Below, piece after piece: positions 1 to 64,000 of a DNA stretch of 64,000 nt. The position numbers were made by a program, and so were the translations under genes. A model generated the notes under the pieces. The model was not told the DNA's origin. It saw nothing but the letters and a program-made list of their open reading frames with translations, and did no database searches. The stretch is from positions 8,553 through 72,552 of the forward strand of contig JABHAL010000013.1 in NCBI GenBank assembly GCA_018674305.1. Direction: 5' to 3'. This stretch comes from Candidatus Falkowbacteria bacterium (lineage in GTDB: Bacteria; Patescibacteriota; Patescibacteriia; UBA11705; JABHMO01). Within the stretch, counting starts at the first letter, position 1. Every line of letters starts with the position of its first letter.

Positions 1-60
1 AAATTTAATTATTTTATTAGGTATTGTGTATTGGGTATTGTGTATTGGGTATTAAGTGGT

Positions 61-1311
61 TTACTCATGACGCAATGCTTCAATCGGGTTTTTCTTAGCT
101 GCTTGCCTGGCCGGGTAGAGGCCAAAAACAATTCCGACGATTAATGACATGCCAACTGCGATAATCAGGCCAGGCCAGGAAATTGCAAAGGCCCAGTCAA
201 ACCCTTGAGATGTGGCAATAACTGAAACTAACCAGGAAAAACCAATTCCAATAATGATTCCAATTATTCCACCAACTAAAGTTAAAATGACCGATTCAGC
301 CAGAAATTGCCATAAAATATCTTTGTACTTGGCACCATTTGCTTTACGCAGGCCAATCTCAAAAGTTCGCTCAGTTACCGAAACATACATTATGTTCATA
401 ATACCAACACCTCCGACAATTAAGGAAATTGAACCGAGCGCGATTAATAGAATTTGAATACCATATATTACAACATCCATCATTTCTAACATTTGGTCCA
501 TGCTGATTACCGCAAAGTCATCTTTGTTCGGATCAGATATTTTATGTTGGTCGCGCATTATTAAAGTTACATCTTCGACAGTTTGTTCTCCAATCTCAGG
601 GTCAATCATCTGCGCAAAAACAAATGAAACATAATCAATACCCAGAATTCTTTTTTGTAGAGTTTGTACGGGCATAAAAATCATGTTGTCCATGTCAAAT
701 CCAAACGAAGCACCTTTTTCCTTTAGACCGCCGATAACTCGAAATTTGTCTTTATCGATTTTAATTGATTCTCCAATTGGATCTTGTTCTCCAAATAGTT
801 TATTTTTAATATCATAACCAAGAACAACCACTTTTGTTAAGGCTTTGTTTTCTTGTGCTGTGAAAAAACGGCCTTGATCAACTTCCGCAGTATCAATATC
901 AATAAAGGCCGCATTCGTTCCAAACAAAAAGGCCTTTTTTATTTCACTTTCATAATTAGCCAGTTTTTGTCCCATTACACCAACGTAATAGTTCTCAATG
1001 TTTGGATGACGACTGACCGCTTCAGCATCTTCCTCTTTTAAAGTGGTGATTACAGATCCACCAACCATGGAGAAAGCGTTGTCTACGGAGGTTTGAGATG
1101 TTTGTGGAGTTTTGACTTCAATTTCAATAAAGTCAGTTCCAAATGCTTCCAGCTCACCAACAATCAAGCCTTTAATTGCTTGACCGGTTGATAGAACAAT
1201 AATTACGGCAGCAATGCCAATCACAATTCCAAGCGCAGTCAAAAAGGTACGCCCTTTGTTTTTATTAAAGGTTGATAATGCTATTTTGATTGGAAGTAAA
1301 AAATTATTCAT
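61..1311 (-). CDS. ABC transporter permease, FtsX/MacB-like (second permease gene)
   Basis: 416 aa. N-terminal TM helix, a large periplasmic domain and a C-terminal 4-TM FtsX-type bundle. Overlaps the upstream paralog by 8 nt; in an operon with the ABC ATPase and HlyD adaptor. Confidence 0.8.
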   Translation of the reverse strand: MNNFLLPIKIALSTFNKNKGRTFLTALGIVIGIAAVIIVLSTGQAIKGLIVGELEAFGTDFIEIEVKTPQTSQTSVDNAFSMVGGSVITTLKEEDAEAVSRHPNIENYYVGVMGQKLANYESEIKKAFLFGTNAAFIDIDTAEVDQGRFFTAQENKALTKVVVLGYDIKNKLFGEQDPIGESIKIDKDKFRVIGGLKEKGASFGFDMDNMIFMPVQTLQKRILGIDYVSFVFAQMIDPEIGEQTVEDVTLIMRDQHKISDPNKDDFAVISMDQMLEMMDVVIYGIQILLIALGSISLIVGGVGIMNIMYVSVTERTFEIGLRKANGAKYKDILWQFLAESVILTLVGGIIGIIIGIGFSWLVSVIATSQGFDWAFAISWPGLIIAVGMSLIVGIVFGLYPARQAAKKNPIEALRHE

Positions 1312-2536
1312 AACGTAATGCCGTTATTGGGTCAAACTTAGCTGCCTTTTTTGCTGGATAAATACCAAAAGTTAAACCGATTAAAAAGGCAAAAACACAT
1401 GATAAAATAATTGAAAAACCGGTAATTGTGAAATCCCAGTTGTAATCAAGTTTGTTCACAATGATAGAAACTAAATAAGAAATAAAAATGCCGATAATAA
1501 TTCCAATTACGGCACCAAAAAAGGAAAGAATGATTGTTTCTGTCAAAAATTGATTGGTGATTTGACTTTTCGTAGCACCGACAGCTTTACGAAGACCAAT
1601 TTCCTTAATTCTCTCAGTTACAGAGGCAAGCATGATGTTCATGATTCCAATGCCACCTACGATTAGAGAAATGAAAACAATTGCAATTAGAAAAAATTGG
1701 AGAGCGTTGGTTACGGTTCCAAGTGCCTCCATCGCATCGGCGGTGCTTCGGACTGTAAAGTCATCATCCTCAGCGTTTTCAATGTCGTGGCGGTCTCGTA
1801 GCAATAATTTGATATCTTCAACGGCATTGGCCATATTTTCTTCCGAGTCAACTCTGGCACGAATAAAACCTAGATGATTAATTCCAACAACTTTTTTTTG
1901 CGCAGTTGTTAACGGTAAAAAAATCATTTTATCTACATTCTGAAATCCGGATGACCCGACTGGCTCAAGGACTCCGATCACTCTGAATTTATTATTTTTG
2001 ATTTTAATTTTTTCGCCAATCGGATTTACGCCTTCAAATAGGTCTTCGTTTATTTGTTGTCCAATGACGGCTACAGCACTAATATTTCGTTCATCTTCTT
2101 CTGTGAAAAAACTGCCGAGCTCAGTTTCTACGTCAGCTAACTTCGGATAGTCGGCCGATGTGCCGTAAACTGAGGCAGTTGTTTTTTGATTTGCCCAAGA
2201 AGCAGTTTTCGTTGCGCTAACGTATGATGAAACTGCTTCAATATGAGGAAGTTTAGCAATTGCTTTTGTGTCATCATCTTGCAAAGATGTGATTATGATT
2301 CCCATGGCAGCAGCCGGTGGACCATCTTCATCTCCACCACCTGGTAAAATACCAATTACATTAGAACCAATACTATTGAATTGATTAGTGATTAAGCTTT
2401 GTGCACCAGCAACAACAGAGGTAATTATTATAACTGAAGAAATTCCAATAATAATTCCAAGCATAGTCAAAAAAGAACGCATTTTCTGAGCGCGTAGATT
2501 TTTTAGTGATTGCTTGATTGTAGTTTGGATAAACAT
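1304..2536 (-). CDS. ABC transporter permease, FtsX/MacB-like (first permease gene)
   Basis: 410 aa, paralogous to 61..1311 with the same TM/periplasmic/FtsX architecture. Conserved C-terminal motif GLYPAxxAAKxxPIEALRxE is shared by both. Confidence 0.8.
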   Translation of the reverse strand: MFIQTTIKQSLKNLRAQKMRSFLTMLGIIIGISSVIIITSVVAGAQSLITNQFNSIGSNVIGILPGGGDEDGPPAAAMGIIITSLQDDDTKAIAKLPHIEAVSSYVSATKTASWANQKTTASVYGTSADYPKLADVETELGSFFTEEDERNISAVAVIGQQINEDLFEGVNPIGEKIKIKNNKFRVIGVLEPVGSSGFQNVDKMIFLPLTTAQKKVVGINHLGFIRARVDSEENMANAVEDIKLLLRDRHDIENAEDDDFTVRSTADAMEALGTVTNALQFFLIAIVFISLIVGGIGIMNIMLASVTERIKEIGLRKAVGATKSQITNQFLTETIILSFFGAVIGIIIGIFISYLVSIIVNKLDYNWDFTITGFSIILSCVFAFLIGLTFGIYPAKKAAKFDPITALRYE

Positions 2537-2620
2537 TTTTTAAAATTTTCAATTTACAATTTTGCAATTTTCATTAAATTTCTAATTTGCAATTTTCAAA
2601 CTGCCTTCTGTTTGAAAATT

Positions 2621-3358
2621 TTACTTCGCAAGGTCGTCGCCATCTTTAAATATGTGCCGATTCTTAACTTGTTTGTCTGTTGAAATCAAGCCGTCTCTCA
2701 TGAATATAATTCTTTTTGCAGCATCAGCAACATCTTGTTCGTGAGTAACCATGATAATCGTTTTTCCTTGTTTATTTAAGTCTTGAAGAATTTTCATAAT
2801 GGAGGCACCGGTTTTAGAATCCAAATTACCGGTTGGCTCATCTGCTAGAATTACGTCCGGATCATTAACCAAAGCTCGCGCAATTGCTACGCGTTGTTTT
2901 TCTCCACCGGAAAGTTGATTTGAAAAATGATCTTTGCGATGTTCAAGGCTGACGGCCTTGATTGCTTTATTGGTTTTAACTTTATGTTCGGCGTTGGAAA
3001 GTTTACCGTAAACAAGTGGTAGTCTGACGTTATCAAAAACCGTTGTTCTGGTTAGAAGATTAAAGGATTGAAAAACAAAACCAATTTCTTTATTGCGCAA
3101 GCCGGCTAATTCTTCTTCTTCTAAAGCAGTTGTATTTTTTCCTTTGAAAAAATATTCACCTTTGGTTGGTTTATCCAGAAATCCGACAATATGCATTAAC
3201 GTTGATTTTCCAGAACCGGACGGGCCCATGATCGCTAAAAATTCACCTTGCTCAATTGTAAAGCTAGCTTCTTGTAGAGCCATAGTCTCCACATCTTCTG
3301 TTTTATAGCAGCGTTGTAAACTTCGTACGTCAATTAATTTTTTTTCTTGTTTTTCCAT
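2621..3358 (-). CDS. ABC transporter ATP-binding protein (MacB/LolD-type)
   Basis: Walker [13 protein letters not shown] signature [15 protein letters not shown], Walker [12 protein letters not shown] and an H-loop VTHE. Confidence 0.92.
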
Positions 3359-3372
3359 GGTAATGTTTGTTA

Positions 3373-5124
3373 TTATTTTCCGTTTTTAATACTGATCACA
3401 ATTTCATCTCCTTCGTTAATACCTTCAAGAATTTCCACGTTACCGTTTGAACCACGAAGACCGGTTCTAACTTTTACTTCTGTGAAATCAAGTCCGTCTT
3501 CATTTAATATTCGAACAATTTTATCACCGTTTTGTTTTAGAATTGCTCTTTGTGGAACGCTAATTACATTTTCCTTTTTTTCAGTTAAAATATCTAGGTC
3601 AGCGGTCATTCCAGATTTAATTAAATCACTTTCCTCATCAAATTGAAAAGTAACTTTATAAGTTGGCACATTATCAATAATGGTTTCCGCTGGGTCAATT
3701 TTAATTACTGTGGCCTGGAATTCTTTATCGCTACTATATGCGTCAAGAGTTACAATTCCAATATCGTCAATTTTAATATTAGCAATATCCACTTCCGGTA
3801 CGTTAGCCTCGATTTGATACTTTGCTTCAGAAATTACAGTTATGACTTGTGAATTTGCTGCCACAATTTCACCCAACTTAGCATCAATTTTAGTTACAAT
3901 GCCCTGAATGGGGGAGGTTATATATGTCTTACCAATTTGGGCTTGATAATTAGCTACATTGGCCTGCGCGGATTTAATTGAAGCTAGCTGAGAATCAACA
4001 TTTGCTTGAGCTTGGTCAACTTTTGCTTGTTGAGCAGCAATTTGCTCTGAGGTATAGCCAGCCTGAGATAAGGTTAGTTCGTTTTGTGCAGTGGTTATAA
4101 CACTTTGTTTTGTGTTAACAGTAGTCTGTGCCGCAATAATGTTACTTTCACTTGTTGCTTTCTGGAGAATAATAGCTTGTTCTTTCGTTGTTAAAGCCGT
4201 TATCTCAGAATCAATATCAGTTTTTTCTGTATTTATAATAGTAATATTAGCAGAGCTCATTTCTAAAACGATTGGTATGTTATTCAATTCAGTTTTAACG
4301 GTTTGTATAGCGTTTTTTACGGTTTGTAGGGCATTGTCAATGTTGCTATGAGTTGGATCAGCTTGGGTACTTAACAAAATCCCTTTTGCGCCACCAGTTA
4401 AACCGCTTAGATTGCTTTTTGTCCAACGACCAGCATTGGTCGCTCCCCAAATTGGATAAATCATATTACCTTTAGCCGTTGAGAACTTTGAACTGTCCTG
4501 GTCATTGTCATTAAAATAGGTAGCTTGAATATCCGTAATTGTATAAATAGTGTTTTCTGCTGTAGTTATGGAAGTAGACAGTGCGTTGAGTGCAGCTTCA
4601 TAGTCTTCAGCCAAGTCAGTAGTCGCTTTGTTTTGTACATTAGTTAAATTTGATTGAGCGTCAGTCAAAGCAACCAAAGCATTATTAACAGCAGTTTGTT
4701 TTATTTGTAATGTTTCAGGTCTAGTGCCCAGTTTGTATTCTTCTAACGTAGATTGTTGCGTGGCCAAGGCCGCTTGGTATTGAAGTAATTGCGCCTTAGC
4801 TTGATCAACTTGAGCAGAAGCTTGATTACGTTGCGCCGCCAGATCAGCATTATTTAATCTTAGCAATACTTTTCCCTTGAAGACTTGATCACCAACCTTA
4901 ACGGGTAAATAGGTCACTTTACCGCTTTTTTCCAAGGCTAAATCAACTTCTTCAGCAGCTTGCACTGAACCTGTAATGCTGATTTCTTGAATTAGCTCTC
5001 CAGCCTGAATTTCAAGAGTGTCAAATTCAGGTAGTACAGGTTTTTTGGCTTGGTAAATGAAAAAACCAACGATGATAATAACGATGACTGTAATGATCCA
5101 AAAACTTTTTTTCTTGTAAAACAT
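3373..5124 (-). CDS. HlyD-family periplasmic adaptor (MacA-like) with very long coiled-coil
   Basis: 583 aa. N-terminal TM anchor (FWIITVIVIIIVGFF), a biotinyl-lipoyl-like beta-hairpin, a long Q/A-rich coiled coil and a C-terminal beta-barrel. Lies adjacent to the ABC ATPase and permeases. Confidence 0.7.
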   Translation of the reverse strand: MFYKKKSFWIITVIVIIIVGFFIYQAKKPVLPEFDTLEIQAGELIQEISITGSVQAAEEVDLALEKSGKVTYLPVKVGDQVFKGKVLLRLNNADLAAQRNQASAQVDQAKAQLLQYQAALATQQSTLEEYKLGTRPETLQIKQTAVNNALVALTDAQSNLTNVQNKATTDLAEDYEAALNALSTSITTAENTIYTITDIQATYFNDNDQDSSKFSTAKGNMIYPIWGATNAGRWTKSNLSGLTGGAKGILLSTQADPTHSNIDNALQTVKNAIQTVKTELNNIPIVLEMSSANITIINTEKTDIDSEITALTTKEQAIILQKATSESNIIAAQTTVNTKQSVITTAQNELTLSQAGYTSEQIAAQQAKVDQAQANVDSQLASIKSAQANVANYQAQIGKTYITSPIQGIVTKIDAKLGEIVAANSQVITVISEAKYQIEANVPEVDIANIKIDDIGIVTLDAYSSDKEFQATVIKIDPAETIIDNVPTYKVTFQFDEESDLIKSGMTADLDILTEKKENVISVPQRAILKQNGDKIVRILNEDGLDFTEVKVRTGLRGSNGNVEILEGINEGDEIVISIKNGK

Positions 5125-5125
5125 A

Positions 5126-5551
5126 TTACTTGTAATTATTTAATATTTTTTGATATATATTGACCAGATTTTTTTTGTCTTGTTCGTCTAGGACTTTAAA
5201 CATTTCTTGAGCGATTTTTTTCATTTTTATAACGGTTTGCTTTATAAAAGTTTCGCCATCTGGCGTGACTTGCAAATTAATTTTTCTGCGATCACTTTTT
5301 GAATGGGTTCGTTTGACTAAGCCTTGCTTTTCAAGTTTGTCGATCAGGGTGGTGGCGGACGGACTGGTTATAGCTAGAAATTCAGCTACGTCCTTGCTTA
5401 AAGTTTTAGGATTTTTTAAAATAAAACTTAGGGTTTCAGCCTGAATATAGTCTACTGGACTAAAGTTTTTTTCTTTGCACATAGAATTCATGAGTGCTCG
5501 CTTGGTGGCGAACAGCATAGAAACTAATTGTGAGTTTAGGGTCTTTGGCAT
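5126..5551 (-). CDS. MarR-family transcriptional regulator
   Basis: 141 aa with a winged-helix pattern (ITSPSATTLIDKLEKQGLVKR..DRR) typical of MarR. It is the first gene of the efflux operon and ends 2 nt before the HlyD start. Confidence 0.7.
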   Translation of the reverse strand: MPKTLNSQLVSMLFATKRALMNSMCKEKNFSPVDYIQAETLSFILKNPKTLSKDVAEFLAITSPSATTLIDKLEKQGLVKRTHSKSDRRKINLQVTPDGETFIKQTVIKMKKIAQEMFKVLDEQDKKNLVNIYQKILNNYK

Positions 5552-5650
5552 ATAATTAGTTTGTCTAACTATTAGGTAGTCTAATTATAACGAATTGAAT
5601 AGATTTGTCAAGTAAAAAAACACAGCCGGTGAGGGCTGTGAGTTGTGAGT

Positions 5651-5950
5651 TTAATCTTTAAGTCGTTCAATTAATCTTTCGGTGATAGACTCGATTACAC
5701 CTGGGCGTTTCTCGAGAGAGTAAACATCTAGATAAAGAGCCATATCAGAAAAGATTAGGTTAAATAGTTTACAAAGACGAATCAGCAGTTCGAGTGAAAT
5801 GGACGTTTTTTTCTTCTCAAGTATGGAAATGTAGGATTCTGAATAATTCAGCCTTTCACCTAGGTCTTTTTGTGACCAACCAGTTTGTGCACGTAGTGCA
5901 GTGATGAGGTTTCCTATGCCAAGCCCAAGAAGTCGTCTATTGTTATCCAT
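5651..5950 (-). CDS. XRE-family HTH transcriptional regulator
   Basis: HTH_3-like segment LRAQTGWSQKDLGERLNYSESYISILEKKK. The start is chosen at the internal Met (MDNNRR), which has an upstream AGGGG SD-like sequence; the ORF-track start at 6082 adds a non-conserved extension. Confidence 0.55.
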   Translation of the reverse strand: MDNNRRLLGLGIGNLITALRAQTGWSQKDLGERLNYSESYISILEKKKTSISLELLIRLCKLFNLIFSDMALYLDVYSLEKRPGVIESITERLIERLKD

Positions 5951-6166
5951 GATGGCCCCTAGATTGTTTGTGTGAAGGAACAATAGTTTTAGTATATAGA
6001 ATGAGGGGTTTTTGTCAACCGATATTAGTAGAGTCAATTCATGAATTGACTCTATTGGTGATATCATTCTAAATTTAGACAATAATCATGGTTGATTCTT
6101 GACTTTTGTATTGTAATAATGTATATTGTTTAGTTAATTGTGTAATTTTACAATGGAGGTAGAGAT

Positions 6167-6286
6167 ATGCCATATTTTTGGGCAATTGTGGATGTGGTTG
6201 TGATTCTTGGAGTAGTGGTTATGGTTGCTGTCGCAACTGATTGGATTAACAGAAAATCAGGATTTGAAAACGGCAAACTCGATTGA
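6167..6286 (+). CDS. small hydrophobic peptide (39 aa, single TM)
   Basis: ATG preceded by a strong SD (aatGGAGGtagagatATG). Encodes MPYFWAIVDVVVILGVVVMVAVATDWINRKSGFENGKLD. It replaces the antisense ORF-track call 6148..6351. Confidence 0.35.
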   Translation: MPYFWAIVDVVVILGVVVMVAVATDWINRKSGFENGKLD

Positions 6287-6399
6287 GTTGAAGTTTCAAA
6301 AGCGAAACTAACCGTGATCCATTCAAGATCTGGCTCCCTGGGTTTAAACAATGAACATACAAAAAAGAAGCGTTACCGAGTGGTGCTTCTTTTTTCTTT

Positions 6400-6440
6400 A
6401 CCAAAAAACGTCCATATTTATCCTAGGACGTCTTTTTTTG
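6400..6440. terminator. bidirectional rho-independent terminator (L28 3' end)
   Basis: Stem acgtcc/ggacgt (6408-6413 / 6426-6431) flanked by an A-run and a T-run. The L28 stop codon lies in the loop. Confidence 0.5.
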
Positions 6441-6608
6441 AACTTTTACTAAAGTTTTAATGCATTTAGTACAAAGGGTAAGTTTTTTGCCATCAATTCT
6501 CTTGGTCTGTAGGTTCGGATATTTCCTGGTTTTAGTTTTGATCATTGAGTGACTGCGCTTGATTGCTGCCTTTGGTCCTTTGCCGCATTTTTCACAGATT
6601 CTAGACAT
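6423..6608 (-). CDS. rpmB: 50S ribosomal protein L28
   Basis: 61 aa. MSRICEKCGKGPKAAIKRSHSMIKTKTRKYPNLQ matches the L28 N-terminal consensus (MSRVCxxTGKxPxxGNNxSHA..KRxxxPNLQ). Confidence 0.8.
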   Translation of the reverse strand: MSRICEKCGKGPKAAIKRSHSMIKTKTRKYPNLQTKRIDGKKLTLCTKCIKTLVKVQKKTS

Positions 6609-6729
6609 ATTATTGTTAAAACCCTAATATCTAAATAAGAAATTCTAAACAAATTCGAAATTCAAATTTTTTAATACCAAAACTATTGTAACATTTTGGA
6701 TTTAAGGAGTTTGAAATTGTTTAGAAATT

Positions 6730-6768
6730 AGAGTTTAGGATTTAGAATTTTACTAAGTGTGGTATAAT
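6730..6768 (+). promoter_or_regulatory. candidate sigma70 promoter with extended -10 (TGgTATAAT)
   Basis: tgtggtataat at 6758-6768, about 130 nt upstream of the M50 protease gene. Confidence 0.4.
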
Positions 6769-6898
6769 ACTATCATATGTGATATAATTTTGCAAGAGCA
6801 ATTACAGTTAAAAGGTAAAAAGTAAAAGTGAAAAGTGAAAGTTACAAGTATTTGCCTAGGGGTTTTATCAATGAAAACTATACTGTAAACTTTTACCT

Positions 6899-7588
6899 TT
6901 GGATTTTTACTTATCAAATATGATTATAATGCAACTATTGGATCAACCGTTATTTTTGCTAGCTTGGGTAGTAGCAATTATTTTTGTTTTAACAATTCAT
7001 GAGTTTTCTCATGCTTTAGCAGCAACTCTTTTGGGTGATGGTACAGCCAAGATGAAGGGGCGCTTAACTTTAAATCCATTTTCTCATATTAGTTGGGTAG
7101 GTTTTTTTATGCTTTTAGTGATCGGTTTTGGTTGGGGGAAACCGGTACCATTTAATCCTTACAATTTAAAGTGGTCGCGGTTTGGACCAGCAGTTGTGGC
7201 CGGAGCAGGTCCTTTGTCAAATCTAATTTGCGCTATTGTTTTCATACTTTTATTCAAAGTATTATTTCCAGCTGTGCATCCTCTGTTTTTAATATATTCC
7301 GGGATTGGAGCAGAGGGGAATTTGTTGGCTATTTTCTTGTCCTTATCAATTTTTCTGAATATCATTTTAATGTTGTTTAACTTAATTCCTCTGCCACCCC
7401 TGGATGGTTCAAAAATATTGTTTTCTTTCTTGTCAGATGTTAAGTTTTCACGCATTCGAGAAACTTTGGAACATCAGGGACCAATGATTCTATTAATGGT
7501 TATTGTCCTTGATAATATGCTTAATTTGAATTTGTTAGGAAGTCTACTTTATGGTGCATTAGACATTGTTTATAAGTGGCTATTATAG
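6899..7588 (+). CDS. site-2 protease family (peptidase M50) membrane metalloprotease
   Basis: HEFSHAL (HExxH) within a TM helix and an NLIPLPPLDGSKIL (LDG) motif. Polytopic membrane protein. Confidence 0.7.
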   Translation: MDFYLSNMIIMQLLDQPLFLLAWVVAIIFVLTIHEFSHALAATLLGDGTAKMKGRLTLNPFSHISWVGFFMLLVIGFGWGKPVPFNPYNLKWSRFGPAVVAGAGPLSNLICAIVFILLFKVLFPAVHPLFLIYSGIGAEGNLLAIFLSLSIFLNIILMLFNLIPLPPLDGSKILFSFLSDVKFSRIRETLEHQGPMILLMVIVLDNMLNLNLLGSLLYGALDIVYKWLL

Positions 7589-7704
7589 TTCTTGACGAGT
7601 TCCTTATTGTATGATATCCTTATAGCGATATTAATATAGCTTAATCTAGGCTATTTTTATTTCCCAAATCTATAACTCTAAAATTTTTAATTTTAAAAAT
7701 TATT

Positions 7705-8124
7705 ATGCCTACAATAAATCAACTAGTTAGAAAAGGTAGAAAGAGTAAAAGCTCAAAGTCAAAAACTCCGGCTTTGCAAACTGTTTTTAATACTTTAAAA
7801 AGACGTCGTAGGACTTTACCAAAAGGCGCCGCTTTTAAACGTGGTGTATGTTTAAAGGTTACAACTACAACACCAAAGAAACCTAATTCAGCTTTGCGTA
7901 AGATCGCTCGTGTTCGACTTTCGAATGGACAAGAAGTAACAGCATACATCCCAGGTGAAGGCCATAATTTGCAAGAGCATTCAATTGTAATGTTACGTGG
8001 TGGTCGAGTAAAAGATTTGCCGGGTGTACGTTACCATGTTGTGCGTGGAGTTTATGATACTCAGGGTGTTGAAGGCCGAAAACAATCAAGGTCTTTGTAC
8101 GGAGCCAAGAAAGAGAAGAAATAA
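7705..8124 (+). CDS. rpsL: 30S ribosomal protein S12
   Basis: [12 protein letters not shown]...[47 protein letters not shown], canonical S12. Confidence 0.97.
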
Positions 8125-8146
8125 ATAAGGATACTCTTAAAAGATG

Positions 8147-8212
8147 CGAAACACGGATGTTTCGTAAACAAACTAACAAAATAATTAGGTAAGCGAGACA
8201 TCACTGTCTCGC
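8147..8212 (+). promoter_or_regulatory. two perfect hairpins in rpsL-rpsG intercistronic spacer (candidate S7 feedback site)
   Basis: cgaaac-acggat-gtttcg (8147-8164) and gcgagaca-tcac-tgtctcgc (8193-8212), within an unusually long 184-nt rpsL-rpsG gap. Confidence 0.4.
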
Positions 8213-8308
8213 CCAACTCTAAATAAATTATAATAAGATAAGTTGGGAGTAATATGTGATAACTGAAATATCAATTATTACATGTGAATCTAAACTAACT
8301 TAAATTCT

Positions 8309-8806
8309 ATGCGTGGAAAACAAGCACCAAAGAGAAAGATAAAGACGGATATTCGCTACAATTCAGCCCTTGTCAGTAAGTTTATCAATTATTTAATGGA
8401 AGACGGTAAAAGAGCAGTCTCACAAAAAATTGTGTATGATTGTTTTGAGATAATCCAAAAGCAGATTGATACTGGCAAAATTAAAAAAGAGGAGTTTCCA
8501 ACTGCTCTTAGTGTTTTTGATCAAGCAGTAAAAAATGTTACTCCGCAAATGGAAGTTCGTGGTCGGCGAATAGGTGGTGGTAATTATCAGATTCCATATC
8601 CAGTTCGTGGTGAACGAAAACAATTTTTATCTTTGCATTGGTTAATAACTGCAGCAAAGAAGAAAAAAGGTAAACCAATGCACATCAAATTATCTGATGA
8701 GTTGGTAGCTGCTATGAATAGTGAGGGCGATGCTTTCAAGAAGAAAACAGACGTTCATAGAATGGCTGATTCTAATCGAGCATTTGCTCATTTTGCGCGT
8801 TATTAA
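8309..8806 (+). CDS. rpsG: 30S ribosomal protein S7
   Basis: 165 aa whose sequence matches bacterial S7 throughout, placed between rpsL and fusA. The in-frame ATG at 8396 (MEDGKRAVSQ) would give a conventional 136-aa S7 if the N-terminal 29 residues are not translated. Confidence 0.93.
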   Translation: MRGKQAPKRKIKTDIRYNSALVSKFINYLMEDGKRAVSQKIVYDCFEIIQKQIDTGKIKKEEFPTALSVFDQAVKNVTPQMEVRGRRIGGGNYQIPYPVRGERKQFLSLHWLITAAKKKKGKPMHIKLSDELVAAMNSEGDAFKKKTDVHRMADSNRAFAHFARY

Positions 8807-8830
8807 TTAAAATAAAAAAATCAAACAAGT

Positions 8831-10918
8831 ATGTCGAGAGAATATTCATTAGAAAATACTAGAAATATTGGGATTATTGCCCATATTGACGCAGGTAAAA
8901 CAACAGTTACTGAGCGTATTTTATTTTATACAGGAAAAAAACATAAGATTGGAGAAGTTCATGAAGGTGGAGCTGAAATGGACTGGATGGAACAAGAGAA
9001 AGAGCGTGGTATTACTATTACTTCTGCTGCTACAACTTGTTTCTGGAATGATAAGAGAATTAATATTATTGACACTCCTGGTCACGTAGATTTCACTGCC
9101 GAAGTAGAACGTTCTTTGAGAGTTCTTGATGGTGGTGTTATTGTTTTTGATGGAGTAGCTGGAGTTGAACCGCAATCTGAAACGGTTTGGCATCAAGCGG
9201 TTAAATATAGTGTCCCACGAATGGGTTTTATCAATAAGATGGATCGCATGGGCGCGGATTTTTATGCCGACATGGAGTCTATTTATGATAGATTAACTAA
9301 GAATGCTCACCCTATTCAATTACCAATCGGAGCAGCTGAGACATTTAAGGGGATCATTGACTTATTCAAAATGAAAGCTTTTGTCTATGAAGATGACATG
9401 GGAATTAAAATCTTGGAAATTGATATTCCTGAAGACATGGAGGCCAAGTCTAAAGAGTATAGAGATAAATTAGTTGAAGCTATTGTCGAACATGATGAGG
9501 TTTTGATGGATAAATATTTAGCAGGTGAGGAAATCCCAGTCGAAGATTTAAAAAGAGTCTTACGAGTGGCTACTATTGAAAATAAAATTGTACCTATCTT
9601 GGTTGGTAGTGCTTTGAAAAATAAAGGTGTTCAAATGCTTTTAGATGCAATTGTTGAATTTTTACCATCACCGCTCGATATCCCACCATTACAAGCAACT
9701 GACGCAAAGGATGAAGAAAAGTTGGTTGAAATAAAGCCAAATGATGAAGATCCTTTTGCTGGCTTGGCATTTAAAATTGCCACAGATCCTTATGTCGGTA
9801 AATTATGTTTCATTCGTGTTTACTCAGGCATTTTGAAATCAGGTTCATATATTGTTAATGTTAATACTGGTGAAAAGGGGAGAGTTGGTCGGCTAGTAAG
9901 AATGCATGCAAATCATCGCGAAGAAGTTACAGAAGTTTATGCTGGGGAAATTGCAGCTGTGATTGGATTAAAAAATACTTTTACTGGACATACACTATGT
10001 GCTGAGGAGCGTGAAGTTATTCTAGAAAATATTACTTTCCCAGAACCGGTAATTTCTGTGGCGATTGAACCAAAGACAAAGGTTGACCAGGAAAAAATGG
10101 GAATGGCTTTACAAAAGTTGTCAGAAGAAGATCCAACTTTTAGGGTTCGAACTGACGATGAGACTATGCAGACTATCATTGCTGGTATGGGAGAGTTACA
10201 TTTAGAAATTCTTGTTGATCGAATGAAGAGAGAGTTTAAAGTGGAAGCTAATATTGGTGCACCGCAAGTAGCTTATAAAGAAACTATTAAAAAAACAGCA
10301 GAAGCAGAAGGAAAATATGTTCGTCAGTCAGGTGGTCGTGGTCAGTATGGTCATTGTAGACTTCGAGTGTCGCCTAGAGAAGCCGGAGAAGGTTTTGAGT
10401 TTGTTGACGAGGTCAAAGGTGGTGTTATTCCACGAGAATATATTCCAGCTGTCCAAAAAGGAATTAAGGAAGCAATGGATAAAGGTGTTTTAGCTGGGTA
10501 TCCTATGATTGATATTCAGGCAGTTGTTTATGATGGATCTTTTCATGAAGTTGATTCATCAGAATCAGCCTTTAAGATTGCTGGATCAATTGCTTTTCAG
10601 GATGCTGTTAAAAAAGCAAACCTGGTTTTACTTGAACCAGTAATGAAAGTGGAAGCAACAATACCGGAAAAATATTTAGGTGATGTGGTTGGTGATTTAA
10701 ATTCCAAACGTGCTCAGATTAGTGAAATGCGTGATCGCGGAAATGCCAAGGTTATTGATGCAGAAGTTCCTCTATCTGAAATGTTTGGTTATGCCACTAC
10801 ACTCCGATCAGTAACTCAAGGTCGTGGTAGTTATTCAATGGAATTTTTAAAGTATTCCGATGTTCCGGCAAATGTAGTTGAAAAGATTATGAATTCAAAA
10901 AATAGTGATAAAAAGTAA
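8831..10918 (+). CDS. fusA: elongation factor G
   Basis: [17 protein letters not shown] and NKMDR GTPase motifs. 695 aa, in the str operon position. Confidence 0.97.
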
Positions 10919-10922
10919 ACAT

Positions 10923-11213
10923 ATGTTAAGTTGGCAAAAAATTGTTAACTTGTTGAGAAAAAATAACGACAAATTGGTGGTTTTTGATAGTGAGAGCGGA
11001 GAGGCCTATGTTGTTTTGCCTCATCAACAATACGAAAAACTTGCCGGTCAGGTCGAGGGCGAAAATGATTTATCCGAAGAGCAACTTTTGGATAGTATAA
11101 ATCGCGACATAGAAACCTGGCAGTCTAGCGAAGAAATGGAAGAGCTTATTGAGCAAGCTGAAGTTAAGGAAGAGTCAGGTGATGATTATTATTACATTGA
11201 ACCTGTTGAATAA
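10923..11213 (+). CDS. hypothetical acidic protein (about 96 aa)
   Basis: ORF between fusA and tuf. The C-terminal half is strongly acidic (EEQLLDS..EEMEELIEQAEVKEESGDDYYYIEPVE). The alternative start at 10905 would overlap the fusA stop. Confidence 0.35.
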   Translation: MLSWQKIVNLLRKNNDKLVVFDSESGEAYVVLPHQQYEKLAGQVEGENDLSEEQLLDSINRDIETWQSSEEMEELIEQAEVKEESGDDYYYIEPVE

Positions 11214-11216
11214 AGC

Positions 11217-11244
11217 TTGCAATTATCATTTTTTATGATATAAT
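11217..11244 (+). promoter_or_regulatory. candidate tuf promoter (TTGCAA-16-TGaTATAAT)
   Basis: -35 ttgcaa 11217-11222, a 16-nt spacer and an extended -10 tgatataat at 11236-11244. tuf also has a strong SD (taAGGAGaataatacaATG). Confidence 0.5.
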
Positions 11245-11341
11245 AGCCTCACTTAAATTAATTTAATAAAAAATAATTAAACAGGCGACTGGATTATAAC
11301 TCCGATATTAATTTGGAGGTCGTCTTAAGGAGAATAATACA

Positions 11342-12535
11342 ATGGCAGCAGAAGTATTTGAAAGAACTAAACCCCATGTAAATGTGGGAACAATTGGTCA
11401 CGTTGACCACGGTAAGACAACTTTAACAGCAGCTATCTTAAAGTATCTTATTGGTAAGGGTGGAGTAGCTCAGAATAAAGACGTTAGTCAAATTGACGCA
11501 GCGCCTGAAGAAAAAGCTCGTGGTATTACAATTGCTACAGCTCATGTTGAGTATGAGACTGAAAATCGTCACTATGCTCACGTTGATTGTCCAGGTCATG
11601 CTGATTATGTAAAAAACATGATTACTGGAGCAGCCCAAATGGACGGCGCAATTTTGGTCGTAGCTGCTACAGATGGTCCTATGCCACAAACTAGAGAACA
11701 TATTTTGTTGGCTAGACAGGTTGGTGTCCCATCAATTGTTGTTTTTCTAAACAAAACCGATTTAGTTGATGATAAGGAATTGATCGATTTAGTTGAAGAA
11801 GAAGTTCGTGATTTATTAAAAAAATACGAATTCCCTGGAGATGAAACTCCAATTGTTAGAGGATCAGCTTTGAAGGTGTTAGAAGATCCTGCTAGTGAAG
11901 ATTCAGTTAAGTCTATGCAAGAATTAATGGAAGCTCTAGATACATTTATTCCAGAACCAAAAAGAGATATTGATAAGGATTTTTTAATGCCAATCGAAGA
12001 CGTGTTTTCAATTGAAGGACGTGGAACTGTAGTGACTGGTAGAATAGAAAGAGGTATTGTTAAAGTTAATGAAGAAATAGAGATTGTTGGTATTCGTGAT
12101 AATCAAAAAACAATCGTAACCGGTGTGGAAATGTTTAATAAGACCTTGAATGAAGGTCGCGCTGGTGATAATGCAGGTATTCTGCTACGTGGTTTGAAAA
12201 AGGACCAAGTAGAAAGAGGGCAGGTTTTGTCTAAGCCAGGTACAGTTAAACCTCATACAGAATTCCAATGCGAAGTTTATGTATTGTCAAAAGATGAAGG
12301 TGGTAGACACAAACCATTTTTCAAGGGATATAAACCACAGTTTTACATGAGAACAACAGATGTTACTGGTGAAGTCTTCTTACCTGAAGGTACAGAGATG
12401 GTTATGCCTGGTGACACTGTAAACTTGGACGTTAAGTTAATTACTCCAATTGCCTTAGAAGAATCACAAAGATTTGCTATTCGAGAAGGTGGTAGAACTA
12501 TTGGTGCTGGAGTGATAAGTAAAATTACTAAATAA
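11342..12535 (+). CDS. tuf: elongation factor Tu
   Basis: [18 protein letters not shown] and NKTD motifs. 397 aa. Confidence 0.97.
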
Positions 12536-12547
12536 CTTTTATAGGCA

Positions 12548-12898
12548 ATGACAGACACAAAACAACCTAAAAAGTTAGAAGGCAACCTAGATGCTGTTCA
12601 AAGAATCAGGATCAAGATTAAAGCCTACGATCATAAAATAATTGATCAATCTACACAGACCATTATCGAAGCTGGAGAAAGAACTGGTGCTACTATCAAG
12701 GGCCCTATTCCTTTGCCAGTGGAAAAGAAAAAATACACGGTTAACCGATCAACCTTTGTTCATAAGGATGCTCGAGACCAGTATGAAATGAGAATTCACA
12801 AAAGATTGATTGATATTTTAAGTCCTAGTGCTAAAACCATTGATTCTTTAATGAATTTGAACCTGCCAGCAGGTGTGGATATTGAGATAAAAATGTAG
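12548..12898 (+). CDS. rpsJ: 30S ribosomal protein S10
   Basis: 116 aa. [18 protein letters not shown].....TGA.I.GPIPLP......[24 protein letters not shown] matches S10. Confidence 0.95.
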
Positions 12899-12935
12899 GT
12901 AATTTTAGCCATTTTTTCTTGAATATTCTAAGGCC

Positions 12936-12964
12936 TTGACAAAACTTTGATTCTATATTAAAAT
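12936..12964 (+). promoter_or_regulatory. sigma70-like promoter (TTGACA-17-TAAAAT) for rplC operon
   Basis: ttgaca at 12936-12941, a 17-nt spacer and taaaat at 12959-12964, inside the 282-nt rpsJ-rplC gap. Confidence 0.5.
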
Positions 12965-13122
12965 TTTACTGAAATAAGCTAATAATTGGTTATATGTCAG
13001 TGATTGGAGCTTTAGTAACCGTCAAACTTTGACGAAGTGCCAGAGAACTGTTCATCGGCATTAGGAAATTGCTATTGAAAAGTTTAGTATCTAAATTTGA
13101 TCGACTTAATATAAACCGGTAA

Positions 13123-13157
13123 GGGGCCGGGCTTTAAGTCCGCCCCTTTTTGTTTTT
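13123..13157 (+). terminator. rho-independent terminator/attenuator hairpin in rplC leader
   Basis: The GC-rich stem GGGGCCGGGC..ttaagt..CCGCCCC is followed by TTTTTGTTTTT. It lies downstream of the promoter and about 25 nt upstream of the rplC ATG. Confidence 0.55.
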
Positions 13158-13180
13158 CTCAAAATTATAAGTTAGTTAAT

Positions 13181-14029
13181 ATGAAATTCATAATTGGTAA
13201 AAAATTAGACATGACACAAAAGTTTACCGAAGACGGTAAAGTAGTGCCAGTGACCAGAATCGTAGCTGGTCCATGTTTTGTGACTGCCAAAAATAAATAT
13301 ATTGACCATAAGGGAATTCAGATAGCTTGGGAAAAAGTCGATACAAAAAAAGTTTCTAAACCACAAAACGTGATTTTCAAAAAAATATTCAAGAAGGATG
13401 TTGCATATAGAAGATTAAAGGAATTCAAGGTTTCAAATGATGACGCTATGTACGATAAACTTGAAGTTGGGCAAGAGATTAATGTTGGTATTTTTCAAGT
13501 AGGGGACGTTGTTAAGATTAAAGGACATTCCAAAGGTAAAGGTTTTCAGGGTGTAGTTAAACGCCACGGTTTCAAAGGTTCTCCAGCTTCACATGGTCAT
13601 AAAGATCAGCTGAGAATGCCAGGTTCCATTGGTGCCACTGGGCCAGCTCACGTATTTAAAGGCACTCGAATGGGTGGACACATGGGAGATCAATCAGCTA
13701 CTTTGCCGAGTGTGGAAATTGTCGAAATATTACCTGAAACAAATGAAATTTATATCAAAGGAGCAGTTCCAGGTGCACGTAATAGTCTTTTGTATATAAA
13801 GATTGAAGGTGATTTTGAATTACCTAAAAAAGAAGAAGTTAAGTCAGAAGAAGTTAAACCAGTAGCTACTGAGAAGAAGGTAGAAGAAGTTAAATCTGTT
13901 GAAGAAAAAAAATCCGAACCAACCCCTGAGTTAACCAAGGAGGATGTTAAAATTAAAGAACCAAAAGTTGATAATAAAAAAGACGTTTTAGTAAAAGATT
14001 CAGCGAAGAGTGAAGAAGTAAAGGAATAA
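13181..14029 (+). CDS. rplC: 50S ribosomal protein L3 with ~70-aa K/E-rich C-terminal extension
   Basis: L3 core (VAGPCFVT...FKGSPASHGHKDQLRMPGSIGATGPAHVFKGTRMGGHMG). The tail EEVKSEEVKPVATEKKVEEVKSVEEKK... is absent from typical ~210-aa L3. Confidence 0.93.
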   Translation: MKFIIGKKLDMTQKFTEDGKVVPVTRIVAGPCFVTAKNKYIDHKGIQIAWEKVDTKKVSKPQNVIFKKIFKKDVAYRRLKEFKVSNDDAMYDKLEVGQEINVGIFQVGDVVKIKGHSKGKGFQGVVKRHGFKGSPASHGHKDQLRMPGSIGATGPAHVFKGTRMGGHMGDQSATLPSVEIVEILPETNEIYIKGAVPGARNSLLYIKIEGDFELPKKEEVKSEEVKPVATEKKVEEVKSVEEKKSEPTPELTKEDVKIKEPKVDNKKDVLVKDSAKSEEVKE

Positions 14030-14061
14030 GAAATTATTATTTTACTTCTTCATTTTTATAT

Positions 14062-14694
14062 ATGATTAAAGCCAAATTATACAACCAAGCAGGAGAAGAA
14101 AAAGGAGAAGTGAAATTAAATCCTGAAATTTTTGGTATGACAGTAAGTGATGAATTGGTTCGCCAAGCTTTGGTTGCTGTAATGGCCAACAAAAGACAAG
14201 TTATTGCCCACTCCAAAGATCGTAGTGAAGTTCGTGGTGGTGGTCGTAAACCTTGGAAACAAAAAGGTACAGGTAGAGCAAGACATGGTTCAACCCGATC
14301 TCCTATTTGGAAAGGTGGTGGTGTAACCTTTGGTCCGCGAAATGTGAGAAATTTCAGTAAAGACATTAATAAAAAAATGAAGGTCAAGGCGGTATTAATG
14401 GTTTTGTCTGACAAAGCGAATAATCAAGCAATAAAAATTTTGGAAAAATTAGAAATGACTGAACCTAAAACTAAAAAATTTGCAGATTTAACAAAAAATA
14501 TAAAAATGGAAAAGAGCGGATTAATAGTTCTTGATAAGATGGATAAGAAAATTGCGTTATCTGTTAGTAATATTCCCAAAGTTGAAGTTATTGCTGCAGA
14601 CAGTTTGAATATTTATGATTTATTGAAGTATAATCACACGATAATCACCAAACAGGCTTTGGCAAAACTTGAAGAGGTTTTTCTAAAGAAATAA
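14062..14694 (+). CDS. rplD: 50S ribosomal protein L4
   Basis: 210 aa. [26 protein letters not shown] core motif. Confidence 0.9.
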   Translation: [210 protein letters not shown]

Positions 14695-14698
14695 AAAT

Positions 14699-15202
14699 AT
14701 GAGCGGTATATTAAATAAAATATTTAAGGCGGATGATCAGAAGAAAAAGACTGATTCTGTAAAAGAAGTTAAAACTGATAAAAAAGAAACAGTTAAGGTT
14801 AAAGATACTCAAAAATCAGTAGCAACTGCAACGCCTGTCACAAAAGCACCAATTAAGGTTGCGTCAACTCCAGTCAAGGAAGTGGCTAAACCTATTAAGG
14901 TTCAAAGAAAAGATGATGCTGGTGCATATAAAATTTTGTTACAGCCGTTGGTTACTGAGAAAGCAACTGATTTAATGCAATATAACAAATATTGTTTCTT
15001 GGTAGCACTTACTGCTAATAAGAGTGAAGTTGCTAAGACAATAATGAATGTTTATGGTGTTAAGCCAGCAAAAGTAAATTTTATCAAGAAACAAGGTAAA
15101 CGAGTGCGTTATGGTAGAATTTTTGGAAAGACCAAAAGAACCAAAAAGGCTATTATTACACTACGACCTGGTGATAAAATGGAGATTTACGAAGGAGTTT
15201 AA
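14699..15202 (+). CDS. rplW: 50S ribosomal protein L23 with ~75-aa K-rich N-terminal extension
   Basis: The C-terminal ~95 aa match L23 (ILLQPLVTEKAT......YCF.V...ANK.EV......YGVKPAKVN). The N-terminal KT/KV-rich segment is extra. Confidence 0.85.
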   Translation: MSGILNKIFKADDQKKKTDSVKEVKTDKKETVKVKDTQKSVATATPVTKAPIKVASTPVKEVAKPIKVQRKDDAGAYKILLQPLVTEKATDLMQYNKYCFLVALTANKSEVAKTIMNVYGVKPAKVNFIKKQGKRVRYGRIFGKTKRTKKAIITLRPGDKMEIYEGV

Positions 15203-15211
15203 TTAGTCAAT

Positions 15212-16057
15212 ATGGCAATAAAAGTATACAAACCAATATCAAATGCTAGACGAAAAATGAGTATAATCGATTCGTCTGACTACACAAAGAAAAAACCAGA
15301 GAAAAAACTTCTGCGTGTTTTGAAGAAAAGTGGTGGCCGAAATAATACTGGTCGAATTACTGTTCGTCATCGTGGTGGTGGAGCAAAGCGTTTATATAGG
15401 TTAATTGATTTCAAAAGAGATAAATTTGATATTCCAGCAAAGGTTACAGCTATTGAGTATGATCCAAGTCGATCATCTAGAATTGCACTTTTAGTTTATC
15501 ATGATGGTGACAAGCGATATATCATTGCCCCGGCTAATTTGAAGGTAGGTGATCAAGTTATTTCTTCAAAAGCAAAGGTTGAGATACAGGTTGGTAATGC
15601 AACTCAATTGGAAAATATTCCTGTAGGAATGTTGATTTCAAATATTGAACTTGTTCCAGGTAGGGGCGCAGAGATGGCTCGTAGCGCTGGAGCATGGTGT
15701 AAGCTAATGGCAGTTGAAGGCAAGTATGCACAATTGCGTTTACCATCTTCTGAGATTCGTTTAGTTCCAAAGGAATGTTTTGCTACAATTGGCCAGGTAA
15801 GTAATCCTGAACATATGCATGTGAAGATTGGTAAAGCTGGTAGAAAAAGACACATGGGATTCCGACCGACTGTACGTGGTAAGGCCATGAACCCAGTTGA
15901 TCATCCTCATGGTGGTGGAGAAGGTAGTAACCCAATTGGAATGAAACATCCGAAAACGCCGTGGGGTAAGCCGGCTTTAGGAGTGAGAACAAGAGCAAAA
16001 AATAAACAATCAGATAAATTAATATTAACTAGACGCAAGAAAAAGCGTAAAAAGTAA
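15212..16057 (+). CDS. rplB: 50S ribosomal protein L2
   Basis: [28 protein letters not shown] and HPHGGGEG motifs. Confidence 0.96.
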
Positions 16058-16105
16058 TTAATGTAGATATAGCAGATATTCTGTGAATTCTACTTATAAA
16101 TAAAT

Positions 16106-16390
16106 ATGTCAAGAAGTCTAAAAAAAGGACCATACATAGATGCAAAACTATTAAAGAAGGTCGGTGTAGCTAAACCCGGTGATGTTATTAAAACCTGGGC
16201 TAGAAGCGCAGTTGTGACACCTGAAATGGTAGGTTATATTTTTGCTGTACATAATGGCAAGGACTTTATTGAAGTATCTGTAGTAGAAAACATGGTTGGC
16301 CATAAGCTTGGTGAGTTTTCACCAACGAGAAAGTTTTTCTCACATGGTGGTAAAATGGCCAAGACTCAAATGAAAGGTGGTAAAAAGTAA
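16106..16390 (+). CDS. rpsS: 30S ribosomal protein S19
   Basis: [13 protein letters not shown]........KTW.R...V.PEMVG.....HNGK.F....[19 protein letters not shown]. Confidence 0.95.
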
Positions 16391-16399
16391 TTATATTAT

Positions 16400-16996
16400 A
16401 TGCAAGTGAAAGCAAAAGCAAAATACATCAGGATTTCTCCTAGAAAAGCTAGACTAGTTGTTGACTTAGTTAGAGGTTTGGATTTGCAAGCAGCTCTTGA
16501 TAAATTAGCAGTGACTAACAAGAAAGCTGTTCGTTTTGTAGATAAACTTTTGAAGTCTGCTTTAGCTAATGCCGAGCACAATTTAGAATTAAAAAAAGAC
16601 AATTTATATATTAAGGAATTAAAAGTTGACGAAGGCCCAACCTTTTATCGTTGGATGCCACGTGCGTTTGGACGGGCAACACCATTGAGAAAGAGAACCT
16701 CTATGATTTCAGTTATTCTTGATGAGCGGGTGCCAACTGAGAAAAAAGTTACTGAAAAAGGATCTAAAAAAATTGAAACTGTAAAAGTAGACCAAAAAAC
16801 AACTGATCAAATAAAACAAAAAGTAGATGTTTCTAAGAAGGATACTGATTTGAAGGATGTTGATGCTGAGAAAAAGGATGATCAGCATGATGTTAAACGT
16901 AAGGGTGGACAACGCGATATGCAACAACAAGATCGTATGCAAAAAAAGGAAAAAGGATTATTTAAAAAAATGTTCAGACGTAAGTCTGGCATGTAA
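16400..16996 (+). CDS. rplV: 50S ribosomal protein L22 with ~85-aa K/D-rich C-terminal extension
   Basis: N-terminal ~110 aa have the L22 fold signature (ISPRKARLVVDLVRG....AL..L.......A..V.K.L.SA.ANAE). The C-terminal KKDTDLKDVDAEKKDDQ... tail is extra. Confidence 0.9.
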   Translation: MQVKAKAKYIRISPRKARLVVDLVRGLDLQAALDKLAVTNKKAVRFVDKLLKSALANAEHNLELKKDNLYIKELKVDEGPTFYRWMPRAFGRATPLRKRTSMISVILDERVPTEKKVTEKGSKKIETVKVDQKTTDQIKQKVDVSKKDTDLKDVDAEKKDDQHDVKRKGGQRDMQQQDRMQKKEKGLFKKMFRRKSGM

Positions 16997-17011
16997 AATT
17001 TCGTAAGTTAT

Positions 17012-17719
17012 ATGGGTAAAAAAATAAATCCAATTATATTTCGTCTGAAACAAACTAGAACTTGGGATTCTCGGTGGTTTGCTAGTAAAGGAAATTATAC
17101 AAAGTTTTTAAAACAGGACATCGAAATAAAAGAATATTTAAAGAAAAAATTACTTAATGCCTTTGTTTCAACAGTTAATATTGAAAGAACTAGCAAGGAC
17201 ATGAATATTATTATTTATTCTGCTAGACCGGGTGTAATTATAGGTCGTAGTGGTGTTGGAATTGACGAGTTGAAAAAGCATATAAAAATGAAATTTTTAA
17301 AAGATAGAAAAGCAAAGTTAAATATAAACATTAAGGAAGTTAGCAACCCTAATTTAGATGCCATGATTGTTGCAAATAACCTTAAATTTGATATTGAAAA
17401 ACGTTTTCCTTTCCGAAGAGCAATGAAACAAGCATTAGGAAAAGTTGAACGAGCAGGAGCAAAGGGTGTTAAAATAGAAATGGCAGGAAGATTAAATGGT
17501 GTAGAAATTGCACGTAATGAAAAGTTGATTTCCGGAAAAGTTCCTTTGCACACTTTAAGAGCGGATATTGACTACGCAAATGTTAAAGCTTTTACTATAT
17601 TTGGTGTAATCGGTATCAAGGTGTGGATTTACCGTGGTGATATTTTTGAAAAAAAAGCTAAAGTTAAAAATGTTAAAAATAATGATTCAGTAAGTCAAGA
17701 AACAAAAGTAAGTAAGTAA
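17012..17719 (+). CDS. rpsC: 30S ribosomal protein S3
   Basis: [10 protein letters not shown]......W.S.WFA KH and other S3 motifs. Short K-rich C-terminal tail. Confidence 0.95.
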
Positions 17720-17729
17720 TTTATTATAT

Positions 17730-18146
17730 ATGTTAACTCCCAAGAAAACTAAACACAGAAAATGGCATAAGGGTCGTGGTCGCAATAGGGACACGAAGGC
17801 TTCCAGGGCTACAGAAGTTTCTTTTGGTCAATTTGGATTAAAAGCTACAACGGCTTCTTGGGTTTCTTCTCGACAAATCGAGGCTGCTCGAAGATCGATT
17901 ACTCGTTATGTTAAGCGTGGAGGAAAAGTTTGGATCAGAATTTTCCCAGATAAGCCAGTGACCAGTAAAGGTTCTCAAGCAACTATGGGTAGTGGTAAAG
18001 GTGCACCTGAGTATTTTGTAGCCGTCGTTAGACCTGGAACTGTTATTTTTGAACTAGCGGGTGTAACCGAGGAAATTGCCAAAGAATCAATGCGTTTGGC
18101 TGGACATAAATTACCTGTAAAAACTAAATTTGTAAGTAGAGGATAA
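17730..18146 (+). CDS. rplP: 50S ribosomal protein L16
   Basis: [16 protein letters not shown]......[11 protein letters not shown]......[10 protein letters not shown]...[17 protein letters not shown]. Confidence 0.95.
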
Positions 18147-18356
18147 TTGAAGTATATGAAGACAAGAGAATTAGAAAAAAAATCAAGTGAAGAATTAGAA
18201 AAGTTATATATCGATTTTTGTCAAAAAAGACAACAGTTGAATTTTAAAGTTGCCAGTAAGCAATTGAAAAATATTAGAGAAGTAAGAGAGGCGAGAAAAA
18301 CAATTGCTAGGATTCTAACTATTCAAAAGCAACGACAAAGTGAAGAAAAAAAATAA
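18147..18356 (+). CDS. rpmC: 50S ribosomal protein L29
   Basis: 69 aa helical protein in the canonical position between rplP and rpsQ (ELEKKSSEELEKL...QQL). Confidence 0.85.
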   Translation: MKYMKTRELEKKSSEELEKLYIDFCQKRQQLNFKVASKQLKNIREVREARKTIARILTIQKQRQSEEKK

Positions 18357-18374
18357 AGAAACAGTTTTATCAAT

Positions 18375-18629
18375 ATGATTGAAAAAAAAGTAAAATTATC
18401 AAGACAATTAACCGGAACAGTTGTTAGTACCAAGATGGACAAAACTGCAGTAGTTAAGGTTGATCGAGTGGTAAAACATAAAATTTATAAAAAACAATAC
18501 GCTGTAAGTAAAAAATATAAAGCTCATAATGAAAAGGGAGATGTTCGTGTCGGTGATAAGGTTGTTATTCAACAGTGCAGACCAATGAGTAAAGAAAAAT
18601 GTTGGCGAATTTTTAAAAAAGTTAAATAG
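18375..18629 (+). CDS. rpsQ: 30S ribosomal protein S17
   Basis: LTGTVVSTKMDKTAVVKVDRVVKHKIYKK....SKKYKAHNE......GDKVVIQQCRPMSK.K.W. Confidence 0.9.
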   Translation: MIEKKVKLSRQLTGTVVSTKMDKTAVVKVDRVVKHKIYKKQYAVSKKYKAHNEKGDVRVGDKVVIQQCRPMSKEKCWRIFKKVK

Positions 18630-18649
18630 TTTTGTAGATTAATTTATAT

Positions 18650-19021
18650 ATGATTCAACATAGAACAATGGTAAAATCAGCTGATAACTCTGGCGCAAAA
18701 CGCATGCAGTGTATTAGGGTTTTAGATGGTTATAAAAAGCGGTATGCTAGATTGGGTGACGTTATTACTATAACTGTAAAGGAAGCAAAACCGCATAGCA
18801 TGGTTAAGAAAGGTGAAGTTTTGCACGCTGTAGTTGTAAGAACGAGAAAAGAGAGTCGCCGGAATGATGGTTCGTATATTAGATTTGGTGATAACGCAGT
18901 TGTGATTATTGATCGTAAAACAAAAGAGCCTAAAGGGACACGTATATTTGGTCCAGTTGCCCGAGAGGTAAGAAAAAGAGGCTTCAGTAAAATAATTTCA
19001 TTAGCTCCAGAAGTTCTATAA
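18650..19021 (+). CDS. rplN: 50S ribosomal protein L14
   Basis: MIQ..T...ADNSGAK...CI.VLGG.....A.LGD.I...VK.A.P......GEV..AVVVRT.K. Confidence 0.95.
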
Positions 19022-19033
19022 AGTTATAAATAT

Positions 19034-19393
19034 ATGAGAATAAAAAAAGGTGACAAAGTCCAAATTACAAAGGGTAAAGACCGAGTCAAACGCACAAAAA
19101 AAGGTGAAAAGAAAGAAAAAGGCAACCAAGGCAAAATTGTTCAGGTTTTAAGAACCAAGAAAAAGGTTGTAGTAGACGGTTTAAATTTACGATATAAACA
19201 TGTGCGACCCAAAAGAGAAGGCGAAAAAGGCCAAAGAATTGAATTTCCAGCACCGATTAGTATTTCTAATGTTATGTTGGTATGTCCTAAATGTAGTAAA
19301 GCAACAAGGGTAAGTTATAAATTGCTGGATTCAGATTTAAAAGGTAAGAAAAAAATAAGAATTTGTAAAAAATGTAAAGAAGCTATTGATTAA
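19034..19393 (+). CDS. rplX: 50S ribosomal protein L24 with C-terminal C4 zinc-ribbon
   Basis: KOW motif (IKKGDKVQITKGKDRVK..GKIVQV) plus a C-terminal CPKC...CKKC segment. Confidence 0.85.
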   Translation: MRIKKGDKVQITKGKDRVKRTKKGEKKEKGNQGKIVQVLRTKKKVVVDGLNLRYKHVRPKREGEKGQRIEFPAPISISNVMLVCPKCSKATRVSYKLLDSDLKGKKKIRICKKCKEAID

Positions 19394-19398
19394 TCAAT

Positions 19399-19947
19399 AT
19401 GAATAACCTAAAAAAACAATATAATGATGAAATTGTTCCAGCACTAATGGAAAAGTTTGGTTATAAGAATAAGTTAGCTGTGCCAAATTTGGAAAAAGTA
19501 GTATTGAACGTGGGTGCGGGAAAAGGACTTAAGGATAAAGAATATTTAGTTACAATAAAAAAAACACTAGAATTAATCAGTGGTCAAAAACCAGTTGAAA
19601 CAATTGCTCGTAAATCAATTTCTAATTTCAAGATTAGAGAAGGGATGGTAGTTGGAGCTAAGGTAACTCTACGAGGAAAGAGAATGTGGGATTTTATTGA
19701 AAAACTAGTAAAAGTAACTTGTCCTCGAATCAGAGATTTTCGTGGTTTATCACCAAAAGCGTTTGATAGAAATGGTAATTATTCAATAGGTTTTAATGAG
19801 TATGTTGCTTTTCCTGAAATTATACAGGATGATGTTGAGCGACTACATGGTTTGGAAGTTTGTATAAAAACAACTTCTGATACGGAAGAATTAGGCAAAG
19901 CATTATTAAAAGAATTAGGTTTTCCATTTAAAAAAGAAGATAAATAA
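19399..19947 (+). CDS. rplE: 50S ribosomal protein L5
   Basis: [12 protein letters not shown]......K.......[34 protein letters not shown]...L. Confidence 0.95.
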
Positions 19948-19955
19948 TTGTAACT

Positions 19956-20141
19956 ATGTCAACCAAGGCACAATTCGTAAAATCACAAAATAAACCCAAA
20001 TTTTCAAGTAGAATTGTTAGGCGTTGTTGGCGTTGTGGCCGCGCTCACGGTTATATGAGAAAGTTTGCACTGTGCAGAATATGTTTCAGGGAACTAGCCG
20101 AGAAAGGCGAAATACCAGGAGTTACTAGAAGTAGCTGGTAA
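19956..20141 (+). CDS. rpsN: 30S ribosomal protein S14 type Z (zinc-binding)
   Basis: 61 aa with CxxC...CxxC ([25 protein letters not shown]). Confidence 0.92.
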
Positions 20142-20204
20142 TCACAAGTATCAAAGAGTGAGATACAAATATTAATAAGCTATAAATCAACTTATATTTG
20201 AAAT

Positions 20205-20597
20205 ATGACAATGACAGATCCAATTGCAGACATGCTAACACGCATTCGAAATGCCTCTATGGTTAAGAAGGCGGAAGTTTTGATTCCTTATTCAAAATTT
20301 AAATACGCTGTTGCAAAAATTCTAGAAAAGGAGAAATATGTTGAAGCTGTTGAAAAAACTGACTTAGAATTTAAATATATTAAAATTAAATTAAAATACG
20401 AAGATAATAAACCAGCCATTGGTAAGATTCGACGTGTTAGTCGAGTTGGTCAACGCATTTATGTGAAAAAGGTAGACCTACCAAGAGTTTTGAATAATTA
20501 TGGATTAGCTATTGTTTCAACTTCTAAAGGTATAATGACCAATCGGGAAGCTAAACATTTAGGACTAGGAGGTGAAGTAATTTGTGAGGTTTATTAA
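20205..20597 (+). CDS. rpsH: 30S ribosomal protein S8
   Basis: MTMTDPIADMLTRIRNA...........S.....VA.IL..E.Y.......;  C-terminal STSKGIMT...A...LGGEVICEVY. Confidence 0.95.
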   Translation: MTMTDPIADMLTRIRNASMVKKAEVLIPYSKFKYAVAKILEKEKYVEAVEKTDLEFKYIKIKLKYEDNKPAIGKIRRVSRVGQRIYVKKVDLPRVLNNYGLAIVSTSKGIMTNREAKHLGLGGEVICEVY

Positions 20598-20606
20598 TAT
20601 TAATAT

Positions 20607-21155
20607 ATGTCTAGAATAGGAAAAAAACCAATTGAAATCCCATCAGGGGTCAACGTCACGTTAGACCAAGGTTTAATATTGGTAAAAGGGCCAAAAGGTG
20701 AATTGCAAAGATCAATTCATCCACTTGTCAAAGTGGAAATCAAGGATACTGAGATAAATGTCAAAGTTGATAATGAAGAAAACCATATACAAAAAGCACT
20801 TTGGGGATTATTTCGAAGTTTAATTTACAATATGGTAGTAGGTGTAACTGAAGGATTTGAAAAAAAGTTAGAAATTAATGGAGTAGGTTATAAAGCAAAT
20901 GCTACAGGTCAAAATTTGGTACTTAATGTTGGGTATTCGCATGCTGTAGAATTTAATATACCAGAAGGCATTAATTGTCAGGTTGAAGCTAATGTGATTA
21001 CCATTTCTGGAATTGATAAGCAACAAGTTGGAGAAGTGGCAGCAAATATTCGAAAAGTTCGTAAGCCAGAGCCATACAAAGGTAAAGGAATTAAATATAT
21101 TGACGAAATTATTAGAAGAAAAGCAGGAAAGGCAGCAGCTAAAGCCGCAGCTTAA
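20607..21155 (+). CDS. rplF: 50S ribosomal protein L6
   Basis: MSRIGKKPI.IP.GV.V.......VKGPKGEL two-domain L6. Confidence 0.95.
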   Translation: MSRIGKKPIEIPSGVNVTLDQGLILVKGPKGELQRSIHPLVKVEIKDTEINVKVDNEENHIQKALWGLFRSLIYNMVVGVTEGFEKKLEINGVGYKANATGQNLVLNVGYSHAVEFNIPEGINCQVEANVITISGIDKQQVGEVAANIRKVRKPEPYKGKGIKYIDEIIRRKAGKAAAKAAA

Positions 21156-21168
21156 TTGAAATTATAAT

Positions 21169-21528
21169 ATGAAAAATCGAGAAGTAATAAAATTTAATAA
21201 GTTTAAACTACGACAAAAGAGAACACGGGCCAAGATTGTTGGAAAGTTGGAATTACCACGTTTAACAGTAAAGCGTAGTTTAAAGCATTTTTATATGCAA
21301 ATAATTGACGACAAGAATGGTCAGACTATTTGTGCTGTTTGTGATAAGGATATCAAAGTTGAAGGAAAGAAACCTGTTGAAGTAGCGAAATTAATTGGTC
21401 AGGAATTAGCAAAAAAAGCAAAAGAGAAAAAAATAGAGAAAGTTCGTTTTGATCGTGGTGCATATAAATATCATGGTCGAGTTAAAGCTGCCGCTGAGGG
21501 AGCTCGCGAACAAGGTTTAGAAATTTAA
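21169..21528 (+). CDS. rplR: 50S ribosomal protein L18
   Basis: 119 aa, position and RLTVKRSLKH.Y.QIIDD..G.T... Confidence 0.9.
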   Translation: MKNREVIKFNKFKLRQKRTRAKIVGKLELPRLTVKRSLKHFYMQIIDDKNGQTICAVCDKDIKVEGKKPVEVAKLIGQELAKKAKEKKIEKVRFDRGAYKYHGRVKAAAEGAREQGLEI

Positions 21529-21540
21529 TTATTATATATT

Positions 21541-22089
21541 ATGGCTAAGAAAGAATACAAAAAAAGAGCACCAAGAGAAGCTAGAGAGTTTGATCAAAAA
21601 ATTATTGATTTAGCTAGAGTGACTCGAGTGATGGCTGGCGGAAAGCGCTTAAGGTTTCGCGCCTGTATTGCGATTGGTGATAAAAAAGGTAAATTAGCAA
21701 TAGGCTTAGCCAAGGGAGCTGATGTTGCTCTTGCTGTTAACAAGGCAGTAAACAGAGCACAAAAGCAAATGATCAAGGTACCACTAGTTAATGAAACTAT
21801 TCCACATGAAATTAGAGTAAAATATAAGGCCGCTCAACTGTTGCTAAAACCTGCACCTAAAGGTACTGGGATCAAGGCTGGTGGTGCGATACGCGTGGCT
21901 TTAGAGTTAGCCGGTGTTCCAAATATTGTAGCCAAAATTTTGGGTACTAATAATAAAGTAACTAATGTTAAGGCATTAATGATAGCTTTAGCTTCATTCA
22001 AGACTAAGCCACTCTCTAATGTGAAAAAAGCCAGTTCAAAACAGACGACTACTGATAAAGCTGAAGTTACTGCTGATACAAAAAAATAA
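21541..22089 (+). CDS. rpsE: 30S ribosomal protein S5
   Basis: RVTRVMAGGKRLRFRA...GDKKGKLAIGLAKGADVALAV.KA (dsRBD plus S5 C-terminal domain). Short C-terminal tail. Confidence 0.93.
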   Translation: MAKKEYKKRAPREAREFDQKIIDLARVTRVMAGGKRLRFRACIAIGDKKGKLAIGLAKGADVALAVNKAVNRAQKQMIKVPLVNETIPHEIRVKYKAAQLLLKPAPKGTGIKAGGAIRVALELAGVPNIVAKILGTNNKVTNVKALMIALASFKTKPLSNVKKASSKQTTTDKAEVTADTKK

Positions 22090-22115
22090 TTAAACAGATT
22101 ATAATAGAATAAAAT

Positions 22116-22679
22116 ATGAGTTTGAGTTTACATAATTTAACCAACAAGAAAAAGCCTAAAAAAAGATTAGGGCGTGGTAATGCTTCAGGGCATGGAACTT
22201 ATTGTTGCCGTGGATTAAAAGGGCAAAGGTCTCGTTCTGGTGGTAAAGGTGGTTTGAAACTTAAAGGTTTTAAGCAAAATTTACTAAATGCACCTAAGTT
22301 TAAAGGGATGAAAAGGCGGACTGCAAGTGCGCAGGTTGTTTTGTTATCAGCTTTAGACAAAAACTTCGCAGATAATGAAAAGGTTGGTCCAGGCGCTCTT
22401 TTACAAAAAGGGTTAATTGGTAGTATATCTCAACCAGTAAAAATTTTAGTTAACAGTTCAAAAGATAAAATAAGTAAGAAGTTGGAAGTTTTTGGGTGTG
22501 CTGTATCAAAATCTGCTGAAAGTGCTATACTGAAAGCTGGAGGTAAGATTGTTGAAGCGGTTCCAGTCTCAGTAAAAAAAGAAAACTCTAGTAAACCTAC
22601 TTCATCTGTTGATAGTGCCTCTTCTACTAAAGGCAAGAAGGATAAAACGGAAGTCAAGAAAGCTACACCAAAAAAATAA
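22116..22679 (+). CDS. rplO: 50S ribosomal protein L15 with S/K-rich C-terminal tail
   Basis: KKRLGRG.ASGHGTY..RG.KGQ.SRSG. motif. It follows rpsE directly, with no L30 gene between them. Confidence 0.85.
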   Translation: MSLSLHNLTNKKKPKKRLGRGNASGHGTYCCRGLKGQRSRSGGKGGLKLKGFKQNLLNAPKFKGMKRRTASAQVVLLSALDKNFADNEKVGPGALLQKGLIGSISQPVKILVNSSKDKISKKLEVFGCAVSKSAESAILKAGGKIVEAVPVSVKKENSSKPTSSVDSASSTKGKKDKTEVKKATPKK

Positions 22680-22792
22680 AAAATAATTTAGTCGAGCAGC
22701 CTCTAATTTTTAGTTAGTTGTTTCACTCCTCTTGCCGTCAGCATCGCTTAAGCGAAGCACTCCGGGCAGGCTCCTCTAACCCTTCAAATTTT

Positions 22793-24064
22793 ATGTGGGA
22801 AAGATTAATTCAAATTTGGCGATTAAGAGATTTACGTAATAAGATATTATTTGTTTTAAGTATGCTAGTTGTTTTTAGATTAGCTGCTCATATTCCTATT
22901 CCAGGAGTTAATGTGGAAAATTTGCGTGAATTTTTTGGTTCTAATCAAATATTAGGTTTATTGAATTTATTTTCTGGTGGTGGTATGCAAAACTTCTCTA
23001 TTGTTATGATGGGAGTAGCGCCATATATCACAGCTTCAATTATTTTCCAGCTTTTAGGTATGATTATTCCAAAGTTGGAAGAAATGTCAAAGGAAGAAGC
23101 TGGTCGTCAGAAAGTAAACATGTATACAAGAATTTCTACAGTTCCCCTAGCTATTTTACAAGGGTATGGCATGATTGCAATATTACGACAATCGCCCAAA
23201 CCAATTATCGAAGATCTAAGTTTTTTTTACTTGGCGGCTGTACTGATAACAATATCAGCTGGAACAGTATTTCTCATGTGGTTGGGTGAGTTGATTACAG
23301 AAAAGAAGATTGGTAATGGTATTTCATTATTAATTTTTGCGGGTATTGTGGTTCGTATACCAACTGCCTTACAGCAAGTAATTGTTAATTTTAGTCAGGA
23401 GCAGGTTATTAACTTATTGGTCTTTACTTTTATCGCTATTGTAACTATTGTTGGTGTAGTAATAATTTCCGAAGGTCAGAGAAATATCCCTGTTTCATAT
23501 GCCAAGCGAGTGCGAGGGATGAAGATGTATGGTGGTATGAATACTCATTTGCCAATCAGAGTTAATACAGCTGGAGTTATTCCAATCATTTTTGCTATTT
23601 CGATTATATTATTTCCACCTATGGTTTCTCAGTTCTTACTACGTGCACAATCGGCTTGGATTCAGAACTTTGGCCAGGGTGTAATAAATTTATTTAATAA
23701 TCAATTATTTTACGGTGTCCTATATTTTTTATTAGTTTTTGGATTTACTTATTTTTATACAGCTGTTATTTTTCATCCATATCAGATCGCAGAAAATTTA
23801 CAAAAAAATGGTGGTTTTGTCCCAGGGATTCGACCAGGGAATCATACAGCTGAATATCTACAAAAAACGATCAGTCGTATTACTTTGACAGGTGCATTAT
23901 TCCTAGGCTTAATTGCAGTTTTGCCGTTAGTAATGCAGCAAGTATCAGGTTTGCAATCTATGGTAATTGGAGGTACCAGTATTCTGATTGTGGTAAGTGT
24001 AGCGATTGAAATTGTTAAACAGGTTGAATCACAGCTGACTATGCGTGATTACGAAGGTTTTTAG
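22793..24064 (+). CDS. secY: preprotein translocase subunit SecY
   Basis: The start is set at MWERLIQIWRLRDLRNKILFVLSML, the typical SecY N-terminus. 10 TM segments. The ORF-track start at 22718 reads through a GC-rich structured element. Confidence 0.93.
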   Translation: MWERLIQIWRLRDLRNKILFVLSMLVVFRLAAHIPIPGVNVENLREFFGSNQILGLLNLFSGGGMQNFSIVMMGVAPYITASIIFQLLGMIIPKLEEMSKEEAGRQKVNMYTRISTVPLAILQGYGMIAILRQSPKPIIEDLSFFYLAAVLITISAGTVFLMWLGELITEKKIGNGISLLIFAGIVVRIPTALQQVIVNFSQEQVINLLVFTFIAIVTIVGVVIISEGQRNIPVSYAKRVRGMKMYGGMNTHLPIRVNTAGVIPIIFAISIILFPPMVSQFLLRAQSAWIQNFGQGVINLFNNQLFYGVLYFLLVFGFTYFYTAVIFHPYQIAENLQKNGGFVPGIRPGNHTAEYLQKTISRITLTGALFLGLIAVLPLVMQQVSGLQSMVIGGTSILIVVSVAIEIVKQVESQLTMRDYEGF

Positions 24065-24091
24065 TAAAAAAGTTTATCGAATAATATATTA

Positions 24092-24122
24092 AAATTGCTG
24101 GAGTAAGTCCAGCAATTTTGTT
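24092..24122 (+). terminator. rho-independent terminator after secY
   Basis: attgctgga-gtaag-tccagcaat is a perfect 9-bp stem followed by TTTGTT. Confidence 0.6.
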
Positions 24123-24159
24123 ATAATAAAGTTGTCTTAAATTTACTATTTAACTACAT

Positions 24160-24825
24160 ATGTCGAAAAAACAAGTAATTGTAATCTTTATTGGTCCTCC
24201 AGGGTCAGGAAAGGGAACTCAGGCAAAACTTTTGGCTGATAAGTTTAATTATACTGATTTATCTTCTGGTAAATTATTCCGGGAAGAAGTGCAGAAAAAA
24301 ACTAAAATTGGAAAACAAATAAAACCGTTTATGGACAAGGGTTTTTTGGTTTCTGATGAAATAACCACTGAAATGATGATAAAAAAAATTTCTAGATTAA
24401 GGAAGCCAATTATTTTGGATGGTTTTCCTCGTAATTTAAACCAATCCAAAATTCTCGATGAATATTTGCAAAAGCATAAAAATAAGTATAAGATTGTGAT
24501 AGTTGAGGTCAAATTAACAGAAAAGCAGGTTTCTCAAAGGATATTAGGTCGTCTGGAGTGTGCCTGTGGTCGTATTTTTCACGAACAGCTCAACTTGCCA
24601 AGTAATAAAGGCATTTGTGACATTTGTGGGTCCAAATTACAAACTCGTTCAGATGCAAAAGTTAGTGTGGTCAAAACTAGAATGCAAATTTACAAATATG
24701 AAACGGCACCTATTCTAAAATTTTATAAAAAAGAAAAATATTATCGTTTTTATCAAGTAGAAGGTGATAAAAAGGTCAACGAAGTTTTTAAACAATTAGA
24801 AAAAATTATTAAACGATCAAAATGA
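24160..24825 (+). CDS. adk: adenylate kinase (zinc-lid type)
   Basis: P-loop GPPGSGKGTQA. C4 lid CACGRIF...CDICGSKL. Confidence 0.93.
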   Translation: MSKKQVIVIFIGPPGSGKGTQAKLLADKFNYTDLSSGKLFREEVQKKTKIGKQIKPFMDKGFLVSDEITTEMMIKKISRLRKPIILDGFPRNLNQSKILDEYLQKHKNKYKIVIVEVKLTEKQVSQRILGRLECACGRIFHEQLNLPSNKGICDICGSKLQTRSDAKVSVVKTRMQIYKYETAPILKFYKKEKYYRFYQVEGDKKVNEVFKQLEKIIKRSK

Positions 24826-25580
24826 GTTTACTAAAAAGTCCAACTGAAATTCAAACATTAAAGCAAGGAGGCGAAATTCTGGCTAATATTTTACAACAAG
24901 TTATTGAAAAATGTACGCCTGGAATCACAACTGGCGAATTGAATCAATTTGCTGAAGAAATGATTTATACAGCTGGAGGAGAGCCTTCATTTAAAGGTTA
25001 TGGTGATCCGCCATATCCTAGTGGTTTGTGTACTTCAATTAACAATGAGTTAGTGCACGGAATTCCAGGCGAGGTTATTTTAAAAGATGGTGATATTTTA
25101 AGTTTGGATATTGGAATGAGATATCCGAAGTCTTCTGGTTTATATACTGACATGGCCGTAACTGTACCTATTGGGAAAATTGATGCTCAGACAGAGAAAT
25201 TGATTAGAGTAACCAAAAGAGCTTTGGAAATTTGGACTAGTAATTTAAAGGCTGGAGACAACCTGTATGCTGTTGCTAAATTAGTTCAGGAGTATATAGA
25301 AAGAGAAGGCTTTTCAGTTGTTCGTGAGATGGTTGGTCATGGTGTTGGTCACGCAGTTCATGAAGATCCACCAATCCCAAACTATTATATTAGAAATACA
25401 GAATTTATATTAAAAGAAGGTATGGTTCTGGCCCTTGAACCTATGGTTAGTTCTGGTGATTTTCGTATTAAGGTGTTAGATGATCAGTGGACAATATCTT
25501 CAATTGATAATAGTTTAACCGCCCACTTTGAACATACAGTGGTTATTACGAAGAGAGGATGTGATATTATTACTAAATAA
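24822..25580 (+). CDS. map: methionine aminopeptidase type I
   Basis: Pita-bread fold metal ligands (D..D...H..E..E pattern: GDILSLDIG, VGHGVGHAVHE, LEPM). 4-nt overlap with adk. Confidence 0.93.
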   Translation: MSLLKSPTEIQTLKQGGEILANILQQVIEKCTPGITTGELNQFAEEMIYTAGGEPSFKGYGDPPYPSGLCTSINNELVHGIPGEVILKDGDILSLDIGMRYPKSSGLYTDMAVTVPIGKIDAQTEKLIRVTKRALEIWTSNLKAGDNLYAVAKLVQEYIEREGFSVVREMVGHGVGHAVHEDPPIPNYYIRNTEFILKEGMVLALEPMVSSGDFRIKVLDDQWTISSIDNSLTAHFEHTVVITKRGCDIITK

Positions 25581-25642
25581 GTTTTGTTTCTAAGGAAGAA
25601 TAGTGTTCTGGCCAATACTCTCGATGGGAATTAAAAAATTAC

Positions 25643-26899
25643 ATGATTAATCCAGAAGTTCAACAACTAAGTGAAAAAGCCCTAAAAGTTAATTTTAACG
25701 AAATTCAACAGGCTCATTTTGATAGATTAATGTCAGAATTAGAAGCAATCTCAGATGGGTTAGGTTTTGCTGAGCTTAAAGCAAAGGCTGAGGCAGGAAG
25801 TAAGGAAGCACTTCAAGTGATGCGCGATTATATCACCAAGAAAGAGCAGATTGTTAAATTTATTGAAACTAAAGAAATATCAAGGGTAAACTGGGAGTTG
25901 GAGTCAGAACCTGTTCTTGAACTACCAGTGGAGAGCATAGAAGCGTGTGATATTTCACCAGACGGCAGTAGATTGATATATATAACAGAAAGTCCAACCT
26001 CTCAAGGTGTTTATGTTAAATATTTGCAGAACAACAAACCGCCAAAGGAGATTTTTGCTAGGACTGCAAATATAGCAAAGATGAAGGATGTAAAATTTGT
26101 TCCAGATGGAGAAAAGGCTTTTATTGTAACTAATAAGCCGGAACTTTACACAGCTTGGTTGCCAACTGACGTTAAAGAAGGTGATTGGGTTCAAGAAAGA
26201 GTTCGTTTAGCACATGCTAAAATGCACGATTGCGCTGTCTCTCCGAATGGGCAAGATATATTGTTTGTTGGTGATGGTTATGTTGAAATAGCTAATTTGG
26301 AAAATATTCATGATCCTAACAGAACGAGATTGGTTTTAAATCTAAAACATGAAGATCCTGATCGCGCAGAAGGTTATATTCAGGCAGGGGTTTGTTTTTC
26401 TCCTGATGGTAAGATTGCTTATGTTCCATTAAACGAGAAAATTTGTAGAATTGATCTTAATAAAAATGATAACCCAATTGGTTTACCAACTTGGGAGAGT
26501 GATGATGTGGGTGAGTCGATTACTCAATTTGATCCGATTTATTCTGTGGCGATCACTTCTGATGGGGAATATTTATTTACAGGCACACAGGACGGCCAGA
26601 TTTCTAAGTGGGAGACGGCTACTGGTAAAGAGATGGCTTTAACAGTAATGGAAGAAAATGATGGTGATATAAATTCGCTAACCACAGCTATTCAAAAGAT
26701 GATTGTTTCTCCGGATAATAAACATTTAATTGTGGGGGATGATTTTGGAAGGTTAACTTTTATTGATATAGAGACAGGTGAACATATTAAAGAAATTCAG
26801 CTACCACAAGCCAGTAGTGTTACAGAATTGAAATTAGTTGGTGAGGATACGATTTATGCGCAAACTGAGACTATGATTCATCGAGTGAAGAGCATATAA
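25643..26899 (+). CDS. family-X paralog (distal copy): conserved N-terminal helical module + beta-propeller-like C-terminus
   Basis: The N-terminal ~75 aa MINPEVQQLSEKALKVNFNEIQQAHFDRLMSELEAISDGLGFAELKAKAEAGSKEALQVMRDYITKKEQIV match the eight paralogs at 42950-51925. The C-terminus has repeated SPDG/SPNG/TSDG..GxxDG..I blades (WD40/PD40-like). Confidence 0.6.
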   Translation: MINPEVQQLSEKALKVNFNEIQQAHFDRLMSELEAISDGLGFAELKAKAEAGSKEALQVMRDYITKKEQIVKFIETKEISRVNWELESEPVLELPVESIEACDISPDGSRLIYITESPTSQGVYVKYLQNNKPPKEIFARTANIAKMKDVKFVPDGEKAFIVTNKPELYTAWLPTDVKEGDWVQERVRLAHAKMHDCAVSPNGQDILFVGDGYVEIANLENIHDPNRTRLVLNLKHEDPDRAEGYIQAGVCFSPDGKIAYVPLNEKICRIDLNKNDNPIGLPTWESDDVGESITQFDPIYSVAITSDGEYLFTGTQDGQISKWETATGKEMALTVMEENDGDINSLTTAIQKMIVSPDNKHLIVGDDFGRLTFIDIETGEHIKEIQLPQASSVTELKLVGEDTIYAQTETMIHRVKSI

Positions 26900-26991
26900 C
26901 ACAGATCATAGAACATTATTCATAGAGCAACAATTATAGATAAGAATTATAATTTTTCAGTAATTGTCCCATGCTCTATGATCCATGAATT

Positions 26992-27378
26992 ATGAATATA
27001 TTGGGCCTCGACTGGGGTAAAGCAAAAATTGGTATAGCACTTGGCAGTGATGAAACTAAAATCGCTAGCCCTATTTTGATTTTGGAGAATAATGGGGAGT
27101 GGCTTGATAGATTGAAAAGAATTATAGTCAGTGAAATGATTGGGATAGTTGTGATAGGCAAACCTGTAAGTTTAAAAGGTGATGAGAGTATGTCACATGA
27201 ATTTGAATATTTTGTTAGGCAAGTAAAAAAGTTAGGTAAGAAAATAGTTTTTGAAGATGAACGACTATCAACCAAACTGGCGCAAGGTTTAATGCGTGAT
27301 TTTAAGAAAACAAAAAGAGCTCAAGATGACGATGTGGCAGCTACCGTTATTCTGCAGTCTTATTTAGATAAATTGTGA
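26992..27378 (+). CDS. ruvX: YqgF/RuvX-like Holliday junction resolvase / pre-16S rRNA nuclease
   Basis: MNILGLDWGKAKIGIALGSDETKIASPI, an RNase H-like YqgF N-terminus. 128 aa. Confidence 0.75.
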   Translation: MNILGLDWGKAKIGIALGSDETKIASPILILENNGEWLDRLKRIIVSEMIGIVVIGKPVSLKGDESMSHEFEYFVRQVKKLGKKIVFEDERLSTKLAQGLMRDFKKTKRAQDDDVAATVILQSYLDKL

Positions 27379-27379
27379 T

Positions 27380-28045
27380 ATGGAAAAGTTGCAAAAAACT
27401 AAAGCAATTGTGTTGAGTACAAAAGAATGGCGGGAGGATGACCTGCTTTTTTCGTTTTTAACAGAAGATTTTGGTAGGATCCAGGCAATTGCTACAGGTT
27501 CAAAAAAAATAACCAGTAAACTGGTAGGGCATTTAAGTACGCCAGGAATTGTTGAATTGATATTTGTACAGGGCAAGGCGCAAAAAAAGATTACTCACGC
27601 GTATTTAATAAAAACTTTCAAGTTGAATGAACCTGATGATTTCTATTTTTTAAATTTAGCCTGGGAGATTATCGATAAGGCAGTTTTGGAAGAAACTGCC
27701 TATAGCGAGGTTTGGCAATTACTCAGCTGGTTGTCCATAAATATTACTAATTACCAGATGTTTGAACAAAAAAGATTTATTGTAAATATTTTTTTAATTA
27801 AGTTATTGAATCTTCTAGGTTTTCGAATTAATTTGGAAAAACAAAGGAAGAATTTTAATATCAAAACTGCCCAAATAATTAGCCAACTTCAAAATGGGCA
27901 AGTTAGACCTGATTTTAGTATTTCTAAAAATGATAATCAAGCCTTATTTAAGTTTTTACAACGGTATTTGCAATATAATTTGGAACAACCATTTAACAGT
28001 TTTAAAATTGCGGGCACTATTGACAAATCAATCAAATTAGTCTAA
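27380..28045 (+). CDS. recO: DNA repair protein RecO-like
   Basis: N-terminal OB-fold pattern (KAIVLSTKEWREDDLLFSFLTEDFGRIQAIATGSKK) and a size typical of RecO. No zinc finger. Confidence 0.5.
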   Translation: MEKLQKTKAIVLSTKEWREDDLLFSFLTEDFGRIQAIATGSKKITSKLVGHLSTPGIVELIFVQGKAQKKITHAYLIKTFKLNEPDDFYFLNLAWEIIDKAVLEETAYSEVWQLLSWLSINITNYQMFEQKRFIVNIFLIKLLNLLGFRINLEKQRKNFNIKTAQIISQLQNGQVRPDFSISKNDNQALFKFLQRYLQYNLEQPFNSFKIAGTIDKSIKLV

Positions 28046-28085
28046 AATTATATATTAAATTGTTCATTATAAATTAGGGGGAGGA

Positions 28086-28835
28086 ATGAAGTTGTTGGTA
28101 GTTCTTGGTGTACTATTGTTTATGTGTACCCAATGTATCAAGGAAATGGAGTTTGGTGAGTGGCATGGTGAAATTCCTGGGGATAATCTTCAAGACGTGA
28201 CAGGTGTTGACGCCAAAGATTTAACTGACACAATCGAGCCAGTCGATACTATTGATCCGATTGACACGATTGAACCAGTTGATACAGTTGATCCGATTGA
28301 CACGGTCGATCCAATCGACAATATTGATCCTATCGATACAATTGACCCAATTGACACGTTTTCAGAGATAGTTAAGGAAGTCATAGTTCCAATTGAAACA
28401 CAGTTAGAAGTGATTGAGTGTGCTCCAGGTTACCAGTATGACCCGGAGTCGGGTGAATGTGTTTCATTTTGTCCAGCTGATAAATATTACGAAGAGCAAT
28501 TGGGGCAGTGTTTTTTCTATCCCTGTTGTGACTTGAATTCACAGTGGTCAGTTAGCGTGATGGATACTGAAACATCTTTGTTCACTATTTATCAGTTGAA
28601 CTTGAATCAGCAGGTTGCTTATTTGCAAGGAGAACTAACGTTAGCGTCTCCACCTGAAATTGGTAACTGTGTTGGGCATTTACAGAAAAAAGAATTCACA
28701 CTTACTTGTCAAAATGCTGAATACAGCTTACTTCTAACGTCAGAAACCACTTTAGAAGGGGAGGTTTTTGGGTTTTATAGTTATAGCTTTATTGATGGAA
28801 CTTTTCAAAACGGTCCGTTCAATATGACTAAATAA
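28086..28835 (+). CDS. secreted/lipoprotein-like Cys-rich protein with (DPIDTI)n repeat region
   Basis: Strong SD (aGGGGGAGGaATG) and a signal peptide (MKLLVVLGVLLFMCTQC). A tandem DTIEPV/DPIDTV repeat is followed by a C-terminal ~150-aa domain with about 8 Cys, which is ~85-90% identical to its paralog at 28955..29734. Confidence 0.6.
   Translation: MKLLVVLGVLLFMCTQCIKEMEFGEWHGEIPGDNLQDVTGVDAKDLTDTIEPVDTIDPIDTIEPVDTVDPIDTVDPIDNIDPIDTIDPIDTFSEIVKEVIVPIETQLEVIECAPGYQYDPESGECVSFCPADKYYEEQLGQCFFYPCCDLNSQWSVSVMDTETSLFTIYQLNLNQQVAYLQGELTLASPPEIGNCVGHLQKKEFTLTCQNAEYSLLLTSETTLEGEVFGFYSYSFIDGTFQNGPFNMTK
28227..28358 (+). repeat. 18-nt (hexapeptide DPIDT[IV]) tandem repeat inside CDS
   Basis: About 7 tandem copies of gatccgattgacacgatt variants, in frame. 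Confidence 0.8.
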
Positions 28836-28838
28836 ACA

Positions 28839-28872
28839 AAAAAGAGGATGTCTCAAGTACATGCCTCTTTTT
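28839..28872 (+). terminator. rho-independent terminator
   Basis: aaagaggatgt...acatgcctcttt hairpin followed by TTTTT. Confidence 0.55.
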
Positions 28873-28954
28873 AATTATAAATCAGAACTTGACAATCTTC
28901 TGTATTTATATTAAACTATTATATAATTTGATTGTTCTTTATAGGGAGGAAGAA

Positions 28955-29734
28955 ATGAGACAACAGAATATACTTTTGTTTATTCTAGTGCAAGTTGTTC
29001 TTATGGCATGTATCAGTAAACCACCACCTTGGCGACCAGATGGCTGGCTTGAAGTGACTAAAGAGGTTTTTCTTGATGTTAATGAAATCAAGGTAGTTGA
29101 TCAGTTCGAAGTAAAGTACGATATGACGGCTCTTGAATTAAAAGAAGTAGAAACGAAAGATTTTATTGCTGTTGGGGATGAATATGATGCTAGTGATCAA
29201 GGTGAGGTAGAGCTTATTGATCTTGTTGCGGAGTTGTTAGATCAAAAAACACAAAAGGATCTGGAGATCTTAGATTATTTTGGTGAGCTAGATCAGTTTG
29301 AAGAGGAAGTCATTGAGTGTCCTCAGGGTTATCAATATGATCCTGAAGCAGGGGAGTGTGTTTCGTTTTGTCCGGCAGATAAGTATTATGAAGATAAGTT
29401 GGGCCAGTGTTTTTTCTATCCTTGCTGTGACTTAAATGCACAATGGTCAGTTAGCGTGATGGATACTGAAACATCTTCGTTTACTGTTTATCAAGTGAAA
29501 TTGAATCAGCAGGTTGCCTATTTGCAAGGAGAATTGACGCTAACGTCTCCATCTGAAATTGCTAACTGTGTGGGGTATTTACAGAAAAAAGAATTCGCAC
29601 TTACTTGTCAAAATGCTCAGTACAGCTTACTTCTAACGTCAGAGACCACTTCAGAAGATGAGGTTTTTGGGTTTTACAGTTATAGCTTTACTGATGGAAC
29701 TTTTCAAAACGGTCCGTTTAATATGTCAAAGTAA
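28955..29734 (+). CDS. secreted/lipoprotein-like Cys-rich protein (paralog of 28086..28835)
   Basis: The start is set at MRQQNILLFILVQVVLMAC (LMAC lipobox-like), preceded by the SD agGGAGGaagaaATG. It has an acidic variable N-terminus. The C-terminal Cys-rich domain is near-identical at the DNA level to 28400-28835. Confidence 0.6.
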   Translation: MRQQNILLFILVQVVLMACISKPPPWRPDGWLEVTKEVFLDVNEIKVVDQFEVKYDMTALELKEVETKDFIAVGDEYDASDQGEVELIDLVAELLDQKTQKDLEILDYFGELDQFEEEVIECPQGYQYDPEAGECVSFCPADKYYEDKLGQCFFYPCCDLNAQWSVSVMDTETSSFTVYQVKLNQQVAYLQGELTLTSPSEIANCVGYLQKKEFALTCQNAQYSLLLTSETTSEDEVFGFYSYSFTDGTFQNGPFNMSK

Positions 29735-29736
29735 AC

Positions 29737-29772
29737 AAAAAAGAGGGTGTGAATGTACATTCCTCTTTTTCG
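29737..29772. terminator. bidirectional rho-independent terminator between convergent genes
   Basis: aaaagagggtgtgaatgtacattcctcttttt is a duplicated version of the terminator at 28839. Confidence 0.5.
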
Positions 29773-29785
29773 TGTGTTAAAAAGT

Positions 29786-30961
29786 TTATCTCCGATTGTT
29801 ATTACAGCGTGGTAGTCCCCAGTTGAACCAAGAACAAGTTTTTTCCTTGGTTGACGTGCAGATACCTTGCTGACACGCCAGTTCCATTTTGGGTTCATAC
29901 CGATTGATATCCACTGAGATTTCAATTAATTCAGCAATTTTTTCAATCGGCATAATCGTTGGAGTCACGTCGGGTGTCGATAGACTGCCATTCAAAATGA
30001 AATGCCCAGATTTGCCAGAGCAATGGAAATACCATCTTCGCATCGGTCCATCGCCTTCCTTCATTAGAGCCTGCCAGTTCGTGACTGTGACAGAGCCAAG
30101 AGCTTTTTGCTCTTCGAGTCGCAGCATCAGAATCAAGCTGTACAATTTCAGGTTGGCCTGTTTCTTGGTGTGAACCATGGTCTGGCCAGTAGATTTCATT
30201 TGCAGAACAATGTCAGCACCTTTGTACCTGCCTGCCTTGGCCATTTCACTGCTGTCAGATTTGATGACCAAAAGCTGTAGCTTTCTGCCTTTACCAGGTC
30301 CTGGGATTTCTCGCATGTCCCCGTTGGATTCCAACTCGGCAACTGCAGCATTGAATTGATCAGATTGCTCTTTTCTTGCAGCGGCGATGTGATCATCCCA
30401 AAGCTTAATGATGTCAGGCCGGTTAGCAAAGTGGCCATGTACAACATTTGACACATTGGCAACCGCGAAGACGTACTTCTTCTTTGGGACACTGAACATT
30501 GACTGGAAAGCAGTAAGTCCCCAGTTAATGTTTCTGATCTGACTGTGTGGCATCACCCGTCGGAGAAGGTTGATGCAAGAGGCCAGTCCGTTTCGAACGT
30601 CAATACCCTCAATATCTGCAGAGTACAGATACTTGAGAATTTCTTTGACGTTTGGCAAATTTGAAACCCCCAATGACTTGGCAACCAGTGTGGCTGCGCA
30701 ATCTTTTTTGTCTCTTGCTTTGCCAGTGCCATTGTCTGGGTGTTCGTCGAATTCGTTTCCCATTGTGCCAACGATAACGACACCACCAGACGTGTGTTCC
30801 GCCACCCACTCGGGAGTAGCATACCTCTCGATGAGAACAGCTGCTGCGATTTCGTCTGCGTGTGGACCAACGTGGGTTAAAAACCACAGAGCCTCTCCTG
30901 CCGCAAAAATAGGGAAACGGACATAGTTACTGTGTTCTTCAAGCCTAGATAGCTGGTTCAA
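29786..30961 (-). CDS. hypothetical protein, compositionally atypical (about 47% GC vs ~35% background)
   Basis: 391 aa. Uninterrupted ORF with a C-terminal Cys-rich tail (CQQGICTSTKEKTCSWFNWGLPRC). GC content is clearly higher than in flanking DNA. It lies adjacent to the tRNA pair. Confidence 0.5.
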   Translation of the reverse strand: MNQLSRLEEHSNYVRFPIFAAGEALWFLTHVGPHADEIAAAVLIERYATPEWVAEHTSGGVVIVGTMGNEFDEHPDNGTGKARDKKDCAATLVAKSLGVSNLPNVKEILKYLYSADIEGIDVRNGLASCINLLRRVMPHSQIRNINWGLTAFQSMFSVPKKKYVFAVANVSNVVHGHFANRPDIIKLWDDHIAAARKEQSDQFNAAVAELESNGDMREIPGPGKGRKLQLLVIKSDSSEMAKAGRYKGADIVLQMKSTGQTMVHTKKQANLKLYSLILMLRLEEQKALGSVTVTNWQALMKEGDGPMRRWYFHCSGKSGHFILNGSLSTPDVTPTIMPIEKIAELIEISVDINRYEPKMELACQQGICTSTKEKTCSWFNWGLPRCNNNRR

Positions 30962-31203
30962 TTTGCACCTCCAATTTTGTTAAATTACAATATAGTAACT
31001 AATCAGTATAACACAGATGAGATATTTTGTCAACACTTATGTAAAATTAGGCAAATATTGCGGTATTTTTATTACTCGACAAAATTGTTAATTTTTGCTA
31101 CTATATACCCAGCTTTACTATAATGTTCGTATAGCTATCGGTAGGGATCGCCACGATCGAAATTGTAAGTATTGAATAAAATATAAATACATCTGGTTCT
31201 TGC

Positions 31204-31279
31204 GCTCGTATAGCTCAGGGGTTAGAGCACCACGCTTATAACGTGGGGGTCGATGGTTCAATCCCATCTACGAGCACCA
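31204..31279 (+). tRNA. tRNA-Ile (anticodon UAU)
   Basis: Manual fold: acceptor gctcgta/tacgagc, D stem gctc/gagc, anticodon stem ccacg/cgtgg with loop cuUAUaa, T arm gatgg-ttcaatc-ccatc, discriminator a and encoded CCA. Confidence 0.75.
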
Positions 31280-31328
31280 GTTGTATTTATATTTTGAGAC
31301 TCGACGCAATTTTATTTACGAGTACTAG

Positions 31329-31405
31329 GGACGCTTAGCTCAGTTGGTTAGAGCGCATCGTTGACGTCGATGAGGTCAGTGGTTCGACTCCACTAGCGTC
31401 CACCA
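31329..31405 (+). tRNA. tRNA-Val (anticodon GAC)
   Basis: Acceptor ggacgct/agcgtcc, D stem gctc/gagc, anticodon stem catcg/cgatg with loop ttGACgt, T arm agtgg-ttcgact-ccact, encoded CCA. Confidence 0.85.
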
Positions 31406-31440
31406 AAAAATCATCAATTTACTTTGGTGTTTTTTTATTA

Positions 31441-31510
31441 CGGTCTATGGTTCGCCCAGCATACGCTGGGCGCCCGGCGTATGCCGGGCGACTCCACTAG
31501 CGTCCACCAT
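31441..31510 (+). repeat. partial copy of tRNA-Val T-arm/acceptor 3' end interrupted by two GC-rich hairpins
   Basis: tggttcg + [cccagc-atac-gctggg][cgcccggc-gtat-gccgggcg] + gactccactagcgtccacca. The last 20 nt are identical to tRNA-Val 31386-31405. A terminator hairpin (gcaccg...cggtgcTTTTT) follows at about 31513-31545. Confidence 0.6.
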
Positions 31511-31591
31511 GAAGCACCGGTATTTAGTTGACGGTGCTTTTTGGTTTAAATGATGTTATAATAGAACCGAATAAAAAATAAAAAGTATATT

Positions 31592-32620
31592 ATGCCGATT
31601 ATTGCTTGGGTTGCAGTTTTAATTTTAAGTTTGTGGGTATTGATTAAATCTGCAGATTATTTCACTGATTATGCGGAACAGTTAGGTAAAATATTACGTT
31701 TACCAAATTTTATTATTGGTGTAGTGATTGTTGCGATAGGAACATCGTTGCCTGAGTTTGCTACTTCTATAATGGGTGTGTATCAAGGGGATGTTGAATT
31801 TTTAAGTGGTAATGTTCTCGGTACAGTAATTGTAAATATTTTATTGGGATTAGGAATTGCAGTTATATTTACAAAACGTAAAACAATTTTTAATTGGGAT
31901 ATAGTTTCTAATGATTTGCCTTTTTTTGCTGCCGCTATTTTCTTAGTTGTAGTTTCTTTGATGGATGGTCATTTCAGTAAGGTTGAAGCTTTATTGTTTT
32001 TGGCTGGGTATATAATTTATATCATATATGCTTACTATATTCAGAAGGAAATAAAGGACACTGCTCAAAAAGAATACAAAAAAGAATTAAGCAAGGAAAT
32101 TAAAAGTGGTTTAGAAGAAATGGAGGAAAAAGACAAAAAAGCAAGTTCAAAGTTTTTTGATAAAATTTTGAAAAAGGAAATTAAAATTGTAGTTATTCTG
32201 TTATTTAGTTTAGGTATTGTAGCTATTGCTTCTCACTTTGTTGTTACATCAGTTCTTAATTTAGCTGTCATATTAGGATTGGGAACTTCTGTTTTGGCAG
32301 CTACAGTAGTAGCGTTGGGAACGTCATTACCGGAAATTTTAGTGGCATTATCAGCTGCGCGAAGAGGTAATTTTGATATGGTGATTGGCGATATTTTAGG
32401 CTCAAATATTTTTGATATTTTTGTTATTTATGGAGTGGCTGGTTTGATAACTCCGCTAACCATAACGCATGAGCTGTTTGTAATTTTGTCTATTTTCCTT
32501 GTGGGTTGTTTTTTCCTTTTGTGGTTGGTTTTAATTGACAAGAAAATCACTAAGTCGGAGGCGTTAATGTTTATAGTTATTTATGTTTTATTTGCAGGTA
32601 AATTATTTAATATTTTTTAG
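31592..32620 (+). CDS. Ca2+/Na+ antiporter, CaCA family (YrbG-like)
   Basis: Two alpha-repeat signature motifs, GTSLPEFATS and GTSLPEILVALSAA. About 10 TM segments with a central hydrophilic loop. Confidence 0.75.
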   Translation: MPIIAWVAVLILSLWVLIKSADYFTDYAEQLGKILRLPNFIIGVVIVAIGTSLPEFATSIMGVYQGDVEFLSGNVLGTVIVNILLGLGIAVIFTKRKTIFNWDIVSNDLPFFAAAIFLVVVSLMDGHFSKVEALLFLAGYIIYIIYAYYIQKEIKDTAQKEYKKELSKEIKSGLEEMEEKDKKASSKFFDKILKKEIKIVVILLFSLGIVAIASHFVVTSVLNLAVILGLGTSVLAATVVALGTSLPEILVALSAARRGNFDMVIGDILGSNIFDIFVIYGVAGLITPLTITHELFVILSIFLVGCFFLLWLVLIDKKITKSEALMFIVIYVLFAGKLFNIF

Positions 32621-32628
32621 TGATAATA

Positions 32629-32663
32629 AAAAAGTGGCCCTGTTATGGGCCACTTTTTGTTTT
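32629..32663. terminator. bidirectional rho-independent terminator between convergent genes
   Basis: agtggccc-tgttat-gggccact is a perfect 8-bp GC-rich stem flanked by an A-run and TTTTGTTTT. Confidence 0.7.
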
Positions 32664-32672
32664 ACAGAAAAT

Positions 32673-33788
32673 TTAATATAAAAATTCTTGAATGTGATTG
32701 ATGATATCCAATGGTTGAGTTGTTAATTCAAAACTGATCAGGTTTTTACTACCCAATGGATTGTATTGATTGAATCTATAGCATAGATCAATTGGTTTTT
32801 CGGCTTTTACTATACAAAACTTTTTACCCTTATCTTCATGGAATAGGGCAGTTATCTCAACAGTTGGAATGCTACTAATTAATTCGTCAATAGCACCTAT
32901 TAAATCTTGCGATCTAGAGTTTGTCTCTTGAAAATCGTCTTGAGTAACTTCAGCCCAGGCGATTTTTTGTTGATCATCAGTTTTTAAATTCATTAATACA
33001 CGACCCCAAAGTTTGAGCGCATTTACAGTTTGTTTTTGATATAAGTTTTGTACAATTGAATCCCTTTGTGCGCCTGCTGCCACTAACTGACTGGCGATAT
33101 TTAAACTTTTTGGGGTTACTGAAGGAATTTTGAAGCTTTTAGTTTTTTCTACCATTCCAGTTAATAAATAAGTAGCAATGGGTTCATCTAGCAGCTTTGA
33201 ATCAACCTGTTCAACAAAGTCGTAGATGATTTCTGAAACAGAAGAGGCTGTTAGATTGATTGCGTTTATATGCCCATAGTGTTCATTGTCTGGAGAGTGA
33301 TCAATGTTGATAATAGGCACTTGGTAAAAAAAATCTGTATTATCAAAGTAGAGCGAACCAAGAGATTCCAGGTCAGGAGTATTTAAGGCAATTATTAAAT
33401 CATATCGGTAATGATTGTCATTGATACGTATATTATTTTTTGAAAAAGTACTTTTTTCTGGATGAACGTGAATATGTAGACGATTATCTTCAATTTGATA
33501 ATCAATTTCTGGATGTTTTTGATTTTCAATTTCCAGGCTGATGATAATTTTTTTTAAATTATTTACTTGTTTTTGAATTGAGGCTGCTTTTGGTAAAAAT
33601 TTATAAGTAGAAGGTAACTCAAATTCAGGAGACACAATTTCTGCGCTTCGGCCCATTTTACTAAGTAATTCAGCTAGAGCTAAGCTTCCAGCAATGACAT
33701 CACCGTTGTGATCCTGACGAAAGGTAATCAATGGATTATTGCTTTTCTGGATCGCTTCATAAAGTTGTTGATGTTGATTTAGCGCCAT
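32673..33788 (-). CDS. DHH-family phosphoesterase-like protein (NrnA-like, motifs partly degenerate)
   Basis: DHNGD resembles DHH motif I and NIDHSPDNEHYG resembles motif III, with DHS in place of DHH. The size and a DHHA1-like C-terminal region fit the family. Confidence 0.4.
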   Translation of the reverse strand: MALNQHQQLYEAIQKSNNPLITFRQDHNGDVIAGSLALAELLSKMGRSAEIVSPEFELPSTYKFLPKAASIQKQVNNLKKIIISLEIENQKHPEIDYQIEDNRLHIHVHPEKSTFSKNNIRINDNHYRYDLIIALNTPDLESLGSLYFDNTDFFYQVPIINIDHSPDNEHYGHINAINLTASSVSEIIYDFVEQVDSKLLDEPIATYLLTGMVEKTKSFKIPSVTPKSLNIASQLVAAGAQRDSIVQNLYQKQTVNALKLWGRVLMNLKTDDQQKIAWAEVTQDDFQETNSRSQDLIGAIDELISSIPTVEITALFHEDKGKKFCIVKAEKPIDLCYRFNQYNPLGSKNLISFELTTQPLDIINHIQEFLY

Positions 33789-34249
33789 AACGGTTCTTGG
33801 GAACTTTTGAAAAATATATTTACTACTGCAATCCTGAAATTCTAGCTACAAATTGTTAAAAGTTCGTCTACTTAATTTGCTTTAAGTTTCCTTGCTTTTT
33901 ACAATTTTCGTTTTAAAATTTCAGAATTTCGTAACGTAAATATATTTTCAAAAGTTCCCTTACAAGCATGGGCGTTAATATCATAAGGTAGTATCTTAAC
34001 GAAATTAAAGGTATCTGTCAATAGATTTATTAACATGTAAAAGGGGTTTTTAGTATGGGAGCGATAGGCAGACCATTATCATGAACTTGTGTCAATTTTC
34101 GTTGATTTTAGGTAATTTTTATGCTAGAATTAAGTTAAGTATAATTTAAAGGTAAAAATATTTACTTTGGTGTTTTTAGAAACCCTTTTAGTTTTTTTTA
34201 ACACTTTTGACACTTATTGCACCTCTAACATCTTCATCAATTTTAATAT

Positions 34250-37200
34250 ATGGACAAAACCTATCAATCAAAAAAATTCGAAGACAAGATTTATAAAAAC
34301 TGGATAAAAAAAGATTTATTCAATCCAGACAAATACACCGGAGAACCATATTCAATAATGATGCCACCACCAAACGTGACCGGTGTTTTGCATTTGGGCC
34401 ATGCTTTGGAAAATTCTTTAATGGACTCAATGGCGCGTTATCAGAGATTGCAAGGCAAAAAAGTTTTACTTTTACCAGGTGTAGATCATGCTGCAGTGGC
34501 AACTCAAGCCAAGGTCGAAAAGATTTTGATTGAACAAGGCATGGAAAATCCTAGGCAAGAACTGGGTAGGGACAAGTTATTAGAAAAAGTTAAAAAATAC
34601 GCGGATGAGTCACGTGACACAATTCTAAAGCAAATTCGAAGGATGGGGACCAGTTGTGATTGGAGTCGTTTTGCTTATACATTTGATAAAGAAAGAAATC
34701 AAGCTGTAAATAAGGTCTTTAAGAAAATGTATGACGACGGCCTGATTTATCGTGGGTACAAAGTAATTAATTGGTCAGTCAAGGGTCAGTCAACTTGTTC
34801 AGATGATGAACTTGAACATAAAGAACGAGAAGCGAAGTTGTATACTTTTAAATATTCAAAAGATTTCCCAATTGAAATCGCGACTACACGACCGGAAACT
34901 AAACTTGGTGATACTGCAGTGGCAGTCAATCCAAAAGATAAACGTTATAAAAAATATATTGGACAAGAGCTTGAAGTTGATTTTTGTGGTAATAAGTTGA
35001 AACTAAAAATAATCTCTGACCCAGAAGTAGATCCAGATTTTGGGACTGGTGCGCTTGGGGTTACGCCGGCTCATAGTCCAGTTGATTTTGAAATGTATGA
35101 AAAGCAAAAAGCACTGAAACAGCCAATTGGTTTAATTCCGGTGATTGGAGCTGACGGAAAAATGACCAAAATGGCTGGCGCAGAGTTTGTGGGATTAAGC
35201 GTAGAAAAAGCTCGGGATAAAGTTGTTAAAAAACTCAAAGCTAACGGTTTATTTATAAAAGAAGAAGATATAATGCAAAACGTGGGAACTTCAGATCGTT
35301 TCGGTGACGTGGTAGAAGCAATTCCAATGACTCAATGGTTTGTTGATGTGAACAAAGAGATCCCAGGTAAGAAAAAAAGTTTAAAACAATTAATGACGCA
35401 GGCCGTTAACAAAGGACATAAAGGAAAAGGTGATCAGAAGATCAATATTGCTCCTCAGCATTTTGAAAAAATATATTTTCAGTGGATTGATAATTTGCGT
35501 GACTGGTGCATTTCTCGGCAGATTTGGTTTGGCCATCGTATCCCTGTTTGGTACAAAGAAGGAAATTCAGTTGTCGGAATTCGCCATGGTGAAGCAGAAA
35601 ATAATGCTCAGGATTATTTAAATGGTGATATTGATAATAATCATTTTGCATTAACAAAAAAGGGTCAAAAACAAGTTGAACAAGCGGCTGAAGAATTAGC
35701 AGATCAAAAATTTGATTTAATTTATACTTCTGATTTTCTACGAACTAAGCAAACTGCAAAAATTTTAGCTGACAAGTTGGGAGTTAAACAGGTGATTGAA
35801 GACCCTCGTTTACGGGAATATGGTATGGGCGAATTTGAAGGTAATGCAGATGGTAGTTTGAGTAGATGCCGTTGTGGTCACTTTGCTGATTGGAAAAATG
35901 CTAATCCTCATGGAGTTGAATCATGGACAAGTGTTTACGGTAGAACTATGGCTGTGTTAGAAGAAATAAAACAAAAACATACTGATAAAAAAGTTTTAAT
36001 TGTCTCTCATGGTGAAATTCTTCGTTATATATCTTCTTATGGCAGAAACTTAGAGCCAGAACAAACCTTTTTACTCCCTTATCCTCAGAACGCTGGAACA
36101 ATCAAGGTGGATTTAAATGAAGAACAAATTAAAGTGAGTGATCAACCAGTCAATGATCCAGGTTGGCATCAAGACCCTGACACTTTGGATACCTGGTTTT
36201 CTTCAGGGTTGTGGACATTCTCAACTTTAGGTTGGCCGGAGAACAATAAGGAAAAAAATAAAGAAAAAAAGAAAATAATAAACGACTTAAAAACTTTTCA
36301 CCCGACCAGCTGGATGCAAATGGGATATGAGCTTTTATTTTTTTGGATGGCTAGAATGATTTTGATGTCCACTTACGTTATGGACGAAATCCCTTTTAAG
36401 AATGTTTACATTCACGGTATGCTCCGTGACGAAAAAGGCCAGAAGTTTTCTAAGTCAGCAGGTAATGGTGTGGATCCAATTGAAGTTATTGATAAATATG
36501 GAGCAGATGCTCTACGTTGGGCACTGTTGATTGGCATTTCCCCTGGTAATGACTCTGCTTTTTACGACGAAAAAGTTGAAAGTGCTCGAAATTTAGTCAA
36601 TAAACTTTGGAATGTGTCGCGTTATATTATAGGAGATATAGGTGATAAAGGAGATAGAGGAGAGAACAAAGAGACCTTAGCTGATGCGTGGATTTTATCA
36701 CGATTTAATCAACTCAAGGAGCGAGTAACAAAATTATTGGATGAATTTAATTTCTCAGCAGCAGGTGAAGAGCTACGAGAGTTTACTTGGAGTGAATTTG
36801 CGGATTGGTACATCGAAATATCAAAAATCAAAGATCAAAATTCTGAATTAAGAAAGAAAATTTTAGTAAAAATTCTCAAAGAGCTCTTGGTTATGTGGCA
36901 CCCGTATGTGCCTTTTGTTACCCAAGCGATATGGCAACAGTTTGATCCCAAAGAAGATATAATGATAACTCAGTGGCCAAAGGTGGATAAAGCTTTAATT
37001 AACAAGCCAAAGGAACAAAAATTTGCTATAATTAAGGAGGTAATTATTAAAATTCGTAATTTACGGTCAGAGTACAAAATAGATCCAGGCAAAAGAATAA
37101 AGGTGTTATTGAAAACTGATAAGCCTTTTGTTGAAGAGAATAAGGATGTTATAATCGTCTTGGCTCGTTTGGAACAACTTGATTTTGTAGACCATAAACC

Positions 37201-37465
37201 GGAGAAAGCAGCCTCAGCCGTTGTCGATGGGGTGGAGGTTTATTTACCGTTAGCAGATATTCTTGATCCTGAAAAGGAAAAACAGCGGTTGGTATCTGAG
37301 AAAAGCAATTTGGAAACTTTTGTTGGTAACCTAGAAAAGAAATTAAGCAACAAACAGTTCATTTCTAATGCTCCAAAACAAGTAGTTGAAATTGAAAAAC
37401 AAAAGTTGAAAACAGCACAGGAAAATTTATCTAAAATACAACAACAAATAATTAACTTGAATTAA
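34250..37465 (+). CDS. valS: valyl-tRNA synthetase with inserted histidine-phosphatase (PGM-family) domain
   Basis: HIGH (PPPNVTGVLHLGHA), KMSKS (KFSKSAGN), the WCISRQIWFGHRIPVWY and DTWFSSGLW motifs, and a C-terminal coiled coil. 1071 aa against ~880 typical. The extra ~180 aa at aa ~443-625 carry RHGE...LTKKGQ...LIYTSDFLRTKQTA...DPRLREYGMG...LIVSHGEIL. Confidence 0.95.
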   Translation: MDKTYQSKKFEDKIYKNWIKKDLFNPDKYTGEPYSIMMPPPNVTGVLHLGHALENSLMDSMARYQRLQGKKVLLLPGVDHAAVATQAKVEKILIEQGMENPRQELGRDKLLEKVKKYADESRDTILKQIRRMGTSCDWSRFAYTFDKERNQAVNKVFKKMYDDGLIYRGYKVINWSVKGQSTCSDDELEHKEREAKLYTFKYSKDFPIEIATTRPETKLGDTAVAVNPKDKRYKKYIGQELEVDFCGNKLKLKIISDPEVDPDFGTGALGVTPAHSPVDFEMYEKQKALKQPIGLIPVIGADGKMTKMAGAEFVGLSVEKARDKVVKKLKANGLFIKEEDIMQNVGTSDRFGDVVEAIPMTQWFVDVNKEIPGKKKSLKQLMTQAVNKGHKGKGDQKINIAPQHFEKIYFQWIDNLRDWCISRQIWFGHRIPVWYKEGNSVVGIRHGEAENNAQDYLNGDIDNNHFALTKKGQKQVEQAAEELADQKFDLIYTSDFLRTKQTAKILADKLGVKQVIEDPRLREYGMGEFEGNADGSLSRCRCGHFADWKNANPHGVESWTSVYGRTMAVLEEIKQKHTDKKVLIVSHGEILRYISSYGRNLEPEQTFLLPYPQNAGTIKVDLNEEQIKVSDQPVNDPGWHQDPDTLDTWFSSGLWTFSTLGWPENNKEKNKEKKKIINDLKTFHPTSWMQMGYELLFFWMARMILMSTYVMDEIPFKNVYIHGMLRDEKGQKFSKSAGNGVDPIEVIDKYGADALRWALLIGISPGNDSAFYDEKVESARNLVNKLWNVSRYIIGDIGDKGDRGENKETLADAWILSRFNQLKERVTKLLDEFNFSAAGEELREFTWSEFADWYIEISKIKDQNSELRKKILVKILKELLVMWHPYVPFVTQAIWQQFDPKEDIMITQWPKVDKALINKPKEQKFAIIKEVIIKIRNLRSEYKIDPGKRIKVLLKTDKPFVEENKDVIIVLARLEQLDFVDHKPEKAASAVVDGVEVYLPLADILDPEKEKQRLVSEKSNLETFVGNLEKKLSNKQFISNAPKQVVEIEKQKLKTAQENLSKIQQQIINLN

Positions 37466-37719
37466 AAATATGGTTGCAACAACAAAAAAAGATGACAAAA
37501 AAGAGGATTTAGACAAAGTTTTAGCTGATTTGAAAAAGAAGAACGATGATCTAAATACAAGGACGTCAAAATCATTGACTAATTTTGTGGTTTGTGCTAT
37601 ATTTAGATGAAAGAACAAGGTCATCTAAAATATAATTTTTATGCCTAAGCAGGCAATCAATTTAAAAGCACCGGAAGGCCTAGGTCACATGGAGCTTAGG
37701 GTTAGTTTTGTGTACGTTC

Positions 37720-37748
37720 GAAATGCTTAATTTAAGCATTTTTTTGTT
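37720..37748 (+). terminator. rho-independent terminator
   Basis: aatgcttaaatttaagcatt palindrome followed by TTTTTGTT. Confidence 0.55.
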
Positions 37749-37782
37749 ATTTTGTAATAAATAGGATAAATATAAATATTTT

Positions 37783-40179
37783 ATGTCAGAATTAAACCCC
37801 AACCAGATCATTGGTAAAGAACAATTTGTAGAAGGTGTCGATGATGATGACAGTAAGGTTTCAGCGCCAGAAAAGAAAAAAAAGAAAAAAAAGCGTAGTG
37901 AACCGAAATTGCCAGAAGATTTAAAGCCGTTTGAAAAAGAGGCTGCTATTTTTGCTAAATCAAATCGTCGAATTTTGGCAGATCTTGCCGGTGATAATAC
38001 TTTGAGGTTTAAACCAGGGAAAGGTTTTAAGATTAATTTGGTGTCCGGTGAAGTTACGCTTGGTTTAGAGCAATGGAAGTGGGCACATGAACATGGGTTG
38101 GGACATGAGCAAATTCTTTTCAGTAGTGGTCATGAAATTGCTCATTTTTGGGATTTGAGAGAAGACCCAGAGGGAATGCTTGAAAATTTTGATTATATGG
38201 AAAAAAAGGCCAGAGGCTTGGCCCCACAAGTAGAGGCCATTTTGAAAAAAAAGCATGGCGATCTACCAGAATATTTAACTAAACAAAAAAAAGTTGATCC
38301 TGATGACCCGAGCAAAACAATGAGTGGTTTAGAAATATTTTTATATAAACAACTGCATACATTATATAATTGTTTGGATGATATTTATGTTAATAAGCGA
38401 GTTGGTAGGAAAATGGCTCGTTATTTGATTGAAGGAAAAAGACACAGTCCTCAAGTGATGAAAATGTACAGAGATTTTTTGTTTCCAACTGATAGTAAGA
38501 AACGAGGACAGCCACCGGAGGATGAGCTAACCTCATATTATCTTAAAAAAAGTGCTAAGGCTCAACAGTTGGTTTATCTTTTGTTGCGAAAAAGAATGGT
38601 GCCGGATCAAATGGTAATAGTGGATGATGAAATAAAAAAAATTGTCGAAGATGAGGATATGGAAAAGTTGGTTGATTTTATAACGACACCTAGTCCTGAT
38701 GGTATTCCAGAAAAAGATCAACACAGAGCATCTTGGAGATATAAACAAATTAAAGAATATATTGAACCATTCTATATTGAGCTTTTGATGAAAGATATAG
38801 AAGAATTAGAAATCCCTCCAGAAAAAGAAACACAAATGGGTGACGGCGAAGGTGAAGGCGAAGAAGGTGAGGGTGAAGGTGAAGGTGAAGGTGAAGGTGA
38901 AGGTGAAGGTGAAGGTGAAGGTGAAGGCGAAGAAGGTGAAGGCGAAGAAGGTGAGGGTGAAGGTGAACCAAAGGATGGTGAGCCTAAAGATGGCAAACCA
39001 AATCCTTGGTCACAACTCAATCCTAATAAGCCAATGGACAGAAAAACAGTTGCAGATTATTTAAAAGATAAAAAAGGTAAAGATGAAGAAGAGTCAAAAA
39101 AAGTAGCCGAGCGTGAACGCAAGGCTAGAATGACGCCGGCGGAAAGAGCCAAAGAAGCAATTCGCAGAGCAGATAAAGCTTTTGCTGAAAAGCATGATAT
39201 TCCTGAAGAAAAAGTGCATGATTATCGTCAGATCTCGCATGAAATTGCTAAACATAAGGAGGAATTAGCTCAATTATTTGAAAGTATTTGTAAAAATATA
39301 AGTCGTCAGATTGAATTAGCTTGGGAAAAGTATTACCGTTCTGGTAAATTGGATGTTGCTCGATTGACGAAGAAGTACGGTCCATACTTTGTGGATAAAA
39401 AAATGCTCAGTTTTGTACAGTTTGATCAGCTTGAGACTTATCAGCAGAGAGCGTTTATTGAAAAATTAAGTCTAAAACCGGATGAATTTAGAATTAGATT
39501 TATTGTCGATTGTTCAGGATCTATGACGCTTGGTGATAAAACATATAAAGCCAAAGAAGTGTTAGTTTTGTTTTTGGAATCTTTAGCAACATTTGAAGAC
39601 AAAATTGATCGCATGTTCAAAAAATTCAATATGAAACAACCACCACTTCGAGCCAGAACTCAAATTATTACTTTTGGTGATGAAGGTGGGTCTGAGGAGG
39701 TTAAAAAACTCAGAACGGAAAGAAGAATTAATGTGGAACAAGAGAGGGTAGATCGGTTGCGAGGTTTTGCGGGGATTCATTCAGATGGTGGTAATACCTG
39801 TGATGATGAGGCTTGGCAAAAGGTGAAGGGAACTTTTTGGGACGGAGATTCAGAGAAAATTAAAAAGGGAGAGTTGAAAGATATTGCGATCGAAATTACA
39901 GATGGTGGCTCAACTACAGCTGCTGAAACAAGATCTTTGTTGCACCAAATTTCAAATATGGGAATAGTAACACGTGCGATTGGTGTTTTTGATAAAGACG
40001 AAGAAGGGGATGATTATAGGTCCTCTTGGCGAAGTTCTGATTTAGATACTTTTGATGAAGTTTGGGGCAAAGACGGTGAAGTTATTCATGATGTTAGTGA
40101 ATTGGTTGAAGCAGTTTATAAATTACTCAAAGAACAGATTCAGGATATTAACTTCCAAATGGGAGAAGCTGAAGAATAA
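37783..40179 (+). CDS. metallopeptidase-like (HExxH) + von Willebrand factor A domain protein (DUF2201-type), partner of MoxR-like ATPase
   Basis: HEIAH at aa ~117 in an N-terminal domain. MIDAS motif DCSGSM at aa ~576 followed by a vWA-like region. A central (GE)n low-complexity linker. 798 aa. Confidence 0.7.
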   Translation: MSELNPNQIIGKEQFVEGVDDDDSKVSAPEKKKKKKKRSEPKLPEDLKPFEKEAAIFAKSNRRILADLAGDNTLRFKPGKGFKINLVSGEVTLGLEQWKWAHEHGLGHEQILFSSGHEIAHFWDLREDPEGMLENFDYMEKKARGLAPQVEAILKKKHGDLPEYLTKQKKVDPDDPSKTMSGLEIFLYKQLHTLYNCLDDIYVNKRVGRKMARYLIEGKRHSPQVMKMYRDFLFPTDSKKRGQPPEDELTSYYLKKSAKAQQLVYLLLRKRMVPDQMVIVDDEIKKIVEDEDMEKLVDFITTPSPDGIPEKDQHRASWRYKQIKEYIEPFYIELLMKDIEELEIPPEKETQMGDGEGEGEEGEGEGEGEGEGEGEGEGEGEGEEGEGEEGEGEGEPKDGEPKDGKPNPWSQLNPNKPMDRKTVADYLKDKKGKDEEESKKVAERERKARMTPAERAKEAIRRADKAFAEKHDIPEEKVHDYRQISHEIAKHKEELAQLFESICKNISRQIELAWEKYYRSGKLDVARLTKKYGPYFVDKKMLSFVQFDQLETYQQRAFIEKLSLKPDEFRIRFIVDCSGSMTLGDKTYKAKEVLVLFLESLATFEDKIDRMFKKFNMKQPPLRARTQIITFGDEGGSEEVKKLRTERRINVEQERVDRLRGFAGIHSDGGNTCDDEAWQKVKGTFWDGDSEKIKKGELKDIAIEITDGGSTTAAETRSLLHQISNMGIVTRAIGVFDKDEEGDDYRSSWRSSDLDTFDEVWGKDGEVIHDVSELVEAVYKLLKEQIQDINFQMGEAEE
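38842..38966 (+). repeat. hexanucleotide (GGTGAA)n microsatellite encoding (Gly-Glu)n
   Basis: About 20 near-perfect tandem copies of ggtgaa, ggcgaa or gaagaa, in frame within the vWA protein. Confidence 0.85.
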
Positions 40180-40342
40180 ACAAATTAATTATCAATTGAT
40201 CAATGTACAAAGTCCTAAATAAATACAAAAATAATAAGGTTCAAATTTTAAAATTGTTTTGAGTTTATGTGCTTGGATTTGTTTAGAGCTTGATCAACTG
40301 ACTAATCGTTTATTAACTTTATTACATATTAATTAAAATTCT

Positions 40343-42928
40343 ATGGTTCTAAATTTTTTCAAATCAAAGTTCGAGAAGAACTACACTCCAGTAGAGGAAG
40401 TGGATGCTGTTGAGTTACAAGAGTGGAAAGCTAATGATGAGCGTGCAGAAAGATTATTCGAACAATATCAAGAGTATTTTACTTTGCTTTCTGATGTTCG
40501 GCCGGATTTAACTTCAATAGAAGAAACCGTTCAAACTGAGAAAGGTCCTAAGAAGGTTAAACGTCGATTGCAAGTTACGGAAATGCTGGAAACCGATCGT
40601 GAGCATTGGCGGAAGTTTATCAATACAAAAAAAATCAAGCAGGATTTAGCTGAAGAATTGTCAGACTCTACAGACTCAAAAATGGTAATCGAAACGGAGG
40701 TTGAGGCAGTTTTGGATTCAATTGCAGAAATAGTTGAATTAAGAAAGCAAGTTGTGGGGGATGAGGAAATTGGAATTAGTATTCCAAACGAAGTGCAGGA
40801 TGCTTATAATTATAGAGTTCAGGAAGGAATCACAGCCAAAAAGAAAATTAAAGATTATAATAAAAGATTAGAACAATTGTTGGTAGCTTCTCGCGGTTCG
40901 TCAGCACGTAAACGTAGACCTGCTCAAGTCAGAGCAGCTAGAAATGAATATAAGCAATTAAAGGAGGAGTTTAGCGAATATATTGAAAATGATCCAGATG
41001 CTTTTATGGTTATGGCCTTCGATAGAATGTTAAATATGAAGAAATCATTTGATGAGGGTGGTAGAATTGTTGAGACTCGCTATGTGAAAATTTTAATGGA
41101 GCAAGTTTACGAAAAGTTAGAAGGTGGTCGCCCAGTATTTTTGCATGGTGAATTGGGAAGTGGAAAGTCAGAAGTAGCTAAACATTTATCCAGAAAAATT
41201 TTGTCTAGACATTATTTACATCGTTGGGAAACGGGAGATGAGGACTTGAACTTGGCTCCACACCCGAAACCAATAAAACCAGCAGAAATAAACTATGAAG
41301 ATTATGTAAAAGAAGGTATGAGTGAGGAGGAGGTAAGTGAAAATACTCGAGAATTCAACAAAGCCAGGAAAGAGAGACTTGGAAAACTGGAAGAGTGGCG
41401 TAAAAAGCTTAAAGATTGGCACAAAGAACGAAAAGAACAAGCAGAGCCTTATTTAATATCTGGTCATCGAGGATTAGAAGCAGAACAGTTTATCGGAGGA
41501 ATGAAGATTGAGCGTATGAAGAGTATGACACCAGAAGAGAAAACTAAACTGATGATGGAAAAATTGGCGGAGTATAGGTCTGAACACGAGAAAGACGGCG
41601 TAGCAAAGGAAAAATTAGACCAGATGATGGGGTTATATGAGGAAGATCTAAAAAAGTTTTACGATAACCCAGTAGAAGTTTGTGGTTATCTGGGTATGTT
41701 TTATCGCGCGATGCAAGAAGGCCGACCAATTATTATTGATGAGATGAATGCCATTCCTCATCACGTGTTGATTTTATTAAATGATCTTTTGACTAGAGTT
41801 CCTGGTGATAATGTTAAACCTATGGTTGAGGGAGTTTCTGAGTTTACTGTAAAAAAAGGATTTTATGTTATTGCTACAGGTAACTGGGATCCAGAATCAG
41901 CTGATGTTTATGTAGGTCGGCAAAAGATAGATGCTGCCTATTTATCACGTTTTGAATTAGAAAAATACGATTATTTACCTAATGCCGTTGACTTCAGTCT
42001 TCTGGCAGAAACTTCAACGCTGGAACAGGAAGATGAACATAAGCTAAGGCAAGAAAATGAATTATTTCACATGTTGATTATCAGAATGTTAGACAATAAC
42101 GGCTCATTGCAGATCCCAGAGGGAGGAGATGATCAACTTTATAGATTGGCAGTTGTGGCTAGAAATATTCAAAGCGCTTTTTCTGGTTTTGATGTGCCAA
42201 GTGAATATTTTCCAGATGCCACCGGTAATGTTGAACGTGGCCCAAAAGATGTATTAAAGGAAAATGTTTTGTCATTACGACACTTGATCCCAATTATAGA
42301 ACGTTGGAAAAGTGAAGGTTATAGTAAACCAATTGATGTTTATCTTTTTAATTATTACTTGGAAAGATCTAAGGCGAGAGAAGAAGAAATGCTTTATCTT
42401 TATGAAAAACTGCAAACGCAGGGAGATTTTTTCTCTGTTAGTGAAGGCTGGCCTCCAGCAACAGGCGAGATTGATCCGGCAACTGGAGCTAATGATGATG
42501 ATCAAAAGTTTCAACAACAGGCCAAAAATAGAATTTTAAAATTTGATACAGCTAAAATGTTGCATGATGTTGATTATTTGAGTGGACATAAATCGGGTGA
42601 AGCTCTTATTGATGATGATATGCCGGAAGTAGCGACTATGTCGGCGGTAGAGGTAATCAAGATGCTGTTTGGGCGTATCCCGGAGAGAACCGAGATTAGA
42701 TTAAAGAAAGTCAACTTAGGTGAAAATGGTGAGCCTGAAGGTGGAGTAAAAGCAGAATTAGACCCAGTCACAGAAAGAGAAATCCGTAAACTTTCTGAAA
42801 GAAATGAAGAACTTGACGATAGAGTTGAGCATCATGTAGATGAGGGAGGTAAAGATATGCAGGGTGCTCAGGATGCGTTAAAACATGGTCACAGGAAATC
42901 CGAAGAATCTGTAGAAGGCGAACGCTAA
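40343..42928 (+). CDS. MoxR-like AAA+ ATPase (large, with insertions)
   Basis: Walker A HGELGSGKSEVAKHL, Walker B IIIDEMNAIPHHVL and sensor-1-like YVIATGNWDP. 861 aa with charged coiled-coil N- and C-terminal regions. Confidence 0.7.
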   Translation: MVLNFFKSKFEKNYTPVEEVDAVELQEWKANDERAERLFEQYQEYFTLLSDVRPDLTSIEETVQTEKGPKKVKRRLQVTEMLETDREHWRKFINTKKIKQDLAEELSDSTDSKMVIETEVEAVLDSIAEIVELRKQVVGDEEIGISIPNEVQDAYNYRVQEGITAKKKIKDYNKRLEQLLVASRGSSARKRRPAQVRAARNEYKQLKEEFSEYIENDPDAFMVMAFDRMLNMKKSFDEGGRIVETRYVKILMEQVYEKLEGGRPVFLHGELGSGKSEVAKHLSRKILSRHYLHRWETGDEDLNLAPHPKPIKPAEINYEDYVKEGMSEEEVSENTREFNKARKERLGKLEEWRKKLKDWHKERKEQAEPYLISGHRGLEAEQFIGGMKIERMKSMTPEEKTKLMMEKLAEYRSEHEKDGVAKEKLDQMMGLYEEDLKKFYDNPVEVCGYLGMFYRAMQEGRPIIIDEMNAIPHHVLILLNDLLTRVPGDNVKPMVEGVSEFTVKKGFYVIATGNWDPESADVYVGRQKIDAAYLSRFELEKYDYLPNAVDFSLLAETSTLEQEDEHKLRQENELFHMLIIRMLDNNGSLQIPEGGDDQLYRLAVVARNIQSAFSGFDVPSEYFPDATGNVERGPKDVLKENVLSLRHLIPIIERWKSEGYSKPIDVYLFNYYLERSKAREEEMLYLYEKLQTQGDFFSVSEGWPPATGEIDPATGANDDDQKFQQQAKNRILKFDTAKMLHDVDYLSGHKSGEALIDDDMPEVATMSAVEVIKMLFGRIPERTEIRLKKVNLGENGEPEGGVKAELDPVTEREIRKLSERNEELDDRVEHHVDEGGKDMQGAQDALKHGHRKSEESVEGER

Positions 42929-42949
42929 TAATTACGTTAAGTATTAAAT

Positions 42950-43921
42950 ATGATCAATCCAGAACAGCAATTGAAGGAAAGCGCACTTAGGGTGAACTTC
43001 GATGAACGTCAGCAAGATTATTTTGATAGACTAATGTCTGAATTAGAAGTTATTTCTCAGGGCAAGGGTTTTTTAGAGTTGGAAAAAGAGGCTTTAGCCG
43101 GGACAGTAGTAGCTCTTCAGCGTTTACGTGAATATATTGCCAAGAAAGAACAGATTGTGGAGTTTATCGAGAATAAAGAAATACCACCTGTTTTTGTTAA
43201 GACGATTGAATCCATCACTCCGGAAGGAGTAGAGGTTAAAATACAGTTACAAATGGAATTGGAGTCTTGGAAAGGGGCTTATGCTCTAGCTGGCATTGAT
43301 TGGGTTGAGTTTCCTGATAAGTTGGAGGTCACCCAAGAACAAGCTACACGTATGCAGGAATTAATTGCCAAGTATGGTTTTGATAAAATGATGATTATTC
43401 CAGATGAAATAAATGGCAATAACGAATTTAGTGATAATAAAAATTATGAATTAACTAATTTACTTCTTGATGGAGTTGATAAGATCTCTACTACTAATGC
43501 TTATCGTGGTTCCGGCGGTTCAATTAGCCGGGTGCGGGATAATAGGCAGGGATTGAGAATTGTTTTAATGAAAAAAGTTTCTGATTTTAATGAAAGTCAA
43601 TTATATAGAAGCACTTTAGCCGTTAGATGTGATCAAGTTCAAAAGACAGAACCTTTTAAAGAACCGGAGATATCAGGTTTAACGTTGTCTGAGTTTGCTG
43701 TCTGGCAGTGGATGTATTACAAAGCGACTTCTAAATTTTGGGGCTCAGATGGAGGAACTGGAGTTTGGCTACCAGAAACAAAATTTGCTTCAGATAGATA
43801 TATTACGCCAATCGCTTTAATGAAGGAGACTGGTCAAAAAATTGCATTCACAGAGAGAGCACCGGATGAAAGTTACCCAAATGCAGGAACTTTGTTTGGC
43901 GCAGTGTTTCCGATTGAGTAG
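42950..43921 (+). CDS. family-X paralog A: conserved N-terminal module + C-terminal domain type 2
   Basis: N-terminus MINPEQQLKESALRVNFDERQQDYFDRLMSELEVISQGKGFLELEKEA...LQRLREYIAKKEQIVEFIENKE. The C-terminal domain is shared with paralog B (GLRIVLM..FNESQ..SGLTLSEF..GxVFP). Confidence 0.6.
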   Translation: MINPEQQLKESALRVNFDERQQDYFDRLMSELEVISQGKGFLELEKEALAGTVVALQRLREYIAKKEQIVEFIENKEIPPVFVKTIESITPEGVEVKIQLQMELESWKGAYALAGIDWVEFPDKLEVTQEQATRMQELIAKYGFDKMMIIPDEINGNNEFSDNKNYELTNLLLDGVDKISTTNAYRGSGGSISRVRDNRQGLRIVLMKKVSDFNESQLYRSTLAVRCDQVQKTEPFKEPEISGLTLSEFAVWQWMYYKATSKFWGSDGGTGVWLPETKFASDRYITPIALMKETGQKIAFTERAPDESYPNAGTLFGAVFPIE

Positions 43922-44001
43922 ATGTACGAACTTATAAGAAATTACGAACAATTACTTAATTACTACTTACTATTTACCATTTACTATTTACTTATTAACT
44001 T

Positions 44002-45186
44002 ATGTCAGTCAACACAGATCCACAAAAAATCGAACAGTTATTAACTCGCGGAGTGGAAAATGTTTACCCAAATAAAGAATTTTTGGAAGAACTTTTGAAA
44101 TCCGGGAAAAAACTAAAACTATATTTAGGAATTGATCCTACCGGTCCAAGTTTGCATTTGGGGCACGCTATTAGTTTAATGAAACTCAGACAATTTCAGG
44201 AACTTGGTCACACGGTTATTATGTTGATTGGTAGTTTTACTGCCATGATCGGTGATCCAACTGATAAATTAGCCGTTCGTCAGCCATTGACCAGAAAACA
44301 AGTTTTAGCCAATTGCAAGAACTATGAAAAACAAGCGGCCAGTATTTTGGATATGAAAAAAACTGAAGTTAAATACAATAACAAGTGGTTAGATAAATTG
44401 AACTTCAAAGATATCGTTGAAATTGCAGGGAAATTCACAGTTCAGCAAATGCTAGAGCGTGATATGTTTGAGAATCGAATGAAAGAAGGTAAACCGATCG
44501 GATTGCATGAGTTTTTGTATCCTTTAATGCAGGGCTATGATTGTGTGGCCATGAAAGTTGATGGTGAAATTGGTGGCAATGATCAAACCTTTAATATGTT
44601 GGCCGGACGGACGTTAATGAAATCCATGAGTAATAAAGAAAAGTTTGTAGTGACTAATAAATTGTTAGCTGATACTTCTGGTAAGAAAATGGGTAAGTCC
44701 GAGGGTAATATGATTACTTTGGATGATGCTGCTGTAGATAAGTTTGGTAAAGTAATGGCCTGGACAGATGATATGATTGTGAATGGCTTTGAACTTTGCA
44801 CTTTTGAACCAGCAAGTAAGGTTAGCGAAGTTGAAGCGCGATTAAATAAAGGTGAAAATCCACGTGACCTTAAATTAGAATTAGCCAAAGCTATTGTTAG
44901 AATTTATCATGGTGAAGCAGAAGCCGAAAAAGCAGTTGATAACTTTATAAAAACTTTTTCACAAAAGCAAAACCCGGATGACATTGAAGAGTTTGATTTA
45001 AGTGGTAAAACAATTATTGAAGCGTTAGTTGAGGCAAGGGTAGTACAATCAAATTCAGAAGCTAGAAGAAATATTCAACAAGGTGGTGTCAAAATCAACG
45101 ATCAAGTTGTTGAAAAAATAGATACAAAAGTTAAATCTGGTGATGTTATCCAAAAAGGTAAACGCCATTTTATAAAAATCAAATAA
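44002..45186 (+). CDS. tyrS: tyrosyl-tRNA synthetase (with C-terminal S4 domain)
   Basis: HIGH (PTGPSLHLGHA), KMSKS (KMGKSEGN) and a C-terminal S4-like ARRNIQQGGVKIND. Confidence 0.9.
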   Translation: MSVNTDPQKIEQLLTRGVENVYPNKEFLEELLKSGKKLKLYLGIDPTGPSLHLGHAISLMKLRQFQELGHTVIMLIGSFTAMIGDPTDKLAVRQPLTRKQVLANCKNYEKQAASILDMKKTEVKYNNKWLDKLNFKDIVEIAGKFTVQQMLERDMFENRMKEGKPIGLHEFLYPLMQGYDCVAMKVDGEIGGNDQTFNMLAGRTLMKSMSNKEKFVVTNKLLADTSGKKMGKSEGNMITLDDAAVDKFGKVMAWTDDMIVNGFELCTFEPASKVSEVEARLNKGENPRDLKLELAKAIVRIYHGEAEAEKAVDNFIKTFSQKQNPDDIEEFDLSGKTIIEALVEARVVQSNSEARRNIQQGGVKINDQVVEKIDTKVKSGDVIQKGKRHFIKIK

Positions 45187-45195
45187 TCCGCAACT

Positions 45196-45639
45196 ATGAA
45201 AATCCTATTATTTATTGAAAACAACGTATTGAACTCAGATGACCTTAGTCCGGTTACTGGCGTAGCGAGTAAAGTCCAAGGCTGGATTAGTAATGGTGCA
45301 GAAGTTGAATTTGTCACAGGTATTCATAAATTTTTGGATTTAAAAAAAGTTGACGAAGCAATTCAAAAGTTAGGAGTTTCCCATCCCAAGATACACGCTA
45401 GAGCAGAAGGCGAGAAATATATAAATATTGTTCGTGAGGTAAAACCAAATATTTTATTAGAAAATGAAACTAACTCTGGCGAAGAAAAAAAAGTTGCTGA
45501 TAGATTAAAACCAGAAGACAAAGTCAATTGTATCTTTTTAACAGGGGAAAAGGGAGTTGATAGTTTACCCGTTGATCTAGATGAGCTAAGGGACCTTTCT
45601 GAAGAAGACGGGGAAGTAGTTCGTGAGGATGCTTATTAA
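45196..45639 (+). CDS. hypothetical protein
   Basis: 147-aa ORF with no recognisable motif. It starts 10 nt after tyrS. Confidence 0.35.
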   Translation: MKILLFIENNVLNSDDLSPVTGVASKVQGWISNGAEVEFVTGIHKFLDLKKVDEAIQKLGVSHPKIHARAEGEKYINIVREVKPNILLENETNSGEEKKVADRLKPEDKVNCIFLTGEKGVDSLPVDLDELRDLSEEDGEVVREDAY

Positions 45640-45709
45640 TTGTAGTACAGATAATACAAATTAAAGTGCTACTAGACAATCATTTATTATTTATTTTAGT
45701 TATAATTTT

Positions 45710-46747
45710 ATGTTTACTCCAGAAGCAAGTCAATTAAATGAAAGTTCACTTAGAGCTAATTTTAATGAAGCACAGACAGACCATTTTAACCGTTTGATGG
45801 ATGAGTTGGAGCATATATCACAAGGGTATGGCTTTCAAGAGATCAAAGCTATTGCTGAAGCTGGTGACCCACAAGCTTTGAAAGTTTTACGACAATATGT
45901 TTCAAAAAAAGAACAGGTTGTATGTTTTATTGAAAGAAAAATAATCTTGGTTCAAGATATTCGGGCAACTACACCTGAAGGAGTGGAGGTAGAATTTCAT
46001 TTACAAGAACAGTTGCGTAAATGGCAATCCTTTTTTATGGAAAAAGGAATTGATTGGGTGGATTGGCCACAGGAAATTAAAGTTAGTCAGGAAACACAAG
46101 AGCAGATGCAGAAACTTATTGAACGAGCTGGATTTAACCGTTTGGCCGTCATCCCTGAAGGTGTGGTTGGAGATCCAGACTTTGAGGAGAGTATTGATGG
46201 GAAAGGACGAAAAATTAATAAGCTAGTTACTCCAGCAGAACATTATAGTGAACTGTTTAGAAAAATGACAGTTGGCTCTGATTATAACCCACCTGATTTT
46301 TTCAAAAGCGATTTACTAGAGGGTGGAATTGATGGGACTTTAGATACACGCAAGGATTTGAGATTAGTTTTATTTACAGATGTCCCTGGACACGACGGAT
46401 GTAAGCATACTAAAAGTTTTAATAATGAATCGTGGGAGGCCTTACAAAGAAGAAAGCCCATGTATCCTAATATTGATGGTTTAACTTTATCAGAGTATTT
46501 TATATTAGAGCGTGATCATTTTGATCGTACTGGTCAGCATTTGTTTACTGATTCTAGTAATATTTGTTCTGCTAGCGTGCGACCAGCAACTGATCGAGTA
46601 CCAACTGTTCGTTGGGGGACTCAGAACAATCGCATTCTTTTTAAATCTAGACCAAAGACATACGAACCAGACGCAAGTAGAAGATCTTCAAGTAGGCCTT
46701 CAATAATTACTAAAACCGCTGGGGTTTTTCCAGCAGAAGCTTTCTAA
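45710..46747 (+). CDS. family-X paralog B: N-terminal module + C-terminal domain type 2
   Basis: N-terminus MFTPEASQLNESSLRANFNEAQTDHFNRLMDELEHISQGYGFQEIKAIAEAGDPQALKVLRQYVSKKEQVV. The C-terminus is related to paralog A. Confidence 0.6.
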   Translation: MFTPEASQLNESSLRANFNEAQTDHFNRLMDELEHISQGYGFQEIKAIAEAGDPQALKVLRQYVSKKEQVVCFIERKIILVQDIRATTPEGVEVEFHLQEQLRKWQSFFMEKGIDWVDWPQEIKVSQETQEQMQKLIERAGFNRLAVIPEGVVGDPDFEESIDGKGRKINKLVTPAEHYSELFRKMTVGSDYNPPDFFKSDLLEGGIDGTLDTRKDLRLVLFTDVPGHDGCKHTKSFNNESWEALQRRKPMYPNIDGLTLSEYFILERDHFDRTGQHLFTDSSNICSASVRPATDRVPTVRWGTQNNRILFKSRPKTYEPDASRRSSSRPSIITKTAGVFPAEAF

Positions 46748-46750
46748 AAT

Positions 46751-47527
46751 ATGCAGCCAGAGTTAGGCCATTTGAGTGAACAAGGCTTACGCGCTGATTT
46801 CAACAAGAAGCAGCGCGTTTATTTTGATAAATTAATGTCTGAATTAGAAGAAATCTCAGGTGGTTTAGGTTTTTCTGAACTTGAAGCGGAAGCCCGGTCT
46901 GTGTTGAGTTCATCGGCGACTTCAGTCGGCAGCTCAAGTGAAGCCATTCAAAAACTAAGAGATTATATCGCCAAGAAAGAGCAGATTGTGGGGTTTATTG
47001 AGCAAAAAGAATTACCTGAGACATATGAATTACGCGATGAAGAGCTTGAGGTTGGTGATGAGGTTTATTTGATTGAGCCAACAACTGGTTTCGTTCGAAA
47101 AGGGAAAATTTCTAATTTCTTTGAGAAGGATGGTGCTGATTGGGCTAGGGTTATTACTGGCGATGATGGCAAACAACTGAGCTTTTGTAAAATAGAAAAT
47201 TTAGCTAAAAATAAACCTAAAAAACTTGATGCTGGAGAGCTTGGAGAACTTGTGGTGTTGGATTTGAGTAAGTATCAAGGTTTTGGTGTAGGGGATATCT
47301 ATCATAATTTTAGAAGCAAAAATAGGAAAATTGAGGGATTTTGTTCGCCCGACAATGCAGTAGAATCTAATGGCTTTAAACCTAGTGGCGTGGCTGTTGT
47401 TTTCAGTTATGGAGAGGGTATTTTCCATAGCCATAAAGAGAAAATGTTTGGTTCCGAGTCAATCGGTAGTTTTAAAGAAGCCATTGAAAATATGATGTAT
47501 AAAAAAATAGAAGACCCGAATTTATGA
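46751..47527 (+). CDS. family-X paralog C: N-terminal module (with Ser-rich insertion) + SH3/KOW-like C-terminus
   Basis: FDKLMSELEEISGGLGFSELEAEA...KLRDYIAKKEQIVGFIEQKELPE, then VGDEVYLIEP..KGKI and LAKNKPKK..LDLSKYQGFGVGDIY, as in paralogs E-H. 3-nt gap from B and 4-nt overlap with D. Confidence 0.6.
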   Translation: MQPELGHLSEQGLRADFNKKQRVYFDKLMSELEEISGGLGFSELEAEARSVLSSSATSVGSSSEAIQKLRDYIAKKEQIVGFIEQKELPETYELRDEELEVGDEVYLIEPTTGFVRKGKISNFFEKDGADWARVITGDDGKQLSFCKIENLAKNKPKKLDAGELGELVVLDLSKYQGFGVGDIYHNFRSKNRKIEGFCSPDNAVESNGFKPSGVAVVFSYGEGIFHSHKEKMFGSESIGSFKEAIENMMYKKIEDPNL

Positions 47528-48813
47528 TTAATCCAGAAATTCAACAATTAGCAGAAAAAAGCCTTAAGGTTAATTTCACAGAAGTTCAACAACAACGTTT
47601 TGATAAATTAATGTCTGAATTAGAAGAAATCTCAGGTGGTTTGGGTTTTTCTGAACTCAAAGCGAAAACGTTGAGTCTACCACCAAATTCAGTTGCTGGA
47701 AAAAGAGCGCTTCAGCGTCTTCGCGATTATATTACCAAAAAAGAAAAGATTGTTGTGTTCATTGAGACAAGAGACATGAGTCCAAATTGGCAGGATTACA
47801 AAAAGACACGTGAATTATCATCAATTTATGGTGATTCTGAAAGACCTTTTTCAGCTGACTGGTTGGATGAGGATAATATGTTGGTTCGTTATACTATTTT
47901 TGGTGGTGATGAGGATACTATGGCCATGGTTTATCCGGAGTCTGGGGCTATGTTTGATGGTCTTCGAGAGGGACTTTTCAAAGGAGGGATTTCTTTCTAT
48001 AAAATGATTGATAATCAAAGCGCCTATTGCATTGATTCTAAAAATTTTTTATATAAACTTGATTGGACAGGTAAGGCAATGCTTGATGCAGAAATAGTAT
48101 CTTTAGGTAGAATAAATAGAGATAATCTTGAGGCATCTGAAATTGCTATAGTCGGGAAAGACATTTTGTTAATTTCTATGACTGATGATAAGCTGATTAT
48201 GTGGGATGTTAGTGCAAAACAAAAGATTTTCACTTTTCAAGGAAAACATGAGGACAGTATTATGAGTACACAAAGATTATCACCAGCTAGTGTTGTCACT
48301 TTGGATCTCAGTGGTGGAATTGCAGCTTGGAATTTATTAGGAAATAAAGAAAATGTTTGGTATGAAACTATTGCCCCTGCTACAAATCACTTTATCGATA
48401 TGCAATGCCAGGATGATAATTTTGTTAATAGCGTGGTTACAAAAGATAATATTATTGTACATGCCAACGTAACAAGCAAGTTCAAAACGGAATCAGATGT
48501 GCCAGATATTACACGTTCCGAGCTTATATTTCTAAATAAAAAGGGAAAAGAGCAATATAGGGTTGAGTTGCCAAAGGACTTGCAAATATTCGATAAAATT
48601 TATGAGATTCAGCTGACTGATGACAATAAATTACTGTTGGGAATGGAATCAGGCGAAGTTTTGGTTTATGATATTAAAACGAATAAGATTGTCAGTACAA
48701 TTGGCGATCCAGATGAAGAAAAAAAAGGCGTTGAGAGAATGCAGGTTTTGCCAAATAACCAATTGATGGTAACGTATGGAGATGCTACGATTGCGTTTTT
48801 CGATGAAAAGTAG
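47524..48813 (+). CDS. family-X paralog D: N-terminal module + beta-propeller-like C-terminus
   Basis: N-terminus MINPEIQQLAEKSLKVNFTEVQQQRFDKLMSELEEISGGLGFSELKAK. The C-terminus has WD-like blades (DDKLIMWDVSAKQKIFTFQGKHEDSI, GGIAAWNL, GEVLVYDIKTNKIVSTIG). Confidence 0.6.
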   Translation: MINPEIQQLAEKSLKVNFTEVQQQRFDKLMSELEEISGGLGFSELKAKTLSLPPNSVAGKRALQRLRDYITKKEKIVVFIETRDMSPNWQDYKKTRELSSIYGDSERPFSADWLDEDNMLVRYTIFGGDEDTMAMVYPESGAMFDGLREGLFKGGISFYKMIDNQSAYCIDSKNFLYKLDWTGKAMLDAEIVSLGRINRDNLEASEIAIVGKDILLISMTDDKLIMWDVSAKQKIFTFQGKHEDSIMSTQRLSPASVVTLDLSGGIAAWNLLGNKENVWYETIAPATNHFIDMQCQDDNFVNSVVTKDNIIVHANVTSKFKTESDVPDITRSELIFLNKKGKEQYRVELPKDLQIFDKIYEIQLTDDNKLLLGMESGEVLVYDIKTNKIVSTIGDPDEEKKGVERMQVLPNNQLMVTYGDATIAFFDEK

Positions 48814-48952
48814 GAGCAGTAATTGGTAATCAGTCCCGATGAATCAGCAAAGCTGATTATCGGGATCCCGCCTTACGTCGGGATAATTAGTAACTAGTAA
48901 ATAGTAGTGAGTAACTAAATAATTTTTTAAACTAGATCAAAATTCAAAGAAC

Positions 48953-49648
48953 ATGTTAACTCCTGAACACAATTTAACTGAACGCTCACTCCAAGCTAAC
49001 TTCACCGAAGTTCAGCAAGCTCATTTCGATAAATTAATGTCTGAATTAGAAGTGATTTCAGATGGTTTGGGTTTTGCTGAGCTTAAAGCAAAGGCTGAAG
49101 AGGGAGATAAAGAAGCCCTTCAGGTAATGAGGGATTATATTACTAAGAAAGAACAGATTGTTGAGTTTATTGAGAAGAAGGAAGTGCCTGAGAATGAGTG
49201 GCGTGAAGAGGAACTTAAAGTTGGAGATGAGGTCTTTGTTTTGAATACTGCGCATTTTGGAGAAAAAGTGAAAATTTTAGATATTAACGATTTAGGTAAA
49301 GTTAAAAGGTATTATGTTAAGGTCAAGGAAGGTGCCAATACAAATTTACGATTTTTTCAGGATTGGTATTTAGCCAAAAATAAACCAGAAGAATTTGATG
49401 CTGATCGAGCGGGTAAAATTTATTTACTTGATTTAAAAAAATATAACGGGCTTACTGTCGGCGATTTTTTTTCTAAAGGTGTAGAAAATAGAGAAATTTT
49501 AGGTTTCAAAATGCCAGAACATCCCCATCACCGAGTCGGATTAACGATTGTTGTTAAAAAAGACGGCGAGGCAACATTTTTAATGTCATACAAAAGATTC
49601 ATAGAACTAAATGAGGAGCAAAATTATAAAAAAGTCGAAAAGTCTTAA
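48953..49648 (+). CDS. family-X paralog E (231 aa): N-terminal module + SH3/KOW-like units
   Basis: N-terminus MLTPEHNLTERSLQANFTEVQQAHFDKLMSELEVISDGLGFAELKAKAEEGDKEALQVMRDYITKKEQIVEFIEKKEVPENEW. The C-terminus is colinear with F, G and H. Confidence 0.65.
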   Translation: MLTPEHNLTERSLQANFTEVQQAHFDKLMSELEVISDGLGFAELKAKAEEGDKEALQVMRDYITKKEQIVEFIEKKEVPENEWREEELKVGDEVFVLNTAHFGEKVKILDINDLGKVKRYYVKVKEGANTNLRFFQDWYLAKNKPEEFDADRAGKIYLLDLKKYNGLTVGDFFSKGVENREILGFKMPEHPHHRVGLTIVVKKDGEATFLMSYKRFIELNEEQNYKKVEKS

Positions 49649-49689
49649 ACACGTAACACATAACACGTATCCTGTAACAATCATAAAAA

Positions 49690-50385
49690 ATGTTAAATCC
49701 CGAACAACAATTAATAGAAAGATCTCTTCACGCTAACTTCACTGAAGTTCAGCAACAACATTTTGATAAACTAATGTCTGAGCTGGAACAGATTTCAGGT
49801 GGTTTAGGTTTTTCTGAATTTAAAGCTAAAGCTGAAACTGGTGACAAAGAAGCATTACAAGTAATGCGTGATTATATCGCCAAGAAAGAGCAGGTTGTTG
49901 AGTTTATTGAGAAGAAGGAAGTTCCTGAGAATGAATGGCGAGAGGAGGAGCTTAAAGTTGGAGACGAGGTTTTTATATTGTATGCCGCACATTTTGGAGA
50001 AAAAGTAAAAATTATAGATATTGACGATTTAGGTAAAGTTAAAAAGTATCATGTTCAGGTCAGTGTAGTTGACGATACAAATTCTCGGTTTTTGAAAGAT
50101 AGTCAATTAGCTAAAAATAAACCAGAAAAATATTATGCTGACAGATTGAGTGAAATTGATTTACTGGACTTGAAAAAATATATAGATCTTTGTGTGGACG
50201 ATGTTTATTCTGATGGTCAGGAGATAAAAGAAATTATTGGGTTTATGATGCCAATCGCTGCAAATCATGAGGATGGTTTAACAATAGTGTATAAAGCAAC
50301 TAATGGTCAGACATATGCAACATCATACAGACGTTTTAAACAGATTAATCGTGGACTCGATTATAAAAAAGTAGAAAAGTCTTAA
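49690..50385 (+). CDS. family-X paralog F (231 aa)
   Basis: Full-length homolog of E (N-terminal module plus VGDEVFIL..GEKVKII..LAKNKPEKY..LLDLKKY). Confidence 0.65.
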   Translation: MLNPEQQLIERSLHANFTEVQQQHFDKLMSELEQISGGLGFSEFKAKAETGDKEALQVMRDYIAKKEQVVEFIEKKEVPENEWREEELKVGDEVFILYAAHFGEKVKIIDIDDLGKVKKYHVQVSVVDDTNSRFLKDSQLAKNKPEKYYADRLSEIDLLDLKKYIDLCVDDVYSDGQEIKEIIGFMMPIAANHEDGLTIVYKATNGQTYATSYRRFKQINRGLDYKKVEKS

Positions 50386-50447
50386 GCGTATAGCGTGAAT
50401 CGTATAGCGCGTAACACATATCCCGTACCCCGTAACAAAATTAAAAT

Positions 50448-51158
50448 ATGATCAATCCCGAGCAACAATTAACAGAAAAATCTCTCCATGCTAACTTTAC
50501 CGAAGTTCAGCAACAACATTTTGATAAACTAATGTCTGAGTTGGAGGTGATCTCAGGTGGATTAGGTTTTGCTGAACTTAAAGAGAAGGCTGACGCGGGT
50601 AATAAAGAAGCATTGCAAGTAATGCGTGATTATATCGCCAAGAAAGAGCAAATTGTTGAGTTTATTGAAAAGAAGGAGATGCCTGAGAATGAATGGCGAG
50701 ATGAGGAATTCAAGTTTGGTGATGAAGTCTATATAGTGGGAGGGGGTTATTCTGGTAGAAAAGGAACAGTTGAGAATAATGATAGTTCTGGTAACGTAAT
50801 TCGAGTACTGGTTTTTAGCAAAGATGAGAATGGCGATGCCGAAATAATTTATTTTAATCCTGAAGATGTAGCCAAAAATAAACCGGAAAAAATCCAATCT
50901 GACCGACTTGGTGAAATTGAGTTACTTGATTTGAAAAAATATGAAGATTATGCTGTTGGTGATATTTTTGTGCGACATAATAGGACTAAAACAAAAACAA
51001 GAGAGATTTTAGGTTTTAGTATGCCTGATAGCTTTACTCACGAAGAAGGCCTGAAAATTGTTTTTAAATATGGTGATGGTGATGTGTATACTGCACGTCG
51101 CTTCAGATTCGAGAATGAAATTATTGCTTTAGTTTACAAAAAAGTAGAAAAGCCTTAA
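50448..51158 (+). CDS. family-X paralog G (236 aa)
   Basis: Full-length homolog of E and F. Its first ~65 nt are identical to H, and it has a near-identical 62-nt upstream spacer. Confidence 0.65.
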   Translation: MINPEQQLTEKSLHANFTEVQQQHFDKLMSELEVISGGLGFAELKEKADAGNKEALQVMRDYIAKKEQIVEFIEKKEMPENEWRDEEFKFGDEVYIVGGGYSGRKGTVENNDSSGNVIRVLVFSKDENGDAEIIYFNPEDVAKNKPEKIQSDRLGEIELLDLKKYEDYAVGDIFVRHNRTKTKTREILGFSMPDSFTHEEGLKIVFKYGDGDVYTARRFRFENEIIALVYKKVEKP

Positions 51159-51220
51159 GCGTATAGCGTGAATCGTATAGCGCGTAACACATATCCCGTA
51201 TCCCGGAACAAAATTAAAAT

Positions 51221-51925
51221 ATGATCAATCCCGAGCAACAATTAACAGAAAAATCTCTCCATGCTAACTTTACCGAAGTTCAACAACGATATTTTGATAA
51301 ATTAATGTCTGAATTGGAAGTGATCTCGGATGGTTTGGGTTTTACTGAACTTAAAGCGACTGCTGAAGCGGGTAATAAAGAGGCTCTTCAAGTAATGAGG
51401 GATTATATCTCCAAGAAAGAACAGATTGTTGAGTTTATTGAGAAAAAAGAATTGCCAGAAGTAAATGAATTGAGAGACGAGGAATTAAAAGTTGGTGATG
51501 AGGTTTTTATATTAGAGAATTTTTCATTTGGAGCAACGGGCAAAATATTAAGTATTCCTAGAAGTTCGGATAGTAAAGCTTTTATGGTTGATGGAATTAA
51601 GGATAGTAATAATCCTTCAATGAAAGAATATGGATTTGAAGGACGATTGTTGGCCAAAAATAAGTCAGAAAAATATAATGCTGATAGACTTGGTGAAATA
51701 GATTTGCTAGACTTAAAAAAGTATAACGATATAACAGTTGGTGATATTTATCGCTCCGAGGATGGTAAAGGAGAAATAGAAGTTGTTGGCTTAAGTATGC
51801 CAATAAATGCTAAGATTGAAGATGGTCTATTAATTGTGTATAAAATAGGTAATGGGCAAACGTATGCCAAGTTAAATCGCTGGTTTCGGCGAGATCTTAA
51901 AGCTCGTAATTATAGAAAAGCATAG
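51221..51925 (+). CDS. family-X paralog H (234 aa)
   Basis: Full-length homolog of E, F and G. Confidence 0.65.
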   Translation: MINPEQQLTEKSLHANFTEVQQRYFDKLMSELEVISDGLGFTELKATAEAGNKEALQVMRDYISKKEQIVEFIEKKELPEVNELRDEELKVGDEVFILENFSFGATGKILSIPRSSDSKAFMVDGIKDSNNPSMKEYGFEGRLLAKNKSEKYNADRLGEIDLLDLKKYNDITVGDIYRSEDGKGEIEVVGLSMPINAKIEDGLLIVYKIGNGQTYAKLNRWFRRDLKARNYRKA

Positions 51926-52057
51926 AAATGAAACCATGTATTCGTAGCAAAATCGTAAGTAAATTAAGATGAAGACTTTATTCCCGTAATTTAATTTATT
52001 AATCACTTTAGTTATCTTTTTTCGCCCTCTTTATCCTCTTAATCCTATTTAAAAAAT

Positions 52058-53755
52058 ATGAACAAAATAAAACAACAATTAGCGGATTACTTAAGTAAAA
52101 AATTAAAGATTAAAGTTGAACCAAGTCAATTTACTGAGCCGCCAAATCGTGAAATGGGCGACCTCGCATTACCATGTTTTGATTTGGCGGCACAATTGAA
52201 ACTTGATCCTCAAGCGACCTGCCAGGAGATCCTTAAACGCGCGCAGGCCGACATGCTGGAGATTATTGAAGAAGTAAAAGCGGCTGGGCCTTATCTTAAT
52301 TTTGTAATTAAAAGCGCATATCTAAACAAGCTGGTTCTGGAAAGTAAATTTGAACCCGAAAAGAAAGTTACAGAAAAAGTAATGATTGAGTATTCTCAGC
52401 CAAACACTCATAAAGAATTTCACGTTGGCCATTCTCGAAACGCAATTCTTGGTGCAGCTTTGGTAAAGATTCATCGTTTCCTAAATAAAAAACCTAAAAA
52501 TGTAATTGCTGCTAACTATATTGGCGACACTGGAGTGCATGTAGCTAAAGTATTGTGGTACATAACCAAGTTTAATTCTAATATTGATATACCCAAGGGT
52601 GTAACTAACTCAGAATACCTTGGCCAAGCTTATACTGAAGCTGTGAAAAAGCTGGAAGAAGATGAAACCCTAAATCAGGAAGTTAGCGATATTCACAAAG
52701 AGCTGGAAGCCGGCGATAAAGATTTAGTTTCCTTGTGGAGATCAACCAAAGAGTGGAGCATGATAGGTTTTTATGATGTATACAATTTACTTAATGTTGA
52801 ATTTGATGAATGGTTTTGGGAAAGTGAAGAAGAAGCCGTTGGAAAAAAGATTGTTCAGAATATTCTTGATGAAAAAACAATTCCACAAATTAGAAAAAGT
52901 GATGGCGCCGTGATTGCTGATTTAAAGGAGTTCAAGCTGGAAGTCTTAGTTTTGATCAAGTCTGATGGAAACGCGCTTTACGGCGCAAAGGATATTCCAC
53001 TTGGTATGAAAAAGTTTGATAAGTTCAAAGTTAAAAAATCTATCTATGTGGTTGATAATCGACAGTCATTGTATATAAAACAAGTTTTTAAGCTTTTGGA
53101 TTTACTGGGATATGAGGATCGTGAGAAAATTCACGTGGCTTATGATTTTGTAACATTGCCAGACGGTGCGATGGCTTCAAGAAAAGGGAACGTGGTAACT
53201 TTTTCCAAGTTTTATAATGAGATCTGGAAGAAAACAATTGAAGAAACCAAAGAACGTCATGATGAGTGGCCGAGGGATAGGATTGAAGCAGTGGCCAGTA
53301 AAATTGCGTTGGCAGCTATTAAGTTTTTTATGTTGAAATATGATAATAATTCGGTAATAGTTTTTGATGTTAAGAAGGCCTTAGCATTTGAAGGTGATTC
53401 TGGTCCGTATTTACTTTATACTTTAGCTAGGATTAATTCTATTTTACGAAAAACCAAACTTAAAGGTAAGGTTGATTATTCTTTGCTAACTGATAAAACT
53501 GAAAAAGCTTTGATTTTACATATGAGTAATTTTAATGAAATTGTAGTCAAAGTTGCTCAAGATAACGTGCCAATGCGACTCTGCACCTACTTAATTGATC
53601 TAACTCAACTGTATAATAATTTTTATCATCAGTGCCCAGTTTTGAAATCTGAGGAAAACTTACGTTTAGCACGTTTGACTTTATGCTCAAAAGTGAAATT
53701 TTTGCTTGAAAAGGGACTAAATTTATTGAATATTGACCCTGTTGATGAAATGTAG
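52058..53755 (+). CDS. argS: arginyl-tRNA synthetase
   Basis: N-terminal Arg_tRNA_synt_N-like region, class I HIGH-like EFHVGHSRNAILG, and a C-terminal DALR anticodon-binding-like region. 565 aa. Confidence 0.9.
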   Translation: MNKIKQQLADYLSKKLKIKVEPSQFTEPPNREMGDLALPCFDLAAQLKLDPQATCQEILKRAQADMLEIIEEVKAAGPYLNFVIKSAYLNKLVLESKFEPEKKVTEKVMIEYSQPNTHKEFHVGHSRNAILGAALVKIHRFLNKKPKNVIAANYIGDTGVHVAKVLWYITKFNSNIDIPKGVTNSEYLGQAYTEAVKKLEEDETLNQEVSDIHKELEAGDKDLVSLWRSTKEWSMIGFYDVYNLLNVEFDEWFWESEEEAVGKKIVQNILDEKTIPQIRKSDGAVIADLKEFKLEVLVLIKSDGNALYGAKDIPLGMKKFDKFKVKKSIYVVDNRQSLYIKQVFKLLDLLGYEDREKIHVAYDFVTLPDGAMASRKGNVVTFSKFYNEIWKKTIEETKERHDEWPRDRIEAVASKIALAAIKFFMLKYDNNSVIVFDVKKALAFEGDSGPYLLYTLARINSILRKTKLKGKVDYSLLTDKTEKALILHMSNFNEIVVKVAQDNVPMRLCTYLIDLTQLYNNFYHQCPVLKSEENLRLARLTLCSKVKFLLEKGLNLLNIDPVDEM

Positions 53756-53845
53756 ATAACTTTTTGACCCAAGCCTCGTATTTTAGTAAGATAGAGGTAT
53801 ATTGAAGGGGGAATGGGAGGGGTTAATAAATAACGAACTTAAATT

Positions 53846-54298
53846 ATGTTTAAATCCAATGGAGAAGAAGATTATAACGAAAATGTAGTTGACGACACTG
53901 TAATCGGTCAATCAATAAAAATTGAAGGTGATTTGGTTAGTAATGGTAGCATTACAGTTGAGGGGGAGGTTATTGGTAGCGTCAAAACTGAACAAACTTT
54001 GAAGATTGGTGAAAGAGCTAAAGTTAAGGCGGAAGTAAACGCTAATGAGGCATTTGTTTCAGGGAAAGTTAGTGGCAACATAGTGGTCAAAGGAAAATTA
54101 GAACTTAGTAATACTGCTGAAGTTAATGGCGACATTGAAGCCAGTACTTTACAAATTGATGCCGGCGCTGTTTTTAATGGTCGTTGTTCGATGACTGATA
54201 ATGCAAGCCCAACATCAGCTGAAGGAAAAGATCCTTCTTCGCCTGAAGCTACGAAGGACAAGGAAGACCAGGCTGAGATTTTTAGTGATGAAGATTAG
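53846..54298 (+). CDS. bactofilin family protein
   Basis: DUF583 beta-helix repeats (IEGDLVSNGSITVEGEVIGSVKT..GKVSGNIVVKGKLELSNTAEVNGDIEA) and an acidic disordered C-terminal tail. Confidence 0.8.
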   Translation: MFKSNGEEDYNENVVDDTVIGQSIKIEGDLVSNGSITVEGEVIGSVKTEQTLKIGERAKVKAEVNANEAFVSGKVSGNIVVKGKLELSNTAEVNGDIEASTLQIDAGAVFNGRCSMTDNASPTSAEGKDPSSPEATKDKEDQAEIFSDED

Positions 54299-54332
54299 AC
54301 TCATGAATCATGTATCATGAAGCAACACTTTA

Positions 54333-55145
54333 GTGATGTTACATGCTACAGGCTGTATGTATTATTACATTTACGACACATTTTTAGGTGATAAAAAATA
54401 CGAAAAAACAATTGATCGTATCAAGACCAGGTTGTTAGATTTAGAAATTCAGGGAAAACACGAACGACTGACCTTACTTAAAAGTGTTGATGAATTAATT
54501 AACGATGAAGCCAAGCGGGGAGTAAAAACTGTCGTTGTTCTTGGTAATGATAAGACGTTTCTTAAAGTCGTTAATATAATTGCCAAAAATAAAATTACAC
54601 TAGGACTGATTCCTGTTGGCCCAGGCAATAATATTGCTAAGTGTTTAGGCTTACCAATGGAAGATGCTGCTTGTGAAGTGATTGCAGCTCGTACAATTGT
54701 TAAATTTGATTTAGGGAAGGTGGGCGAACAATACTTTTTTGCCAATTTGAAAATTAATAAAAACCTAGATCGCTTAAGTGTAGAAAAAGATAATTATAAA
54801 ATTGTACCACAGGCTGATTGTGCAGAAATTGAGGTCAATAATTTTTACTTTCCGAATGAGAAAAGAAAAACTGAAAGTAAAATGAAGAAATTTTCCGCTC
54901 AAGATAATAAAGTTGAATTGGTTATCAGGTCAAAGGTAAATAAAAGAGCCTGGTTTAGCCAAAAACAACCTCAGCCAAAGATCGACACTATTATTCAGGG
55001 AACAGATTTCAAAATTAAGAGCTTCGAATATTTACCCGTGACTTTAGATAATTATAAAATAATTAAAACACCGGTTGTTGTAGAAATCGAACCGAAAATA
55101 TTTCAGGTGATTGTCGGGAAGGGTAGACAAAAAAATATTAATTAA
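54333..55145 (+). CDS. diacylglycerol-kinase-catalytic-domain-like protein (degenerate motifs)
   Basis: VVVLGNDKTFLKVVN...LGLIPVGPGNNIAKCLGL aligns to DAGK_cat/NAD-kinase motifs (VVxGGDGT...GIIPxGTGNDFAR). The Gly/Asp signature residues are altered. Confidence 0.4.
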   Translation: MMLHATGCMYYYIYDTFLGDKKYEKTIDRIKTRLLDLEIQGKHERLTLLKSVDELINDEAKRGVKTVVVLGNDKTFLKVVNIIAKNKITLGLIPVGPGNNIAKCLGLPMEDAACEVIAARTIVKFDLGKVGEQYFFANLKINKNLDRLSVEKDNYKIVPQADCAEIEVNNFYFPNEKRKTESKMKKFSAQDNKVELVIRSKVNKRAWFSQKQPQPKIDTIIQGTDFKIKSFEYLPVTLDNYKIIKTPVVVEIEPKIFQVIVGKGRQKNIN

Positions 55146-55266
55146 AACAAAAAATGATAATACGAATTTACTCAGGATGCGAATGATGCGAATAAGCGAA
55201 TATATTAAGGATATCAGATTCGCATATTAGCGGCATTCGTATGAAGGTTTATTCGTATCACTTATT

Positions 55267-55449
55267 ATGAATGTTCAAGTAAACAAAGAAACCTGTATCG
55301 GCTGTGGCTCTTGCGCAGCTATTGCTGGTGAAGTATTTCAAATGGTTGACGGTAAAGCTGAAGTAATTGCTGGTGATTTGACTGGCAAAGAAGAAATGGC
55401 GAACCAAGCTAACGACGCTTGTCCGGTTGCCTGTATAACTGTTGAATAA
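55267..55449 (+). CDS. ferredoxin (single [4Fe-4S]/[3Fe-4S] cluster)
   Basis: 60 aa with CIGCGSC....CP. A direct/inverted GCGAAT repeat array lies upstream. Confidence 0.8.
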   Translation: MNVQVNKETCIGCGSCAAIAGEVFQMVDGKAEVIAGDLTGKEEMANQANDACPVACITVE

Positions 55450-55498
55450 TTTTAAAAAATATGCAAAAATAGCACTAGAGGGTGCTGTTTTTGTTTTT

Positions 55499-55584
55499 GC
55501 CCAGGTGGTGGAATTGGTATACACACATGGTTGAGGGCCATGGCTCTCCGGGGCGTGCGGGTTCAAGTCCCGCTCTGGGCACCA
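55499..55584 (+). tRNA. tRNA-Leu (anticodon GAG), type II with long variable arm
   Basis: Acceptor gcccagg/tctgggc (G7-U66), anticodon stem catgg/ccatg with loop ttGAGgg, variable arm gctctccggggcgt, T arm gcggg-ttcaagt-cccgc, discriminator a and encoded CCA. Confidence 0.8.
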
Positions 55585-55590
55585 CTATGT

Positions 55591-55658
55591 AAACAGGGGT
55601 TCAGCCGGCATGCGCCGGCTGCCCGGCGAATGCCGGGCAAGTCCCGCTCTGGGCACCA
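55591..55658 (+). repeat. partial copy of tRNA-Leu T-arm/acceptor 3' end interrupted by two GC-rich hairpins
   Basis: aggggttca + [gccggc-atgc-gccggc][tgcccggc-gaat-gccgggca] + agtcccgctctgggcacca. The last 21 nt are identical to tRNA-Leu 55564-55584. The second hairpin shares the core gcccggcgWatgccgggc with the element at 31441..31510. Confidence 0.6.
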
Positions 55659-55767
55659 TAAGAATTTTATTATTAAAAATAAGATTCTTTTTTTGTTGAT
55701 AAATTTTTTATATATAAGCATAAATATGGTATAATTTAATTGCATAATTATTAATTGCGTATATTTT

Positions 55768-56007
55768 ATGTTAGTTAGAATTATAGTTGGTTTGATTGTT
55801 TGTGCAGTAGGTTATTTAATGGTCTGGAAACCAGGAGCATTTTATGAATTCATTGGGCCACTAGGCTTTGCGGAAAAAATGTTTATGGGCGGTAGTAAAT
55901 CATTTTATAAAATGTTCGGTATTGTAGTGATTTTGATAGGATTTTTAGTTGTCACAAACCTACACGCTGCTTTTTTTGGAGGTTTGTTTAGTTTTTTCTT
56001 TGGATAA
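55768..56007 (+). CDS. small membrane protein (2 TM), hypothetical
   Basis: 79-aa ORF with two hydrophobic helices. Confidence 0.35.
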   Translation: MLVRIIVGLIVCAVGYLMVWKPGAFYEFIGPLGFAEKMFMGGSKSFYKMFGIVVILIGFLVVTNLHAAFFGGLFSFFFG

Positions 56008-56012
56008 CGCAC

Positions 56013-56390
56013 ATGAGTTCAAAAAAACAACTTGGCCAATGGGGGGAAGATCTAGCAGCAAAGTTTTATGTTGATAAAGGCTATGAATTAGTTGATAAAA
56101 ATTATTATCTTAAATCCAAAAAACTTATTGCTGAAATAGACTTGATTGTAGCCAAAGATAAAGAAGTAGTGTTTGTGGAAGTCAAAACCAGAACCAGTAA
56201 AGCTTATGGTTATGGTGAACAAGCCGTGAATTATTCAAAAAAACAAAAAATTTCCAAAGCTATAAATCAGTTTTGTACATTGAACGAAAAATACGATGAC
56301 TATTTTCCACGCTTTGACATTATGGTTGTAGAAGTCATGGATTTAATACCAAAATTTATTCATTTTGAAAATATCGAATTAAATTGTTAA
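56013..56390 (+). CDS. yraN: YraN-family (UPF0102) endonuclease-like protein
   Basis: GEDLAAKFYVDKGYELVDKNY.....EIDLIV.KDKEVVFVEVKTR, a restriction-endonuclease-like fold. Confidence 0.75.
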   Translation: MSSKKQLGQWGEDLAAKFYVDKGYELVDKNYYLKSKKLIAEIDLIVAKDKEVVFVEVKTRTSKAYGYGEQAVNYSKKQKISKAINQFCTLNEKYDDYFPRFDIMVVEVMDLIPKFIHFENIELNC

Positions 56391-56419
56391 ATTATTTAAC
56401 AATAAACTAGTATAATTAT

Positions 56420-56755
56420 ATGGATCAACCAACCGTACCAAACAGTGCCAAAGACATTGAAGACAACAAATTATTAGCAGCCATTAGTTATTTAGGCATA
56501 TTATGTTTAATTCCATTATTAGCGAAAAAAGATAGTAAATATGTGCAATTTCATGCTAAGCAGGGATTAGTTTTATTTATTGTTGAAGTAATCGTTTCAT
56601 TTATAAATATTATTCCAATCTTAGGACAAATGGTTTGGTTATTTGCTAGCATGGCCTTCCTGATTATTTCTGTTATCGGTGTAATCAAAGCTTGGAATGG
56701 CGAGTGGTGGAAAGCGCCAATCATTCATGACTACAGTAAAAAAATAAACATTTGA
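56420..56755 (+). CDS. DUF4870-like small membrane protein
   Basis: NKLLAAISYLGILCLIPLLAKKDSKYVQFHAKQGLVL pattern with about 3 TM helices. Confidence 0.5.
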   Translation: MDQPTVPNSAKDIEDNKLLAAISYLGILCLIPLLAKKDSKYVQFHAKQGLVLFIVEVIVSFINIIPILGQMVWLFASMAFLIISVIGVIKAWNGEWWKAPIIHDYSKKINI

Positions 56756-56852
56756 GAGAAGATCAAGGTGATAAAGGTGATAACTAAAGTGAGAACGTCA
56801 CAAGTTACCTTCTTTAGCCCTCTTTCGCCTTTTTAGCCCTCTTTCCTATAAT

Positions 56853-58286
56853 ATGAAGAGAACAAAAATTGTCTGTACCCTAGGCCCAGCGTCAGACAAG
56901 AAAACCATTATAAAGCAATTGATACGCAACGGCATGAACATGGCGCGGTTTAATTTTTCTCATAATGTCCATGCTTACCACGGTCGAGTTTTACGTTTGG
57001 TCCGTTCGGCAGCAAAAGAGGTAAAACAATCAGTGGCTATTTTGCAAGATTTACAAGGTCCGCGCATTCGGTTAGGTGATTTACCGAAAAAAGGAATTAA
57101 TTTAGTTCGAGGTTCAGAAATTATTTTGACAACGGATACTAAGAAAAATAAAAAGAAAATACCAGTAACTTACAAAAACATGCACCGCGATGTCAAGGCG
57201 GGCCAAAGAGTTTTGATTGCAGATGGTGTGATTGAATTGATGGCGACTAAGGTCAGAGGAAAGGACATTTATTGCAAAGTACAAGCTGGTGGAGTGGTTA
57301 CTTCTCACAAGGGGATTAACCTGCCTGACACTGATGTTACTGTGCCGGCTTTGTCGGAAAAGGATAAAAAAGATTTAATGTTTGGAATTAAAAACGCAGT
57401 TGATTTTGTGGCTTTGTCTTTTGTTCGCAATGCTAAAGAGGTGAGCAATTTAAAAGACTTAATAACAAAGTATGAAAAAAAGTTAAAAATAAAATCCAAA
57501 AATCCAATCAAGATAATTGTAAAAGTTGAGAGAAAGGAGGCCATTGAAAATCTGGATGAAATAATTGCTGTGGCTGATGGCATTATGGTAGCGCGTGGCG
57601 ATTTGGGGATTGAACTTTCTGCTGAAGATGTACCATTAATGCAGAAAATGATTATTGATAAATGTTTGACCGCTGCTAAACCGGTAATTGTGGCTACTCA
57701 AATGTTGGAGTCTATGGTTAATAATCCTCGGCCAACCAGAGCAGAGGCAAGTGATGTAGCAAATGCTGTTATTGACCACACGGACGCAGTTATGTTATCG
57801 GGTGAAACTGCTGCAGGCAAGTATCCAGTCAAGGCCGTTGAATATATGCGTAAGATTATTGAAAAGACAGAGCAGTCAGCTTATGACGATTTAGTAATCA
57901 AACATAAAATAAAGCAGATCAAGTCAACTAGCGATGCGGTTAGTAGCTTAGCCAAGACTTTGGCTGATCAAATCAACGCTAAATTAATTTTAGTTGCATC
58001 TATTAGTGGACATTCAGGAAGGGTGGTAAGTCGTTACCGTCCAGAGTTGCCCATTTTTGTTGCTTGCGAAGATCATCGAGTACAGCGACAGTTGCAATTA
58101 ACCTGGGGCGCAATACCTTTTGTGTTACATCGCTGTAAGGATTTACCAGCAATAATAAAAAAAGCGGAGACCTATCTTAAGTTGACTAAACAGGCAAAGA
58201 AAAATGATAAAATGATTGTTGTAGCTGGTGTTCCAGTTGGCAAGAGTGGGAAAATTAATTTAGTTGAAGTTAAAGAAGTTTCGTGA
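56853..58286 (+). CDS. pyk: pyruvate kinase
   Basis: MKRTKIVCTLGPAS, the MVARGDLGIE active-site motif and a C-terminal regulatory domain. 477 aa. Confidence 0.93.
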   Translation: MKRTKIVCTLGPASDKKTIIKQLIRNGMNMARFNFSHNVHAYHGRVLRLVRSAAKEVKQSVAILQDLQGPRIRLGDLPKKGINLVRGSEIILTTDTKKNKKKIPVTYKNMHRDVKAGQRVLIADGVIELMATKVRGKDIYCKVQAGGVVTSHKGINLPDTDVTVPALSEKDKKDLMFGIKNAVDFVALSFVRNAKEVSNLKDLITKYEKKLKIKSKNPIKIIVKVERKEAIENLDEIIAVADGIMVARGDLGIELSAEDVPLMQKMIIDKCLTAAKPVIVATQMLESMVNNPRPTRAEASDVANAVIDHTDAVMLSGETAAGKYPVKAVEYMRKIIEKTEQSAYDDLVIKHKIKQIKSTSDAVSSLAKTLADQINAKLILVASISGHSGRVVSRYRPELPIFVACEDHRVQRQLQLTWGAIPFVLHRCKDLPAIIKKAETYLKLTKQAKKNDKMIVVAGVPVGKSGKINLVEVKEVS

Positions 58287-58287
58287 T

Positions 58288-58557
58288 ATGCAATGGCAGA
58301 AGCGTTATTTATTGATATTATTTTTTTTTATAGCTGTAATTACGGCCATGTTTTTTATTTATTCTAATATAAAATCACCGGAAAGAATTGAGTATTATGA
58401 ACTTGAACCATCTTGGATACAAAAGGTTAGTTGTATAATTCGTGGAGGTGCTTTGGAAGAAATAACTGATGTTGAGGACATAAAACTACCAGTTGTTCCT
58501 CAAAAAAAAGAAATTACATCGCAAAAGTCAGTCGGGTATATGTGCCATTTCCATTAA
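58288..58557 (+). CDS. hypothetical membrane protein
   Basis: The start is set at MQWQKRYLL, immediately after the pyk stop. One TM helix. Confidence 0.3.
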   Translation: MQWQKRYLLILFFFIAVITAMFFIYSNIKSPERIEYYELEPSWIQKVSCIIRGGALEEITDVEDIKLPVVPQKKEITSQKSVGYMCHFH

Positions 58558-58667
58558 GTTAAGATTACTGATTTGTGCGGATGTACGGATCTACAAAAAT
58601 AGAAACGTAAATTTGATTTAGAATTAACACGTTGAATCTGAATATTAGTATAAATTGGTAATTTGTT

Positions 58668-59810
58668 ATGAATAAGTTTATACGTGAAAAATTTGCTTTT
58701 GGTGAAGCAGTTGCCACCTTAATAGGCACCATTATCGGTGCTGGTATTTTAGGTGTGCCTTTTGTTATTGCTCAGGTTGGTTTTGGTTTGGGTTTTGTGA
58801 TGTTAATTGTTTTAGGTTTGGCAGCTTTACTTATGAACTTGATGTTTTGTGAAGTTGTCCTACGTACTCGTTTTCGTCATCAGATTGCTGGATATGCAAA
58901 AAAATATTTAGGTAACTTTGCTTATCGGGTTGCAGTTTTAGCGTCATTAATTGGTGGTTATGGAGCTTTGACAGCTTACATGATTGGTGAGGGAGAGGTT
59001 TTGGCAGCTTTGTTTGGTGGAGATAAATTTGTTTATAGTTTAATATTTTTTGCAGTATGTTCTCTAATCCTTTTGGTAGGTTTAAACTTAGTTAAAGTTT
59101 TTGAATTGTGGATGGTGGCAATTTTTTTGGTAATAATCCTCGTTATATTTGGATTGAGTTCATCGCATATAAGTATAAATAATCTGGTGTATACCGACTT
59201 TTCTAATCTTTTTGTTCCTTATGGCGTGATCTTGTTTGCTTATGGTGGAGCAGCTTCGATTGTTCCACTTAGAGAAATTTTACGTAAGCATCCTAAAAAA
59301 GTTAAGCGTGCTGTTACGGTTGGTAGTATAATTCCAATTGTTATTTATTCTTTATTTGCTTTAATAGTTGTTGGTGTAACCGGGATACTAACAACAGAAG
59401 TCGCCACAATTGGTTTGGGAGAAAAAATTGGTAAGTCAATGATTGTCTTTGGTAACTTGTTTGCTTTTTTTGCTATGGGCACCAGTTTTTTGACGATTGG
59501 CATTACCATGAAAGAATTATTCCAGTTTGATTTTAAGTTTTCCAAAATGACAGCCTGGTTATCAGTCGTATCTATTCCAATGATCATTTTTCTGATCAGT
59601 GCTCGTGACTTTATTCACATTATGGGAATAGCTGGTAGTTTGACTTTTGGCTTATCAGGAACAATTTTAGTTCTAATGTATTGGAAGGCTAAAAAGTCTG
59701 GCGATCGAAAACCAGAGTTTCATTTACCTAAATTTAAGATTATCGGAGGGTTATTAATCTTAATGTTTGCTCTAGGTATTGTGTATACTGTTTATGATTT
59801 AGTTATTTAG
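58668..59810 (+). CDS. amino-acid permease-like transporter (11-12 TM; Trp/Tyr permease/AAAP-like)
   Basis: N-terminal GTIIGAGILGVPFVIAQ-type motif. Polytopic, 380 aa. Confidence 0.5.
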   Translation: MNKFIREKFAFGEAVATLIGTIIGAGILGVPFVIAQVGFGLGFVMLIVLGLAALLMNLMFCEVVLRTRFRHQIAGYAKKYLGNFAYRVAVLASLIGGYGALTAYMIGEGEVLAALFGGDKFVYSLIFFAVCSLILLVGLNLVKVFELWMVAIFLVIILVIFGLSSSHISINNLVYTDFSNLFVPYGVILFAYGGAASIVPLREILRKHPKKVKRAVTVGSIIPIVIYSLFALIVVGVTGILTTEVATIGLGEKIGKSMIVFGNLFAFFAMGTSFLTIGITMKELFQFDFKFSKMTAWLSVVSIPMIIFLISARDFIHIMGIAGSLTFGLSGTILVLMYWKAKKSGDRKPEFHLPKFKIIGGLLILMFALGIVYTVYDLVI

Positions 59811-59917
59811 TATATAAGGTAATAAAAGTTGGTATTTGTCCAGCTTTTTTGTTCTAAATTTAGGAAAATTCATTGCTTGATTATTTCTGATTTTTATGAT
59901 ATTCTATTGTAAATAAT

Positions 59918-61411
59918 ATGAAAAAAGTCCTTAGAACTAAATTATTTCGATTCTACGAAATGGTGCCAGGCGGACTGATCTGGCTTACTTTTGTTTTGTC
60001 CATTGCACTATCTTTTGTTAAGCCACTTTGGGTAATTTACTTTATTATAGCTTTTGACTTGTATTGGCTGTTCCGCGTTTTGCATTTCATTTTATATGCG
60101 ACCATGTCATATTTTAAATATCGTAAGATTGTACAACTTGACTGGTTAGCCAAGGTCAAGAAAATACCAAACTGGGAGCGGATTTATCATATTATTTATT
60201 TGCCAACTTATGGCGAACCTTTAGAAGTTTTACGAACTACTTTCAAAAGTTTGACTGATAGTAATTATATTGGAGAAAAGATGATAGTTATTTTGGGTGG
60301 TGAAGGTAGAATTGCCGATGATTTTATTCCCAAGGCAAAGCAGATAGAAAAAGAATTTGGTCACAAGTTTTTTAAATTTTTAGCGACAACTCATCCAGAT
60401 GGATTGCCTGATGAAATGAAAGGTAAGGGTGCTAATGCGAATTGGATGGGGCATCGATCAAAAGAGCTAGTTGATGAACTGAAAATTCCTTATGAAAATT
60501 TAATAGTGTCTTATTTTGATTCAGATACTTGTGTTCACAAAGAATATTTTGCGCATTTAGCGTATAAATATCTAACGCATCCAAAGCCAATGAGGGTATC
60601 TTATCAGCCAGCAGTAAATTACAATAATAATATTTGGGAGGCACCAGCAGCAATGAGAGTAACTGCCTTTGGCACTATCTTTTGGTTATTAATGGATATG
60701 ATGCGGCCAGAGCGATTGTACACTTTTAGTTCCCATTCAATGAGTTTCAAGGCTTTAGTTGACGTAGGTTTTTGGCAAAAAGATATTGTAACTGATGATT
60801 CTAGAATTTTCTTACAATGTTTTTTTAAGTACGATGGCGATTATGCAGTGGAGCCAATGTATGTACCAGTTTCTATGGATACGGTAATGGATAAAAATTA
60901 TTGGAAAGGTTTTCAGAATTTATATAAACAACAAAGACGTTGGGCTTGGGGAGTTGAACATTTTCCTTACATGATGAATAAGTTCAGACATAATAAAAAA
61001 ATCGCTTGGACTAAAAAATTAAAGTACACCTGGAATTTAACAGAAGGAATGTACTCCTGGGCAACTGCACCAATCATAATTTTAATTTTAGGTCGGCTTC
61101 CACTTTGGGTAGCTGGTCGGAGCGCTTCTTCTGCTTCAGTTATTGTACAAAATGCGCCATTCGTTTTGGAGAAGCTAATGGGAGCAGCTATGATTGGAAT
61201 TTTATTTTCTGCTATTGTTAGTTTGTTTATTTTACCACCTAGGCCAAGTGGTCATTCCCGGTGGAAATATTTGGTAATGTTTTTACAGTGGATTCTATTG
61301 CCTGTTACTATAATATTATTTGGTTCAATTCCTGCGACAGAATCACAAACCCGTTTACTTCTACCAAAAAAATATCATCTTGGCTTTTGGGTAACACCTA
61401 AGTCAAGGTAA
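59918..61411 (+). CDS. processive family-2 glycosyltransferase (cellulose/chitin-synthase-like) membrane protein
   Basis: DSDT (DxD), the QQRRWAWG (Q[QR]xRW) motif, and TM helices flanking the catalytic domain. Confidence 0.7.
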   Translation: MKKVLRTKLFRFYEMVPGGLIWLTFVLSIALSFVKPLWVIYFIIAFDLYWLFRVLHFILYATMSYFKYRKIVQLDWLAKVKKIPNWERIYHIIYLPTYGEPLEVLRTTFKSLTDSNYIGEKMIVILGGEGRIADDFIPKAKQIEKEFGHKFFKFLATTHPDGLPDEMKGKGANANWMGHRSKELVDELKIPYENLIVSYFDSDTCVHKEYFAHLAYKYLTHPKPMRVSYQPAVNYNNNIWEAPAAMRVTAFGTIFWLLMDMMRPERLYTFSSHSMSFKALVDVGFWQKDIVTDDSRIFLQCFFKYDGDYAVEPMYVPVSMDTVMDKNYWKGFQNLYKQQRRWAWGVEHFPYMMNKFRHNKKIAWTKKLKYTWNLTEGMYSWATAPIIILILGRLPLWVAGRSASSASVIVQNAPFVLEKLMGAAMIGILFSAIVSLFILPPRPSGHSRWKYLVMFLQWILLPVTIILFGSIPATESQTRLLLPKKYHLGFWVTPKSR

Positions 61412-61505
61412 TTGAGTACTGAACGTCCTGATTTACTGATTATTTAGCATCATATATGTTTTGTTTACTTAATCAGTATATCAGTAAAGATCAGTAATCA
61501 TTTTT

Positions 61506-62486
61506 ATGTCCAAAGTCTCAATCAATTTAGTCACATGGAATGGAGCAAGATATATTGAAAGTTGCTTAAAGTCTGTACTTGAGCAAACTTTTAAGGATGT
61601 TTCATTAATTATTATTGACAATGGTTCAACGGATAATACTTTAGAATTGATCAACGAACGATATCCGCATTTAAAAGTTATTAAACATAAAGATAACTTG
61701 GGTTTTGCCAAAGCTCATAATCAAGCGATTCATTGGACCAAATCTGATTATGTTTTGTGCTTGAATCAGGATGTTGTTTTGGAGCCAGGCTTTGTTCAGG
61801 AGTTAGTAGAGTTTATGGATAACAATCCCATGGCGGGAGTGGCTTCTGGAAAAGTATATCGTTGGCAAGACGGTGAAAAGACTAAGTATATTGATACCAT
61901 TGGTTTAAAAATATTCAAGAATTTTAGAGTAATTGATATGGGAAGCGGGGAGGTGGACGAAGGTCAGTACGATTTGAAGAAACAAGTATTTGGCATTTCT
62001 GGAGCATTACCATTTTTTCGACGTAAAGCATTGGAAGAAATAAGGTATCAACAAGAATATTTTGATGAATCATTTTTTAGCTACAAAGAAGATGTTGATC
62101 TAGCGTTTCGTTTACAGGTGGCGGGCTGGGAGGCATGGATGGTTCCTGGTGGGATTGCTTACCATGATCGTACAGTTACGATTCCGTTTGATAAAATGAC
62201 CAAATTGCAGGTTGCCAGTAACCGACGGAGAAAGTCACAGTTTGCTAATTTTTATTCTTATCGTAATCATATATTTTTCCTGATAAAATGTTTACCAAAG
62301 TTAAGTTTACGTGTTTTTCTGTATGAACTGGTAAAATTTTTCTATGTATTTTTATTGGAAACAAAAAATCTTAAAGCCTGGATTCAGGTTATAAGAAATT
62401 GGAAACAATTGAAATTGAAACGCAAAATAATTTGGAAGAATAAGAAGATTAAGGATGAAGAGTTGAGTGATTGGTTTAATAGTTAA
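61506..62486 (+). CDS. family-2 glycosyltransferase
   Basis: SINLVTWNGARY..., IIIDNGSTDNT and NQDVVL (DxD-like) GT2 motifs. Confidence 0.75.
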   Translation: MSKVSINLVTWNGARYIESCLKSVLEQTFKDVSLIIIDNGSTDNTLELINERYPHLKVIKHKDNLGFAKAHNQAIHWTKSDYVLCLNQDVVLEPGFVQELVEFMDNNPMAGVASGKVYRWQDGEKTKYIDTIGLKIFKNFRVIDMGSGEVDEGQYDLKKQVFGISGALPFFRRKALEEIRYQQEYFDESFFSYKEDVDLAFRLQVAGWEAWMVPGGIAYHDRTVTIPFDKMTKLQVASNRRRKSQFANFYSYRNHIFFLIKCLPKLSLRVFLYELVKFFYVFLLETKNLKAWIQVIRNWKQLKLKRKIIWKNKKIKDEELSDWFNS

Positions 62487-62566
62487 TAATTTGAATATTG
62501 CGCAAATATTATTACATTAGTTGTCTAAATATTTGTTTAATATCAATTTTTAATATTTGTTTAATC

Positions 62567-63358
62567 ATGGAATTATCAATTATAATTTTAAATTACAAAC
62601 AGAGGGGCTTAATCAAGAATTGTGTTAAGGCCCTTTTAGAGTCTGAGGTAAATTTCCCTTATGAAATTATTGTTGTTGATAATGATTCGAAGGACGGGAT
62701 TGAAGATTTAATCAAAGAGCGTTTTTCTCAGGTTAGGTTTATTCAGACTGGTGCAAATTTGGGTATGGGTGGTGGTAATAATGTTGGCATAAAAAATGCA
62801 CAAGGCAAACATGTAATGGTAATGAACCCGGATATCTTTGTTTCTCAAGATTCTTTGCAGAAATTAGTTGATCATATAAAGAATGAACCAGAAATTGGTT
62901 TGTTAGCACCACGATTGTTAAATCCTGATCGTACATTGCAATATACTTGTTATCGTTGGCATAAATTGTTTACCCCAATGTACCGCAGAACTTTTTTGGG
63001 TAAATTACCTTGGGCGAAAAAAGAACTTGATCGATTTTTAATGACCGACTGGGATCACAATGATACTCGAGAAGTTGATTGGATACAGGGTTCATGCTGG
63101 GTTTCGCCAAAAGAGGTACTTGATAAGATCGGGGCATTTGATGATCGTTATTTTATGTATTTTGAAGATACCGACCTTTGTCGTCAAATTAAACAAGCTG
63201 GTCACCAGGTCGTTTATCATCCTGAAGTGGAAGTTGTGCATTTACATCGTCGGCAGTCCGCTGATCAGGGTGGTATGAAGTCCTTATTTAGTAAATTGAC
63301 TCGTATTCATATTTATAGTTGGCTGAAATATATGTTGAAATGGCGCAAAAACACGTAA
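62567..63358 (+). CDS. family-2 glycosyltransferase
   Basis: The start is set at MELSIIILNYKQ. IVVDNDSKDG and NPDIFV motifs. The ORF-track start at 62498 adds an unlikely 23-aa extension. Confidence 0.7.
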   Translation: MELSIIILNYKQRGLIKNCVKALLESEVNFPYEIIVVDNDSKDGIEDLIKERFSQVRFIQTGANLGMGGGNNVGIKNAQGKHVMVMNPDIFVSQDSLQKLVDHIKNEPEIGLLAPRLLNPDRTLQYTCYRWHKLFTPMYRRTFLGKLPWAKKELDRFLMTDWDHNDTREVDWIQGSCWVSPKEVLDKIGAFDDRYFMYFEDTDLCRQIKQAGHQVVYHPEVEVVHLHRRQSADQGGMKSLFSKLTRIHIYSWLKYMLKWRKNT

Positions 63359-63394
63359 CACATAGCACATAACACTTGACATTGGAGGGGTAGA

Positions 63395-63805
63395 ATGCAA
63401 TACGGTAAAGAACTGCCCGTTGAACAAAGAGATTCTCAAGCTTTGTTTGAATTTAAATTTGAAGGAACAGAAGAGGAGTTTAAAGCTTGGCTAATCAAGC
63501 TGGTTCAAGAGTTCATGCAATGGTGTGATCCTAAAGTACATCGGTATTCCATTGATGACGTTGTTTCTATGCCTTGGAATTCCGAGGGTGGAATTTATGG
63601 GTTTGAAATTGAAGGCAAACTTTTTGCCTGGTGTAAAATGTATTTCTTCGATGATGCTGGGCGGTATGGTCAAAAAAGAGCATTGTTGTTCAGAGATCAT
63701 CATAGTCAAAGCGCTCGTCAAGAAGTTATGAGAATTGCTGAAGCTTTTGAAAAATATTTAAAGGAAAAGCAGGTTGAGTTTGAACTTTTTTTCCTTAAAC
63801 GTTAA
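63395..63805 (+). CDS. hypothetical protein
   Basis: 136-aa ORF with no recognisable motif. Confidence 0.35.
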   Translation: MQYGKELPVEQRDSQALFEFKFEGTEEEFKAWLIKLVQEFMQWCDPKVHRYSIDDVVSMPWNSEGGIYGFEIEGKLFAWCKMYFFDDAGRYGQKRALLFRDHHSQSARQEVMRIAEAFEKYLKEKQVEFELFFLKR

Positions 63806-64000
63806 AATAATAACTGGACGTAATGCGTTCAGTTTTTTAATATTCTCCTATGAATTGACAAAGTCGAGTTTTTATTTTACGCTAGTGGTAGCAAGGCAGA
63901 GGAGAGAGAAAGAAATGTTTTATTAATCTTTTTAATGAGGTTTAGAATGATTAAAAAAATTCTTCTGCTGCTTCTATTTGTTTTTCTGTGTTCCTGCAGA

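Follow-up and report, generated by a model that had tools for sequence, protein, structure and literature searches.

Rea1 (midasin, MDN1) removes the WD40 factors Ytm1 and Rsa4, and the UBL domains of Ytm1, Rsa4 and NLE1 offer an acidic residue to the midasin MIDAS site. The MoxR-vWA chaperone pairs NorQ/NorD, CbbQ/CbbO, CoxD/CoxE and RavA/ViaA each serve one dedicated client enzyme. To our knowledge, few hypermutated genes in nature are as abundant as the CPR DGR targets, and these targets have no assigned function or partners. Many of them are on record as carrying, or resembling, an AAA ATPase of the midasin type (PMC5758913; PMC10907252, citing Paul 2017), and "UVR4" targets were reported by Wu et al. 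2018 (PMC5758913). Ternary systems of the VMAP, iSTAND, FtsH and beta-propeller types were described by Kaur et al. 2020 (PMC7159879) in an analysis that had CPR outside its scope, and some of the VMAP systems are DGR-linked (PMC7159879, PMC10907252).

We analysed a locus in a 64-kb stretch of Falkowbacteria DNA (the window), in which a vWA gene, an AAA_5 ATPase gene and nine paralogs with a common N-terminal module (N-module) were confirmed from ORF translations. On account of its DGR link and midasin affinity, the system was placed beside the known CPR DGR/AAA-ATPase targets. Whether the locus is a variant of that theme with a germline-encoded repertoire is, in our estimation, an evenly balanced question. 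It shares with the CPR DGR/midasin-AAA loci the same AAA family and the same cassette, paralogs A and B of the window being orthologues of their X component. It differs from them in having no RT, TR or VR and in holding its diversity in a large family of N-module paralogs. No description of an HExxH-vWA partner or of the X family was found in the accessible literature on CPR DGR targets.

The HExxH-vWA protein and the AAA_5 ATPase

The 798-aa product of the gene at 37783..40179 (+ strand, as are all features below) was recognised as an HExxH + vWA(MIDAS) protein by its motifs, Pfam and a fold match. Its N-terminal HExxH domain (residues 40-346, nt 37900-38820), a candidate zincin metallopeptidase, contains HEIAH (residues 117-121, nt 38131-38145) and is followed by a disordered Gly-Glu repeat linker (nt 38839-38997), a helical region and a C-terminal vWA domain (about residues 562-795), beyond which there is nothing further. 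The vWA domain carries the MIDAS motif DCSGSM (residues 576-581, nt 39508-39525) and a TDG motif (T706-D707-G708, nt 39898-39906). Across 26 homologues with identities down to 19%, E118, D576, S578, G579, S580, T672 and T706-D707-G708 were invariant, and H117 and H121 nearly so. The window protein itself fell slightly below the Pfam VWA cutoff (8e-5), and the same family was clearly significant in homologues (down to 5.5e-14). Foldseek aligned the vWA model with vWA/MIDAS structures at E values of 7e-7 to 1e-5; complexes of the MDN1/Rea1 MIDAS domain with UBL domains were among the best fold matches, and the NorD vWA domain was also among the matches. The model thus predicts a MIDAS metal site on a Rossmann-like vWA fold. 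A DUF2201-type vWA-MoxR partner, one of the relationships originally proposed, was ruled out, as neither the window protein nor any of 10 homologues matched DUF2201_N/DUF2201 (PF13203 + PF09967) at E<=0.1-1.

The adjacent gene (40343..42928) encodes an 861-aa ATPase, identified by Pfam, motifs and a PDB profile match. It has a long, helical N-terminal region and an AAA core in which a large insertion separates Walker A (GELGSGKS, residues 269-276, nt 41147-41170) from Walker B (IIIDEMN, residues 463-469, nt 41729-41749), followed by the sensor-1 ATGN (residues 511-514, nt 41873-41884) and an LSRF arginine (nt 41942-41953). Pfam AAA_5 matched at 2.4e-9 (37.8 bits against a cutoff of 22), and G269, G272, G274, K275, D466, E467, T512, N514 and R536 were invariant in 19 homologues. 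When a profile of the ATPase family, whose 45 homologues are almost all from CPR, was compared with the PDB, midasin was the only sequence match (E 5.6e-5). These sequence features assign the ATPase to the AAA_5/MoxR-midasin clade. The catalytic and metal-site motifs listed in the original prediction (HEIAH, DCSGSM, Walker A/B and ATGN) were all present in the translations where expected, and its reading of the two genes as a MoxR-like AAA+ and MIDAS-vWA pair with a conserved HExxH was borne out. The two-gene ATPase + vWA architecture is that of the MoxR-vWA chaperone pairs; the window departs from them in lacking a gene for a dedicated client enzyme and in having an HExxH domain together with a variable family of putative receptors.

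The N-module and its paralogs

The N-module is a stretch of ~78 aa common to nine paralogs, as originally noted, with 29 of 80 columns invariant, and its sharing at the sequence level far exceeds chance. The nine genes start at 42950, 45710, 46751, 47524, 48953, 49690, 50448, 51221 and 25643. Paralogs A (42950..43921; N-module nt 42950-43180) and B (45710..46747; N-module nt 45710-45943) have an X-type C-terminal domain. Paralog A starts 21 nt past the AAA stop codon, and orthologues of B occupy the same position in L005 and L009. In paralog C (46751..47527) the N-module has a Ser-rich insert and precedes a small beta-rich, possibly SH3/KOW-like, C-terminal type; a close relative retains only a 56-aa remnant of this gene. 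Paralog D (47524..48813), the first 4 nt of which overlap the end of C, joins the N-module to a WD40-like beta-propeller. Paralogs E (48953-49648), F (49690-50385), G (50448-51158) and H (51221-51925), each with an N-module and an SH3/KOW-like type, are four tandem copies, and the close relative L005 has one. Paralog I (25643..26899), an N-module with a WD40 beta-propeller (Pfam WD40 3.8e-9), lies 17 kb upstream, directly behind map at the end of a ribosomal-protein/secY/adk cluster. Of the C-terminal types first proposed, the propeller and the A/B domain stood, and the SH3/KOW-like type of C and E-H had sub-threshold KOW matches only (Pfam, 3.6e-4).

Among 1.84 billion representative proteins, the N-module had 56 matches, confined to a narrow Falkowbacteria clade and always located at residues 1-80. 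The C-terminal parts attached to this single module fall into at least 26 sequence groups, including beta-propellers, LRR, helical and WG-like repeats and small beta domains, and copy number varies among close relatives. In paralogs E-H the module showed a dS of 0.55-1.3 and a dN/dS of 0.09-0.15, compared with a dN/dS of 0.26-0.53 in the C-terminal parts. The high dS together with low dN/dS rules out recent duplication or gene conversion, and the values indicate that the N-module is under strong purifying selection (dN/dS ~0.1) while the C-termini diverge. The module appears helical from its sequence, contains the invariant acidic residues E5, E10, E31, E33, E43, E67 and E74, and is not obviously ubiquitin-like. 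Profile comparison did not unify the N-modules of different lineages except for W with L010 (98%) and L022 with L027 (95%).

The original prediction took the N-module for an effector-associated adaptor. An EAD is defined by a copy fused to a core component plus further copies on effectors (homotypic pairing). No N-module copy was detected on the vWA or AAA families by hmmsearch --max or hhalign (probability 0.2%, E>0.09), its partners are binding domains, and the paralogs contain no enzymatic effector domain. An EAD role was rejected on these grounds.

The same evidence bears on whether the locus is a vWA-MoxR ternary conflict system of the kind described by Kaur, Burroughs, Iyer and Aravind, with the N-module recruiting effectors as an EAD. 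The two have in common a vWA protein, an ATPase of the MoxR clade and a third component that varies. Both also share the diversification theme: some VMAP systems too are DGR-linked (PMC7159879, PMC10907252), and the third component of the beta-propeller type carries repeats (PMC7159879). VMAP systems are recognised by a VMAP-C third component, a WxhapG-type motif at the MoxR N-terminus and C-terminal effectors on the vWA protein (PMC7159879), and none of these was found in the window by Pfam or, for the WxhapG-type motif, by eye in the translation. The window also has no iSTAND, and its vWA protein bears an N-terminal HExxH domain in place of C-terminal effectors. VMAP, EAD, Trypco and effector families gave no Pfam match on any paralog or third component, which also speaks against the VMAP kinship suggested at first, and PADLOC returned no match on the locus. 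Membership of the ternary conflict systems is contradicted by these results, and we regard it as highly improbable.

Paralogs A and B and the DGR-diversified component X

Paralogs A and B are near-full-length homologues of the gene between or beside the vWA and AAA genes at L041, L043, L044, L036, L046, L050 and L053. Paralog A aligned with the X proteins of L041 and L044 over 250-280 aa (blastp 1e-7 to 1e-9). An HMM of X from the DGR lineages, containing no window-clade sequence, matched A (3.6e-8) and B (2.8e-15, as two collinear segments) and no other ORF of the window. X-type members were found only beside the vWA-AAA pair. These sequence relationships identify A and B as orthologues of X, the third component of the vWA-AAA operon in other CPR lineages, and A as the retained third component of the cassette. 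The CLec-like C-terminal motif of X is lacking in A and B.

In the DGR loci, an RT (RVT_1, 1e-22) adjoins the vWA gene, and TR/VR pairs or triplets differ almost exclusively at TR adenines (23/25 and 22/26 mismatches in L050, 21/23 in L037, 17/18 in L054 and 10/10 in L047). An RT and a TR/VR with adenine-specific mismatches were found together at L037, L041, L043, L047, L050 and L054. The VR lies within the X gene beside vWA-AAA at L041, L043, L047 and L050, and at the 3' end of the AAA gene at L037 and L054, a fusion that links the variable domain to the ATPase at the level of the gene sequence. In the 64-kb window, tblastn found no RT, and neither A nor B ends in a VR-like repeat; the window was thereby ruled out as a DGR system. 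Across loci, those with arrays of at least three paralogs had no RT, and RT loci had at most two X copies and no such array. The DGR link and the midasin-like affinity had both been overlooked in the original prediction.

DGR targets elsewhere are often surface proteins (Roux preprint, 10.1101/2020.04.01.020958). In one alternative reading, the paralogs are proteins that an episymbiont exports for host or surface interaction; the N-module would then direct their export or sorting by a non-classical route, and the AAA/vWA pair would act on them in the cytoplasm, as a chaperone or loading factor. The invariable position of the module at residue 1, the binding-type C-termini (LRR, propellers, SH3-like) and a large expansion in a reduced genome, typical of interaction repertoires, are all in keeping with export. 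Against it, a hydrophobic TM or signal-like segment was absent from every component (maximum 19-residue Kyte-Doolittle mean 1.24), as originally reported, the cassette has no conserved component for secretion or in the membrane, and CPR DGR targets were reported to be without TM domains (Roux preprint, 10.1101/2020.04.01.020958). All components appear cytoplasmic, the absence of such segments being consistent with an intracellular site, and we consider export quite unlikely. A polymorphic toxin or secreted effector array was also rejected, as there was no signal or TM segment and neither Pfam, NCBIfam nor PADLOC gave a match to a toxin or immunity family.

Distribution of the cassette and setting of the locus

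We defined the cassette as an HExxH-vWA gene next to an AAA_5 gene, accompanied by a gene of the X family; the window has all three (vWA 37783-40179, AAA 40343-42928, A 42950-43921). Of 60 ATPase loci, most that could accommodate both genes had a vWA gene next to the ATPase gene. The pair was found in Falkow-, Uhr-, Magasanik-, Sacchari-, Gracili-, Parcu- and Pacebacteria and in a few Firmicutes and Atopobiaceae, and a recognisable third component was absent at ~15 loci. By sequence, the HExxH-vWA + AAA_5 pair forms a cassette conserved across CPR, and its affinities are midasin-like.

In at least eight CPR lineages, the pair is flanked by arrays or pairs of variable proteins that share a helical module at the N-terminus. 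Arrays of their own abut the pair in L011/13 (13 paralogs), L017 (12), L022 (6), L040 (4), L010 (3) and L042 (3), and several lineages without a DGR carry such arrays beside the pair. The proposal that variable proteins are linked to the pair was thus upheld, with the correction that they are of a binding, non-enzymatic type and include no enzymatic effectors.

The paralog block of the window is flanked by ValRS and ArgRS, and the system genes share a housekeeping neighbourhood. Eight genes had been described as following the AAA gene directly; their coordinates were correct, but a TyrRS (44002-45186) and a conserved 147-aa gene (45196-45639) separate A from B. These two genes lie outside the system. 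L019 has the order ValRS-vWA-AAA-TyrRS-146aa-ArgRS with the paralogs absent, which is the ancestral state; TyrRS and the 147-aa gene are ancestral at this site. The window arrangement recurs in independent assemblies, which rules out an assembly artefact, and the aaRS synteny is kept in four lineages.

The linkage between module and pair, on which the original prediction had staked its case, held only in part: arrays flank the pair elsewhere, but the majority of module genes do not adjoin it. Two long contigs of a relative carry seven module arrays with 30 genes in all, none of which lies within 10 kb of a vWA or AAA gene, and L001 has a second module array inside the dcw cluster. This raises the alternative that the N-module defines an independent, lineage-specific family, for example of oligomerising cytoplasmic binding proteins, with copies near vWA-AAA by chance or insertion tolerance. 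The distant arrays, the array in the dcw cluster and the copy behind map, the L019 pair without an array and the interleaved housekeeping aaRS genes would all fit such a family. It does not account for A and B being orthologues of an operon-embedded X whose type occurs only beside the pair, and the unrelated N-terminus-sharing arrays that abut the pair in at least six further lineages make chance placement hard to accept. We therefore consider an independent family unlikely.

A housekeeping role was also weighed, in which the pair would be a Rea1-like assembly or remodelling chaperone and the module the MIDAS-interacting domain of assembly factors. The sole PDB match of the AAA profile, the MIDAS-UBL complexes among the best fold matches, the two paralogs composed of N-module and WD40, and the preserved aaRS synteny are what such a chaperone would predict. 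The likeness to Rea1/Midasin extends over an AAA_5 motor with a MIDAS domain, similar in sequence and fold, and clients made of a small N-terminal domain and a WD40 propeller. In the window, however, motor and MIDAS are on separate proteins, each chain has one AAA module rather than six, the N-terminal handle looks helical by sequence and not UBL, and the clients are many and fast-evolving. A DGR-hypermutated third component, copy-number change among close relatives and at least 26 C-terminal types would be unexpected of a housekeeping chaperone, the cassette is missing from most bacteria, and the module is not obviously ubiquitin-like. Such a role seems to us very unlikely.

A model for the cassette and its meaning

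The locus resembles a variable recognition system in hard-wired form. We consider it about as likely as not that it comprises an AAA/MIDAS/HExxH hub of midasin-like type and a repertoire of germline-encoded receptors that serve this hub. The core cassette would consist of the midasin-like AAA_5 ATPase, the HExxH/MIDAS-vWA partner and a variable receptor, X, in which a helical region at the N-terminus is joined to a ligand-binding domain at the C-terminus. A DGR hypermutates the putative ligand-binding end of X in several CPR lineages, and at two loci the hypermutated end is that of the AAA protein. In the window lineage, the X orthologues A and B would have lost the CLec-like variable end, and the N-terminal helical region of X may have become the conserved ~78-aa module carried by many binding domains, giving a germline-encoded repertoire. 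The module could serve as a common handle that docks receptors onto the hub. By analogy with the UBL domains of Ytm1, Rsa4 and NLE1 on midasin, the simplest docking would be an acidic residue offered to the MIDAS. The AAA ring would then spend ATP pulling on or remodelling the receptor-ligand complex, which might be delivered to the HExxH site. Candidate ligands are invading phage or host-derived molecules.

The F-box-like receptor families of eukaryotes are comparable in architecture only. They too combine a short N-terminal helical handle with WD40, LRR or other binding domains and are large, dispersed and fast-evolving around one hub. They differ in that the hub here would be an AAA/MIDAS pair and not a cullin ligase, and there is no sequence relationship. 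The more general proposal, that CPR possess a recognition machine in which a split midasin uses receptors with one N-terminal handle, diversified interchangeably by a DGR or by a germline repertoire of ~30 or more genes, is possible but tentative.

Together, the locus and its relatives define conserved partners for the CPR DGR targets, namely the HExxH-vWA(MIDAS) protein and the X receptor family, and suggest that some lineages swapped hypermutation for a large one-handle paralog family. The interaction of the handle with the MIDAS/AAA pair is concrete and can be tested without a working DGR. A family of ~30 genes would occupy an appreciable fraction of a genome whose size is probably well below 1 Mb, suggesting that its function matters to the symbiont lifestyle. 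If the proposed model is true, it would be a prokaryotic parallel to hypermutated versus multigene-family receptors, in the cytoplasm of an ultra-small symbiont.

Genomic setting of the vWA-AAA locus

Co-directional housekeeping genes fill the window (GC content ~35%) at high density; among them are a ribosomal-protein cluster, secY, adk, map and the genes for ValRS, TyrRS and ArgRS. NCBI assigns to a Candidatus Falkowbacteria MAG a protein 100% identical to the AAA_5 ATPase encoded at 40343..42928; the HExxH-vWA protein encoded at 37783..40179 shares 96% identity with another such protein. Independently assembled sequences repeat the same gene order, namely an ENA 128-kb contig, GCA_018703365.1 and Logan contigs. 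Together, these identities and this recurrence indicate that the locus is a chromosomal one of CPR/Patescibacteria and no assembly artefact. A phage origin was rejected, the AAA family being missing from IMG/VR contigs. Rfam and tRNA scans found nothing within the array region, and promoter and terminator counts across 37-52.5 kb equalled chance expectation.

Several neighbouring genes have features of their own. The ValRS gene (34250-37465, 1071 aa) carries a His_Phos_1 (histidine-phosphatase, phosphoglycerate-mutase-like) domain inserted mid-synthetase according to precomputed Pfam annotation; this unusual aaRS fusion is kept in relatives L005, L009 and L083. A 147-aa acidic protein without a family match (45196-45639) is encoded directly after TyrRS in the window and at L005, L009, L019 and L083, and may represent a conserved TyrRS-linked gene of the clade. 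The adjacent paralogous genes at 28086-28835 and 28889-29734 encode likely secreted or surface proteins. Each has a hydrophobic N-terminus, repeats rich in Asp, Pro and Thr (DPIDT...) and a C-terminal domain rich in Cys; the DNA of the two domains is 86% identical across 300 nt. GC content rises locally to 42% at 30001-32000, across a 391-aa minus-strand ORF (29786-30961) that several ORFs overlap in other frames and that is conserved in L083; tRNA-Ile(UAU) and tRNA-Val genes (31204-31405) adjoin it.

The HExxH-vWA protein and the AAA_5 ATPase form a conserved CPR cassette

The motifs that the original prediction had named were all recovered at their positions in the translations. The vWA protein contains HEIAH at residues 117-121 and a complete MIDAS (DCSGSM at 576-581, T672 and TDG at 706-708). 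Across 26 homologues, with identities as low as 19%, the MIDAS residues and the HExxH Glu are invariant, and the two His nearly so. The ATPase scored above the Pfam AAA_5 threshold, and none of its catalytic residues varies among 19 homologues. Scans with Pfam, NCBIfam and PADLOC assigned no family to the HExxH domain. Midasin was the one significant PDB sequence match of the AAA family profile. For the vWA protein as modelled with AF2 (pLDDT 78), the fold matches were vWA/MIDAS structures, the top ones including human MDN1-MIDAS/NLE1-UBL, Rea1-MIDAS and NorD. Beside these midasin likenesses stands the reading of the pair as a housekeeping midasin-like chaperone, which we consider very unlikely. 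Neither a TM segment nor a signal-like hydrophobic stretch was observed in any component, in agreement with the original prediction, and a role in export or host interaction is judged distinctly unlikely. The linker of the vWA protein (nt 38839-38997) is built from GGTGAA (Gly-Glu) repeats, some perfect and some imperfect, and is disordered and acidic (pLDDT<50). Its length varies among near-identical relatives (proteins of 798, 782 and 770 aa), and the repeat thus behaves in a contingency-like manner.

Homologues of the AAA protein are nearly all from CPR. A one-genome-per-species scan for the family yielded 60 loci spanning Falkow-, Uhr-, Moran-, Magasanik-, Sacchari-, Gracili-, Parcu- and Pacebacteria together with Urinicoccus, Peptostreptococcus russellii and Atopobiaceae. 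Neighbourhoods were scored using our own ORF calls and HMMs; where a locus offers enough room, the HExxH-vWA gene in most cases adjoins the AAA gene or lies one gene off. HExxH-vWA and AAA_5 therefore constitute a conserved CPR cassette. Among loci L061-L064, L066 and L071, a few non-CPR Gram-positives (Urinicoccus, P. russellii and Atopobiaceae) have the order AAA, third component, vWA, and vWA homologues from Clostridium, which are more distant, no longer carry HExxH.

A selected N-terminal module is common to a diverse paralog family

The predicted N-terminal module was present in all nine window paralogs (A-H near the pair and I at 25643), extending over ~78 residues with 29 invariant positions. 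The eight genes had been described as following the pair directly; the TyrRS gene and the conserved 147-aa gene in fact stand between A and B-H. Among the proposed C-terminal types, the SH3/KOW-like label survives for C and E-H only as sub-threshold KOW matches. Among E-H, synonymous divergence was 0.55-1.3 and dN/dS was 0.09-0.15 in the module versus 0.26-0.53 downstream, demonstrating that the module is maintained by selection rather than reflecting recent duplication. A word-indexed search of 5.8 billion proteins gave 12 module matches, mostly contig-end fragments. Scanned in full with HMMER, 1.84 billion cluster representatives gave 56 (41 at E<=1e-30), with the module at residues 1-80 in every match. 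The C-termini of 54 distinct full-length members fell into 26 similarity groups. These comprise propellers (WD40 and others), helical or WG-like repeats, small beta domains and the A/B type; more distant members have LRRs. The selected module is thus common to A/B and to a large, diverse and dispersed paralog family.

Neither the module nor the A/B domain was assigned a family in the Pfam, NCBIfam and PADLOC scans. The module had been proposed to act as an adaptor like the effector-associated domains (EADs) of VMAP-type vWA-MoxR ternary conflict systems. Neither the vWA nor the AAA protein has a detectable copy of it. The EAD rule is thereby broken, and homotypic pairing was ruled out for the same reason. 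No component matched a defence-system model, and VMAP, EAD, effector and defence profiles gave no matches in the same scans. That the locus is a true VMAP/EAD system is extremely unlikely.

Paralogs A and B correspond to a third component that is a retroelement target in some lineages

Proteins flanking the pair were clustered across loci by single linkage, and bridging of RT and X (the third component in other CPR lineages) by short contig-end ORFs of L038 was removed by edge inspection. The C-terminal domain of A/B is homologous to X at L036, L041, L043, L044, L046, L050 and L053, where the X gene lies between vWA and AAA or just beside both. An HMM built from other-lineage X proteins only matched B (2.8e-15) and A (3.6e-8) but none of the remaining ORFs of the window. 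The N-terminal segment of this HMM begins to align at ~residue 30 of B, corresponding to the second half of the module. As judged from sequence, A and B are orthologues of X.

A reverse transcriptase gene (RVT_1, 1e-22) adjoins vWA in the same X loci. The 3' ends of X genes and an intergenic template form repeat sets whose mismatches fall nearly all at template adenines (23/25 and 22/26 at L050, 21/23 at L037, 17/18 at L054 and 10/10 at L047). These sets are classic diversity-generating retroelements (DGRs), and X is a DGR target in some lineages. At L037 and L054 the AAA gene is extended and has the variable repeat (VR) at its 3' end, which makes the variable domain part of the ATPase by fusion. 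Such a fusion and the X-linked DGRs agree with the published CPR "UVR4" DGR targets, which match the midasin AAA domain (PMC5758913). CPR targets that resemble a midasin-type AAA ATPase or are fused to one have also been documented (Paul et al. 2017, as cited in PMC10907252). CPR DGR targets have also been described as being without TM domains (10.1101/2020.04.01.020958). Bona fide DGRs with RT, template repeat (TR) and one or two VRs lie beside homologous pairs at L037, L038, L041, L043, L047, L050 and L054. At L041 and again at L050, one TR is common to two X targets; L043 has the same pattern with its first copy cut at the contig start, and the RT reading frame of L050 is split in two. In DGR lineages the X proteins have a CLec-like "..G(C/A)R.." motif at their end, which is lost from A and B, and the 64-kb window contains no RT.

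Paralog arrays recur beside the pair

In several lineages lacking RT, the pair is directly flanked by the lineage's own paralog array, with 7 upstream and 6 downstream copies at L011/L013, 12 at L017, 4+2 at L022, 4 at L040 and 3 each at L010 and L042. Two-copy arrangements occur at L027/28, L049 and L070, and Urinicoccus has a single copy between AAA and vWA. Within each array the proteins start with a helical region specific to the lineage and continue with LRR, propeller or other repeats. RT loci have at most two X copies and no larger array, and loci with arrays of at least three have no RT. Paralog arrays thus recur beside the pair in other lineages. When N-modules were compared by hhalign, only the window with L010 (98%) and L022 with L027 (95%) were significant, other pairs reaching at most 21% versus at most 3% for reversed controls. 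A single ancient module for all lineages is not established by these two links, and the shared theme is architectural, possibly as a result of fast divergence.

Several observations weigh against a close association of the module family with the pair. A close relative has one E-H-type gene versus four in the window and a 56-aa remnant of C, showing rapid turnover; some array members in relatives are split or shortened to 56 aa. In that close relative the dcw cluster holds another array, with 8 module genes placed between ftsI and the gene of a Mur ligase (L001, 8463-18277). Two long contigs from JGI, of 449 and 201 kb (L076-L082), carry 30 module genes in seven arrays, none of them X-type and with no vWA/AAA gene within 10 kb. 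The module family may account for several percent of genes. The main rival reading is that this family is independent of the pair and that cassette membership is limited to A/B; the dispersed arrays speak for it and the orthology of A/B with X against it, and we regard it as unlikely. At L019 the order ValRS-vWA-AAA-TyrRS-146aa-ArgRS is kept with no paralogs, from which it follows that the arrays were inserted into an older locus. At L009 the place of A between AAA and TyrRS is taken by a 362-nt AT-rich non-coding stretch (12761-13122) packed with short TAAACG/TTAAA-like repeats, which may be a scar or recombination site.

A possible receptor hub

MoxR-vWA ternary systems are known already, as are CPR midasin-type ATPases linked to DGRs. 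The literature yielded no description of the HExxH-vWA partner, of the X family or of ~30 paralogs with a shared handle taking the place of hypermutation; the one paper that brings together Patescibacteria, MoxR and vWA concerns host defences. With moderate confidence, we read the pair as a hub with module-docked receptors, diversified by arrays or DGRs. The module would be the handle by which receptors dock on the hub, the simplest site being the MIDAS in the manner of midasin clients, and the paralog C-termini would serve as alternative ligand-binding heads. The AAA ring would remodel the complex and possibly feed the HExxH site. Paralog arrays and DGRs may be alternative diversifiers of one receptor position.

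Follow-up and report, generated by a model that had tools for sequence, protein, structure and literature searches.

The array and its genomic context

Four paralogous genes, designated E to H, lie head to tail at 48953-51925 on the forward strand of the window (the whole 64-kb stretch of DNA analysed), which comes from an uncultured Candidatus Falkowbacteria bacterium. The original prediction described them as colinear over their full length, and full-length alignments confirmed both this and the head-to-tail order. The N-terminal module (N-module) and the LAKNKPE...LLDLKKY core that it regarded as conserved were both present in the alignments of E-H. Its gene set was smaller than the family in the window, since the N-module also occurs in A, B, D and the gene at 25643-26899, all of which had been missed, and gene C, which is colinear with E-H, had not been included. 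The genes and intergenic features are as follows.

25643..26899, forward strand: dispersed family member, 418 aa, N-module and WD40 propeller
42950..43921, forward strand: gene A, 323 aa, N-module and B-type C-terminal domain
45710..46747, forward strand: gene B, 345 aa, N-module as in E-H and a different C-terminal domain that is common to A
46751..47527, forward strand: gene C, 258 aa, fifth member of the E-H subfamily and the one that has diverged most
47524..48813, forward strand: gene D, 429 aa, N-module and WD40-like beta-propeller
48834..48883, forward strand: two adjacent GC-rich hairpins after D
48884..48917, forward strand: 4.9 tandem copies of a TAACTAG-like 7-nt unit, located upstream of E (TRF and lag-7 scan)
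48953..49648, forward strand: gene E, 231 aa (open reading frame and alignments), N-terminal helical module and two SH3/KOW-like beta barrels, a fold taken from the predicted model of its paralog G
49649..49689, forward strand: E/F spacer, 41 nt, 7-nt units ACACGTA ACACATA ACACGTA TCCTGTA ACAATCA
49690..50385, forward strand: gene F, 231 aa (open reading frame)
50386..50447, forward strand: F/G spacer, 62 nt, nine 7-nt units GCGTATA GCGTGAA TCGTATA GCGCGTA ACACATA TCCCGTA CCCCGTA ACAAAAT TAAAAT
50448..51158, forward strand: gene G, 236 aa (open reading frame)
51159..51220, forward strand: G/H spacer, 62 nt, the same as the F/G spacer except at 2 positions
51221..51925, forward strand: gene H, 234 aa, closes the array and adjoins argS

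The product of gene F was 100% identical to the NCBI protein HN858_05150 from a metagenome-assembled Candidatus Falkowbacteria genome, and the PF00400 (WD40) score of the dispersed member exceeded the gathering cut-off. The hairpins that divide D from the E-H block had a folding z-score of -2.9, with 1 of 200 shuffled sequences folding as well, and may represent a terminator or attenuator. A candidate second repeat family at 18650-22089 was rejected, as this region is a ribosomal protein operon.

Age of the E-H copies

The E-H copies had been proposed to result from recent tandem amplification, of which low synonymous divergence over whole copies is the hallmark. This was not what we found: pairwise dS among E-H ranged from 0.9 to 1.4, near saturation, and the nucleotide identity of the pairs was 65-75%. 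For comparison, housekeeping orthologs of this genome and of the corresponding locus of a related species (L014) differed by a dS of 0.57-0.80, so that the E-H copies are at least as divergent as housekeeping genes are between the two species. Since their synonymous divergence is near saturation the amplification must be regarded as old, and E-H together with C are, judging by these sequence comparisons, an old local expansion of one subfamily rather than a recent amplification.

Probable conversion tract and mosaic structure

The F/G and G/H junctions stand out from this background, as each contains one copy of a nearly identical tract.

50361..50509, forward strand: copy 1 of the probable conversion tract (25 nt at the end of F, the spacer, and 62 nt at the start of G)
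51134..51282, forward strand: copy 2 of the probable conversion tract (25 nt at the end of G, the spacer, and 62 nt at the start of H)

The two copies match at 145 of 149 positions, which makes the junctions 97% identical, and can be resolved as distinct because the 4 differences between them are fixed. Their spacers, which had been described as near-identical, differ at exactly 2 positions (50428 C/T and 50433 T/G), and the shared 5' end of G and H, given previously as about 65 nt, extends for 62 nt from the ATG, or for 76 nt with the final 14 bases of the spacer included. The 5' edge of the tract is sharp, with an identity of 36% immediately upstream and of 84% immediately downstream of the tract. 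In its middle and 3' parts, beyond the tract, G shared no more than 33-60% identity with F or H. At 18 variable sites in a row G and H are in agreement, a run reached in none of 10000 permutations (p<1e-4), and they are the same at all synonymous sites within the 62 coding nucleotides. For this pair dS was 0.09 over the first 21 codons versus 0.85 in codons 22-88; over the same 21 codons F had a dS of 0.71 to G and of 0.96 to H.

Beyond the tract, the site patterns EF|GH, EH|FG and EG|FH cluster in different gene segments (Kruskal-Wallis p=0.005), and the dS between E and F was 0.49 in the middle segment versus 1.04 in the N-module. The 149-nt tract fits a short gene-conversion patch and is the single recent event in the array, and the clustered conflicting patterns reveal older recombination among E-H. 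Exchange was probably rare, since the copies are mostly saturated at synonymous sites. Elsewhere in the family, the paralogs at L008:4820 and L009:6027 share 852 identical nucleotides in the gene body and differ in their 5' ends and flanks, which we interpret as a further recent exchange. The two observations that had been named as speaking against the prediction, uniform divergence and unrelated spacers, were not made: an identical tract is present and the spacers are homologous. The original prediction is partly supported, in that gene conversion among the paralogs holds and recent amplification does not.

Strains, other contigs and related species

The gene order was the same throughout in 23 contigs that carry F. 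Of the places represented by these contigs 21 were not displayed and were merged with L001, because the neighbouring genes are mostly the same proteins. Alignment to the window covered L001 and L002. These two, from two ENA samples, were 100% identical to the window over 9.8-12.7 kb, and a JGI contig (L005) was 100% identical over 50531-52231, including the G/H junction. L004 has a gap of 100 N at 50455, and this gap and the start of L005 at 50531 both lie at or near the junction repeat. The array sequence is considered real and not an assembly product, because contigs assembled separately from several samples agree in it completely. Contig L003 consists of 255 nt identical to the paralog at L009:10290, 60 nt identical to neither source, and 1470 nt identical to H and argS; it was rejected as proof of strain-level rearrangement, as it is compatible both with a true recombinant and with a chimera made in assembly. 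The predicted copy-number variation between strains was thus not seen among the 23 contigs.

Between species, copy number of E-H-type genes does differ. The related species, with a nucleotide identity of about 84%, has at this site one E-H-type gene (X) and a 56-aa remnant of C, compared with four E-H genes and C in the window. Gene X is followed by GCACATA ACACGTA ACATGTA ACACATA, units of the type found in the E/F, F/G and G/H spacers.

Spacers and 7-nt repeats

The E/F spacer had been described as a shortened version of the other two, and indeed agrees at 31 of 41 positions (76% identity) with the 41 nt at the 3' end of the F/G spacer, being 21 nt, or three 7-nt units, shorter. The spacer between A and tyrS differs by the length of one 7-nt unit between the species. 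Length differences of 7 and 21 nt therefore occur between species and between paralogous spacers; no differences in repeat number were seen among the near-identical contigs.

Autocorrelation of intergenic DNA gave peaks at lags 7 and 14. In the lag-7 test 25 of 109 intergenic regions passed, versus 0-4 at other lags (13 at lag 14) and about 0.2 in shuffled sequences. Tandem 7-nt repeats are thus a genome-wide class of intergenic sequence, in which the units vary by site (ACACATA, TAACTAG, TTACTAT, ATACTTA, ATACCCA and others, with no dominant TAACTGA) and the arrays are short (3-9 units), many of them lying a few to tens of nucleotides before start codons. A Shine-Dalgarno (SD)-like motif was found for only 26 of 183 genes.

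The spacer motif cgtaacacata, previously suggested to be a promoter, corresponds to one of these 7-nt unit types, and a sigma-70 scan detected no promoter-like site in the spacers. An Rfam search identified no family at the junctions, and folding of the junction RNA gave no structure above shuffled controls (z +0.8 to +1.0). Most likely, these G-poor spacers act not as promoters but as unstructured leaders for SD-independent translation start.

Intergenic direct repeats of heptamers are known in cyanobacteria as STRR heptamers. TAACTGA direct repeats have been described from intergenic regions of Beggiatoaceae, Cyanobacteria and Bacteroidetes (MacGregor, 2015, PMC4679880). The repeats reported here resemble both in being tandem 7-nt units in intergenic DNA, often upstream of starts where SD motifs are rare, and differ from the TAACTGA repeats in that the unit changes from site to site, the arrays have 3-9 units and the host is a candidate phyla radiation (CPR) bacterium.

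The protein family

At least 39 family members were found in the window and in seven further loci (L007-L013), all on one strand and in nine tandem arrays; the family occupies about 13% of the window. Searches retrieved 58 clusters from a set of 5.8 billion sequences and 58 representatives from one of 1.84 billion, distributed almost only in Candidatus Falkowbacteria. A scan of GTDB species-representative genomes found no relative, and a metagenome scan yielded two contigs only, both linked to the same organism. The window, L007-L009, L012 and L013 can be linked to one assembled genome through proteins identical to those of HN858. For L010 the matching proteins come from a second assembly (HN643), and for L011 no direct match was obtained; both are on the same contig as L008, L009 and L013.

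The predicted model of G comprises helices at residues 4-75, a first barrel at about 88-145, a second barrel at about 155-217 and a C-terminal helix. The N-terminal three-helix module is always located at residue 1 and is strongly constrained (dN/dS about 0.1). Homogenisation of the N-module within arrays was considered and rejected, as its identity was 74.2% within and 73.9% between arrays. The C-termini form 21 clusters and include tandem SH3/KOW-like barrels in E-H, WD40 propellers in other members and leucine-rich repeats (LRR) in distant relatives (LRR-like repeats in P0075-P0080, recognised by inspection).

Neither the N-module nor E-H could be assigned to a family in Pfam, NCBIfam, PHROGs or PADLOC; a sub-threshold KOW match and a weak Pan3_PK match were all that these searches gave, apart from one chance-level PADLOC match for D (Csx23, E 0.017). 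When PDB sequences were searched with a profile, the PAN AAA-lid came up with marginal significance (E 0.005); this match was not relied on. Foldseek against viral structures gave only low-TM matches to KOW-like proteins. No gene recurring beside the arrays as a possible partner was found, and by inspection no signal peptide or lipobox was obvious. The family was not found to be described in the literature searched.

NusG, Spt5, RfaH, ribosomal L24/eL27 and OapB also contain KOW, SH3-like or Tudor barrels; unlike these, the E-H proteins combine two barrels with an unrelated N-terminal helical module. No NGN domain is present in E-H, the N-terminus being an all-helical bundle in the model, and no member of the NusG/RfaH family was matched (NCBIfam nusG 14.2 bits versus a cut-off of 135.7).

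Expanded F-box and BTB families with LRR or WD40 domains are described for Parachlamydiaceae (PMC4209131). The likeness lies in a reduced, symbiont-type genome, a lineage-specific family and a small, conserved N-terminal helical domain followed by variable interaction domains. An F-box domain (PF00646/PF12937) was not found at the N-terminus of the family. The C-terminal WD40/LRR-type domain that F-box adaptors have is also found here, which is regarded as common architecture and not homology.

Polymorphic toxin systems (Zhang et al., 2012, PMC3482391) have a conserved N-terminal region and variable C-termini. The present family is similar in its conserved N-terminus and in highly variable C-termini diversified by recombination among tandem cassettes, and it is dissimilar in that its C-termini are predicted to be binding scaffolds and not toxin folds. 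No toxin domain (nuclease, deaminase) was matched in the family, no small immunity genes are interleaved with the members, which abut one another, and Pfam gave no match to WXG100/LXG, the type VII secretion substrates.

Segmental gene conversion is known from multicopy bacterial families such as opa and pilS of Neisseria, vlp and vsa of Mycoplasma and the vls cassettes of Borrelia. Like these, the present genes are numerous same-strand paralogs with one conserved block and variable blocks, in which exchange of short tracts gives rise to mosaic genes. Unlike in these, there is no expression site with silent cassettes, as each copy is a full open reading frame with its own start codon, and no population-level switching was seen among the contigs compared.

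Alternative explanations

Ongoing amplification by unequal crossing-over, with copy-number differences between strains, would account for the same-strand tandem arrangement and the homologous spacers, for the single copy in the related species against four in the window, and for contigs of other assemblies breaking at the repeats. It is nevertheless very unlikely, as the divergence of all E-H pairs is high, the gene neighbourhood is shared by the 23 F-carrying contigs, and the expected hybrid gene, identical to one parent from the crossover to the 3' end, is absent; the whole-segment identity on one side that crossing-over predicts was likewise not seen. The identical tract could also have arisen in assembly, if reads of two similar junctions had been collapsed or cross-threaded. 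The gap in L004, the point at which L005 starts and the three-part paralog mosaic in L003 would agree with such an artefact, but the sequence of the whole array was recovered at 100% identity in separate assemblies (L001 and L002) and the G/H junction is carried at 100% identity by L005, and we therefore regard an artefact as extremely unlikely.

Strong purifying selection on a cis-acting element, be it a leader, a regulator site or a promoter extending into the first codons, may instead have kept the junctions near-identical. Arrays of 7-nt units are common just upstream of starts in this SD-poor genome, and ACACATA/CGTA-like arrays are also located before other family members and before one unrelated gene, as such an element might be. 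The synonymous sites argue otherwise, since G and H are the same at all of them within the 62 nt, yet F differs from both; the spacer preceding F is three units shorter and only 76% identical. Moreover, the tract reaches 25 nt back into the upstream genes, where it stops abruptly, both spacer differences fall inside repeat units, and no RNA structure above shuffles, Rfam match or sigma-70-like site was found. Selection as the sole cause is thus unlikely, and a conversion tract in an old array is preferred.

Proposed history and function

The explanation that best accounts for the data as a whole is an old array of paralogs that later underwent short conversions and encodes modular binders behind SD-independent leaders, to which we assign a probability of roughly 0.7. 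The duplicated unit would have been a gene together with the 7-nt-repeat array 3' of it, and the copies would for this reason be separated by spacers of the same repeat type. After diverging to near saturation the paralogs would have continued to swap short segments. The youngest exchange would be a non-reciprocal patch of 149 nt, by which one junction, from the 3' end of one gene across the spacer to nucleotide 62 of the gene that follows, was copied onto the neighbouring junction, leaving F/G and G/H 97% identical. Spacer length would then shift by slippage in steps of 7 nt.

The data show how old the copies are, where the tract lies and ends, the mosaic signal, how large and how narrowly distributed the family is, the predicted protein folds and the genome-wide 7-nt periodicity, while the function of the proteins in this uncharacterised family is what we infer. 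They would be modular binders in which the N-terminal three-helix module serves as a common docking or targeting handle and the fast-evolving C-terminal domains confer differing binding specificities, plausibly aimed at interaction with a host or partner cell. More tentatively, and with odds well below even, the array may be one of nine or more in this small genome that together specify a hitherto undescribed system, so far known from this CPR lineage only. Dozens of proteins sharing the handle would carry interchangeable binding modules, with the handle docking to one machine or export route, the repertoire being diversified by segmental recombination for the recognition or manipulation of hosts or partners, and the 7-nt leaders acting as an SD-independent expression element tunable by slippage.

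Tandem paralogs that swap short tracts are in themselves ordinary, and it is their context that deserves attention. The 7-nt intergenic repeats of this SD-poor genome extend a poorly understood phenomenon to a new phylum, and they offer a testable link to translation initiation. A genome-reduced CPR bacterium here carries at least 39 copies of an orphan family in which a strongly constrained N-module is paired with highly variable binding domains. To our knowledge there is next to no information on the ways in which CPR bacteria recognise partners or act on them, and families of this type are natural candidates for such a role.

Composition of the array

Genes E, F, G and H are arranged head-to-tail on the + strand and were colinear from end to end in the alignment. 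The original prediction had described this array accurately, its coordinates, colinearity, spacers and shared G/H 5' end all being reproduced; its listing of four members was right for E-H and incomplete for the family, since C is a fifth colinear member and the N-module (the conserved N-terminal helical region, ~85 aa) is common to A, B, D and a dispersed gene as well.

Family genes of the window and features of the E-H junctions
25643-26899, dispersed family gene, N-module at start
42950-43921, gene A, N-module at start
45710-46747, gene B, N-module at start
46751-47527, gene C, fifth colinear member alongside E-H
47524-48813, gene D, N-module at start
48953-49648, + strand, gene E, ORF, 231 aa
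49690-50385, + strand, gene F, ORF, 231 aa
50361-50509, tract copy at G (base-by-base junction comparison)
50386-50447, F/G spacer, 62 nt
50448-51158, + strand, gene G, ORF, 236 aa
51134-51282, tract copy at H (base-by-base junction comparison)
51159-51220, G/H spacer, 62 nt
51221-51925, + strand, gene H, ORF, 234 aa

Two GC-rich hairpins (TCCCGAT..ATCGGGA and CCCGCC..GTCGGG) lie side by side after D at 48834-48883, without a T-run and with a folding z-score of -2.9, and may separate the transcripts of D and E.

Age of the paralogs

Nucleotide identity among the codon-aligned E-H genes is 65-75%. Whole-gene dS (Nei-Gojobori) is 0.9-1.4, and in the N-module it is still 0.5-1.3 despite the conservation of this region, with dN/dS of ~0.1 there vs 0.2-0.6 elsewhere in the genes. 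The time scale comes from a related species and its orthologous locus (L014, ENA ERZ24794647 NODE_14650; about 84% nucleotide identity). Its dS from the window is 0.57-0.72 for tyrS, argS, bactofilin and DAGK and 0.57-0.80 across the compared genes, bar a 147-aa ORF (1.02) and the pair formed by H and X, the single E-H-type gene of L014 (1.04). Since the paralogs have diverged as much as or more than most genes between the species, they are at least as old as the species split. E-H are an old subfamily expansion, and the recent tandem amplification that had been proposed fails on these values.

Recombination at the junctions and within the genes

The F/G and G/H junctions were compared base by base with start codons in register. 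From -87 to +61 they form a near-identical block of 149 nt with 4 mismatches, two of them in the spacers, which comprises the upstream gene's final 25 nt, the complete spacer and the downstream gene's first 62 nt; outside it identity is 36% over 22 nt upstream and 84% over 100 nt downstream. From the ATG, G equals H for 62 nt, and the exact run reaches 76 nt with the spacer's last 14 bases. Within the coding part 18 variable sites in a row are alike in G and H, a run reached in 0 of 10000 permutations, and G vs H dS is 0.09 in codons 1-21 and 0.85 in codons 22-88. An assembly artefact was ruled out, as the exact sequence recurs in three contigs (L001, L002, L005) separately assembled from different samples; some other assemblies have breaks or gaps at or near the tract repeat.

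The best explanation of the tract is a short non-reciprocal conversion patch. A recent unequal crossover, as the original prediction had it, should leave a hybrid gene that matches one of its parents all the way to the 3' end; such a gene is absent, G sharing only 33-60% identity with either F or H over its middle and 3' parts. Selection on a cis-element might keep the junctions alike, yet it cannot easily explain why F differs from G and H by a dS of 0.71-0.96 across the first 21 codons, whereas the synonymous sites of G and H are identical, or why F's spacer is shorter and 76% identical. The junction RNA folded no better than shuffled sequence, and the junction sequence matched no Rfam family.

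Besides this conversion patch, which upholds the proposed gene conversion among paralogs, older exchanges are evident. The three four-taxon site patterns among E-H segregate along the genes and are not interspersed (Kruskal-Wallis p=0.005): sites joining E with F and G with H are densest over the 5' end and the first barrel, those joining E with H and F with G lie in the mid N-module, and 17/18 of those joining E with G and F with H in the 3' half. E and F have a younger middle segment in common (dS 0.49, vs 1.04 in the N-module). Two dispersed 352-aa members elsewhere in the same genome, L008:4820-5878 and L009:6027-7085, lie on one contig at a distance of about 80 kb. Their gene bodies have 852 identical nt in common, with 30 mismatches in the first 190 nt and unrelated flanks. 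By its sequence the pair resembles the product of a duplication or conversion that is truly recent, its pattern (body alike, 5' end different) being opposite to that of G and H. Together with the clustered site patterns and the E/F segment, the pair identifies the family as a recombining mosaic in which exchanges are sparse.

Heptamer repeats in the spacers

The spacers change in 7-nt steps. The E/F spacer (41 nt; ACACGTA ACACATA ACACGTA TCCTGTA ACAATCA) is exactly 21 nt shorter than the F/G spacer (GCGTATA GCGTGAA TCGTATA GCGCGTA ACACATA TCCCGTA CCCCGTA ACAAAAT) and equals its 3' 41 nt at 31/41 positions. Many of the window's intergenic regions carry period-7 arrays according to TRF, so that this spacer type is not special to the E-H array.

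7-nt tandem arrays of the window
15-53
2544-2599
6720-6750
6809-6840
43960-43992
48884-48917
54301-54321
63350-63375; over 63350-63386 it reads ACACGTA ACACATA GCACATA ACACTTG, same type as the E-H spacers

Intergenic autocorrelation peaked at lags 7 and 14. Among 109 intergenic regions from the window and seven other loci of the organism (L007-L013), 25 passed at lag 7 (at least 16/21 matches), compared with 13 at lag 14, 0-4 at other lags and about 0.2 in shuffles. The arrays are thus a genome-wide intergenic feature of this Falkowbacteria genome, with site-specific unit sequences. As a rule they stop 3-60 nt short of the following start codon, and their units look G-poor on the sense strand (7% G in the E/F spacer, 18-19% in F/G and G/H); only 26/183 genes (about 14%) have an SD-like motif. 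We infer that the spacers are slippage-prone, unstructured translation leaders. The suggested role of the spacer motif as a promoter was not borne out: a scan for sigma-70-like sites found none inside the spacers, and the array at 63350-63386 directly precedes an unrelated 136-aa gene without a Pfam match (63395-63805), so the motif type is not family-specific. The nearest parallel in the literature is a TAACTGA heptamer repeat (PMC4679880) that precedes start codons in Beggiatoaceae, Cyanobacteria and Bacteroidetes; both are 7-nt units in that position.

Copy number in other contigs and in a related species

Copy-number variation between strains, considered likely in the original prediction, was not seen: the gene neighbourhood is the same in 23/23 of the F-bearing contigs read, and the two aligned as DNA (L001, L002) are 100% identical to the window. 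A short contig (L003, ENA HAWL17-1 scaffold_49399; its 1-316 compared with window 51221-51385) is a three-part mosaic. It opens with 255 nt that equal the paralog L009:10290 (upstream region plus the gene's first 100 nt), continues with about 60 nt that fit neither this paralog nor H, and closes with 1470 nt showing 100% identity to H and argS; an ectopic recombinant strain and an assembly chimera would both account for it.

Between species the number of E-H-type copies differs, four in the window vs one in L014, where the order is A, tyrS, 147-aa gene, B, C remnant, D, X, argS. The C remnant (8428-8598; 56 aa, N-module only) reflects a deletion of about 600 nt equivalent to window 46867-47464. 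X and H share 58% aa identity (dN 0.35, dS 1.04), comparable to the distances among the E-H paralogs, and both loss of copies in the relative and gain in the window lineage would fit. X is trailed by units of the E/F, F/G and G/H spacer type (GCACATA ACACGTA ACATGTA ACACATA), which points to a duplicated unit made up of a gene and the repeat array 3' of it.

Upstream of X (L014 9893-10000) lies a hairpin, CGTCTTCCTCC...GGGGGAAGAAAGAG, also found upstream of a different member in the window's genome, L009:6027 (L009 about 5950-6026); upstream regions seem to travel with family members. The A-tyrS spacer (L014 5546-5682, window 43922-44001) contains in L014 a 50-nt GC-rich hairpin insertion absent from the window and one 7-nt copy-number difference, an extra TACGAAC heptamer.

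Distribution of the family and putative function

The family is extremely narrow, with 58 clusters among 5.8 billion sequences; the N-module profile retrieved 58 representatives among 1.84 billion, in which the match nearly always sets in by residue ten. A metagenome-assembled Candidatus Falkowbacteria genome encodes a protein 100% identical to F, HN858_05150. Two large contigs carry additional tandem arrays of 3, 3, 6, 7, 4, 4 and 3 members, all of them on one strand, giving at least 39 members with the window. The window and 5/7 array loci are linked to the HN858 assembly by exact protein matches. L010 has its matches in a second assembly (HN643), and L011 lacks a direct one; these two lie on the same contig as three HN858-matched loci. 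No partner gene recurs next to the arrays.

N-modules are 74% identical whether compared inside one array or across arrays, and the C-terminal parts form 21 clusters, the largest being C+E-H. In its AlphaFold2 model (mean pLDDT 86) G starts with four helices (residues 4-75), continues through two small beta barrels and ends in a C-terminal helix; WD40 propellers occur in other members. Taken alone, the N-module is a predicted three-helix bundle for which a structure search returned no specific neighbour; a profile search gave a marginal match (E 0.005) to PAN, in its AAA lid, which found no corroboration. Searches of the phage library PHROGs (best E 0.006) and the defence library PADLOC (best E 0.017, Csx23, for D) gave chance-level scores only. 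Distant N-module relatives on two ENA contigs (L018, L019; E 1e-10 to 1e-13 vs the window profile) have leucine-rich-repeat C-termini and stand in tandem (3.4 kb holds at least 3 of them), at a GC of 43%, higher than that of the window's organism.

We assign a probability of roughly 0.7 to an evolutionary account in which an old subfamily expansion was followed by sparse segmental conversion and one recent 149-nt patch, with spacers varying in 7-nt steps. A functional model is much less probable: the proteins may be modular binders that would all use the invariant N-terminal handle for docking to one shared partner or route, and diversified C-terminal domains would set specificity. The architecture is analogous, not homologous, to F-box/WD40/LRR adaptor families and symbiont effector repertoires. 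As an evolutionary phenomenon the E-H array is ordinary; its moderate interest stems from the orphan family to which it belongs and from the putative leaders made of heptamer repeats.

What the first reader, a model, noticed from the sequence alone, without database searches (positions are those of the whole stretch)
55559..55700. Second instance: tRNA-Leu 3' half duplicated with inserted hairpin pair sharing a conserved core with the tRNA-Val element
caagtcccgctctgggcacca (21 nt) repeats 74 nt downstream. The copy reads ggggttca + gccggcATGCgccggc + tgcccggcGAATgccgggca + agtcccgctctgggcacca, that is T-loop ttca|insertion|agtccc. The core gcccggcgWatgccgggc matches the tRNA-Val element. The insertion point inside the T-loop is the same for both. 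Recurrence at two unrelated tRNAs argues for a sequence-specific process such as a homing insertion, integrase or retro-element target, or templated repair, rather than chance.
Basis: seen in the sequence. Interest (0 to 1): 0.65.

Follow-up and report, generated by a model that had tools for sequence, protein, structure and literature searches.

The report
Mobile double hairpin splitting tRNA T-loops
Just after an intact tRNA-Leu gene lies a 74-base unit in which two GC-rich hairpins are wedged into a copy of the tRNA's T-loop and 3' end. The same unit recurs at many tRNA genes of Patescibacteria, often beside a small GIY-YIG nuclease gene, so it is most likely a gene-less copy of an undescribed selfish element that homes into tRNA genes.

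Summary
The intact tRNA-Leu(GAG) gene (55499-55584) is followed by an 11-nt spacer, GGGGTTCA, hairpin 1, hairpin 2 and an exact copy of the tRNA's last bases. tRNA-Val(GAC) at 31329-31509 has the same layout, and a contig of the same lineage has it at tRNA-His.

It is not an artefact. Three independent assemblies carry it, with one or two tandem units. Relatives with the same gene order lack it.

It is one member of a family. I found about 60 instances in Patescibacteria-type contigs. In all of them the hairpin pair sits between GGTTCR and ANTCC, that is, between tRNA positions 57 and 58, with a 2-nt CR redundancy. Hairpin 1 stems covary with no broken pair.

Many family members have an 81-92 aa GIY-YIG nuclease ORF next to the hairpins and an intact tRNA. 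Five nuclease loci fetched without regard to hairpins all lay directly upstream of an intact tRNA, and four carried the T-loop hairpins.

The split motif, GGTTCRANTCC, is the published core of the recognition site of phage T4 SegB, a GIY-YIG homing endonuclease.

Best reading: an ORF-less remnant or non-autonomous copy of a GIY-YIG-linked homing element. Integrase and retro-element readings are not supported. I found no Rfam family or paper describing it. The mechanism is inferred, not shown.

The parts
55499..55584 (+). Intact tRNA-Leu(GAG) gene with encoded CCA. Its last 21 nt (55564-55584, tRNA positions C56-A76) are the first copy of the repeat.
   Evidence: ARAGORN; Rfam RF00005 at 50.2 bits; repeat D2.
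55585..55595 (+). Spacer CTATGTAAACA between the tRNA 3' end and the T-arm remnant. It is part of the 74-nt unit that is duplicated in some strains.
   Evidence: Sequence; the unit occurs twice in L039 and L040.
55596..55603 (+). Left half of a split T-arm, GGGGTTCA (tRNA positions ~50-57). Only 7 nt match the real tRNA (GGGTTCA).
   Evidence: Sequence; all family members keep (G)GTTCR here.
55604..55619 (+). Hairpin 1: GCCGGC-ATGC-GCCGGC. The stem varies and covaries across the family. The apical GC-ATNC-GC is conserved.
55620..55639 (+). Hairpin 2: T-GCCCGGC-GAAT-GCCGGGC-A. The closing T-A pair covaries with A57. The last 2 nt (CA) repeat C56-A57.
55640..55658 (+). Copy of the tRNA 3' part, A58 to CCA: AGTCCCGCTCTGGGCACCA. 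With the preceding CA it forms the second 21-nt repeat (55638-55658).
55660..55696 (+). AT-rich hairpin followed by a T-run. Probably the terminator of the tRNA-Leu transcription unit, which would place the 74-nt unit inside that unit.
   Evidence: Inverted repeat I5; hairpin plus U-run in the RNA fold. The consensus scan did not list it because it has too few G-C pairs.
31329..31405 (+). Intact tRNA-Val(GAC), the partner instance in the window.
31442..31509 (+). tRNA-Val unit: T-arm remnant GGTCTATGGTTCG (31442-31454), hairpin 1 CCCAGC-ATAC-GCTGGG (31455-31470), hairpin 2 C-GCCCGGC-GTAT-GCCGGGC-G (31471-31490), and tail copy ACTCC...CCACCA (31491-31509). The 21-nt exact repeat of 31385-31405 lies at 31489-31509.

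Best explanation
The 74-nt unit is an ORF-less copy (a remnant or non-autonomous derivative) of a mobile element family found mainly in Patescibacteria that targets the T-loop-coding DNA of tRNA genes.

What is shown:
- In full members a small stand-alone GIY-YIG nuclease gene (81-92 aa) lies next to the double hairpin and an intact tRNA.
- The hairpin pair always sits between R57 and A58 of a tRNA gene copy, splitting the motif GGTTCR^ANTCC, with a 2-nt CR redundancy.
- One intact tRNA is kept beside a duplicated half-tRNA. Either a 5' half lies upstream or, as in this window, a 3' tail lies downstream.

What is inferred:
1. The nuclease, or a partner, makes a double-strand break with a 2-nt 3' overhang in the T-loop motif, as T4 SegB does.
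2. Repair copies the element from an occupied locus.
3. The hairpins mark the junction and destroy the target motif in the disabled copy.
4. Recombination between the duplicated tRNA parts later deletes the ORF or expands the unit. This leaves 'tRNA - spacer - GGTTCR - hairpins - tail' arrays such as the one or two units seen in different strains here.

The unit lies between the tRNA and its terminator, so it is probably carried on the precursor transcript as a passenger.
For: (1) Family. The genome and metagenome pattern scans gave about 60 true instances in low-GC contigs, many of them labelled Patescibacteria. Thirty-five of 42 metagenome hits were true, and all were followed by A-N-T-C-C and sat at tRNAs, although the pattern ended at hairpin 2.

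(2) Structure. The two hairpins are 99.7% paired over 24 distinct cores. Four of six pairs in hairpin 1 covary, with 39 double changes, none broken and no G-U pairs. A single long palindrome is not supported. Hairpin 2 variants GTCCGGC/GCCGGAC and GTCCAGC/GCTGGAC are compensatory.

(3) Nuclease linkage. GIY-YIG ORFs (Pfam PF01541, E 1e-12 to 1e-18) lie within about 120 nt of the hairpins in a dozen or more distinct loci.

(4) Protein-first test. Five distinct loci of GIY-YIG homologues were fetched without regard to hairpins. In all five the ORF lies directly upstream of an intact tRNA, with a disabled tRNA copy upstream. Four of the five carry the T-loop double hairpin.

(5) The ORFs are under purifying selection, with median dN/dS of 0.13.

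(6) Precedent. T4 SegB is a GIY-YIG homing endonuclease whose essential recognition element is GGTTCRANTCC. It leaves 2-nt 3' overhangs, and T4 itself keeps cleavable sites (PMC2330249).

(7) Junctions between resident and incoming DNA. In L134 the upstream 5' half (T-stem GAGGG) matches the last tail (CCCTC), not the intact tRNA between them (CAGGG/CCCTG). In L052, L166, L173, L176 and L182 the tail comes from a different allele of the same amino-acid type. In L200 and L178 the 5' half differs from the intact gene.

(8) Presence/absence. Relatives with the same gene order (70-76% identity in a flanking protein) have tRNA-Leu(GAG) without the unit. Strains differ in copy number.

(9) Same lineage. 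tRNA-His carries an identical hairpin block. A divergent GIY-YIG ORF sits beside tRNA-Thr, with a disabled tRNA-Thr copy upstream.
Against: - No GIY-YIG ORF lies in the 64-kb window. Activity here, if any, would have to come in trans or be past.
- The nuclease is a bare catalytic domain. Its closest solved relatives are the UPF0213 proteins 1zg2 and 1ywl. It has no DNA-binding domain like that of SegB or I-TevI, so sequence-specific cleavage of the T-loop motif is unproven.
- The intact tRNA beside the element still carries the presumed target.
- No single-step pathway for the half-tRNA duplication is established. Other GC-rich hairpins occur in D loops, anticodon loops and tails of the disabled copies. 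The hairpins could therefore have a mobility of their own.
- My patterns required GTTCR upstream, so 'always in a T-loop' is partly built into the search. The 3' side and the tRNA context were not required.
- Both hairpin 2 stem arms (GCCCGGC/GCCGGGC) were fixed in the patterns, and CATNCG of hairpin 1 was fixed in the metagenome scan.
Confidence: 0.55

Rival explanations
1. The double hairpin is an autonomous miniature palindromic element, comparable to REP or RPE repeats or to mitochondrial GC clusters. It inserts into T-loop-like DNA by its own route, for example by microhomology or replication slippage. It survives only in dispensable tRNA copies. The GIY-YIG genes merely share the same tRNA neighbourhoods.
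For: - Many instances have no ORF nearby, including all three in the window's lineage.
- Other, unrelated GC-rich hairpins sit in D loops, anticodon loops and tails of disabled tRNA copies.
- The hairpin block is identical between the Leu and His loci, which share a 15-nt T-arm. That fits homology-driven copying.
- Only Watson-Crick pairs occur, as expected for a DNA palindrome.
Against: - Four of five nuclease loci chosen blind to hairpins carry the T-loop hairpins, and all five lie directly upstream of an intact tRNA. That is far above a chance meeting.
- Only two copies occur in 64 kb, and none outside tRNA context. Dispersed REP- or MITE-type families behave differently.
- It does not explain why half-tRNA duplications accompany the hairpins.
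Confidence: 0.2
2. The unit is a functional structured RNA in the 3' trailer of the tRNA precursor. It might be a processing or stability signal, or a decoy that mimics the T-arm and acceptor 3' strand.
For: - The unit lies between the tRNA and its terminator on the sense strand, so it is probably transcribed.
- The hairpins covary strongly.
- The covariance model scores higher on the sense strand.
Against: - There are no G-U pairs in 336 paired cells.
- The same hairpins also sit upstream of intact tRNAs in truncated 5' copies, followed by an ORF.
- Copy number is polymorphic, and close relatives do without it.
- Tails are sometimes diverged alleles.
- There is no Rfam family.
Confidence: 0.1
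3. The repeat is an attL/attR-type scar of an integrase-mediated integrative element that used the tRNA 3' end as its attachment site.
For: Direct repeats of a tRNA 3' part that begin in the T-loop are the classical signature of tRNA-integrating elements (established knowledge). One locus, L213, has a Xer-like recombinase gene nearby.
Against: - There is no recombinase in the window around either site, or in most family loci.
- The 'element' between the repeats is only about 50 nt.
- The second repeat is interrupted by the hairpins.
- 5' halves are duplicated as often as 3' tails.
- L213 lacks the T-loop hairpins.
Confidence: 0.03
4. The tail copy is a reverse-transcribed piece of mature tRNA. 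Synthesis would start at the CCA end and stop near m1A58, and the product would be inserted by a retro-element.
For: In the window both copies end exactly at the encoded CCA, and the copy begins near position 58.
Against: - In other members the copy ends after C74, or runs 5 nt into the trailer (L162). Some intact genes lack the CCA that the tail copy has (L183, L107).
- The exact repeat starts at C56.
- 5' halves, with a few upstream nucleotides, are duplicated too.
- No reverse transcriptase was seen at any locus.
Confidence: 0.02

Closest known systems
Free-standing GIY-YIG homing endonuclease genes of the Seg type, especially phage T4 SegB in the T4 tRNA gene cluster (PMC2330249)
   Same: - A GIY-YIG nuclease gene embedded among tRNA genes.
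- The DNA motif involved is GGTTCRANTCC, which encodes the T-psi-C stem-loop.
- SegB leaves 2-nt 3' overhangs, which matches the 2-nt CR redundancy at the hairpin junction here.
- Presence/absence polymorphism between relatives.
- The host genome keeps cleavable sites.
   Different: - SegB is a longer, phage-encoded protein that recognises a 27-bp site. The proteins here are 81-92 aa UPF0213-like catalytic domains on bacterial chromosomes.
- The SegB passages I read describe no hairpin module and no half-tRNA duplication.
- The window copy has no ORF.
- Cleavage by these proteins is untested.
Integrative elements and prophages that insert into tRNA genes and carry a replacement 3' part (attL/attR repeats)
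   Same: The tRNA stays intact because a duplicate part is supplied. A direct repeat of the 3' part starts in the T-loop.
   Different: There is no integrase. The units are tens of nucleotides, or about 350 nt with the ORF. The repeat is split by hairpins. 5' halves are duplicated as well.
Small GC-rich palindromic repeats in AT-rich genomes: yeast mitochondrial GC clusters, Rickettsia palindromic elements, REP/BIME (from my own knowledge)
   Same: Short GC-rich hairpin-forming inserts in a 35% GC genome. They tolerate insertion into RNA genes or pseudogenes. Copy number is variable.
   Different: Those families are dispersed in many contexts. This one is confined to one position of tRNA genes, is linked to a nuclease ORF, and is rare per genome (two copies in 64 kb).
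Group I introns, some with homing endonuclease genes, in tRNA genes of Patescibacteria (PMC13011429)
   Same: Selfish insertions in tRNA genes of the same phylum.
   Different: Those are self-splicing introns of hundreds of nucleotides in the anticodon loop (positions 35/36 and the classical site). The paper never mentions the T-loop, hairpins or GIY-YIG. The unit here is 36 nt plus flanks, has no group I match in Rfam, and sits in gene fragments that cannot be spliced into a tRNA.

Membership tests
Free-standing GIY-YIG homing endonuclease cassette (Seg type) | A GIY-YIG endonuclease ORF is part of the element | tested here: not met
   No GIY-YIG ORF lies in the window (motif scan; tblastn). 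In other family members the ORF is present (PF01541, E down to 6e-18). The window copy can therefore only be an ORF-less derivative.
Free-standing GIY-YIG homing endonuclease cassette (Seg type) | The insertion or cleavage target is a conserved host gene site. For SegB that site contains GGTTCRANTCC. | tested here: met
   In all ~60 instances the hairpin pair splits GGTTCR^ANTCC. The SegB site is taken from PMC2330249. The upstream half of the motif was required by my patterns. The downstream half was not.
Free-standing GIY-YIG homing endonuclease cassette (Seg type) | Presence/absence polymorphism between close relatives, with the empty site intact | tested here: met
   The syntenic tRNA-Leu(GAG) in L203-L206 lacks the unit. 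Strains of the same species have one or two units.
Free-standing GIY-YIG homing endonuclease cassette (Seg type) | The encoded enzyme cleaves the empty allele, and the element is copied in by repair, with co-conversion of flanks | not testable with these tools
   There are only indirect hints: allele switches exactly at the hairpin junction (L134, L052, L182, L176, L166, L200, L178).
Integrase-mediated tRNA-integrating element (att scar) | A tyrosine or serine recombinase gene is associated with the repeat | tested here: not met
   None flanks either window site or most family loci. The single Xer-like gene, in L213, is not next to T-loop hairpins.
Integrase-mediated tRNA-integrating element (att scar) | An uninterrupted identical core is repeated at both ends of a kb-scale element | tested here: not met
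   The repeats lie 74 or 104 nt apart, and the second T-loop is interrupted by 36 nt of hairpins.
REP/MITE-like dispersed palindromic repeats | Many dispersed copies in varied intergenic contexts | tested here: not met
   The covariance model with filters off finds only the two tRNA-linked copies in 64 kb. All true hits from the two big scans lie in tRNA context.
tRNA intron (group I or archaeal bulge-helix-bulge type) | It interrupts an otherwise complete gene and has the intron's catalytic or recognition structure | tested here: not met
   With the hairpins removed, the copy has no 5' half and ARAGORN calls no tRNA. There is no group I or other Rfam match.
Any curated RNA family (Rfam 15) | A match to a covariance model at or near the gathering score | tested here: not met
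   Only tRNA models match. The other hits are weak and far below threshold.

The most novel reading that the evidence does not exclude
The family could be a new class of DNA mobile element: a cassette bounded by copies of a double hairpin that carries its own replacement tRNA gene. A bare UPF0213/Slx1-like GIY-YIG nuclease would move it by recognising DNA structure (an extruded T-arm or hairpins) rather than a long sequence. A more extreme version is that the hairpins plus the adjacent tRNA-derived 19-21 nt act as a guide-like RNA that directs the nuclease to tRNA genes.
Probability: 0.12. Interest if true: 0.85.

Novelty: new variant of a known kind. Interest (0 to 1): 0.62.

Why it matters
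If the reading is right, streamlined Patescibacteria genomes host a selfish element that uses a solution I found in no paper or RNA family. It invades essential tRNA genes at their most conserved motif. It avoids killing the host not by splicing, as introns do, and not by integrase-borne 3' ends, as prophages do, but by keeping one intact tRNA beside a hairpin-disabled half copy.

Practical and scientific consequences:
- It would explain odd tRNA fragments, tandem tail repeats and contig breaks at tRNA loci in assemblies of these bacteria.
- It offers a natural marker of horizontal exchange between uncultured lineages.
- It points to a testable activity for a clade of the uncharacterised UPF0213-type stand-alone GIY-YIG proteins.
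- It extends the SegB precedent, a nuclease aimed at the T-psi-C motif, from a phage to cellular chromosomes.

Tried and rejected
- **Bare hairpin 2 pattern on viral contigs.** It gave 37 hits, all GC-rich terminator-like noise with no T-loop context. Two refined patterns gave 0 viral hits, so there is no sign of a phage vector.
- **First genome-wide pattern.** I filtered them by GC content, by hairpin 1 pairing and by a tail repeat upstream. The scan never reached the window's own genome, so the census per genome is incomplete.
- **Rfam.** No family was found at gathering or E-value thresholds.
- **Literature.** Six full-text searches found no description. The Patescibacteria tRNA-intron paper concerns anticodon-loop group I introns only.
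- **One long 40-nt palindrome or cruciform instead of two hairpins.** Covariation does not support it.
- **Integrase scar, reverse transcription of mature tRNA, tRNA intron.** All rejected on anatomy (see the rivals and membership tests).
- **Composite fold of tRNA plus copy.** The minimum-energy fold pairs the 5' acceptor strand with the distal tail. This is an equal-energy alternative and says nothing about function.
- **GIY-YIG gene in the window.** None found. A divergent one lies in a contig of the same lineage, next to tRNA-Thr.
Full report
**1. The observation**

The window is about 35% GC. It comes from a Patescibacteria genome: an identical flanking protein is named Candidatus Falkowbacteria in NCBI. 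ARAGORN and Rfam find three tRNA genes: Ile(UAU), Val(GAC) and Leu(GAG).

Downstream of tRNA-Leu (55499-55584) the sequence reads as follows:
- spacer CTATGTAAACA
- GGGGTTCA
- GCCGGC-ATGC-GCCGGC
- T-GCCCGGC-GAAT-GCCGGGC-A
- AGTCCCGCTCTGGGCACCA

The exact repeat is 21 nt (55564-84 and 55638-58, 74 nt apart) and spans tRNA positions C56 to A76. tRNA-Val has the same layout with a 104-nt period (31385-31405 and 31489-31509).

The shared core GCCCGGCGNATGCCGGGC occurs nowhere else in the window, and never in shuffles. A covariance model of the unit, run with filters off, finds only these two copies. An AT-rich hairpin with a T-run follows the last tail copy at both loci. The unit therefore lies between the tRNA and its probable terminator.

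**2. It is real and polymorphic**

The same locus is present in independent ENA, JGI and NCBI assemblies.
- The window and L038 have one 74-nt unit.
- L039 and L040 have two in tandem.
- L040 starts inside the tRNA. This is a contig break at the repeat, so assembled copy numbers should be read with care.

Four relatives have the same gene order (arginyl-tRNA synthetase, bactofilin, lipid kinase, ferredoxin, tRNA-Leu, small membrane protein, YraN) and 70-76% identity in the kinase. They have tRNA-Leu(GAG) but no hairpin unit. The unit is therefore a lineage-specific insertion.

A 448-kb contig of the same project and base composition carries tRNA-His(GUG), a 51-nt spacer, and a hairpin block 100% identical over 50 nt to the Leu block. 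That block is followed by a copy of the His tail. At least three tRNAs of this lineage are affected.

**3. It belongs to a family**

The low-GC hits were all the same object.
- A refined pattern run on metagenome contigs gave 42 loci, of which 35 are true and 7 are GC-rich chance hits.
- Together this gives about 60 instances and 38 distinct cores.

The consensus is (G)GTTCR, then hairpin 1 (a stem of four or five variable pairs plus a conserved GC-ATNC-GC apex), then Y-GCCCGGC-NNNN-GCCGGGC-R, then A-N-T-C-C.

The 3' flank and the tRNA context were not part of the metagenome pattern, yet every true hit has them.

The tRNAs involved are mostly Ser, but also Val, Leu, His, Thr, Gln, Arg, Lys and Pro. 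Several tRNAs are hit within one MAG or one sample. The records are labelled Falkowbacteria, Moranbacteria, Andersenbacteria and 'Patescibacteria group'. A few are MAGs labelled Bdellovibrionales, Gamma- or Deltaproteobacteria, and I did not verify those labels.

No viral contig carries it.

**4. Structure**

On 24 distinct cores the two-hairpin model is 99.7% paired.
- Four of the six pairs of hairpin 1 covary, with 39 double changes, none broken and no G-U pair.
- The closing pair of hairpin 2 is C-G with TTCG loops and T-A with TTCA loops.
- A single long palindrome is no better than shuffled controls.
- Hairpin 2 was fixed by my patterns. Loci reached through the protein instead show compensatory variants: GTCCGGC/GCCGGAC and GTCCAGC/GCTGGAC.

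The absence of G-U pairs fits a DNA-level palindrome better than an RNA stem, but this is weak evidence.

**5. Anatomy across the family**

Two mirror-image configurations occur.
- **Configuration B, as in the window:** intact tRNA, a spacer of 2-51 nt, (G)GTTCR, the hairpins, then a tail from A58 onward. It is sometimes tandem: 3 units of 62 nt in L134, 2 of 78 nt in L060, 2 of 105 nt in L180.
- **Configuration A:** upstream flank and tRNA positions 1-57, the hairpins, only AATCC(C), a short leader, then an intact tRNA. An ORF is usually present between the leader and the tRNA.

In both configurations only 5-6 nt of T-loop and stem are kept on the truncated side.

L168, L134 and L215 have both configurations around one intact tRNA with an ORF, and L088 has both without an ORF. 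In L183 hairpin units flank the ORF and tRNA-Ser(UGA), but the left unit follows an intact tRNA-Ser(GCU) rather than a 5' half.

The 3' limit of the first tail copy varies. It ends after C74 (L183, L107), after A76 (the window), or 5 nt into the trailer (L162). The duplication is therefore a DNA event and not a copy of mature tRNA.

**6. The nuclease link**

- In a dozen or more distinct loci an ORF of 81-92 aa lies next to the hairpins, on the tRNA strand. Its sequence pattern is MYYVYIL..K..K.YIGYT.DL..R..EH..GKV.STK.R.P..L.CYEAY....EA..RE.FLKSSDGKKD.RKR.
- It sits 15-25 nt after hairpin 2 and 0-33 nt before the intact tRNA, or between the tRNA and a hairpin-tail unit.
- It is a GIY-YIG catalytic domain (PF01541, E 1e-12 to 6e-18).
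- Its nearest solved relatives are the UPF0213 proteins 1zg2 and 1ywl. There are only weak matches to intron and homing endonuclease models.
- Sixteen ORFs align end to end. Median dN/dS is 0.13, although dS is near saturation.

As a test not biased by hairpin patterns, I searched for homologues of one ORF (61 clusters, named GIY-YIG nuclease family protein). I fetched five distinct loci chosen only for contig length.
- In all five the ORF lies directly upstream of an intact tRNA (Gln, Ser, Ser, Arg, Ser), with a disabled tRNA copy upstream.
- Four carry the T-loop double hairpin.
- The fifth has other hairpins in the D and anticodon loops.

The window itself has no such ORF. The tRNA-His contig of the same lineage has a divergent GIY-YIG ORF just after tRNA-Thr, with a disabled tRNA-Thr copy upstream.

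**7. Signs of incoming versus resident DNA**

- In L134 the upstream 5' half has T-stem GAGGG and loop TTCG. This pairs with the last tail (CCCTC). The intact tRNA between them has CAGGG/CCCTG and loop TTCA.
- That pattern is what one expects if a cassette 'hairpins - ORF - own tRNA - hairpins' sits inside a resident tRNA split between G57 and A58. It rests on one compensatory pair, so it is suggestive only.
- In L052/L181 (Gln), L182/L194 (Val), L176/L195 (Lys), L166 (Arg) and L173 (Ser), the tail after the hairpins is a different allele of the same amino-acid type. The differences are ones that would need matching changes in the 5' strand.
- In L200 and L178 the upstream 5' half differs from the intact gene.

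The allele switch thus coincides with the hairpin junction.

**8. Mechanism: the best-supported reading, marked as inference**

The closest precedent is phage T4 SegB, a free-standing GIY-YIG homing endonuclease in a tRNA gene cluster.
- The essential part of its 27-bp site is GGTTCRANTCC.
- It leaves 2-nt 3' overhangs.
- Its own genome keeps cleavable sites (PMC2330249).

The hairpin pair here splits exactly that motif, and the 2 nt C56-R57 are present on both sides of the insert. They agree in 22 of 24 cores. A 2-nt 3'-overhang break that is not resected before new DNA is copied in would leave this pattern.

I therefore propose the following steps. Each is inferred, none is shown.
1. A break in the T-loop motif.
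2. Repair from an occupied locus.
3. Retention of one intact tRNA.
4. Disabling of the other copy by the hairpins.
5. Later recombination between the duplicated tRNA parts, which removes the ORF or changes the unit number.

The window's Leu and Val units would be such ORF-less products. The identical Leu and His hairpin blocks, flanked by a shared 15-nt T-arm, fit copying or conversion between loci through T-arm homology.

Weak points:
- The protein is a bare catalytic domain.
- The intact tRNA keeps the presumed target.
- Extra unrelated GC hairpins accumulate in disabled copies, so the hairpins may have a life of their own.
- The first duplication at a new tRNA has no established route.

**9. 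Comparison and novelty**

Rfam 15 has no family for the unit. Six full-text searches found no description. The recent survey of tRNA introns in Patescibacteria deals with anticodon-loop group I introns and never mentions the T-loop, hairpins or GIY-YIG.

The unit works most like a Seg-type homing cassette. It differs in the hairpin junction module, the half-tRNA duplication, the minimal nuclease and the cellular host. It fails the tests for an integrase scar, a dispersed REP/MITE family, a tRNA intron and a retro-copy.

I rate it a new variant of a known kind. The family assignment is well supported. The mechanism is inferred at moderate confidence.

Noticed in passing
window 31308-31328: Just upstream of tRNA-Val lies a decayed copy of the tRNA-Ile 3' part. 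AATTTTATTTACGAGTACTAG compares with AATCCCATCTACGAGCACCAG (A58 to the end, plus G). It is 15/21 identical, and all six differences are C to T. No hairpins are present. It may be an older relic of the same kind of event.
   Followed up: partly
window 31204-31279: tRNA-Ile with anticodon UAU. From my own knowledge this is an uncommon way to read AUA in bacteria.
   Followed up: no
window 48953-51925: Four tandem paralogous ORFs of 231-236 aa, 55-68% identical to each other, with no Pfam hit on record.
   Followed up: partly
L205 3530-3600 (relative of the window's species): A 5' fragment of tRNA-Leu lies upstream of the intact tRNA-Leu(GAG). It carries a different hairpin (CCGCTGTTCACGAACAGCGG) inserted in the D-loop. 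Similar D-loop or anticodon-loop hairpins occur in the disabled tRNA copies of L134, L088, L164, L185, L057, L107 and L213.
   Followed up: partly
L165 7800-8440 and 1410-1450: In the window's lineage a divergent GIY-YIG ORF (8094-8349) follows tRNA-Thr(UGU). A disabled tRNA-Thr copy with an anticodon-loop insertion lies upstream. The repeat TTCGCTCC..GTCGGAGCTNCGAATGGCNCAGCC lies upstream of the ORF, an interrupted copy follows it, and another copy follows the tRNA-His tail copy. This repeat is absent from the window.
   Followed up: partly
L204 about 3826-3885, L205 about 3724-3760, L206 about 3793-3845: In relatives that lack the GC hairpin unit, the tRNA-Leu CCA end is followed by a variable hairpin and then a conserved TGGTAAA(C/A)CATT motif. 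Its TGGT is complementary to the tRNA's ACCA end. Meaning unknown.
   Followed up: no
L215 1800-1905: The tail copy after a variant double hairpin carries a further GC-rich palindrome (GCCGCCTGCCTGCC-GGTA-GGCAGGGCAGGCAGGC) inserted after AATCCCTCCCT, ahead of the repeated CTCCCTCTCCGCCA. The same locus has two tandem '5' half - hairpins - ORF' units, and the second ORF is internally deleted.
   Followed up: partly
L040 position 1 (GCA_018670895.1 contig JABHIS010000019.1): The NCBI contig begins inside the tRNA-Leu T-arm, directly before two tandem units. This is an assembly break at the repeat, so such units may fragment MAG assemblies at tRNA loci.
   Followed up: no
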